Source: a virus
Lineage: Duplodnaviria > Caudoviricetes
Virus record (IMG/VR): IMGVR_UViG_3300020593_000066
Coordinates: 1 to 25,307 of that record
Direction: 5' to 3' (one strand)
Length of the DNA: 25,307 nt
Shown: positions 1 through 25,307 of the stretch, in pieces
How positions within the stretch are numbered: the stretch's first letter is position 1
How the letters are laid out: each line of letters starts with the position of its first letter
Made by a program: the position numbers and the translations under genes
The notes under the pieces: model-generated
Told to the model about the DNA's origin: nothing
The model's input: only the letters and a program-made list of their open reading frames with translations
Database searches by the model: none

Positions 1-376
1 AGATCGACCAGGTTCACGGCGCTCCCGGCCACCCGCAGACGCAAGGGAAAATCGAACGCTGGCACCAGACGCTGAAGAACCGCATCCTGCTTGAAAACTA
101 CTTCTTCAAGGAGGACCTCGAAGCCCAGATTGCAGCCTTCGTCGAGCATTACAATCATCGCCGTTACCATGAGAGCCTCGACAATCTCACTCCCGCCGAC
201 GTCTACTTCGGACGCGCACAGACCATCCTGCTCGAACGCGAAAGGATCAAACGAGACACGATCAGAAAACGCCGCTTGAACCACCAAGCCAAAGCCGCTT
301 AAATCAAACCCCAAACCGAGCCGGAAACTCCAATCTTCAAAAACACAAATAGTCTCAAATCATTCGACGACGGACA
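1..376 (+). mobile_element. Right end of an IS3-family insertion sequence; right inverted repeat at about 351-376
   Basis: The transposase is followed by AGTCTCAAATCATTCGACGACGGACA, which ends in the CA-3' typical of IS3 ends. The left IR and target duplication are outside the window. Confidence 0.75.
3..302 (+). CDS. IS3-family transposase, C-terminal part of the integrase core (5'-truncated by the window edge)
   Basis: My translation (not in the ORF track) reads IDQVHGAPGHPQTQGKIERWHQTLKNRILLENY...YNHRRYHESLDNLTPADVYFG...*. The P-x-T-Q-G-K-I-E-R and YN-x-x-R-x-H-x-S-L motifs are typical of rve/DDE transposases. The TAA stop is at 300-302. Confidence 0.92.
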   Translation: MDQVHGAPGHPQTQGKIERWHQTLKNRILLENYFFKEDLEAQIAAFVEHYNHRRYHESLDNLTPADVYFGRAQTILLERERIKRDTIRKRRLNHQAKAA

Positions 377-495
377 CTGAGCGCTGCGCTGCCTTGTCTT
401 GAACAGAGAAGTTCTGCGATGGCGAGGATTCACTTGCGAATACGAAGGCATGCTGGCGCGATGTGGGGCATACTTCGAGCAAGTTTGTCGAACAG

Positions 496-511
496 CCCTC
501 TCCCTCCGCCA
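496..511 (+). repeat. att core: 3' fragment of a tRNA (Ser-type)
   Basis: CCCTC-TCCCTCC-G-CCA parses as T-stem 3' strand, acceptor-stem 3' strand, discriminator G and CCA. No T-loop (GTTCGAAT) or 5' tRNA half precedes it. Confidence 0.75.
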
Positions 512-537
512 CTTGCCCCTGCGAAAGCGTTCTCCCG

Positions 538-569
538 ATCCGGTTGCGGCCGGATTTTTTCGTTGTTTT
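538..569 (+). terminator. Intrinsic terminator just downstream of the tRNA 3' fragment
   Basis: Hairpin ATCCGGT-TGCG-GCCGGAT followed by TTTTTCGTTGTTTT. Confidence 0.6.
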
Positions 570-843
570 CGAGGGTTATGCGCGAGGGGCTGAACACTAC
601 ACTTGCAGCCAGGTGGCCCGGAAGCGGTCTCTCAGGGCCGATATTCTCCGGACCTCATGACTGCGGCAATTTGGTGAACAGCTTGCAAGCTTCAGAAACT
701 GTGGAGCTTTTTCGAGTCAATGGCTGAGCACTTCGACGCCAGGGGCGTTGGGCAGACGGGACCGGGATCGAACACGCAAGAGCCGATATCCTGCGTTCTG
801 GGATGCACGCCAACAGAGCGACGCTCTGACTGCGGCACAAATG

Positions 844-1572
844 CTATGTGCTCCAATCCTCATGCGCCAGGGGCTCCGTGTTGAGCTCGTCACGAACGAT
901 CCGCCAATGCGGAAGCATCCGGTCCAGAAGGGCCACGAACTGCTCTGTGTGGTTGCGCTCAAAAAAATGGGCCAGCTCATGGACGATCACGTATTCGAGA
1001 CACTGCGGCGGCTTCTTGATCAGTTCGAGGTTCAACCAGACTCGACGTGCTTCGATATTGCAGGTGCCCCATTTGGTCTTCATCCGCTTGATGCCCCAGT
1101 TCGGCGTTGTGATACCGTATTCCGCCGCCCAGCGCTCCATTAGGGGTCGCGCTCGCGCACGAAGCTCTCGCCGGTACCAATTGAGGAACACCCGTTCTCG
1201 AATGGCCAGATCACTGTCATCGCGCACATGGAGATCGATTGTCTTGCTGTTGCGAATCCGAACCTGCCCAGCCCTGGCTCCCCCGATCAGGTTCAGTCGA
1301 TACCGTTGGCCCAGGAAGAAGTGGGTTTCACCTGATATATAGCGTCGCTCGGACTGGCGCGGCTGCGCCGCAAACTTGGCCTGCTGGCGCTTGATCCAGG
1401 CAAGGCGGGTGACAACAGCGAGCCGCACGGCCTCGTCGCCCATCTCTAGCGGCGCTGCAACACGGACCCGTCCGTGTGGCGGGTAGACCCCAAGGTGCAA
1501 GTTCTTGATCGGCTTGCGAACCACCTCCACCTCGAAGCCTCCCACGGACAGCTGGGCGGCGTCAGTACTCAT
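844..1572 (-). CDS. M48/YgjP (DUF45)-like zinc metallohydrolase associated with type I RM
   Basis: Has MKTKWGTCN and YVIVHELAH (HExxH) motifs and sits in the usual position after hsdR. The ATG at 1572 overlaps the hsdR 3' end. Confidence 0.9.
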   Translation of the reverse strand: MSTDAAQLSVGGFEVEVVRKPIKNLHLGVYPPHGRVRVAAPLEMGDEAVRLAVVTRLAWIKRQQAKFAAQPRQSERRYISGETHFFLGQRYRLNLIGGARAGQVRIRNSKTIDLHVRDDSDLAIRERVFLNWYRRELRARARPLMERWAAEYGITTPNWGIKRMKTKWGTCNIEARRVWLNLELIKKPPQCLEYVIVHELAHFFERNHTEQFVALLDRMLPHWRIVRDELNTEPLAHEDWST

Positions 1573-4500
1573 CCTGACTCCACACCAGTTCAAAGATCAC
1601 GTCGAGCTGCCCAGGGTCAGCTATGTGCTTCTTGATCGCGTTCCGCACCTCCTTTTCCTTGAACTTGTTGCCCCGCCACGAGTCCTTTTTGGTGAGGCGA
1701 ATTTCTTCGTCGATCGCCAAAGCCAGGGCCTCGTCTCCATCAAGATTATCGAAAAGCGCGCGCTTCGCCTTCGAATTCAGCGCGGCTGGATACGAGGCGG
1801 CCGTTTCGGCGCCTTGCGCTTTCTTCGTGAGATCGACAATTTGCGCGAGGTATTCTTGATAACTCAGTGCGTCCCGCTTGCGCTGCTCGATCAGGGCATC
1901 CAGGAGTTCGGACATCTTCTCATAGTATTTCGGATTGATCGGCGTCTCGTCGATGATCAGCTTCCGGACGTTGTTCTCGATCGTCTCCGCCACGGCTTCT
2001 GTGCTCTGACGAATGCCCTGGGGCAAGGCGTTGACCGCATCCGTCCCCCTCTCAACGATAAGCTGGATCAGCGAAACATCGTCAAAGGCCGAGATCACTT
2101 CGCTTTCTTCGGCGCGGATATAGGTGTCGATCAGGTGCCGCATCGCCGGCTCGTACATCTTCAGATCGATATAGTCACCGCTCGACAGCTTCACCTCATT
2201 CCGCACCTTCTCGAAGTGATCGACATCCGCCTTGATACTGGCGACCTCGACCTCGGAGTAGCCGGCCTCGCTCATCTCGTTTGCCACATCGGCGTAGGCG
2301 CGCAACAACGAGGCCACCAGCCGATAGAGGGTTAGCCGCTTCGGCTCATTCTCCTTCAGCGCCTCCTTGTCGGCCGTGTCCTTTGCACAGAAGAAGCGCT
2401 GGTAGGCGAGGGTATCGCGAGGCGGCTCGACCGGTTCACAGAGAGCCCGGACAGCTTCCAAGGCCTCGTCCAGCTTATCGCGCGCCTTTTCAAGCCGATC
2501 CGAAAGCAGGCCCGCTACATCCGCCTTGTCATAACCATCGAAGACCTCGGCCGTGTAGTCCTTGATCGAGGTCTCAAGGCTCTTGAAGAGGTCCTTGTAG
2601 TCGATGATGTAGCCGTATTCCTTGTCGTCTCCGTCCAGCCGGTTCACCCGGCAGATCGCCTGGAACAGGCCGTGGTCCTGCATCTTCTTGTCGATGTAGA
2701 GATACGTGGCCGAGGGGGCGTCAAAGCCGGTCAGCAGCTTGTCCACGACGATCAGCAGTTTCATCTGCCCTGGCTCATCGATGAACTTCCGCTTCGCCTC
2801 CTTCTCGAATGCCTCGGGCTCCTTGCCCCCCAACATCTTGTTGTAGATATCGTATTGTCGCAGGCGTTCCGTCAGCCCCTCGCCGCTTTCCTCGCCCTTT
2901 ATGTCGTTCGGCGACGGTTTGTAGGAGGTGACGATCGCGCACTTGCACGCCAGATCGGTCTTGTCGAACAGCTCAAAGAACTTGCACGCCTGATAGATGC
3001 TCGACGACACGAGCATGGCGTTGCCGCGGCCGCTTTGAAGCCGGTCCCGGGTCTCCATGTCCATCAGGATATCGGCCACGATCTTTTCCAGCCGCGACTG
3101 GCTGGACAGCACCTTCTGTAACGTGCCCCAGCGCTTCTTCAGCTGTGCCTTGGCCATATCGGTCAGGCCCTTGGTCTTGGCCTCGAACCATTTGTCGATC
3201 TTCGCCTGCGACGTGATGTTTTGATCGATATCCCGGGCCTCATAGCGCAGGTCAAGGACCACACCGTCCGACACCGCCTCGTCGAACTTGTAGGTATGGA
3301 TATATGGGCCGAACACTTCGAGGCTGGTCTGCTTGTCAGCCTTCAGCAGCGGCGTTCCGGTGAAGCCAATGAACATCGCGCTGGGCAGAATCGCCTTCAT
3401 CGCCTTGTGCAGATCGCCGCTCTGCGTGCGGTGGCACTCGTCAACGAAGACGAAGATGTCGCCCTTGGCCCGGAAATCCTTGGGCAGCGCGCTCTTCAAA
3501 TCCTCGACGTAACCTTCGACATCCGCGTCGCTGTCCTCCTTGCCGCCAAACTTGTGGATCAGCGAGCACAGCAGCCATGGGTTCGTGTCGTTCAGCCGGG
3601 CGATCAGATCGGCGCCGGATTTCGTGCGCAGAATTTCCTCGTTGACCCCGTTGAAGACCTTCTCGATCTGCTCGTCCAACTCAGTGCGATCGGTGATCAC
3701 CACCACCCGGCTGTCAGGCACGTTCTCGCGTATCCATTTGGCCAGCCATACCATCGTCAAGCTCTTGCCCGACCCTTGCGTGTGCCAGATGATCCCGCCT
3801 TCGCGTCGACGGATGTGGTCCTGCGCGGCGCGCACACCGAAATACTGGTTGTGGCGGCAGGTCTTCTTCACGCCGGCGTCGAACACCAGAAAATCGTGGA
3901 TCAGTTCAAGGAACCGTGGCTTGGCACACATCTGGACCAGCGCGCGGTCCAGGGGGTTTTCCGGCCCGCCTTCCTCTTTCCATGTTAGCCAGTACTTCTC
4001 GGGCGTCTCGATGACGCCATAGCGCAGCCCCTCGGTGTCGCTCCCCGCCATGATCAGCTGGATGGTGGTGAAGAACGGCTGGATGAATACCGGTTTCTGG
4101 TTGTCGAGGCTCTGCCGGATGCCTTGGGACACCGATACGGTCGAGCGCTTAAGTTCCAGCACGCCCAGCGCGATCCCGTTGACATAAATCACCACGTCCG
4201 GGCGCTTGCCGAAGGATTTGTCGCCCGCGGGCTTCACCGCGACCTCTTCGGCGATAGCGAAATGGTTGGCCGCAGGCTTCGCCCAATCGATCAGCCAGAC
4301 AGTGCGGGTCTGGTCGCCCACATCGGCCTTCACCTTCACCCCGTAGCGCAGCAGGTCATAGACCGCGCGATTGGTGTCGTAGAGGCTGCGAGACTGGTCG
4401 CTGGCCACCTTCGTCAGCTGCTGGATCGCGCGGGTGATCAGTTCGGGGGGATAACCCTGCCTTTCCAGGAAGGGGCGCAGATACTCGTCCTCAATGTTGC

Positions 4501-4627
4501 GGTTCGGGCGACCGATCTTGTCGGCGCGATCGATCCAGTTGCCGAGGTAGTCATAGCCCAGTGCGTTCCGAAACAGGTCGACAACGCGCTTCTGGGTTCT
4601 TCTCTCGATCTGGCCAACGGTGCTCAT
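1562..4627 (-). CDS. hsdR: Type I restriction endonuclease subunit R
   Basis: 1021 aa with nuclease motif RPDVVIYVNGIALGVLELK, Walker A HTQGSGKS, DECH box, FTGTP, LLTGFDAP and QAICRVNR. Confidence 0.97.
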   Translation of the reverse strand: MSTVGQIERRTQKRVVDLFRNALGYDYLGNWIDRADKIGRPNRNIEDEYLRPFLERQGYPPELITRAIQQLTKVASDQSRSLYDTNRAVYDLLRYGVKVKADVGDQTRTVWLIDWAKPAANHFAIAEEVAVKPAGDKSFGKRPDVVIYVNGIALGVLELKRSTVSVSQGIRQSLDNQKPVFIQPFFTTIQLIMAGSDTEGLRYGVIETPEKYWLTWKEEGGPENPLDRALVQMCAKPRFLELIHDFLVFDAGVKKTCRHNQYFGVRAAQDHIRRREGGIIWHTQGSGKSLTMVWLAKWIRENVPDSRVVVITDRTELDEQIEKVFNGVNEEILRTKSGADLIARLNDTNPWLLCSLIHKFGGKEDSDADVEGYVEDLKSALPKDFRAKGDIFVFVDECHRTQSGDLHKAMKAILPSAMFIGFTGTPLLKADKQTSLEVFGPYIHTYKFDEAVSDGVVLDLRYEARDIDQNITSQAKIDKWFEAKTKGLTDMAKAQLKKRWGTLQKVLSSQSRLEKIVADILMDMETRDRLQSGRGNAMLVSSSIYQACKFFELFDKTDLACKCAIVTSYKPSPNDIKGEESGEGLTERLRQYDIYNKMLGGKEPEAFEKEAKRKFIDEPGQMKLLIVVDKLLTGFDAPSATYLYIDKKMQDHGLFQAICRVNRLDGDDKEYGYIIDYKDLFKSLETSIKDYTAEVFDGYDKADVAGLLSDRLEKARDKLDEALEAVRALCEPVEPPRDTLAYQRFFCAKDTADKEALKENEPKRLTLYRLVASLLRAYADVANEMSEAGYSEVEVASIKADVDHFEKVRNEVKLSSGDYIDLKMYEPAMRHLIDTYIRAEESEVISAFDDVSLIQLIVERGTDAVNALPQGIRQSTEAVAETIENNVRKLIIDETPINPKYYEKMSELLDALIEQRKRDALSYQEYLAQIVDLTKKAQGAETAASYPAALNSKAKRALFDNLDGDEALALAIDEEIRLTKKDSWRGNKFKEKEVRNAIKKHIADPGQLDVIFELVWSQDEY

Positions 4628-4633
4628 CGTGAA

Positions 4634-5374
4634 CTATGCCTCAACAAAAACGCGGCGCGGCGCCCAGATCCAGCCTTCCGATGCCGGGGTGTCATCGGTC
4701 GGGGGTTCAAGGCGCTCGCGGTTCAAATGGAAGTCTCGGGCGATGCGGGCGCAGGCCTCGGCATCATGGATGTCTGCTTCGCGGCCGGTCTTCGGGATCG
4801 GTTCAGTTCCAACCTGCGGCCCGAGGCGGGCGCGGCAGAGCGACGGATAGGTTTCGATCACGGTCAGATGCGCGCCATCTGTCCAGATGCCGGTAGACAG
4901 GCGTTGTGGGGCAAAGCGGGCGACCACGTGCATCGCCTTCGTCGCCTGGCTGCCGATCATGTCCTTGATCGCCGACAGCGGCGTCACCCCTTCGGCCACC
5001 AGCCGCCGCTCTGTGTGCCGGAAAAGATAGGGGTTCGCTGCCGACCGACCGATCTGATCGACCGGGGTGCCATCCGCGATCATGCGGGCGAAGGCCTCGG
5101 GGAAACCGAGTGGCGCGTCGATGGCGAGCGTGGCACGCCAGGACTGGTCGGGCTTGTCCAGCTTGCAGAGCGCGAGCAGCGCGGCGAGGAAGTCTGCGGG
5201 CGTGGTTGCGCTGTTGATCGTCTCGCGCAGATTGCCGCGCCAGGGCTGGCAGAGGGTCTGACCCGCGTGATCCAGCACGACCAGCGCGTCGCGGCTGTTC
5301 GGATTCTTGTCGCAGTTCCAGCCGCCGACATCCCAGCCGATGAACAGACGCTCGTGATGGTCGTTACTCACCAT
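4634..5374 (-). CDS. DUF429-like predicted nuclease (RNase H-like fold)
   Basis: 246 aa with FIGWDVGGW, AIDAPLGFP, FRHTER, IETYP and a C-terminal EGWIW, the pattern I recognise for DUF429. A GAGG RBS lies upstream. Confidence 0.78.
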   Translation of the reverse strand: MVSNDHHERLFIGWDVGGWNCDKNPNSRDALVVLDHAGQTLCQPWRGNLRETINSATTPADFLAALLALCKLDKPDQSWRATLAIDAPLGFPEAFARMIADGTPVDQIGRSAANPYLFRHTERRLVAEGVTPLSAIKDMIGSQATKAMHVVARFAPQRLSTGIWTDGAHLTVIETYPSLCRARLGPQVGTEPIPKTGREADIHDAEACARIARDFHLNRERLEPPTDDTPASEGWIWAPRRVFVEA

Positions 5375-5382
5375 TCAGCGCC

Positions 5383-5796
5383 TCACGAATTCATCAAGTC
5401 GACCGCGGCGACGATCTTGGAGATCTGCAGCGATGCCGATGTCCTCTCAGGGCCGACTGCGAAAACGAAGTCAGCCGGATAGTCCTTCGGCAACCAGTCG
5501 AGTTCATCGTTTTCCGCCAGCTCGACGTCGATCCACCGCCCGTCGTCTGAAAGCGCCGTAACCCGCTTAATCACGACCATCTTTCCGGCCTCTGTCAGCA
5601 GCCCGAAGGTCCAATGATCGGTCATCATTCTGGATGTGTACCAGGCTGGCAGAACCTCAGCGGCCGCGCCCGCGTCGGTTAGCATGGCGATCTTCTTCCG
5701 CGTGTTCTGCCACTCCCGCCAAGAGAAGTAGGCGGCCGCCCAGCCGGAGAGACCTCCGAAGACAACCAGCGCATCGACGACCCAACCGAAGCTCAT
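5383..5796 (-). CDS. Hypothetical protein with one N-terminal hydrophobic (membrane-anchor-like) segment
   Basis: 137 aa. ATGA overlap with the hsdS stop and an 8-nt gap to the next gene. Residues ~3-26 are hydrophobic and followed by basic residues (RKK). Confidence 0.8.
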   Translation of the reverse strand: MSFGWVVDALVVFGGLSGWAAAYFSWREWQNTRKKIAMLTDAGAAAEVLPAWYTSRMMTDHWTFGLLTEAGKMVVIKRVTALSDDGRWIDVELAENDELDWLPKDYPADFVFAVGPERTSASLQISKIVAAVDLMNS

Positions 5797-7067
5797 ACCA
5801 GCCGCACCTTACCGGTCAGCAGATTCTGCATCATGCCCTGCTTGATGGTGTGGGCCTTTTCGACCTCGGCTTCCAGCGCGGCGAGTTCTGCGTCCATGTC
5901 GGAGAGGATTTCGGCAATTGCGGTTTGCTCGACAATCTCGGGAAACAAGCCTTCAATTTTTACAAGTGTGGGCGGCCGAACTTCGAAGATGGTGCTGCCC
6001 TGTGCTTTTGACAAAAGTAACGGTCTGTTCAACGAAAACCAGTATTTCATAAATTGAACATGAGCCGAGCGAGGATCAAAGACGATGCCACAAATTCCCT
6101 GCTTTGTGGCAACTGGAATTCGGGCAACTCCAACCTCGCCAATAGTTGCACCCGTCGACAGTATCAAAGTGCCTGCAGGCCAAAGCTTCGCTGAGCAGCG
6201 AGCGAGCCCGGCCTCCGAGAGTGAATTCTTCGTTGTCCAGATTTCGGGCTTTATGTCGTCGATCACCACCCAGTGAACCCCACCGCCAAAATTCTGGAGA
6301 TTCGATGTCGCTGGGGTACCTCCATCACCAATCGCGCTTATCAAGTCCCCCAGCGGCTTCACCTCCCACTCGCCCGAGAAGCCCGGCAGGCGGGTTTTGC
6401 CGGTGAGGAGCTGTTGCATGGCGGCCTGCTTAATGTCGCGCTTCTTGGCAATCAGCGCCTCCAACGCCGCAATCCGCGCATCCGCATCCGAGAGCGCGTC
6501 TGCGATGGCGTTTTGTTCAACGATCCTCCTCGGCAAGACAACGCGGAGCATCCGCTGGGCCGTGATCCCAATATAGCTTCGAGTTCCGCCACCCGACAGT
6601 AGTTTAAGGTGCTCTTGGAAAATGCTACCGTTAAAGTAGTGGAAGAGATAATCGCGACTGATCTTTTCAGGCATCCGAACGCGATAGAAGGTAACTTGAG
6701 GTGTCAGCATAATGTAGTCGAAGGGAATTTTCCCTACGATCGCTGTTTCCCCAATAGTTGCCTTGTGCGTTAAAAGAATGTCTCCACTTCGCGCAAAACC
6801 TTTCTGGAGGCTGTCAGCCTGCTTCCGCGATATGTGAGGGCACGTATCTAGGTCCAGCACCCCCTGATACACATGATTTGCCATTACAAATGGCACCCCA
6901 AAGTCCACGAAATCAGAAGACTTCGGATGTATTGCACCGTGGTTGCCATCCATAGGTTTCTCGATGACTCCTGACATAACTAAGTCATCAACCAACAATA
7001 CATCCCAATCCTCGGGGACCAGTCCGATGTCGGTCTGCTTGTAGCCCGGCCTGATCTTCTCCTGCAT
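5793..7067 (-). CDS. hsdS: Type I RM specificity subunit S
   Basis: Starts MQEKIRPGYKQTDIGLVPEDW (alternative GTG at 7073 overlaps the hsdM stop). Two TRDs, each followed by the conserved EQxAIAxxLSDxD...KQxxMQxLLTGKxRL helix. Confidence 0.95.
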   Translation of the reverse strand: MQEKIRPGYKQTDIGLVPEDWDVLLVDDLVMSGVIEKPMDGNHGAIHPKSSDFVDFGVPFVMANHVYQGVLDLDTCPHISRKQADSLQKGFARSGDILLTHKATIGETAIVGKIPFDYIMLTPQVTFYRVRMPEKISRDYLFHYFNGSIFQEHLKLLSGGGTRSYIGITAQRMLRVVLPRRIVEQNAIADALSDADARIAALEALIAKKRDIKQAAMQQLLTGKTRLPGFSGEWEVKPLGDLISAIGDGGTPATSNLQNFGGGVHWVVIDDIKPEIWTTKNSLSEAGLARCSAKLWPAGTLILSTGATIGEVGVARIPVATKQGICGIVFDPRSAHVQFMKYWFSLNRPLLLSKAQGSTIFEVRPPTLVKIEGLFPEIVEQTAIAEILSDMDAELAALEAEVEKAHTIKQGMMQNLLTGKVRLV

Positions 7068-7069
7068 CG

Positions 7070-9523
7070 TCACGCGGCGAACCCCATCCGTTTCAGATGC
7101 CCGGCGACCTTCGCGCCCAGCGCCTGCGCGCGATCCTCCAGCACCAGCAACGGCGCGGCATAGCGTTCGGTCAGCAGCTTCACCCGCCCGGCCAGCGCCT
7201 GGCTGACGCGATCGACCTCGGCCGCCACATCGCCCTGCACCCGGGCCAGCCACTTGTCCTTGACGATCAGCGCCTTCACCTGATCCTCGGTCAGCTTGGC
7301 GTAGTGCCTGACCGTGGCCTCATCCAGCGCCGCCTGCGCCTCCTTCATCGCCTTGGCCGCGGCCGCCTCGGTCTCGATCAGCCGCAGCGCCTGCTTGAGC
7401 ATGGCGATCTCCTCGGCCGCATCGCGGTCGTGACGGATGTCCTTGATCCGGTCCTTGATCGACTTCGCGGTTAGCTTGCCTTTTTCCGTCTTGGCGTCGG
7501 CCAGCAGCCCATCCTCGCCGCCCTGCTCCTCGTCCAATTCCTCTATCGCGCGGGCAGCCTCCTCGGCCTTGGCTTCCAGCGCCTCCAACGCGGCCTTTTC
7601 GGCCGCGAAGAACCGGTCCACGATCAGCGCGGGCGGGATCAGTTCGGCCTTCAGCTTGCGCCGGCCCAGCGTGATGTCGGGCGTCTCGGTGAACTTGCCC
7701 TCGGCGTTCTTGACCAGTTCGCGGATCACACGCCCGGCCTTCCAGCCATCCTGCACGAGGATATAGACATCGTCCTGCATGACCTCAGACCAGTAGGTCA
7801 TGAGGTGCTGATACACGTCATAGCCATCGATCAGCGGCACGGGCTTGAAGCGGTCCAGCAGATCCTCGGAGATCACGTGGATCAAGTCCTTCGGCTTGTC
7901 GCCGATTGCGATACCCCGCAGCCGGTCGATATGCGCCGCGCGCCAGGCGTCGAACACCGCGGTGACGGTATCGGCATAGGCGGCGAATTCGGCATGGTTC
8001 ATGATCGCGGGCTTGACCTCGGCTGCCTCGACCTTGGGCGTCAGATAGCCGGGCCGGTCACCGGGGGCGAAGATGTCGTGGCGCACGGCGGGCATGACCT
8101 GCCAAAAGCCCTCCAGTGCATCGACATCGCGCACCGGGATGCCGCCCTTCAAGTGCGCCTCGATATCCTGAAGGTCCTCCGGTTCTGAGGCGTCGATGTA
8201 GCGGGGAATGTTGAGGTTGAAGTCGTTCTTCTCGATCTCAGCCAGCGGGACCATCCGCGAGTATTTGTCGATCTGCGTCTGCTTGGTGAAGGCGTCGACG
8301 ATCTTGTGGATGTCCTGGCTGCGCAGGCGGTTCTTGTTGCCGTCTTTCACGAATCCCTTGGAGGCGTCGATCATGAAGATGCCGGTGCGGGCCTGGGCAT
8401 GCTCCTTGTCCAGCACCACGATGCAGGCAGGAATGCCAGTACCGTAGAACAGGTTGGCCGGCAGGCCGATGATCCCCTTGATGTAGCCGCGCTTGACGAT
8501 CCAGCGGCGCAGCGTGGACTCGGCGTTGCCGCGGAAGAGGACGCCGTGGGGCAGAATGACGGCGCCCTTGCCCGTCGATTTCAGAGAGGCGATCACGTGG
8601 AGAAGATAGGCGAAATCGCCGTTCTTCTCGGGCGGGCGCTCGCCTTCGACCATGAAGCGGGCGGTCAGGTTGGTCTTGCTCTCGTCGAACACGCCGGTCG
8701 ACCATGCCTTGTCCGAGAAGGGCGGATTGGCGACCACGTAGTCGAAGGTCTTCAGGCTGCCGTCAGCGTTCAGGAAGTGTGGGGATGAAAGCGTGTTTCC
8801 CTTCCAGATTTCCGCGGTCGGACAATCGTGCAGGACCATGTTCATCTTCGCGAGCGCGCGGGTGGCGACGTCCTTTTCCTGGCCATAGATCGTAAGATCA
8901 TAGGGCGCCTCGTCATGCGCCTTCAAAAGCAGTGAGCCGGAACCGCAAGTGGGATCGTAGATCGTCTGGTCGGCGCTGCGCGCGGCACCGATCCCGATCA
9001 CCTTGGCCATGATCCGCGACACCTCGGACGGGGTGTAGAACTGCCCCTTGCTCTTGCCCGACTCGGTGGCGAAATGGCGCATCAGGTATTCGTAGGCATC
9101 GCCCAGAATATCGTCGCCATCGGCGCGGTTCTTGCGAAAATCCAGCTCCGGGCGATTGAAGATCGCGACAAGGTTTGAGAGGCGATCAACCATCTCTTTG
9201 CCGGTGCCGAGCTTCTCCGGGTCGTTGAAGTCGGCAACGTCGATCACGCCCTTGAGGTCGTTCGCCTCGGCCAGGTTGGCGATGATGATGTTGATCTTCT
9301 CGCCGATGTCCTTATTGCCGCGCAGCGCGACCATGTCCGCAAAACTGCCGTCTTCGGGGATTTCGATCAGCCCATCCGGGTCCCCGGAATACTTGTCGGA
9401 GACGTACTTCACGAACAGCAATACAAGGACATAATCCTTGTATTGCGAGGCATCCATTCCGCCCCGAAGCGCATCGCAGCTCGCCCAGAGAGAGCTGTAA
9501 ATTTCCGACTTTTTGACTGCCAT
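7070..9523 (-). CDS. hsdM: Type I RM methyltransferase subunit M (m6A) with a long C-terminal helical extension
   Basis: 817 aa with LWASCDALRGGMD, GQFYTP, motif I YDPTCGSGSLL, motif IV NPPF and FNLNIPRYID. Confidence 0.97.
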   Translation of the reverse strand: MAVKKSEIYSSLWASCDALRGGMDASQYKDYVLVLLFVKYVSDKYSGDPDGLIEIPEDGSFADMVALRGNKDIGEKINIIIANLAEANDLKGVIDVADFNDPEKLGTGKEMVDRLSNLVAIFNRPELDFRKNRADGDDILGDAYEYLMRHFATESGKSKGQFYTPSEVSRIMAKVIGIGAARSADQTIYDPTCGSGSLLLKAHDEAPYDLTIYGQEKDVATRALAKMNMVLHDCPTAEIWKGNTLSSPHFLNADGSLKTFDYVVANPPFSDKAWSTGVFDESKTNLTARFMVEGERPPEKNGDFAYLLHVIASLKSTGKGAVILPHGVLFRGNAESTLRRWIVKRGYIKGIIGLPANLFYGTGIPACIVVLDKEHAQARTGIFMIDASKGFVKDGNKNRLRSQDIHKIVDAFTKQTQIDKYSRMVPLAEIEKNDFNLNIPRYIDASEPEDLQDIEAHLKGGIPVRDVDALEGFWQVMPAVRHDIFAPGDRPGYLTPKVEAAEVKPAIMNHAEFAAYADTVTAVFDAWRAAHIDRLRGIAIGDKPKDLIHVISEDLLDRFKPVPLIDGYDVYQHLMTYWSEVMQDDVYILVQDGWKAGRVIRELVKNAEGKFTETPDITLGRRKLKAELIPPALIVDRFFAAEKAALEALEAKAEEAARAIEELDEEQGGEDGLLADAKTEKGKLTAKSIKDRIKDIRHDRDAAEEIAMLKQALRLIETEAAAAKAMKEAQAALDEATVRHYAKLTEDQVKALIVKDKWLARVQGDVAAEVDRVSQALAGRVKLLTERYAAPLLVLEDRAQALGAKVAGHLKRMGFAA

Positions 9524-9535
9524 GTGGTCCTCGTT

Positions 9536-9730
9536 CTACTCTTTGGTGCGATCCGCAGCCTGTGAGGCGTTCCGACCTGCCTCTATAGTCTTCAATCGCT
9601 CGTATTCTTCAATCGCCATCACCACGACGACTTGCCGCCCATGCTTGGCCACGGCCACCGGTTCAGCTCGGGCGAGATCAATCAGCCGGCCAAAGCCGTA
9701 CTTCGCGTCTTTCGCGCTCAGGGTCTGCAT
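9536..9730 (-). CDS. Phd/YefM-family antitoxin-like DNA-binding protein (no adjacent toxin)
   Basis: 64 aa MQTLSAKDAKYGFGRLIDLARAEPVAVAKHGRQVVVVMAIEEYERL. GGAG RBS upstream; ends 12 nt before hsdM. Confidence 0.88.
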   Translation of the reverse strand: MQTLSAKDAKYGFGRLIDLARAEPVAVAKHGRQVVVVMAIEEYERLKTIEAGRNASQAADRTKE

Positions 9731-9744
9731 CTCACTCTCCGCCC

Positions 9745-9786
9745 TTGGCCTTGTGTATTTTTGGCCAATTTGGCCCAATGAAGCAA
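9745..9786 (-). promoter_or_regulatory. Putative promoter/operator of the phd-hsd operon
   Basis: TTGGCC at 9745, 9761 and 9770, including the inverted repeat GGCCAA-T-TTGGCC (9763-9775). Minus-strand TTGCTT (-35-like) and AAAAAT (-10-like) bracket the IR. Confidence 0.5.
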
Positions 9787-9822
9787 TAGGAGTTGCTGCC
9801 CGGGATGTCGGAAGTCAGGAGG

Positions 9823-10212
9823 TCAGGTGTGACGGAAGGCGCTTGTCTGTTCGCTCCAGCTGGGCGGAAGCGGCTCGAGACATTGCGACAGCGTCACCTC
9901 CGGGCCCTGCTTCCCGTCCAGGATCGCCTCGACGATGTCGGGCGCGAGCAGCGTGAGCCGCAGAACGCGGGTCATGTAGGAGGGCGCGATGCCCTCGCGC
10001 TCGGCCAGTTCGGCGATGGTGGCGTATTCGCCCGAATCGAGCATCCGCTTCCATCGGAACGCACGGGCCAACGCCTTGACCAGCGTGCTGTCAGTCCGCT
10101 GCGATTGCGTGGCGCCCTCGGGCATCTGCATCTCCTTGCGCCCGCCGCGCTTCACGACCCGGAACGGCACGTGCAACGTTACGGTGTCAGGTATCGGCGC
10201 CCCGCGTGTCAT
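9823..10212 (-). CDS. Recombinase-associated HTH-containing protein
   Basis: 129 aa with ATGA overlap on the recombinase stop. Helix-turn-helix-like segment TIAELAEREGIAPSYMTRVLRL, then LAPDIVEAILDG. Confidence 0.8.
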   Translation of the reverse strand: MTRGAPIPDTVTLHVPFRVVKRGGRKEMQMPEGATQSQRTDSTLVKALARAFRWKRMLDSGEYATIAELAEREGIAPSYMTRVLRLTLLAPDIVEAILDGKQGPEVTLSQCLEPLPPSWSEQTSAFRHT

Positions 10213-11530
10213 GCTGCGGCCTCGATATCGCCGGCCAGCATCTCGCGCACGAGGCCGCTAAGGCCATCGACGCGCAGCCGTACGTTGAGTCCGTCCGCGC
10301 CGATATCCACGCGCTCGACCAGCAGCGCCACGATTCGCGCCTGTTCGGCAGGGAAGAGCTCGTCCCACAGCGGATCGATCTGCTGCAGCGCCGCGCGGGC
10401 GTCGACTTCGGTGACGTTGTCGGCATGGGCGCGCGCCGCCTTCCACGTCCCGGCCACGATCTCGGGCTGACGGAACACGGCGCGCAATTGATCGATGACG
10501 GCCGCCTCGATCTCGCCCGCGGGTACGCGGCCGACTGGGCATGTCCCGGCGCCATGCTTCAGGACAGTCTGGCTGACGTAATAGCGGTAGAGCCTGCCGC
10601 CCTTGCGCGTGTGGCTGGGCGAGAAGGCCGCGCCGTCCGGTCCATAGAGCAGTCCCTTCAGCAATGCCGGCGTCTCGGCCCGGGTTCGCGCCGCGCGCTT
10701 GCGGGGGCTTTCCTGCAGGATGGCATGGACGCGGTCCCACGTCTCGCGGTCGATGATCGCGTCGTGCTCGCCGGGGTAGCTCTCGCCCTTGTGGACCGCC
10801 TCGCCGATATAGGCGCGGTTGTTGAGCATGCGGTAGAGGAACTTCTTGTCGATTCGGTTGCCGTGCGGCGTCCGGATTCTGCGCTTCGCGACCTCTCGCG
10901 CCAGTTCCGTGCCCGAGCCGATTTCCAGAAACCGCGCGAAGATCCAGCGGACGTGCGCGGCACGCTCGTCGTCGATCACCAGCTTGCGGTTCTCCACGCG
11001 GTAGCCGTAGGGCGGCACCCCGCCCATCCACATGCCCTTCTTTCGGCTGGCGGCGACCTTGTCGCGGATGCGCTCGGCCGTCACCTCGCGCTCGAACTGG
11101 GCGAACGAGAGCAGGATGTTCAGCGTCAGCCGCCCCATCGACGTGGTGGTGTTGAACGACTGCGTCACCGAGACGAAGGTCACGCCGTTGCGGTCGAACA
11201 CCTCGACCAGCTTGGCGAAGTCGGCGAGCGAGCGCGACAGGCGGTCGATCTTATAGACCACGACGACATCGACCAGCCCGTCCTCGATGTCCTCCAGCAG
11301 CAGCTGAAGGCCGGGGCGGTCCAGCGTCCCGCCAGAGATGCCGCCGTCATCATATTGATCGCGGACGAGCACCCAGCCCTCGGACCGCTGGCTGGCGATG
11401 AACGCCTCGCAGGCTTCGCGCTGGGCGTGGAGCGAGTTGAACTCTTGCTCCAGCCCTTCCTCGGAGGATTTCCGAGTGTAGACAGCACACCGCAGCTTGC
11501 GGACGACCTTCGATTTATCCCGCGGCTTCG

Positions 11531-11534
<4 letters not shown>
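10209..11534 (-). CDS. Large serine recombinase (integrase)
   Basis: 441 aa from a GTG at 11534 that overlaps the DUF2924 stop. Catalytic YTRKS and DRLSRS motifs, FAQFERE helix, recombinase domain PPYGY...YIG...H-x-AII. Confidence 0.93.
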
Positions 11535-11982
<448 letters not shown>

Positions 11983-11986
<4 letters not shown>

Positions 11987-12186
11987 GCATCTCTCCGGTG
12001 AGTTGGAGTTGCATGAGGGCATTGGTCGCTGGACAAGTGTAGGCAACTTTCTCCGGTATCGTCAGATACTTCGCCACTTTCCCGCATCCGCAGCCGGACC
12101 AGCCCGAGCGCCAGCAGACCGCAGAGCTCGGTGCGGCGCTCGGCGGGCGTCATCAGGTCGGGCGGCAGCGGATTGGGGCGTTTCAT
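11983..12186 (-). CDS. Small hypothetical protein
   Basis: 67 aa with ATGA overlaps to both neighbours. Confidence 0.75.
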
Positions 12187-13865
12187 GCGGCCGACCGCTC
12201 CGCCCGGCCAAGAACGGCGGCGGTGATCGCCCCACGGTTCCAGCGGAAGTTCAGGTGGCAGTTGGCTGCATATTTCGACAGGCTGAAATCCAGCCCGTTG
12301 GCCTCGTGCCCCGCGCGCTGCAGCAGCGCCATCTGTTTCATCGTGGCGGGGTCGTTCAGCCAGCGGCGGCTCTTGATCGAGGCGGTCCCCGTCTCAGTGG
12401 CGCGCAGGAAATCGTCGGCGGCGGCGAGCGCCTGCACCCGGGTGCCGATGGCAAGCGGCCGGATCGCCCTGCCTTTCGGCTGTCCGAGCGCGTGCCAGAG
12501 CGCGCCATCGTGGAACACGCCGGCCCAGCCATTGAACCCGCTCGCCATCATCGCCTGGCCGTCGCCATCCAGGTCGCACCAGGCGAATGGCGACCGTTCC
12601 AGCAGGTCGATCTCCATCATGTCGAAGGCGGTCAGCAGCCGGGCCTCGCCACGCTCGCGCGTGAAGACATGTCCGCAGAAATCACAGACCGATGCTCCAA
12701 GCGGCAATTCGGCCTCACAGGTCGGGCAGAGTTTCCACGGGGCCTGGCCGGGCTCGGGATCGTCCCCGTCGAGGTCGATCTCCTGTTCGAGCGACCCGTG
12801 CCGGAGCGCCGCGCCCGCGAAGTCGAGCACGATGCAGTCGGTCTTCACGACGCCCGGGAAACGCGCGGGATCGACACGGCGCAGGCCGCGCCCCACCGCC
12901 TGGATGAAGGTGCCCTTGTGCAGCATGGGTCGCAGGATGCCGATGCAGCCAACCGGCTGGCTGTCGAAACCTTCGGTCAGGACCATGCAGTTCGTCAGCA
13001 CCTGCACCTCGCCCCGGTCGAACCGGGCGATAAGATCGGCGCGCACCCGCGAGGGCATGTCGCCCGAGATCGTCTCGGCCGTGACGCCGGCGGCGCGGAA
13101 GGCTTCTGCCACCGCATCGGCATGGCCGACCGTGGCGCAGAAAAAGATGCTGCGCCGGTCCGCCGCCTTCGTCTGCCAGTGCTCGACGACCGCCTCGTTC
13201 AGCACCGAGCGGTTCAGCACCTTGTCGGCGGCGCGCATGTCGTAATCGCCCGCAGTGGCCTCCAGCCCGGCCAGTTCGTCCTCGACGCCGAGATCGATGG
13301 TATAGGTGCGCGGCGGCACCAGGAGACCGCGCCCGATCAGGGTGCCGATCTTCAGGTGATAGCCGACATTGCTGAAGGTGCGGCGCAGGCTGCGCCCGTC
13401 GCCACGACCCGGCGTGGCCGAAAGCCCGAGCAGCCTGATCTCGGGGTTGAGTTCCCGTGCGGCGTCGATAACAGCCTGATAGCTCTGCGCGGCCGAACGG
13501 TGGCATTCGTCGATGACGAGATGCGAGACCGGCGCCATGCGTTCGCGCCGGTTGGCGCGGGCGAGCGTCTGGACGCTGCCGAAGACGATGCGGCCGCCCC
13601 AATCGTCCTGCTCGGCCTTGACCACCGAGGTGGTCATTCCGGTCACGGCCCCGATGGAGGTCCGGTTCTGATCGATCAACTCGTCCGTGTGCTGCAGAAC
13701 CAGGACGCGGTCGTGTCGCCGGTGTTCCAGTTCCTCACCGATGTAGAAACCGGCGATGGCGGTCTTGCCCGCCCCGGTCGGCAGGACCAGCATGGTATTG
13801 CCGTGGGTGGCGGTGCGGTCGCGGGCGGCATCGACTGCCGCCCTCTGATAATCGCGTGGAATCAT
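12183..13865 (-). CDS. SF2 DEAD/DEAH-box helicase (RadD/SSL2-like) with zinc ribbon
   Basis: 560 aa with LPTGAGKT, IDECH, LSATP, LTEGFD, QAVGRGLR and CPTC...CDFC. Confidence 0.93.
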   Translation of the reverse strand: MIPRDYQRAAVDAARDRTATHGNTMLVLPTGAGKTAIAGFYIGEELEHRRHDRVLVLQHTDELIDQNRTSIGAVTGMTTSVVKAEQDDWGGRIVFGSVQTLARANRRERMAPVSHLVIDECHRSAAQSYQAVIDAARELNPEIRLLGLSATPGRGDGRSLRRTFSNVGYHLKIGTLIGRGLLVPPRTYTIDLGVEDELAGLEATAGDYDMRAADKVLNRSVLNEAVVEHWQTKAADRRSIFFCATVGHADAVAEAFRAAGVTAETISGDMPSRVRADLIARFDRGEVQVLTNCMVLTEGFDSQPVGCIGILRPMLHKGTFIQAVGRGLRRVDPARFPGVVKTDCIVLDFAGAALRHGSLEQEIDLDGDDPEPGQAPWKLCPTCEAELPLGASVCDFCGHVFTRERGEARLLTAFDMMEIDLLERSPFAWCDLDGDGQAMMASGFNGWAGVFHDGALWHALGQPKGRAIRPLAIGTRVQALAAADDFLRATETGTASIKSRRWLNDPATMKQMALLQRAGHEANGLDFSLSKYAANCHLNFRWNRGAITAAVLGRAERSAA

Positions 13866-13879
13866 GACCGTCCCCCCCC

Positions 13880-14515
13880 TCAGCGTGCCCAGAAGGGCGC
13901 GGAGCCGGAGGACGGCGCGCCCGACTGGCCCATGCCGGTGTTCGACAGATGGGCGCCCGTCGCGGTGAACTGACCCTGTTGCGGCGGCTGCGGCACGCTG
14001 CCCATCAGGCGCGCATATTCGGCATGGTCGGCGCCGATGGCCGCCTTGATGACGTTGCGGCCGCTGTCCTCGGGCTTGTCCTTGTCGCGCTCGATGCCGA
14101 TGCGGGCCACGAACTCGAGCCCGCTCAACTCGCCGAGGCTGCGGATCATCCGCGCCGCACGAGCGGCGTTCGACTGGTCGTCGGCGCGCACGCCCCGGGC
14201 GGATTCGAGGATGCCGCGGATCATCGCGCGACCGCGATTGCCGTAGGTGTCGTCACCCGGGTCGCCCGCAGCCTTTCCCCGAAAGCCGATGCGGGTGTAG
14301 ATGCGACGCCGCGCGAAGGGCCCCTCCATGATCACCGCTTCGGTGTTGAGGTAGAGCGCCGGGCTGGTCTTGCTCTGGGTGAGCCAGCCCTCGGGCCCCG
14401 CGCCACCGGGGCGGATGGTCAGGCAGACCTTGGCCAGCGTGTTGGCCGGGATGAGGTCGAAAGCGGCGTCCTGCGTGTCCGCGCCGTTGAAATCCATGTC
14501 GCTCGCCATGGTCAT
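13880..14515 (-). CDS. Phage protein, probable single-stranded DNA-binding protein
   Basis: About 211 aa, ATGA-coupled to the upstream ATPase (alternative start 14509). Begins MDFNGADTQ...FDLIP and ends in a low-complexity tail with an aromatic terminus (PFWAR). SSB role inferred from position after the Sak4-like gene. Confidence 0.7.
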   Translation of the reverse strand: MTMASDMDFNGADTQDAAFDLIPANTLAKVCLTIRPGGAGPEGWLTQSKTSPALYLNTEAVIMEGPFARRRIYTRIGFRGKAAGDPGDDTYGNRGRAMIRGILESARGVRADDQSNAARAARMIRSLGELSGLEFVARIGIERDKDKPEDSGRNVIKAAIGADHAEYARLMGSVPQPPQQGQFTATGAHLSNTGMGQSGAPSSGSAPFWAR

Positions 14516-15408
14516 GCTCCTTGCGTCGTCGAGGGGTTGGGTGCGGTGGCGGCCGCGGGCAAATCGAAGTTCAGGCGAGCTGCGCCATCGGGGCGCGGAC
14601 CGCGGATCTTCGTCATGAGCCGCCCGAGATGGGCGGGCTCGATCATCGACAGCCGCCCGCTGCGGTCCTTGGCCGGCAGGCCGAAATCGTTGATGGTGGT
14701 GCAGATGAAGGCGCGGAACGCCTCGCCCTTCTCGGGGCGTAACTCGGTCAGGGTGATGACCTCGTCGACGATGCCGGGCAGTTCGATCCCGGTCTTCGAG
14801 CCCTCGATCTGCATCGAGAAGAAGGGCTTGCCGAAATCGTCCAGCTTGCGGTCCAGCAGCCCGACCAGCCAGATGTTCTTGGCGGGCGTGTGCTGCAGAT
14901 GCGTGAGCCAGCCGATCATCTCCTGGCCGAGCAACCCGTAGGTCGCGCGGAGATCCGGCTTGCCGGTGCGGTCGGATTGGGCTTGGGATTGACCCTTGCA
15001 CCACTGAAGGCAAATGCGAGAGGCGACGGAGATGCTGTCGACGAAGACGGTGTCGTATTTGTCGAGCTGGGTGGCGGGGCCGAAGGCGGCGCAAACCCGT
15101 GCGAAGTGCCCGGGCGCATAGGACTGGTCGTCCCGCATCGCCGGGTTGGCGCCGCCGATCCAGGCCGCGAGATCGCGGGCGACCTCCCAATCGCGGATGC
15201 GGATCTCGTCGCCGGGCCAGCCCTGAACGGCCAGCTCGCCCGCCTCGAGGTTCAGGAAGAGCGTGCGCTGCGGATCAAGGGTCAGCAGCTGCGTGGTCTT
15301 GCCGATGCCGGAGGTGCCCGTGAGCACCCCCTTGATGCCGCGCGCCTCGCGCAGGCGTTCGTCGGCCGTGATGATGCGGAGCGGCCCGCCGCCGAAGGGG
15401 GCGCTCAC
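14512..15408 (-). CDS. AAA_24/Sak4-like P-loop ATPase (phage single-strand annealing protein)
   Basis: 298 aa with Walker A GTSGIGKT, Walker B VFVDS and a C-terminal PAKDRSG. Confidence 0.85.
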   Translation of the reverse strand: MSAPFGGGPLRIITADERLREARGIKGVLTGTSGIGKTTQLLTLDPQRTLFLNLEAGELAVQGWPGDEIRIRDWEVARDLAAWIGGANPAMRDDQSYAPGHFARVCAAFGPATQLDKYDTVFVDSISVASRICLQWCKGQSQAQSDRTGKPDLRATYGLLGQEMIGWLTHLQHTPAKNIWLVGLLDRKLDDFGKPFFSMQIEGSKTGIELPGIVDEVITLTELRPEKGEAFRAFICTTINDFGLPAKDRSGRLSMIEPAHLGRLMTKIRGPRPDGAARLNFDLPAAATAPNPSTTQGA

Positions 15409-15698
15409 TTGCGGCCCTCCAGATCCCGCACAGCGGCCGAAATGGCGATGTCCGCACCACAGGCGCCCTGGCGGCGCGCCATCTTCAACACGTCGCCAAG
15501 CGCGCTCGTCAGCCGGTAGAGCTCGGATTGCTGCCGCGCCAGAGCGACAAGCGCGAACTCGATGTCGTCCACAGTGGCGCGCTCGATCGGCACCGCGCGG
15601 TTCGCCCTCTCAGACAGGGCCGGAACGTTGATCGTGTCGGGGATCGCCTCCATCCAGCTCGACTGGCGCAGGCGTTTCAGGGGGGAAGTCGTGAACAT
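15405..15698 (-). CDS. Hypothetical protein, first gene of the leftward early operon
   Basis: 97 aa with a GGAG RBS upstream and a GTGA overlap with the ATPase start. Confidence 0.75.
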   Translation of the reverse strand: MFTTSPLKRLRQSSWMEAIPDTINVPALSERANRAVPIERATVDDIEFALVALARQQSELYRLTSALGDVLKMARRQGACGADIAISAAVRDLEGRK

Positions 15699-15752
15699 GG
15701 TGATGCTCCGTGTTTTCGTCGGTTGGTGTCCAGGGATCGTCGGGAAGACTGC

Positions 15753-15834
15753 TGCCGGGCCTGACGCCGCCCTGGAGCTTGCGGTCGGAGTGTTTCCCCG
15801 CGTGGGGGTGTTGCATTCCTCCGAGGGCCCGGCA
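15753..15834 (-). ncRNA. Candidate structured leader/antisense RNA (three-way junction)
   Basis: 9-bp closing stem (15753-15761/15826-15834), 6-bp stem (15785-15790/15819-15824) capped by a 4-bp C/G hairpin, and a 4-bp stem (15767-15770/15781-15784) with the loop AAGCUCCAGG. Confidence 0.55.
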
Positions 15835-15870
15835 TGAAACTGGCGGGCCGGGTTATCGCCGGTCCTGTTG

Positions 15871-15901
15871 TCACCTACCGGCGAGCCTCCGAGACTGTCG
15901 G
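15871..15901 (-). promoter_or_regulatory. Putative alternative-sigma promoter, copy 1 (leftward operon)
   Basis: Minus strand reads CCGACAGTC-TCGGAGGCTC-GCCGGTAGGTGA, with the same boxes and spacing as 19069-19099. Confidence 0.65.
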
Positions 15902-16486
15902 GGCGGTGCCGAGATATGCCGCGAGATCAAGCGCCTCGGCCGCCTTCCGGATGGTGGCGAGCCGCGCGTAGACGGTGCTCCTATGGATCCCGAGGGCTTC
16001 GGCCGCTTCCGTCGGCGACATGTCGATCAGCGCCAGCGCGAGGGCGCGGCAGGTCGGGGTCAGGCCAGCAAGGAGCCGCTGGACGTCCCGGACCAGCCCG
16101 AACGCCTCGTCTGGTGCGCGTGTGACGGCGGCATGCGGCATCACGCTGTCGGGCAGCGTTTCCGCGAGCGGCAGCATCTCGTCATCACCGCGCCCCTCGG
16201 CGGGACTGTCGAAGTCGATCCAAGTCCGCTCGGCCCGCAGCCGTTCGGTCGGCGCGGCCAGCGTGGCGATGCGGTTCGCCAGAACGCGGTCGGCGAAGGT
16301 GTCGTACTGACCGCGGGAAGGATCGAACTTCCCGTCCCGGCGATAGAGGTGCAGCCGCAGGTCCTGCTTGATGTCCTCGGCGTCCATTCCGGGGACGGAG
16401 CCCGAGCGGGCCAGCCGTTCGGCGCGAATGGTGATGTTACGGGAGACGCGCGAGTGCGCGTCGCAAATGAGGTGGAAACGCTCCAT
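15875..16486 (-). CDS. ECF-like sigma-70 family factor
   Basis: 203 aa with region 2-like DAEDIKQDLRLHLY...FDPSRGQYDTFADRVLANRI and region 4-like LTPTCR...SPTEAAEALGIHRSTVYARLATIRK. Confidence 0.8.
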   Translation of the reverse strand: MERFHLICDAHSRVSRNITIRAERLARSGSVPGMDAEDIKQDLRLHLYRRDGKFDPSRGQYDTFADRVLANRIATLAAPTERLRAERTWIDFDSPAEGRGDDEMLPLAETLPDSVMPHAAVTRAPDEAFGLVRDVQRLLAGLTPTCRALALALIDMSPTEAAEALGIHRSTVYARLATIRKAAEALDLAAYLGTAPTVSEARR

Positions 16487-16580
16487 GAAGTTTCGCCTTC
16501 GTCCAGGTGGACGGGCACGCGGCCCGAGTGCCTGGCACCGGCGAAAATTCGTTGGAGGGCCTCGAAATCAGGGGGATCGG

Positions 16581-16621
16581 AAAACGAAAAACCCCACGAA
16601 ACCTTGCGGCTTCATGGGGTT
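16581..16621 (-). terminator. Intrinsic terminator between the 385-aa gene and the sigma gene
   Basis: Minus strand reads AACCCCAUGAAGCC-GCAA-GGUUUCGUGGGGUU-UUUCGUUUU. The GNRA loop and G-U pairs work only on this strand. Confidence 0.8.
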
Positions 16622-16650
16622 GGGTGGGATGGAAAAAAGTTCGGAAAGGG

Positions 16651-17808
16651 TCAGTCGTCGTCGACGAAATTTCGGTCGCGCTGGTCAGCGCGACCCTGAC
16701 GCAGCGCACTTGCATCGACAAGGAAGCGTGCCGCGTAACAATCGTCCTCGGCCGTGAACGGATCGTCGACGATCCCGAACTGCGCCCTCAGCGCGGCGGC
16801 GAGAAGCTGGCGCTGCCGATCGTAACCGCGCTCAAACTCCCCCAGGATTGCGACCACGTCGCGCGAAGGACGACGTCCCTTGATGGTGGAGATCGGAAAG
16901 GACCGAGGCAATGCCCCGCCAAGCGCGGCACAAGCAAGGAGCAGCCGCCACTGGCGGTTCGGCCTGCCGTTCCGCTCATCCCGCATGCCGATCTGGTCCG
17001 GTTCAAGGCGCGCCGGAGCCTGCCCAAGATAGCTGACGTTGAGCACGGCCTCCTCGCGAAACGCGAAGCGCAGATCGGACCAGCGGGCATTTGCAGGCAG
17101 AGTCATCACCGGACGCCGGACGACGTCACCTGCGTCCGTCAGCGCCGCGATCTCGGGCGCGAAGAGATCGACAAGTGGCATGGCAGCGACGAATCCCTTG
17201 CGCGGTGGGGGGGCGAAGTCGAGGCATTCGGCCCACGTCAGAACACGCCCTCGCCGGGCCGCAAGAAAGGCCGGAACGTCCGGGTCAATCGCGCCGAGCG
17301 ATGTCACCAGCAGGACGAATGGCAGATTGCGACGATCGAGGTCGAGGACGTCTGCCCGGCCGAGCGGCGCGCCCGGGCTTGTGAGCGCAGCGAACACCGG
17401 AAAACTCCGGCCGGCGGCAATGGCATGATCGCCGATGTGCAGAAGGACCGCCCCGCGCGAAGGCGCGGTGGGAACGACAAGGCCAAGCGCCGTGGCAATG
17501 TCGGCGAACAGCCTGCGGCGGTCGAGTTCACGGATGCGGATATCGTCGGGATTGATGTCGAGGGTTTCGCAGAGTCGCCCCGGATCGCTGCAGACGGCAC
17601 GGACCAAGCCGCCGGCATGCCGCACGACGTGGCGCGGGCAATGCTCCCCGCCGGGCCAGGGACAGTCGATACGTTCTGCGTACTTGGAGGTTTCCGGAAG
17701 GTAGCGTTCGACCAGGGTCCAGCAATCGATCAAGTCGACCTTCCAGTCGAGCGTGTCGGTCGCATGACCGGGGACGCGCTCAATCGTCCTCCAGAACGCC
17801 GACGTCAT
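16651..17808 (-). CDS. Hypothetical protein with N-terminal four-Cys motif and possible C-terminal winged-helix DNA-binding domain
   Basis: 385-388 aa (ATG at 17808 or 17817), overlapping the upstream gene end. Contains CPWPGGEHC...AVCSDPGRLC. The C-terminus QWRLLLACAA...LAAALRAQFGIVDDPF...YAARF is reminiscent of wHTH effector domains (inference). Confidence 0.75.
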   Translation of the reverse strand: MTSAFWRTIERVPGHATDTLDWKVDLIDCWTLVERYLPETSKYAERIDCPWPGGEHCPRHVVRHAGGLVRAVCSDPGRLCETLDINPDDIRIRELDRRRLFADIATALGLVVPTAPSRGAVLLHIGDHAIAAGRSFPVFAALTSPGAPLGRADVLDLDRRNLPFVLLVTSLGAIDPDVPAFLAARRGRVLTWAECLDFAPPPRKGFVAAMPLVDLFAPEIAALTDAGDVVRRPVMTLPANARWSDLRFAFREEAVLNVSYLGQAPARLEPDQIGMRDERNGRPNRQWRLLLACAALGGALPRSFPISTIKGRRPSRDVVAILGEFERGYDRQRQLLAAALRAQFGIVDDPFTAEDDCYAARFLVDASALRQGRADQRDRNFVDDD

Positions 17809-18970
17809 CGTCCTCATCTCCGACGTTGGGGCGGCAGAAGCCCTGATCCTTGAGCCAGCGGTCGATCAGATCGCTGTCGGCATCACGGTCGTAGCGTGCG
17901 AGGCTCGGCGGGAGAATGGCAACCGTCCGCTCCTTGCCGTCTCCATCGAACTTGACCTTGAAAACGGCCCGGTCGATGGAACCGCCCGCAAGGCGCCGCT
18001 CCCAATTGTCGTCCCAGGCCATGAAGAGGTCGTTCGCCTTGCGCACCTCCTTCTCCTTGGCCTTTCCGCCCCAGAAGCGTTCGATTTCGATCAGGCGCAC
18101 CTTGACGATCTCGGAGACAGTGTCGTTGTCGAGCGATTTCTCGCCCTTCTCCAGCAGCGGATCGAGGGTGAAGCGGTTCGAGCGATCGAAGTATTCCTCG
18201 TCCCCGAAGATGACCCCGCCGAACGTCCGCAGGTAGAGCTCGGTTTCGCCTTTCGTCCCTGCATTGACGGCAAGTTCGTCAGACTCGCCGTCATAGATGA
18301 CGACGTCGTGCTTCTGCGGTCGGTAGTAGGCGATTCCCGATCCGCCATCATCCTGATGTCGCCCCTCGCGCCGCATCGGTTCGCCATGCCGGACCATGAA
18401 CCATGTCTTCGTGCCGCGCGGAAAAGCGAATACCCGTGAGCCCTTGCCACGGCGCTTGCGGTCGAACCACTCGTCCATCCGCTCCTGCATGATCGCGGTC
18501 TGTTCGACGGTCGGATCCGGAGCCGGTCGCGGCTTGCCGCTGTGGCCCGCGAAGTAGATGAAACGCGAACGTGTGAATGCCACGGTCTCGGCATGCTGAC
18601 GTCGCAGCAGATCAGGTTTCTGGAGCCAGATCTGCAGGGCGATGTCCGCATCGGATGGTTCCTCACCGGCCTCGATCGTGAGGCCAGCCCGTCCTGCCGC
18701 CTCGATCAGCTCCTCGGCGGTTTCCTTGGTCGCGGTCTCGTGCACGTAGAAAAGGGCGTCGACCATTTCGGGCGGCACGTTTTCGTCGGGCTTCATCAAC
18801 ACTGCAGCAAGATCGTCGTAGGGAAAATCCTCATCCGCTTCGACCGGAAGTTCAAAACCCCGCGCCGAAAAATATTCCGCCCACGTCGCGAAGAACTTCA
18901 GAAGGTGCTTCGGCGAAATGCTCTTGAGGCGATCAGGGTTGGTGAAGCTTCTCGGGTTGAATGACGCCAT
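17780..18970 (-). CDS. Hypothetical protein (396 aa), first gene of the regulatory cassette
   Basis: Long ORF with natural protein composition, GGAG RBS and a sigma70-like promoter upstream. I recognise no catalytic motif. Confidence 0.85.
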   Translation of the reverse strand: MASFNPRSFTNPDRLKSISPKHLLKFFATWAEYFSARGFELPVEADEDFPYDDLAAVLMKPDENVPPEMVDALFYVHETATKETAEELIEAAGRAGLTIEAGEEPSDADIALQIWLQKPDLLRRQHAETVAFTRSRFIYFAGHSGKPRPAPDPTVEQTAIMQERMDEWFDRKRRGKGSRVFAFPRGTKTWFMVRHGEPMRREGRHQDDGGSGIAYYRPQKHDVVIYDGESDELAVNAGTKGETELYLRTFGGVIFGDEEYFDRSNRFTLDPLLEKGEKSLDNDTVSEIVKVRLIEIERFWGGKAKEKEVRKANDLFMAWDDNWERRLAGGSIDRAVFKVKFDGDGKERTVAILPPSLARYDRDADSDLIDRWLKDQGFCRPNVGDEDDDVGVLEDD

Positions 18971-19006
18971 GCGCGACTCGGCTCCAGGGTGAATCGGGGA
19001 AAGTTC

Positions 19007-19035
19007 AGTCTATCGGCAGAGTTGTGAACGCACAA
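19007..19035 (-). promoter_or_regulatory. Sigma70-type promoter for the 396-aa/385-aa genes
   Basis: Minus strand TTGTGC-N17-TAGACT. The palindrome TTGTG-AACG-CACAA (19022-19035) overlaps the -35. Confidence 0.65.
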
Positions 19036-19041
19036 GTCCAT

Positions 19042-19056
19042 GTTCCCGAAGTGTTC
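19042..19056. promoter_or_regulatory. Alphaproteobacterial LexA (SOS) box
   Basis: GTTC-CCGAAGT-GTTC matches the GTTC-N7-GTTC consensus and lies between the two divergent promoters. Confidence 0.7.
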
Positions 19057-19068
19057 CGAACCGCACAT

Positions 19069-19099
19069 CCGACAGTCAGAACAGTCAGCCGGTAGGTGA
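19069..19099 (+). promoter_or_regulatory. Putative alternative-sigma promoter, copy 2 (rightward operon)
   Basis: CCGACAGTC-AGAACAGTCA-GCCGGTAGGTGA. Confidence 0.65.
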
Positions 19100-19121
19100 G
19101 GAGAGCATCTGGAGCTCTCCC

Positions 19122-19202
19122 ATGACCACAATCCCCTTCGCGCGCCGCGCTGACATCCATCCATGCCCGCATGCGGCCCCGGCACATGAGGGCTGCGCAT
19201 GA
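19122..19202 (+). CDS. Possible 26-aa leader ORF
   Basis: MTTIPFARRADIHPCPHAAPAHEGCA*. GGAG lies 7 nt before the ATG, and the stop overlaps the next start (ATGA). Confidence 0.45.
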   Translation: MTTIPFARRADIHPCPHAAPAHEGCA

Positions 19203-19405
19203 TCGATCCCGATGAACGTGAACAGGCCGCGCTCCGCGCCGCCTTGAAGAACATGGCCGAACTGATGGCCGAGATCGGCTGGACCGCGCGGTTCGCCGAC
19301 CTCAGCGAGGCGCAGGCGCTCGCCCTCGCCACCGCTGCGGTCGACGGCTTCCAGGAAGCGATGATGGCCAGCGCACACCGGCCCGATCCGGAGGTGCCGT
19401 TCTGA
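19199..19405 (+). CDS. DUF6511-like small phage protein
   Basis: 68 aa MIDPDEREQAAL...MAEIGW...EVPF. Its stop overlaps the next start (TGATG). Confidence 0.75.
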   Translation: MIDPDEREQAALRAALKNMAELMAEIGWTARFADLSEAQALALATAAVDGFQEAMMASAHRPDPEVPF

Positions 19406-20151
19406 TGGACGCCGGTTTCGACTTCAACCACCGGGAAAAGCCGCCGAGTTTCGCGGATACCGTCAACACCTGCATCGACACCGCCCTTGTCATGGAACAG
19501 GCAGAACGCCCCGCCCGGGACTATCTTGGGGGCAGCCGGCTGGGCGACATCTGCCAGCGCAGGCTGCAATACGAATACCTGAAGACGCCGAAGGATCCGG
19601 ACGCCGGGTTCTCGGGCCAGTCTCTGCGCATCTTCGCGCTCGGGCACGTCCTCGAAGATCTGGCCATCGAATGGCTGCGCAAGGCGGGTTTCGACCTGCG
19701 CACGCGCAATCGCCATGGCGATCAGTTCGGCTTCTCGGTCGTCGGTGGTCGGGTCCAGGGGCACGCCGACGGCGTGGTGGTCGCTGCGCCGAACGGCATG
19801 GCGGTCCCGGCGCTCTGGGAGTGCAAGTCGGCCAACGCGAAGAACTGGCGCGAGATCGCGAAGCGCGGCGTCGCTAAAGCCAAGCCGGTCTACGCCGCCC
19901 AGATCGCGCTCTATCAAGCCTATCTCGGCCTGACCGAGACGCCCGCGCTGTTCACCGCGATCAACAAGGACACCTGCGAGATCTGGCACGAATCCGTGCC
20001 GTTCGATGCCGCACTCGCCCAGTCGGCCAGCGACAAGGCGGTGACGATACTGCGCGCCTGCGATGCCGGCGAACTGCTGCCGCGCCACACCGCCGACCCC
20101 GAACACTTCGAATGCCGGTTCTGCGCCTGGCGGGAACGGTGCTGGGCATGA
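19405..20151 (+). CDS. PD-(D/E)XK Cas4-like phage exonuclease
   Basis: 248 aa with YLGGSRLGDIC, GHADG, WECKS, QIALY and C-terminal CRFCAWRERC (1+3 Cys arrangement). Confidence 0.88.
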   Translation: MDAGFDFNHREKPPSFADTVNTCIDTALVMEQAERPARDYLGGSRLGDICQRRLQYEYLKTPKDPDAGFSGQSLRIFALGHVLEDLAIEWLRKAGFDLRTRNRHGDQFGFSVVGGRVQGHADGVVVAAPNGMAVPALWECKSANAKNWREIAKRGVAKAKPVYAAQIALYQAYLGLTETPALFTAINKDTCEIWHESVPFDAALAQSASDKAVTILRACDAGELLPRHTADPEHFECRFCAWRERCWA

Positions 20152-22505
20152 GCGTATCGTCCGATAACACCGCGCCCGACGACGTCGCGCCCGACGCGGA
20201 AATGATCGCGATCTATGCCGACGTCGTCTTCGGATACTGCGACGGCTGGGTGCCGGTCCGTGCGTTGGCCGAGAAAGGCGCCGGCGACGGCCCTCCGCAT
20301 GTCCCCTTCATCGAAGCGGACGCCACGCTCGCCGCGAAACTGGCGCTTCAGGCGACATGGGCGAGCGACGCCGGCATGGCCTTGTTCGTGGCGCCCGGTA
20401 CGGTTGTGGCTCCCGGCGACGCCCGGGCGGAAAGCATCGTGCAAACGCAGGTGGTTCTCGTCGATCTCGACCATGGCGACATTGGCGCGAAGCGCGACCA
20501 CCTCGTGCAGCATCTCGGATGCCCGACGCTTGAAGTGGCGTCCGGCGGTGTCACCGCCGAGGGCCAGCGCAAGCTGCACCTCTACTGGCGCCTGTCCGAG
20601 CCCGCCGAGGGCGATGACATCGCCACGGTCTGCCGTGCGCGGCACATGATCGCCGCCAAGGTCGGCGGCGATCCGTCCTTCCGGTCCGCCCACCAGCCGA
20701 TCCGGGTGGCCGGATCGATCCATGCCAAACAGGGCCGACGGCGGCTGGTGGAGATTCTGCACCACGGCCACCGCGACTACGATCTGGGCGAACTGCTCGA
20801 GGCGATCATCGCCATGCCGCCGCTCGAAGGCGAGGCCGGGCTCGACTTCAACATGGCGGCCCCCGAGCGCGGCAGCGTGACCGAGCTTTTCGGCCGTCAG
20901 GTCCGCGAAGGTGGCGTCGACGGTACCACGCGCTTCGACGCGCTGTCGCGGGTGATGGGTTACTGGATCCGCCGTGCTCGCGAAGGCCATGTGCCGCGCG
21001 AACAGGCCTGGGAGGAAATCGTCTCCTACAACACGGCCCGCGTTGCCCCTCCCTGGCCGGAGGATCGGCTGCGCGAGGAAGCCGAACGCCTCTGGAAACG
21101 CGACGCCGCCCGCAACGGCGAGGTCGATGACGAGGATGACGTTCGCGATGGCGGGGGCCCTGCTGGCGGGGGGCATGATGGGCCAGTGCCGGTGCGCTTC
21201 ACCGAGGATGCGCTCGCCGCAACCTTCGCAGCCCGCCATGCCGAAACTTGGCGCTACGTCGCGGGCTGGGGACAGTGGCTGACCTGGTCGGGCAAGTTGT
21301 GGCGGCGTGAGGAGACGCTGCAGGCCTTCGATCTGGCGCGGATGATCTGCCGCGAGGCGGCCGCGCGTGCCGGATCCGCAAGGCTCAAGGCCAAGCTCTC
21401 CACCGCCGCGACGGTTTCGGCCGTGGAGCGGCTCGCCCGTTCCGACCGCCGCCACGCGACCACGACCGAACCGTGGGACCGTGATCCCTGGCTGTTGAAT
21501 ACGCCGGGCGGTGTGGTCGACCTCCAGAGCGGCGCATCCCGGCCACATGATCCCGGTCTCTTCATGACCAGGATCGCCGGTGCGTCCGTCGCCGACACCT
21601 GTCCCGTCTGGCTGGGCTTTCTGGAGACCGTCACCGGCGGGGACGGCGAGCTGCAATCCTACCTGCAGCGGATGGCGGGCTATTGCCTGACCGGCGTCAC
21701 CACCGAGCATGCGCTGTTCTTTCTTTACGGCACCGGTGCCAACGGCAAATCCGTCTTCGCCAACACCCTGACCGCCATCCTCGGCGACTACGCCACCGTC
21801 GCGCCGATGGACATGTTCATGGCCACGCAGGGCGATCGCCACCCGACCGACATGGCGGGGCTGCGTGGTGCGCGGATCGTGACCTCCATCGAGACCGAAC
21901 AGGGCAGCCGCTGGGCCGAAAGCAAGCTGAAGGCGCTGACCGGGGGCGACAAGATCACCGCCCGCTTCATGCGGCAGGATTTCTTCGAGTTCATCCCGCA
22001 GTTCAAGCTGCTGATCGTCGGCAACCACAAGCCCTCCATCCGCAACGTGGACGAGGCGATGAAGCGGCGCCTGCACATGGTGCCGTTCACCGTCACCATC
22101 CCGCCCGCCCGGCGCGACAAGCACCTGGCGGACAGGCTGCTCGCCGAACGCGACGGGATCCTCGCATGGGCGCTCGAAGGCTGCATCGAATGGCAGCGGA
22201 CGGGGCTGCGCCCACCGCCCGCCGTGATGGCCGCGACCGAGGATTACTTCGAGGCAGAGGACGCCATCGGTCGCTGGATCGATGAACGCTGCTCGCTCGG
22301 ATCGCACCTGAGCGCGGCCACCACCACGATGTTTGCGGACTGGAAGGCCTGGGCCGAGGCGAACGGCGAATTCGCCGGCTCGGTCAAGCGGTTCTCGGAA
22401 GCCCTGATCGTGCGCGGGTTCGAACGCCACAACACCCGTGCGGCCAAGGGATTTCGCGGCATCGCCCTCAATGACAGCAACTCTGACCTTTTCTCGGGAG
22501 AATAG
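20148..22505 (+). CDS. Phage/plasmid primase-helicase, P4 family (AEP/RepB-like primase, D5_N, SF3 helicase)
   Basis: 785 aa from the ATG at 20148 (ATGA overlap). Motifs VDLD, KLHLYWRL, LLNTPGGVVDL, Walker A GTGANGKS, LKALTGGD and GNHKP. Confidence 0.93.
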   Translation: MSVSSDNTAPDDVAPDAEMIAIYADVVFGYCDGWVPVRALAEKGAGDGPPHVPFIEADATLAAKLALQATWASDAGMALFVAPGTVVAPGDARAESIVQTQVVLVDLDHGDIGAKRDHLVQHLGCPTLEVASGGVTAEGQRKLHLYWRLSEPAEGDDIATVCRARHMIAAKVGGDPSFRSAHQPIRVAGSIHAKQGRRRLVEILHHGHRDYDLGELLEAIIAMPPLEGEAGLDFNMAAPERGSVTELFGRQVREGGVDGTTRFDALSRVMGYWIRRAREGHVPREQAWEEIVSYNTARVAPPWPEDRLREEAERLWKRDAARNGEVDDEDDVRDGGGPAGGGHDGPVPVRFTEDALAATFAARHAETWRYVAGWGQWLTWSGKLWRREETLQAFDLARMICREAAARAGSARLKAKLSTAATVSAVERLARSDRRHATTTEPWDRDPWLLNTPGGVVDLQSGASRPHDPGLFMTRIAGASVADTCPVWLGFLETVTGGDGELQSYLQRMAGYCLTGVTTEHALFFLYGTGANGKSVFANTLTAILGDYATVAPMDMFMATQGDRHPTDMAGLRGARIVTSIETEQGSRWAESKLKALTGGDKITARFMRQDFFEFIPQFKLLIVGNHKPSIRNVDEAMKRRLHMVPFTVTIPPARRDKHLADRLLAERDGILAWALEGCIEWQRTGLRPPPAVMAATEDYFEAEDAIGRWIDERCSLGSHLSAATTTMFADWKAWAEANGEFAGSVKRFSEALIVRGFERHNTRAAKGFRGIALNDSNSDLFSGE

Positions 22506-22509
22506 GAAA

Positions 22510-23136
22510 ATGCCAATGGATTCAGATGGTGTGACGGATGTGACGGATCATACTTATATGACCGTTACGCGCGCGCATCTGCGCGCCTGTGGAGCGGATA
22601 AGGAACCATCCGTCACATCCGTCACACCCGTCACCGCCGCCCCCGGTCTTCAAGGCGTTGATGGAGTGGGCCGCTGCATCCTCGCGCTCGACCTCGGCAC
22701 ATCGACCGGCTGGGCGATCCGCGGCCATGACGGCCTGATCACCAGCGGCACCGTCTCGCTCCGCCCCGGTCGCTTTGACGGAGGTGGTATGCGCTATCTG
22801 CGTTTTGCCAACTGGCTGACCGAGATCGATCGGCTGTCCGGTCCCACGGCCGCGATCTATTTCGAGGAGGTCCGTCGTCACCTCGGCACCGATGCGGCTC
22901 ACCTCTACGGTGGCTTTCTCGCCACGGTGACATCCTGGTGCGAACGGAAGGGTGTCGCCTATCAGGGCGTGTCGGTCGGAACCATCAAACGTCACGTGAC
23001 GGCCAAGGGCAATGCCGGCAAGGAGGCGGTGCTTGCCGCCATCCGTGCGCGTGGCTTCAGCCCCGCAGACGACAACGAGGCCGATGCCATTGCCATCCTG
23101 CTGTGGGCGATCGAGACGAACGGGGGGCTGGCATGA
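22510..23136 (+). CDS. RuvC-like Holliday junction resolvase (phage type)
   Basis: ILALDLGTSTGWA, YFEEV, GTIKRHVTAKGNAGK and DDNEADAIAIL motifs. The start is uncertain (ATG at 22510 or 22516, or a later start). Confidence 0.85.
   Translation: MPMDSDGVTDVTDHTYMTVTRAHLRACGADKEPSVTSVTPVTAAPGLQGVDGVGRCILALDLGTSTGWAIRGHDGLITSGTVSLRPGRFDGGGMRYLRFANWLTEIDRLSGPTAAIYFEEVRRHLGTDAAHLYGGFLATVTSWCERKGVAYQGVSVGTIKRHVTAKGNAGKEAVLAAIRARGFSPADDNEADAIAILLWAIETNGGLA
22528..22628. repeat. Iteron-like inverted repeats, candidate replication origin
   Basis: Perfect 21-bp IR GGTGTGACGGATGTGACGGAT (22528-22548) / ATCCGTCACATCCGTCACACC (22608-22628), built from 9-bp units, immediately after the primase gene. Confidence 0.65.
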
Positions 23137-23342
23137 TAGGCATGCGGTTCACTCCGAAGGGCTACGGCGGTCAGCGCCGGGATCCCGAGCAGGTCAAGCG
23201 TGAAGGCTGGCAGGAACAGGGCATCCTCGCGGTCTCCGCCGATGACGACCGTCTCACTTGGCCCGAGCGCGAACTGGTGCGTCAGCTGGGCGAGAAGCTC
23301 TATGGTCCGCGCCCCTCGGAAAGGGAGGCACGCCATGGCTGA
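23133..23342 (+). CDS. Small hypothetical phage protein
   Basis: 69 aa MIGMRFTPKGYGGQRRDPEQVKREGW...; ATGA overlap upstream and overlap with the next gene downstream. Confidence 0.75.
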   Translation: MIGMRFTPKGYGGQRRDPEQVKREGWQEQGILAVSADDDRLTWPERELVRQLGEKLYGPRPSEREARHG

Positions 23343-23715
23343 CCGCATCTGGACCGCCGACGACGTTGCCGATCATTTCGAGGAGGCGTTCCGCACCTTG
23401 CGTAAGCTACCGCCGGTGAAGGTGCAGGGGTATTTCAACACCTGGCCCGAGATCGTGCGGACGAGGCGCGAGATTGCGTTCATGGAACCCGAGCCGATGC
23501 GGGTGTGGCCCTCGGCCGCGGCGATCACTCGGCTCGAGCAGACGTTCGACTGGGTGCTCTGGATCGAGGAGGCGGAGCGCAAGCTGGTCTGGTCGCGTGC
23601 GGCCCGCGTGCCTTGGAAGGTGATCAGCCATGAGCATGGCTGCGATCGCACTACGGCGTGGCGACGCTGGCAGCTCGCCCTCACCAAGATTGCGGCGCGG
23701 CTCAGTGCGCAGTGA
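23335..23715 (+). CDS. DUF6362-like protein, probable late-gene regulator with C-terminal HTH
   Basis: 126 aa with a GGAGG RBS. MADRIWTADDVADHFEEA...PWKVISHEHGCDRTTAWRRWQLAL. It is the last gene before the packaging region. Confidence 0.8.
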   Translation: MADRIWTADDVADHFEEAFRTLRKLPPVKVQGYFNTWPEIVRTRREIAFMEPEPMRVWPSAAAITRLEQTFDWVLWIEEAERKLVWSRAARVPWKVISHEHGCDRTTAWRRWQLALTKIAARLSAQ

Positions 23716-23722
23716 CTCCAAT

Positions 23723-23838
23723 GTGTTGCAACACTTTTCCATGCAACAAACGAGGGCAAATCAGCTATAGTTTTGACTATGCTCGGGAGAGTAGCGCGCC
23801 CGCGACGGAGACGATCCATCGCGGGCGTTGTCGTTTCC
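23723..23838 (+). promoter_or_regulatory. Putative late promoter with downstream attenuator-like hairpin
   Basis: TGCAACA at 23727 and 23742, TATAGT at 23766 (17 nt after the second GCAACA), and a GC-rich hairpin at 23796-23828 with a weak T-rich tail. Confidence 0.5.
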
Positions 23839-23883
23839 AGTACTACCGTCACCATCATCAGCATTATCGACGAGATCAGCATC

Positions 23884-24225
23884 ATGCCCGTTCGTCCTCC
23901 GCTCCATCGCCCGGTTGGCCGGCGCGAAAAGCGGGAGCGCGATCGGGACTACGCTCGCAAGCGGGATCCGCTGGCCCGTGCGCTCTATCGCTCGAAGCGC
24001 TGGCGAACGGAACGCGCCGCGTTCCTGCACGAGCATCCGCTGTGTGTGGAATGCGCGCGTCACAATGTGATCCGCCCGGCAAGCGTCGTTGATCATATCG
24101 ATCCGCATGGCGGTGACGAGACGGTGTTCTGGGACCGCAGCCGCTGGCAGGCACTGTGCGCGTCGTGCCACGGCCGGAAGACGGCAGCGAAGGATGGCGG
24201 CTTCGGCAATGCCCGGCGCTGCTGA
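23884..24225 (+). CDS. HNH endonuclease (terminase-associated, HK97 gp74-like)
   Basis: 113 aa with HPLCVEC, VVDHIDPHGGD and WQALCASCHGRKT. Confidence 0.9.
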   Translation: MPVRPPLHRPVGRREKRERDRDYARKRDPLARALYRSKRWRTERAAFLHEHPLCVECARHNVIRPASVVDHIDPHGGDETVFWDRSRWQALCASCHGRKTAAKDGGFGNARRC

Positions 24226-24228
24226 TAG

Positions 24229-24325
24229 GCCCCCCGGGGAGGTCAAATCTCTGGAGAGTTCGACCCCAGGACCGCGCGCCACCAAAAGCGCATCCGTGGC
24301 CAAAATGAAGCATGGGGGGGTGCGC
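24229..24325. other. Candidate cos/packaging-initiation region
   Basis: Non-coding stretch after the HNH gene with G/C runs (CCCCCCGGGG, GGGGGGG) flanking ACCGCGCGCC. This is the usual cos location in HNH-terminase phages. Confidence 0.45.
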
Positions 24326-24357
24326 GGCTAAGATGTTGATTTCACTGGATACCGAAA

Positions 24358-25307
24358 ATGACAATCGCTGAAACTGCGCATATCGGTGTTGATGGCATTG
24401 AGCGTCAGCTGGCCGTCGAATATCGCAAGCTTGATGATCTGGTTCCCTATGCACGCAATGCTCGCACGCATTCGGAAGGGCAGGTGGCCGAGATTGCCGG
24501 ATCGATCCGCACCTTCGGCTTTACCAACCCGGTGCTGATTGCCGAGGATGGCACGCTGATTGCTGGTCATGGCCGCGTGCTGGCGGCGCGCAAGCTTGGC
24601 ATGGATACGGTGCCGACGATCGTGCTGACGGGTCTGTCCGAGACGCAGCGCCGGGCGCTGGTGCTTGCCGATAACCGCATTGCCATGAATGCCGGCTGGG
24701 ACGAGGAGCTGCTGGCGCTCGAACTGTCCGACCTGCAGGAGGCCGGCTTTGACCTTGGCCTCACCGGCTTTGCCGATGACGAGCTGCAGAACCTGCTTTA
24801 CGGCAGCCATGACGAACAGGACGGGCTGACCGAGGACAGCGCCATTCCGCAGGTGCCGGTCACGCCGGTGACGCGGCGCGGCGATCTGTGGCTACTGGGT
24901 GATCACCGGCTGCTGTGCGGTGATAGCACCTCGCCGGAAGATGTTGGTCGCCTGATGGCTGGCGAGCGGGCGGCGCTGTTTGCCACCGATCCGCCCTACC
25001 TGGTCGACTATGACGGAACCAACCATCCGACAAAGAAAACCGCCTCGGCGCGGGCGAAGAAAATCGCCAACAAGGACTGGGGCGACGATTATATCGAGCA
25101 GCCACACTGGGATGATTCTGCCCAAGGACCGCAGTTCTACGAGGCCTTCTGCAAGGTGGCGATCGAGCATGCCATTGCCGAGGATGTGGCATGGTATTGC
25201 TGGCACGCCTCGCGCCGCCAACGCATGCTGGAAACGGTCTGGGATCAGTTCGATGTGCTGCATCACCAGCAGATCATTTGGGCCAAATCGCGCCCGGTGC
25301 TGACGCG
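24358..25307 (+). CDS. ParB/Srx N-terminal domain fused to an N6/N4 DNA methyltransferase (3'-truncated by the window edge)
   Basis: My translation (absent from the ORF track because it has no stop): LVPYARNARTH...FGFTNPVLI...IAGHGR...ADNR (ParB), then GDLWLLGDHRLLCGDS...FATDPPY...QQIIWAK (MTase, DPPY motif). Confidence 0.92.
   Translation, partial: MTIAETAHIGVDGIERQLAVEYRKLDDLVPYARNARTHSEGQVAEIAGSIRTFGFTNPVLIAEDGTLIAGHGRVLAARKLGMDTVPTIVLTGLSETQRRALVLADNRIAMNAGWDEELLALELSDLQEAGFDLGLTGFADDELQNLLYGSHDEQDGLTEDSAIPQVPVTPVTRRGDLWLLGDHRLLCGDSTSPEDVGRLMAGERAALFATDPPYLVDYDGTNHPTKKTASARAKKIANKDWGDDYIEQPHWDDSAQGPQFYEAFCKVAIEHAIAEDVAWYCWHASRRQRMLETVWDQFDVLHHQQIIWAKSRPVLT

Follow-up and report, generated by a model that had tools for sequence, protein, structure and literature searches.

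What turns on the recombination and replication genes of a phage-like element whose control region holds no recognisable repressor gene? The question is raised by the window, the whole stretch of 25,307 nt of IMGVR_UViG_3300020593_000066 that we analysed, in which neither tblastn with the repressors of two relatives (E<=1) nor Pfam searches of 20 ORFs found a LexA/CI-like gene. The window ends short of the head genes; terminase, portal and capsid genes follow on in two close relatives, and we take the region to be the part of a temperate phage that controls its early genes.

Our reading of the circuit, to which we give an overall probability of about 0.55, runs from host LexA to a protein pair, A and B, from there to two palindromic boxes and the gene of a phage sigma factor, and from sigma to two promoters that share a motif, M. 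SOS cleavage of host LexA would raise the level of A-B, and an A2B2 complex would read the boxes via the winged helix of B. Once on, sigma would transcribe a recombination/excision operon and a replication operon. An sRNA-Xcc1-like leader RNA would pair with a site in its own leader, and perhaps also with the loop of the rightward leader, damping both sigma-driven operons much as the immunity RNAs C4 of P1 and CI of P4 do, and DUF6362 would open the late genes at a TGCAACA element. In relatives an element-encoded LexA-family gene placed ahead of A may take the role of host LexA.

Sequence and comparison show the genes with their predicted folds, the two boxes, the hairpin of the terminator, the copies of the motif and the structure of the RNA, and that these are conserved together (Table 1). 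The parts of the original prediction are mostly real and conserved, and two of its links need correcting. The cis-elements are largely conserved together: in our main set of 34 dereplicated, mutually related sigma-bearing loci, from which the box and motif M patterns were themselves derived, the boxes are present in 34 and 33 and CCGACA-N15-GGTA in 31 (after the sigma gene) and 33 (divergently ahead of the 396-aa gene), whereas an exact LexA box is present in just 21. We found no description of such a circuit in the literature searched, largely outside subscription journals and by titles and abstract starts; there, RdgC combined with prophage and transcriptional activator gave nothing relevant by title or abstract start, and DUF6362 gave no paper. 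DUF2924 combined with prophage returned Wolbachia only.

Table 1. Features of the window, with box and motif M counts taken from the 34 related loci that defined the patterns
Feature	Position	Strand	Remarks
orf97	15405..15698	-	predicted; first gene of left operon; phrog_36009
Cis target of leader RNA	15730..15741	-	complementary to RNA loop and 3' stem arm; upstream of orf97 RBS
Structured leader RNA	15753..15834	-	sRNA-Xcc1-like (RF02221); variable loop 15780-15771
Motif M, left copy	15872..15901	-	predicted sigma promoter; overlaps sigma stop; 31/34 loci
Sigma-70/ECF-like factor, 203 aa	15875..16486	-	element-encoded; profile searches
Sigma leader, conserved	16487..16550	-	GGCGAAA ahead of ATG is able to pair with the right half of box 2, enclosing a hairpin
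Box 2, near-palindrome	16542..16551		65 nt before sigma start; 34/34 loci
Intrinsic-terminator-like hairpin with U tail	16590..16621	-	between B and sigma; z -4.3, 0/200 shuffles
A/T tract	16633..16638		downstream of box 1; from sequence, similar tracts in relatives by eye
Box 1, palindrome CGAAATTTCG	16665..16674		over last codons of B; 188 nt before sigma start; 33/34 loci
Protein B, 385 aa	16651..17808	-	starts at second ATG, 17808; 388 aa from first ATG
Protein A, 396 aa	17780..18970	-	N-terminal helical domain and RdgC/CENP-N fold; predicted homodimer (model, Foldseek)
Candidate weak sigma-70 promoter of A-B	19007..19035	-	hexamers 17 nt apart; by eye, inferred
LexA box, alphaproteobacterial, GTTC-N7-GTTC	19042..19056		86 nt upstream of A start
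Motif M, right copy	19069..19098	+	predicted sigma promoter; faces replication operon; 33/34 loci
Leader hairpin	19100..19120	+	UGGA in loop, complementary to leader-RNA loop; z -2.8
Putative 26-codon leader ORF	19122..19202	+	overlaps DUF6511 start (ATGA); from sequence
Replication operon	19199..23342	+	DUF6511, Cas4-like nuclease, D5-type primase-helicase, RuvC-like, orf69
DUF6362 protein, predicted late regulator	23335..23715	+	PF19889, E 4e-36
TGCAACA palindrome/repeat, -10-like hexamer	23724..23771	+	after DUF6362; candidate late promoter

Sigma, its predicted promoters and the probable LexA input

The sigma factor scores below the cut-offs of general profiles (TIGR02937, 40.3 bits against 42.9; Sigma70_r2, 22 against 24; r4_2, 20.7 against 25.7) and matches phrog_1740 at E 1.8e-12. 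Motif M, CCGACA-N15-CGGTAGGTG, occurs exactly twice in the window, still so with two mismatches allowed; 0.21 copies are expected by chance, and 3 of 100 shuffles reach two. The left copy faces orf97, Sak4, ssb, a helicase, orf67, DUF2924 and a serine recombinase. M is present after sigma factors with as little as ~26% identity and was not found after sigma in L229 and L230. Both copies are changed together in L187. In L185 and L186, whose sigma is of another kind and 240 aa long, TGTCCC-N16/17-GGCTTTT stands at both places. Because the motif type tracks the sigma type, sigma probably reads both copies, and the proposal that it fires the two CCGACA/CGGTA promoters gains comparative support.

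Beyond the right copy, most DUF6511-type relatives have an ATG after the leader hairpin. The DUF6362 proteins fall into two clades, each with its own downstream element, and the TGCAACA palindrome is present in 21 of 24 loci of the window's clade; this comparison speaks for the late regulator that DUF6362 had been predicted to be.

The box ahead of A fits the alphaproteobacterial LexA consensus as given in the accessible text of PMC8565304. Alone it is weak, with two boxes in the window against 0.82 expected and 19 of 100 shuffles reaching two; it is credible because it is conserved with a changing spacer, an exact box turning up in 21/34 dereplicated loci and in 56 of 5000 stretches taken at random. 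The A-B candidate promoter sits just downstream, where the consensus promoter scan did not report one, and host LexA likely represses the A-B operon. The SOS input predicted at 19042 has comparative support from these loci; the other 13 of 34 lack an exact host LexA box. A self-cleaving repressor of lambda CI/Cro type was not found in the window; relatives have a LexA-family gene instead, which lies directly ahead of A in 9/13 loci of one set and 6/9 of another. The description of the circuit as CI-less therefore suits the window's clade, where no repressor gene was found, and does not extend to the many relatives in which a LexA-family repressor of the element precedes A.

A predicted ring-like protein and its winged-helix partner

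The predicted model of A (pLDDT 86) places the RdgC/CENP-N fold at residues ~130-383. Foldseek matched RdgC at E 1.4e-5, and VIA gave, for RdgC, Z 10.9 and rmsd 5.9 over 222 aligned residues at 7-8% identity. The homodimer prediction scored 0.64 against 0.00 for the best of three controls, with contacts agreeing in at least 93% and pLDDT at least 84 in the dimer runs; the mark used for this score is reached by 20/30 solved homodimers and 1/23 single chains. RdgC dimers have already been solved, so likeness to them may contribute to the score. As in RdgC, a two-lobed fold and a dimeric ring with a two-point interface are predicted; unlike RdgC, CENP-N and CENP-L, A adds an N-terminal helical domain and an obligate partner. 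Sequence searches were silent: A had no match to the RdgC family in Pfam at E<=0.05 or, by tblastn, to phages and plasmids, the profiles of A and B found nothing among solved structures, and the window's A and sigma found no match among 50,697 phage records. Pfam, PHROGs, NCBIfam and PADLOC hold no entry for the A family, which comprises 2,159 clusters (50% identity) at E<=0.001 and 666 at 1e-30, and is present in 23/401 sampled genomes of the phylum.

The predicted structure of B combines four conserved Cys (a Zn-cysteine set), a PD-(D/E)XK-like fold and a C-terminal OmpR/PhoB-type winged helix. Its fold scores are middling overall (Z 5-7): residues 1-222 reach Z 6.8 with Cdn1 and residues 246-368 reach 5.6 with BaeR, many OmpR-family rows giving Z 4-5.6 for residues 245-368. 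An Atlas row gave Trans_reg_C at 0.89 (family on 31% of members), and Foldseek with B returned nothing under E 0.001. The winged helix is shared with OmpR/PhoB regulators, whereas their receiver domain was not found; the N-terminal part best matches nuclease folds and has no conserved core Asp. Across 39 B sequences conservation in the nuclease core extends to none of the acidic residues or lysines; of HIGD at 125-128 only the Gly is kept (39/39), and SxK is absent. We therefore reject B as an active nuclease. A and B are naturally fused in two proteins, P0263 and P0284, in which each of the two profiles is matched over its whole length (E <= 7e-59). In the distant fused proteins of L185 and L186 the B profile has no match and the score comes from the A-like part alone; the resemblance of their C-terminal portion to B was judged by eye. 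Searches for further loci with two single distant proteins returned none. What is new here, as modelled, is the fold and predicted homodimer of A and the fold make-up of B.

A palindrome pair ahead of the sigma gene

The palindrome pair and the terminator ahead of sigma had not been listed in the original prediction. The boxes lie 116-123 nt apart across the 34 loci, and the same layout precedes sigma in L182-L184, L187, L188 and L230, where A-B is kilobases away; L230 has five full box copies. Five of the eight sigma-bearing loci with their own repressor carry GACATGTC in place of GAAATTTC, and in just those five the recognition helix of B reads V-x-R-[LM]-N in place of Q/K-x-x-L-S/A. They form one branch of the B tree, a quick tree (support 96), and are ungrouped in the sigma tree, which is poorly resolved there (support 43-84); judged from these sequences, the box/helix switch is a single evolutionary event in one clade. 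Where B is of yet another type, different repeats occupy the corresponding position (L175, L177, L185, L186, L223, L224). Since the boxes are kept where A-B is far away, and box and helix switch together, A-B likely binds the two palindromes. A-B is also found with no sigma gene nearby, in L175 and L177 and as a distant fused form in gp6 of phage AcaML1, which makes the cascade modular.

The terminator would block A-B transcription from entering the sigma gene, which would then need a separate input, and the promoter scan found no consensus sigma-70 promoter before that gene. In L227, L232, L233 and L234 the hairpin is upstream of box 1; given this arrangement in the GACATGTC group, its position between the boxes is not essential. 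Within the sigma leader, double changes occur at 2/15 pairs (10 sequences), and GGCGAAA may be a third DNA half-site rather than an RNA pairing partner. A programmed deletion joint between the boxes was absent from the contigs of four RNA-library runs, which cover parts of the region and are uninformative on strand, level and transcription; rare variants drop out of contigs, so the missing joint is no proof against such a deletion.

These observations support the predicted role of the 396/385-aa pair as a regulator of the sigma gene through the palindrome pair and terminator. As to its sign, activation is favoured over a repression loop. A-B may, with a rather low probability, be the missing repressor, looping the boxes around a sigma promoter and holding sigma off in the lysogen; the ring would then sense damage, or the complex would be titrated, and LexA control would restore or limit A-B. 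As in the lac and gal repression loops, there are two operators, ~120 bp from each other, and one of them is close to where the transcript probably begins. Their fixed spacing, the A/T tract between them, the position of box 2 near the leader start and the five copies in L230 would all fit, as would A-B directly behind an element LexA-family gene in 9/13 loci, which implies that A-B is made at a basal level in the lysogen. According to the accessible text of PMC13748975, DNA damage triggers GAPS4, which has a predicted two-subunit ring. However, with a LexA box in front of A, damage should bring more A-B, the opposite of what a simple repressor calls for; sigma is preceded by no consensus promoter, and A-B is kept even by elements with their own LexA-family repressor.

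It is improbable that A-B instead works by processive antitermination, loading at box 1 and taking RNA polymerase through the terminator into sigma. Ring-shaped antiterminators exist (21Q, AlpA), and the window's clade has a strong hairpin between box 1 and sigma, but the hairpin upstream of box 1 in the four loci named above, the location of box 2 downstream of the hairpin and the palindromic form of the sites, which suits a DNA-bound dimer, argue against it. Slightly less probable still, another factor (a host regulator or sigma itself) reads the boxes, and the role of A-B is in replication or recombination, like that of RdgC, which its structure entry title calls recombination-associated. 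The boxes do stay with sigma where A-B lies elsewhere, and the co-change is one event, but the repeats at this position differ where B is of a different type, and box type follows the B tree. Very improbable is GAPS4-like anti-phage or suicide nuclease cargo, apart from the sigma circuit: the ring and PD-(D/E)XK folds, in tandem or fused, resemble GAPS4 and the Atlas points weakly to GAPS4b_N (at 0.77, with the family on 23% of members), but the 39 B sequences have no acidic or lysine residue of the nuclease core in common, PADLOC had no match for A, B or 26 relatives save one weak CARF row, and the pair keeps its early-region position and the box/helix co-change.

With A-B as the favoured activator, several known systems invite comparison. 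SetR-SetCD (SXT/R391) and AcaCD (IncC), both of conjugative elements, have an SOS-relieved, FlhDC-like two-subunit activator upstream of excision genes; unlike the circuit here they have no private sigma, and no homology to A-B was seen. In tectivirus GIL01, host LexA and gp7 repress the lytic promoters directly (PMC13492144, accessible text); its lysogeny is likewise CI-independent and controlled by host LexA, whereas here LexA would act before a regulator of two proteins and a sigma factor of the phage. GAPS4 shares the tandem or fused pair, the predicted dimeric ring with a helical domain, the PD-(D/E)XK partner and the DNA-damage link, and its GAPS4a carries an essential HGxD-SxK site, as far as the accessible part of PMC13748975 describes. 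B, in contrast, shows no conservation of catalytic residues and carries Zn cysteines and a winged helix of OmpR type in addition, and the ring gene comes first, at a fixed place in the phage early region; this comparison is by description. PADLOC and a Pfam set without PF26110 gave no GAPS4a/b profile match for A or B. Acidithiobacillus phage AcaML1 and Wolbachia phage WO have the same DUF2924 and serine recombinase module, and AcaML1 gp6, annotated as hypothetical, resembles the distant type in which A and B are fused (27% over 669 aa).

We tentatively suggest that A-B could represent a class of transcription switch that has not been described: an RdgC-type ring that clamps DNA and bears two nuclease/winged-helix arms without catalytic activity. 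Such a complex would be a disarmed relative of the GAPS4-like complexes that sense damage in defence. It would bridge palindromes 120 bp apart, possibly sense damage itself, and serve as the master switch for prophages of a group in which the A family numbers more than 2,000 clusters at 50% identity. The A family gains a fold, a partner, a predicted cognate DNA site and a natural specificity swap, which makes the switch of DUF2924/serine-recombinase prophages testable with few reporter constructs. The design is common to a large unstudied group of such prophages, relatives of AcaML1 and phage WO, and offers an orthogonal set of regulator box and sigma promoter for Alphaproteobacteria.

The leader RNA and its probable target

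Antisense immunity RNAs are known from P1 (C4) and P4 (CI), and the RNA of the left transcript had been predicted to pair with the ribosome-binding sites of the activator, sigma and replication genes. It aligns over the full length of the RF02221 model at 30.7 bits (E 0.056), under the gathering threshold of 53, and six other loci gave no match at threshold. In an alignment of 33 sequences 96.1% of the pairs form, with double changes in 8/22, and we take it to be a real structured sRNA-Xcc1-like RNA. It shares with sRNA-Xcc1 the multi-stem shape and the AAU-CAA-ACCC...GGGAA core, and differs in its score under the family threshold and in a loop whose co-varying target lies within the same leader. 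A Xylella genome has an sRNA-Xcc1 copy beside C4 and isrK, and the accessible text of that paper does not mention own-leader targeting (PMC12189769).

By this comparison the loop co-varies only with the own-leader site just downstream. In 11/11 variant-loop loci, one of them marginal, it fits its own cis target better than canonical ones, and L182-L183 combine a wholly different loop with a 12-nt perfect cis match. The RNA and this covarying target stand, which suggests a concrete role for sRNA-Xcc1-like RNAs.

Targets in trans fare less well, and compensation is absent from them. In the window the loop is complementary over 9 nt to the ribosome-binding region of A (18989-18981) and, read directly, over 8 nt to the rightward hairpin loop and ~6 nt to the sigma leader. 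Just 7/72 loci beat shuffles at the sigma RBS (z below -1.65), and we reject the proposed feedback there. The rightward leader hairpin does so in 51/71 loci, with no compensation where the loop varies. Feedback on the A RBS is doubtful: 35/72 loci beat shuffles, no better than the ssb control (26/57), the cognate pairing is better in only 4/11 variant-loop loci, and most of the signal is ordinary anti-Shine-Dalgarno pairing, many relatives having CAGGAGC or AAGGAGC. L081, L130 and L143 are suggestive exceptions.

The phage element and its predicted circuit

The original prediction was a cascade in which LexA controls proteins A and B, A-B unlocks sigma, sigma fires two promoters, an antisense RNA feeds back and a DUF6362 protein opens the late region. 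As a comparative model this was largely borne out, but the RNA target is corrected and the meaning of "CI-less" narrowed. Every layer has a known analogue: phage sigma factors for the sigma layer, and C4/CI RNAs and SetCD for further layers. LexA control in GIL01 (PMC13492144, in part) is the analogue of the LexA layer. Literature searches on DUF2924, RdgC, DUF6362 and this circuit turned up no account of the A-B regulator or its boxes.

The right-hand two thirds of the window form the early region of an alphaproteobacterial temperate phage. Its left operon comprises orf97, Sak4-like, ssb-like, helicase, orf67, DUF2924 and serine recombinase genes; its right operon comprises DUF6511, a Cas4-like nuclease, D5 primase, a RuvC-like gene and DUF6362, beyond which HNH and ParB-methylase genes lie at the window end. 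Paracoccus, Tabrizicola, Daeguia and Pseudochelatococcus records hold near-identical copies, and in two of these the terminase, portal and capsid genes follow. Neither A nor sigma matched any isolated phage among 50,697 records searched. DUF2924 ties the phage group to AcaML1 and phage WO. AcaML1 gp6 (L191, one of the related loci collected for comparison; JX507079.1, 3281-5536), annotated hypothetical, immediately precedes the DUF2924-recombinase genes and matches a distant fused A-B type (27% over 669 aa). By sequence inspection, a Type I restriction-modification cluster lies just past the recombinase end of the element.

Features of the window
Feature	Position (strand)	Details
Integrase-core/IS-like fragment	3-302	start of window
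Type I cluster	844-9523	M 817 aa, S, R 1021 aa, M48-like peptidase gene; sequence inspection
PADLOC PDC-S44 candidate defence gene	4634-5374	246 aa; E 4e-98; within Type I cluster
Lone Phd/YefM antitoxin gene	9536-9778	
Sigma	16486-15875 (-)	203 aa, sigma-70/ECF-like
B	17808-16651 (-)	385 aa
A	18970-17780 (-)	396 aa
Motif M	15901-15872 (-); 19069-19098 (+)	CCGACA-N15-GGTA type
Box 2	16542-16551	palindrome ahead of sigma
Box 1	16665-16674	palindrome ahead of sigma
Sequence encoding RNF motif of B	16651-16680	
LexA box	19042-19056	GTTC-N7-GTTC

Sigma, motif M and the proposed A-B regulator

The LexA-type box, both copies of motif M and the ORFs lie where they had been predicted. The best-supported link of the cascade is that sigma reads motif M, which tracks sigma type. 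M is present after sigma genes just ~26% identical to that of the window, both copies are altered together in L187, and L185 and L186 combine a different sigma with another bipartite motif at the same two positions. No M was found in L175 and L177, nor a sigma gene in their DNA examined; L229 and L230, in which M is absent after sigma, are exceptions. L185 (11574-12646) and L186 (7342-8409) hold a sister circuit with a fused A-B type, an 82-aa zinc-finger gene, a structured leader and a 240-aa sigma with two promoters of its own.

The first 181 related loci gave 139 rows (window included) with complete A and B, reduced to 39 at <75% B identity, of which 34 have sigma behind B. Since the M and box patterns were derived from these same, related loci, the following counts measure conservation rather than independent trials: M diverges from A in 33/34 and stands at the sigma end in 31/34 (random stretches, 134/5000), box 1 lies at -180 to -188 of the sigma start in 33/34 (background 148/5000), and box 2 at -63 to -66 in 34/34 (56/5000). 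The exact LexA box, from an external alphaproteobacterial consensus (PMC8565304, in part), occurs in 21/34 loci against 56/5000 random stretches from the same loci.

Between B and sigma lies a terminator-like hairpin, and the two palindromes are the sole matches in the window (0.35 expected; two reached in 8/100 shuffles). The same two-box layout precedes sigma in L182-L184, L187, L188 and L230, with A-B kilobases off on the other strand. Of eight more loci that have both sigma and a repressor of their own, five carry GACATGTC palindromes ~130 nt apart and three the GAAATTTC type. The five share an altered B recognition helix and form a single clade in the B tree (quick tree, support 96), but are not grouped in the sigma tree, weakly resolved at that point. 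The co-change of box type and helix is one event. By eye, other repeats occupy the matching position beside more distant B types (L175, L177, L185, L186, L223, L224). From these patterns we infer that B reads the boxes. The co-change and the layout kept before sigma agree with the predicted A-B control of sigma. As to its sign, LexA control and the absence of a consensus promoter favour activation, whereas paired operators close to the transcript start would allow a repression loop. Tandem repeats of ~11-bp period, resembling OmpR-type tandem sites, stand beside divergent B types (TCCCA before sigma in L223, CACAC after B in L224).

A and B had no match in Pfam, PHROGs, NCBIfam or PADLOC; the A family comprises 2,159 clusters. 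The confident A model resembles RdgC and CENP-N/L (Foldseek E 1.4e-5; Z 10.9, rmsd 5.9, 222 residues). A homodimer is predicted, with contacts at two distinct surfaces (residues 194-220 and 300-318; at least 93% contact agreement, pLDDT at least 84). It scored 0.64 against 0.00 for the best control, and resemblance to solved RdgC may contribute to this score; 20/30 solved homodimers and 1/23 single chains reached the score mark. The B model (pLDDT 79, pTM 0.50) joins a restriction-nuclease-like part (1-225) to an OmpR-type winged helix (245-368), both with middling Z. Across 39 B sequences, four cysteines are conserved (37-39/39) and no catalytic acid or lysine is. Proteins P0263 and P0284 are complete A-B fusions. 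The A-B layout is reminiscent of GAPS4 (PMC13748975, in part), whose active-site motif was not found in B.

A-B alleles are swapped as a cassette in L046, L094, L169 and others (A 41-55% identical, neighbouring sigma 64-96%), with a boundary close to box 1; one RNA-run contig also departs at window position 16674. The conserved RNF motif at the B C-terminus is encoded by box 1 and lost in relatives where B stops ahead of the box, so it probably arose as a side effect of the DNA site.

Proposed SOS input and leader RNA

The description "CI-less" fits the window and its clade, where no LexA-family repressor of their own was found as far as searched, but not the relatives: such a gene lies immediately before A in 9/13 loci of one later set and 6/9 of another. 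In the nine repressor-bearing loci of the first of these sets, the intergenic DNA ahead of the repressor held no exact alphaproteobacterial box (0/9). L090 has one stray partial repressor match, distant from A, and L175 an XRE/IrrE-type gene in place ahead of A. With a host box, a LexA-family repressor or an XRE/IrrE-type gene ahead of A, the predicted SOS input is interchangeable, leaving A-B, the boxes, sigma and M as the stable core. In L227 (7752-8150), a second, partial S24-peptidase gene lies between B and sigma.

The left leader aligned at full length to the sRNA-Xcc1 model, with a score below threshold; a Xylella copy of sRNA-Xcc1 adjoins C4 and isrK RNAs (PMC12189769, in part). Over 33 leader sequences, 96.1% of cells pair (slid controls, 54.7% at most), with double changes in 8/22 pairs. 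Duplex tests on 72 loci, near-copies counted in, were positive for the RNA's own downstream site in 53/72, the rightward leader in 51/71 and the A RBS in 35/72; controls gave ssb 26/57, orf97 12/71, helicase 2/55, DUF6511 1/69, DUF6362 0/38, parB129 1/20, ruvC 0/13 and HNH 0/3. Compared with canonical sites, the loop of 11 variant-loop loci (one additional row containing Ns excluded) is a better fit to its own downstream site in 11/11, to the A RBS in 4/11 and to the rightward leader in 5/11, mostly by a small margin. These results make the own-leader site the demonstrated partner, with the rightward leader loop a fair candidate. The sigma RBS (7/72) is rejected. The pairing may act in cis, as an attenuator, or in trans, as an immunity RNA.

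Predicted late step

Among 43 distinct DUF6362 loci, the downstream element follows protein type, which fits the proposed role as late regulator. The TGTTGCAACAC element occurs in 21/24 loci of the window's type and 0/19 of the second type, and an M-like motif in 0/24 and 17/19 (CAGACA variant), respectively.

Follow-up and report, generated by a model that had tools for sequence, protein, structure and literature searches.

Genetic organization of the element

The window analysed here, a stretch of 25,307 nucleotides, is part of a prophage-like element with close relatives in named Alphaproteobacteria. The leftward genes encode a sigma-70-like factor (15875..16486, minus strand; phrog_1740), a protein of 97 amino acids, a Sak4-like AAA_24 protein, phrog_2300, a helicase, a DUF2924 protein and a serine recombinase, beyond which, on the leftward side, lies a type I restriction cluster. 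The rightward genes encode DUF6511, a Cas4-like nuclease, a primase, a RuvC-like protein and an HNH protein, and between the two sets lie genes for proteins of 396 and 388 amino acids, both of unknown function. The 97-aa gene (15405..15698, minus strand), which is the first of the leftward operon, belongs to phrog_36009, of unknown function, and atlas look-ups with the 97-aa and 396-aa proteins returned no function.

The rightward operon has a leader ORF of 26 amino acids (19122..19202, plus strand), whose stop codon overlaps the start codon of DUF6511 (ATGA), followed by the genes for the Cas4-like nuclease, the primase and the RuvC-like protein. The same overlap is present in 44 of 67 distinct leaders. 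We note that the leader ORF is 23–31 codons long, or about 60 codons in one clade, and that its sequence drifts with the DUF6511 overlap retained.

The 396-aa and 388-aa genes (16651-18970, minus strand) fall into no Pfam or PHROG family. They range from about 30% to 100% identity among elements whose flanking genes are more than 90% identical, which suggests a module open to exchange; a sigma-70-like promoter was identified by eye at about 19008-19036, and there is a terminator at 16621-16590. The type I restriction-modification cluster (844-9778, minus strand), which includes a YgjP-like peptidase, adjoins the recombinase end of the element. Two unannotated genes separate hsdS from hsdR, and the cluster also has a Phd/YefM antitoxin gene for which no adjacent toxin partner was recognised.

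Among annotated phages, AcaML1 (55%) and Wolbachia WO (about 50%) give the best matches to the AAA_24 protein. Recombinase genes lie near the AAA_24 gene in AcaML1, as they do in the element of the window, and in Wolbachia WOVitA1 a sigma gene directly precedes the AAA_24 gene. By sequence comparison, the prophage family that bears the RNA described below is related to AcaML1 and Wolbachia WO. The RNA model R1 gave no match in 17 kb (AcaML1) and 15 kb (WO) around AAA_24, one region each (best score 11.8 bits).

Both operon leaders carry a promoter-like motif, CCGACAG-N13-CCGGTAGGTGA, of which the window contains exactly two copies against 0.04 expected. The leftward copy (15871..15901, minus strand) overlaps the end of the sigma gene, and the second (19069..19099, plus strand) heads the rightward operon. 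The motif precedes 79 of 93 RNAs of the loop types A, A′ and B defined below, and none of the seven of types C and D; the six mapped C/D loci gave no sigma match, and the gene preceding type C is, from the look of its sequence, presumably a small AlpA/Xis-type HTH protein. Because the motif and the sigma gene co-occur, it is likely that the element-encoded sigma factor reads the motif of both operons. This co-occurrence extends down to about 25% sigma identity, making the two a candidate phage sigma/promoter pair. A generic sigma-70 promoter scan gave no result.

Structure and conservation of the junction RNA

The leader of the leftward operon contains an RNA of 82 nucleotides (15753..15834, minus strand, as are all its parts). 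It consists of a stalk, P1 (15834-15826 paired with 15761-15753); a second stem, P2 (15824-15819 with 15790-15785), which has a conserved A-rich internal loop and a CCC/GGG tip; and a third stem, P3 (15784-15781 with 15770-15767). The loop of P3, AAGCUCCAGG (15771..15780), is the variable antisense strand and has the anti-SD core CUCC. A single-stranded bulge, CGUC (15763..15766), provides a second antisense strand, and is invariant in all 35 homologues of its own lineage.

An earlier note, written from the sequence alone, had proposed this three-way junction, and the fold, with a predicted energy of −37.8 kcal/mol, is indeed kept in homologues. The energy by itself is unexceptional (z −1.6; 12 of 200 shuffled sequences are equally stable), and we accept the structure because of the comparison with homologues rather than the folding energy. 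In an alignment of 35 distinct homologues, from which two of 37 RNAs were excluded (one for a deletion and one for an N), 98.7% of 770 cells pair. Two-sided changes are found at two of the 22 pairs (15 cells), both in P2, and a distant loop type has both-sided changes in P1 as well as P2. P3 is invariant, and covariation therefore gives it no support of its own. The single-sequence fold closes part of the P3 loop, whereas the consensus fold keeps 10 nucleotides open. On the comparative evidence, we regard the junction as almost certainly a real structure.

Conservation is concentrated in the RNA. Mean column conservation over 82 distinct type-A sequences is 0.90 in the RNA and 0.95 in its 3′ arm, against 0.61 in the 40 nucleotides upstream and 0.60 between the downstream sites. 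The search pattern matched in 125 of 136 redundant loci with a sigma factor at least 40% identical; three of the others hold the RNA on inspection, seven end before it, and one is broken inside the sigma gene. Cultured carriers include Paracoccus versutus DSM 582 (L012) and Amaricoccus macauensis DSM 101730 (L008). The stalk pattern occurs in 4 of 401 genomes sampled at class level and 6 of 401 at order level, the seed genome being counted in each. When applied to 27 regions around DUF6511 or Rfam matches, R1 found the RNA in only three elements and in sRNA-Xcc1 members, and most of the sampled DUF6511 elements therefore lack it. A blastn search of annotated phages and plasmids with the leader gave no result. 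Contigs from RNA libraries (4 of 24 listed runs) cover the locus patchily and cannot display RNA ends; one of them, X6, spans parts of the 396-aa and sigma genes, and may reflect DNA carry-over.

The stalk is followed by GCAG or variants of it in 35 of 35 homologues, and none of these 35 has after the stalk the tRNA-like 3′ CCA end that is a requirement for RNase P processing. RNase P substrates are treated in passages of PMC5499578.

Probable two-part pairing with the downstream leader

Recognition appears to be bipartite, involving the bulge CGUC and the loop sequence CUCCAGG. The first downstream site, D1 (15729..15741, minus strand), has the sequence GACG-AT-CCCTGGA, lies 11 nucleotides past the stalk and is single copy in the window; it complements the bulge and the loop in the correct order. 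Its CCCUGGA (15729-15735) was one of four loop complements listed in the earlier note, and turns out to be the best target of the four and to covary with the loop. The second site, D2 (15706..15720, minus strand), has the form GACG-N7-GGAG and lies over the ribosome-binding site (RBS) of the 97-aa gene. The note had overlooked D2 at this RBS, the role of the bulge as an antisense strand, and the Rfam link considered below.

The loci are redundant, and counts are therefore given by distinct sequences or clusters; since the sequences are related, these counts overstate independence. Five loop types were distinguished (A, A′, B, C and D), and in every type the helix is longest with the cognate D1: 6.1 bp for A, 6.0 for A′, 10.8 for B, 4.0 for C and 5.0 for D, compared to 2.6–4.6 bp off the diagonal, although for type C the margin is small (4.0 against 3.3–4.0 bp in its own row). 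The comparison covers 78 of 81 distinct pairs of loop and leader, three unclassified pairs being excluded, and the table of loop types omits three loci that contain N and five matches to the pattern that were judged false on inspection. In type B the entire loop is replaced, and D1 has turned into its 8–12 bp complement. GAC[GA] stands just 5′ of the D1 helix in 72 of the 78. Uncompensated exceptions occur in L112 and L115 (loop against D1) and in L417. From this concerted variation, the loop and bulge very probably pair with D1.

At D2, 42 of 48 type-A leaders have GACG at 2–12 nucleotides ahead of the GGAG that belongs to the 97-aa gene, compared to 7 of 65 host RBSs, a background that is limited to these 65, crudely called from 13 regions of four genomes. 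The corresponding counts are 0 of 8 for type B and 1 of 5 for type C. We consider repression at D2 reasonably likely. Whole-arm duplex energies place D1 at the 54th, D2 at the 71st and the rightward site at the 40th percentile of the background; they do not separate targets from background and so are not used as support.

We also observed that in six loci (L383, L326, L332, L364, L348 and L363) the RNA, D1 and D2 form a module whose upstream gene varies (sigma, small HTH or unknown ORF), and which always lies before the 97-aa/AAA_24 operon.

The covariation fits action in cis or in trans, and repression or activation, equally well. The leader could work solely in cis, by adopting either the junction or a long hairpin that pairs D1 with both loop and bulge, thereby freeing or hiding the RBS with no trans-acting RNA; a protein bound to the A-rich internal loop, which is conserved, would perhaps set the choice. 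Predicted energies in the window are −54.7 kcal/mol for the D1-paired fold and −53.2 kcal/mol for the junction, and the two folds lie within 5 kcal/mol of each other in 17 of 20 representatives, a count that has no shuffled control. The short and steady linker between stalk and D1 (8–14 nucleotides) and the lack of a CCA end also suit such a switch. We nevertheless think it unlikely, because specificity-type variation of loop and bulge and a closed stalk are features shared with the trans-acting c4 and CI RNAs, as portrayed in passages of PMC5320573 and PMC4825925, and because a cis switch does not explain why the rightward transcript, a separate one described below, retains CUGGAG.

Relationship to sRNA-Xcc1, c4 and CI RNAs

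A search against Rfam, as the earlier note had proposed, gave a single match in the window: sRNA-Xcc1 (RF02221), at 30.7 bits and E 0.099, with model positions 1–87 aligned, which does not reach the gathering cut-off of 53 bits. The c4 families did not match; C4, c4-a1b1 and isrK gave nothing in the window at E ≤ 1. RNAs of types A, B and C score 30.8–42.9 bits against RF02221, with type B at 41–43 bits. The link is reciprocal, in that R1 detects, at 32.2 bits and E 1.3e-4, an sRNA-Xcc1 member that passes the Rfam cut-off. A pattern made of the stalk and internal loop returns this lineage together with a wider set of RNAs, and 7 of the 10 wider RNAs tested exceed the sRNA-Xcc1 cut-off. Judged by these scores, the RNA is a sub-threshold homologue of sRNA-Xcc1, and not a formal member. 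The suggestion of a possibly undescribed RNA repressor is accordingly half right: the lineage is new, but it is a distant relative of sRNA-Xcc1 rather than an unrelated new class.

The RNA shares with sRNA-Xcc1 the junction, the A-rich internal loop, the CCC/GGG tip and the rule that bulge and loop together specify the target. It differs in having the bulge CGUC, tandem downstream sites and no upstream site, and in the Sak4/helicase/recombinase operon behind it. In passages of PMC12189769 and of two preprints, sRNA-Xcc1 appears as an sRNA controlled by HrpG/HrpX or found in vesicles, and is placed upstream of a symE or ORF6N gene; it is also covered in part of PMC3531072.

The same pairing rule extends to these wider relatives. 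In 25 clusters with other bulges, a cognate two-part complement is found downstream in 19, against 50 of 600 non-cognate combinations; it usually ends at or beside the GGAG of the next gene, and the bulge varies with the downstream site. Core sRNA-Xcc1 members have a complement upstream in 22 of 33 cases (146 of 1056 non-cognate) and downstream in 24 of 33 (149 of 1056), the downstream count including some stalk self-matches. A further lineage, represented by L627 and L661, has a different P3 and tandem GAC..GGAGC sites in the 60 nucleotides after the RNA match. It has no Rfam match at E ≤ 0.5, and in L627 the lineage RNA lies upstream of a 97-aa homologue.

The downstream target of c4 and CI RNAs is labelled a2b2 or seqC. 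Measured against these RNAs, the closed stalk with a three-stem junction is present, as are two single-stranded regions that vary with a bipartite target, the evidence for the bulge coming from wider relatives only. A downstream target over the next RBS is present at D2, with no compensatory change at D2 itself. An upstream target (a1b1 or seqA) is not conserved: it was found in 4 of 25 clusters of wider relatives, against 56 of 600 non-cognate combinations, and in none of the lineage alignments. The analogy to c4 and CI drawn in the earlier note gains support from the loop/target covariation.

In the c4 scheme, one loop occludes the RBS and the other binds just upstream (PMC5320573, in part). 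As far as passages of that paper describe P1/P7 c4, it resembles the RNA here in its three stems, its two antisense strands (for the RBS and just upstream), its variable specificity region, and its encoding within a leader under its own control. Compared to P1/P7 c4 (RF01695, C4; RF03163, c4-a1b1), the RNA here lacks an a1b1-type upstream target and the CCA end; processed c4 starts with GGW, whereas the stalk here does not; and the gene that follows, encoding the 97-aa protein, matches no recognised antirepressor or icd. The likeness to P4 CI, from passages of PMC4825925 and PMC3632133, lies in the derivation from a leader, the downstream complementary site and the operon of replication genes. 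It differs from P4 CI in that the seqA/IsrK-like upstream element is absent and the promoter is apparently dependent on the phage sigma factor.

A second alternative is that the RNA is an activator in trans resembling IsrK, whose binding to D1 would open a hairpin that hides the RBS, and so give positive feedback after induction. IsrK works in such a manner (passages of PMC4825925), the 3′ end of D1 begins a predicted RBS hairpin in some clades (L093, L383), and the position of the RNA behind a promoter that appears to depend on the phage sigma factor means that it may be made on induction. Two observations make us regard activation as improbable: the single target of the wider relatives ends on or beside GGAG, which fits occlusion, and no strong hairpin over the RBS is predicted at D2 in the window.

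We note that one locus, L504 (383-696, plus strand), has sRNA-Xcc1, isrK/c4-a1b1 and C4 in tandem in one leader, so that two antisense systems are stacked; the same tandem is tabulated for Xylella in a part of PMC12189769. Titles and passages of the literature, including PMC2864571, contained neither this lineage nor a link between sRNA-Xcc1 and c4-type targets; Chen 2011 and the supplement of PMC5737381, which may describe c4-2, lie outside that scope and could bear on novelty. What is new is the RNA lineage, its replication-operon context and its tandem, downstream-only targets.

Other candidate targets of the loop

The other three complementary sites lie at 19109-19116 (plus strand), 18981-18989 (minus strand) and 16502-16507 (minus strand), and all four have the positions and strands given in the earlier note. 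Its caution about chance matches is also justified, as CCTGGA occurs 16 times in the window against 13.35 expected, and CTGGAGC 6 times against 5.25. The general claim, in which RBSs of the element's key genes are the targets of the loop, is well supported for the downstream leader, plausible for the rightward operon, weak for the 396-aa gene and rejected for the sigma gene.

The rightward site is in a hairpin, GGAGAGC-ATCTGGA-GCTCTCC (19100..19120, plus strand), which carries the RBS in its loop, and is a candidate for pairing in trans. It comes directly after the promoter motif and before the 26-aa leader ORF that is coupled to DUF6511. Of 34 distinct leaders, 29 have CTGGAG, as do 11 of the 13 clusters, against 3 of 65 in the host background; 8 of the 13 clusters have a hairpin around it, with differing stem sequences. 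The extended SD consensus favours purines where this site has CT. All other mapped loop types occur in elements that have DUF6511 in the same operon as the RNA. The site is conserved but uncompensated: L043, L082, L086, L092, L121 and L443 have mismatches with no matching change. The site has no complement to the bulge, and its duplex with the loop is not extreme, 6% of host RBSs being equally strong or stronger. We consider the rightward leader a plausible but somewhat doubtful target.

The RBS of the 396-aa gene (18981..18989, minus strand) has the reported 9-nucleotide match, and gives the strongest loop duplex in the window (−20.0, below all 65 host RBSs). The match is mostly unconserved, with CTGGAG in 6 of 30 leader clusters; GACG..GGAG occurs in 17 of 30, against 7 of 65 host RBSs, and the window's own site lacks GACG. 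We regard the 396-aa gene as a weak candidate, and unlikely to be a target. The site upstream of the sigma gene fares worse. The sigma gene has a separate structured leader (16487..16548, minus strand; z −3.9), in which a stem pairs the CCTGGA at 16502-16507, and the site is rejected as a target because it is buried in this way. In 2 of 8 leader clusters it is the form that most sequences have, and it is absent in clades with the same loop, while the sigma RBS of type-B elements has CTGGAG in 7 of 7 cases despite their different loop. That the sigma gene is a target is very improbable.

As a separate observation, the sigma leader is conserved, a UUUCGCC/GGCGAAA stalk in it covers the likely RBS, and the stems of the inner hairpin are swapped in other clades; this leader may be the real induction switch.

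A broad anti-SD regulator of the kind that the earlier note proposed, repressing at least four genes of the element including sigma and the 396-aa gene, would accommodate the 396-aa RBS as the best duplex in the window and the frequency of GACG..GGAG in its leaders, yet is about as improbable as activation in view of the rarity of CTGGAG in those leaders, the missing GACG in the window copy, the stem-paired sigma site and its absence in clades with the same loop, and the CTGGAG retained by type B under a different loop.

Discussion

The reading that we prefer is that the RNA is an antisense repressor of the c4/CI type, directed at the RBS of the first gene of the leftward recombination/replication operon, and by sequence comparison and analogy this is probably correct. 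The loop changes in step with the downstream site, and the RNA therefore probably silences the next genes by base pairing. Repression and trans action are suggested by the family analogy and by the RBS-overlapping targets of the relatives; on this analogy we lean slightly towards action in trans.

On the proposed mechanism, the element's sigma factor would start both operons at their common motif. The RNA would be cut out of the leftward leader and accumulate. On newly made transcripts its bulge and loop would then clamp D1 and D2, so that the 97-aa gene would no longer be translated and the genes behind it would be silenced by polarity. Less surely, the loop would pair with the CUGGAG in the rightward hairpin loop, and so shut the coupled DUF6511-Cas4-primase operon. 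The outcome would be a delayed shut-off favouring lysogeny.

We tentatively raise the further idea, which we think has less than an even chance of being right, that one leader RNA is the off-switch of a sigma-driven circuit, closing two divergent operons with the same promoter: its own through the tandem sites for bulge and loop, and the replication operon through a loop–loop contact with the RBS hairpin. A second target on the rightward side would account for a loop that hardly changes in two-operon elements and has drifted (types B, C and D) where DUF6511 is in the same operon.

These results offer a concrete control mechanism that lends itself to testing, in an alphaproteobacterial prophage family which is common yet unstudied, and extend the logic of c4 and CI to a sub-threshold branch of sRNA-Xcc1. 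The natural loop/target pairs of types A–D are ready-made compensatory swaps, and possibly immunity groups. The results also add to the evidence that sRNA-Xcc1, treated in print as a virulence sRNA, is a phage-type antisense module. If true, the two-operon off-switch would represent RNA-based control of lysogeny in a prophage family related to WO and AcaML1.
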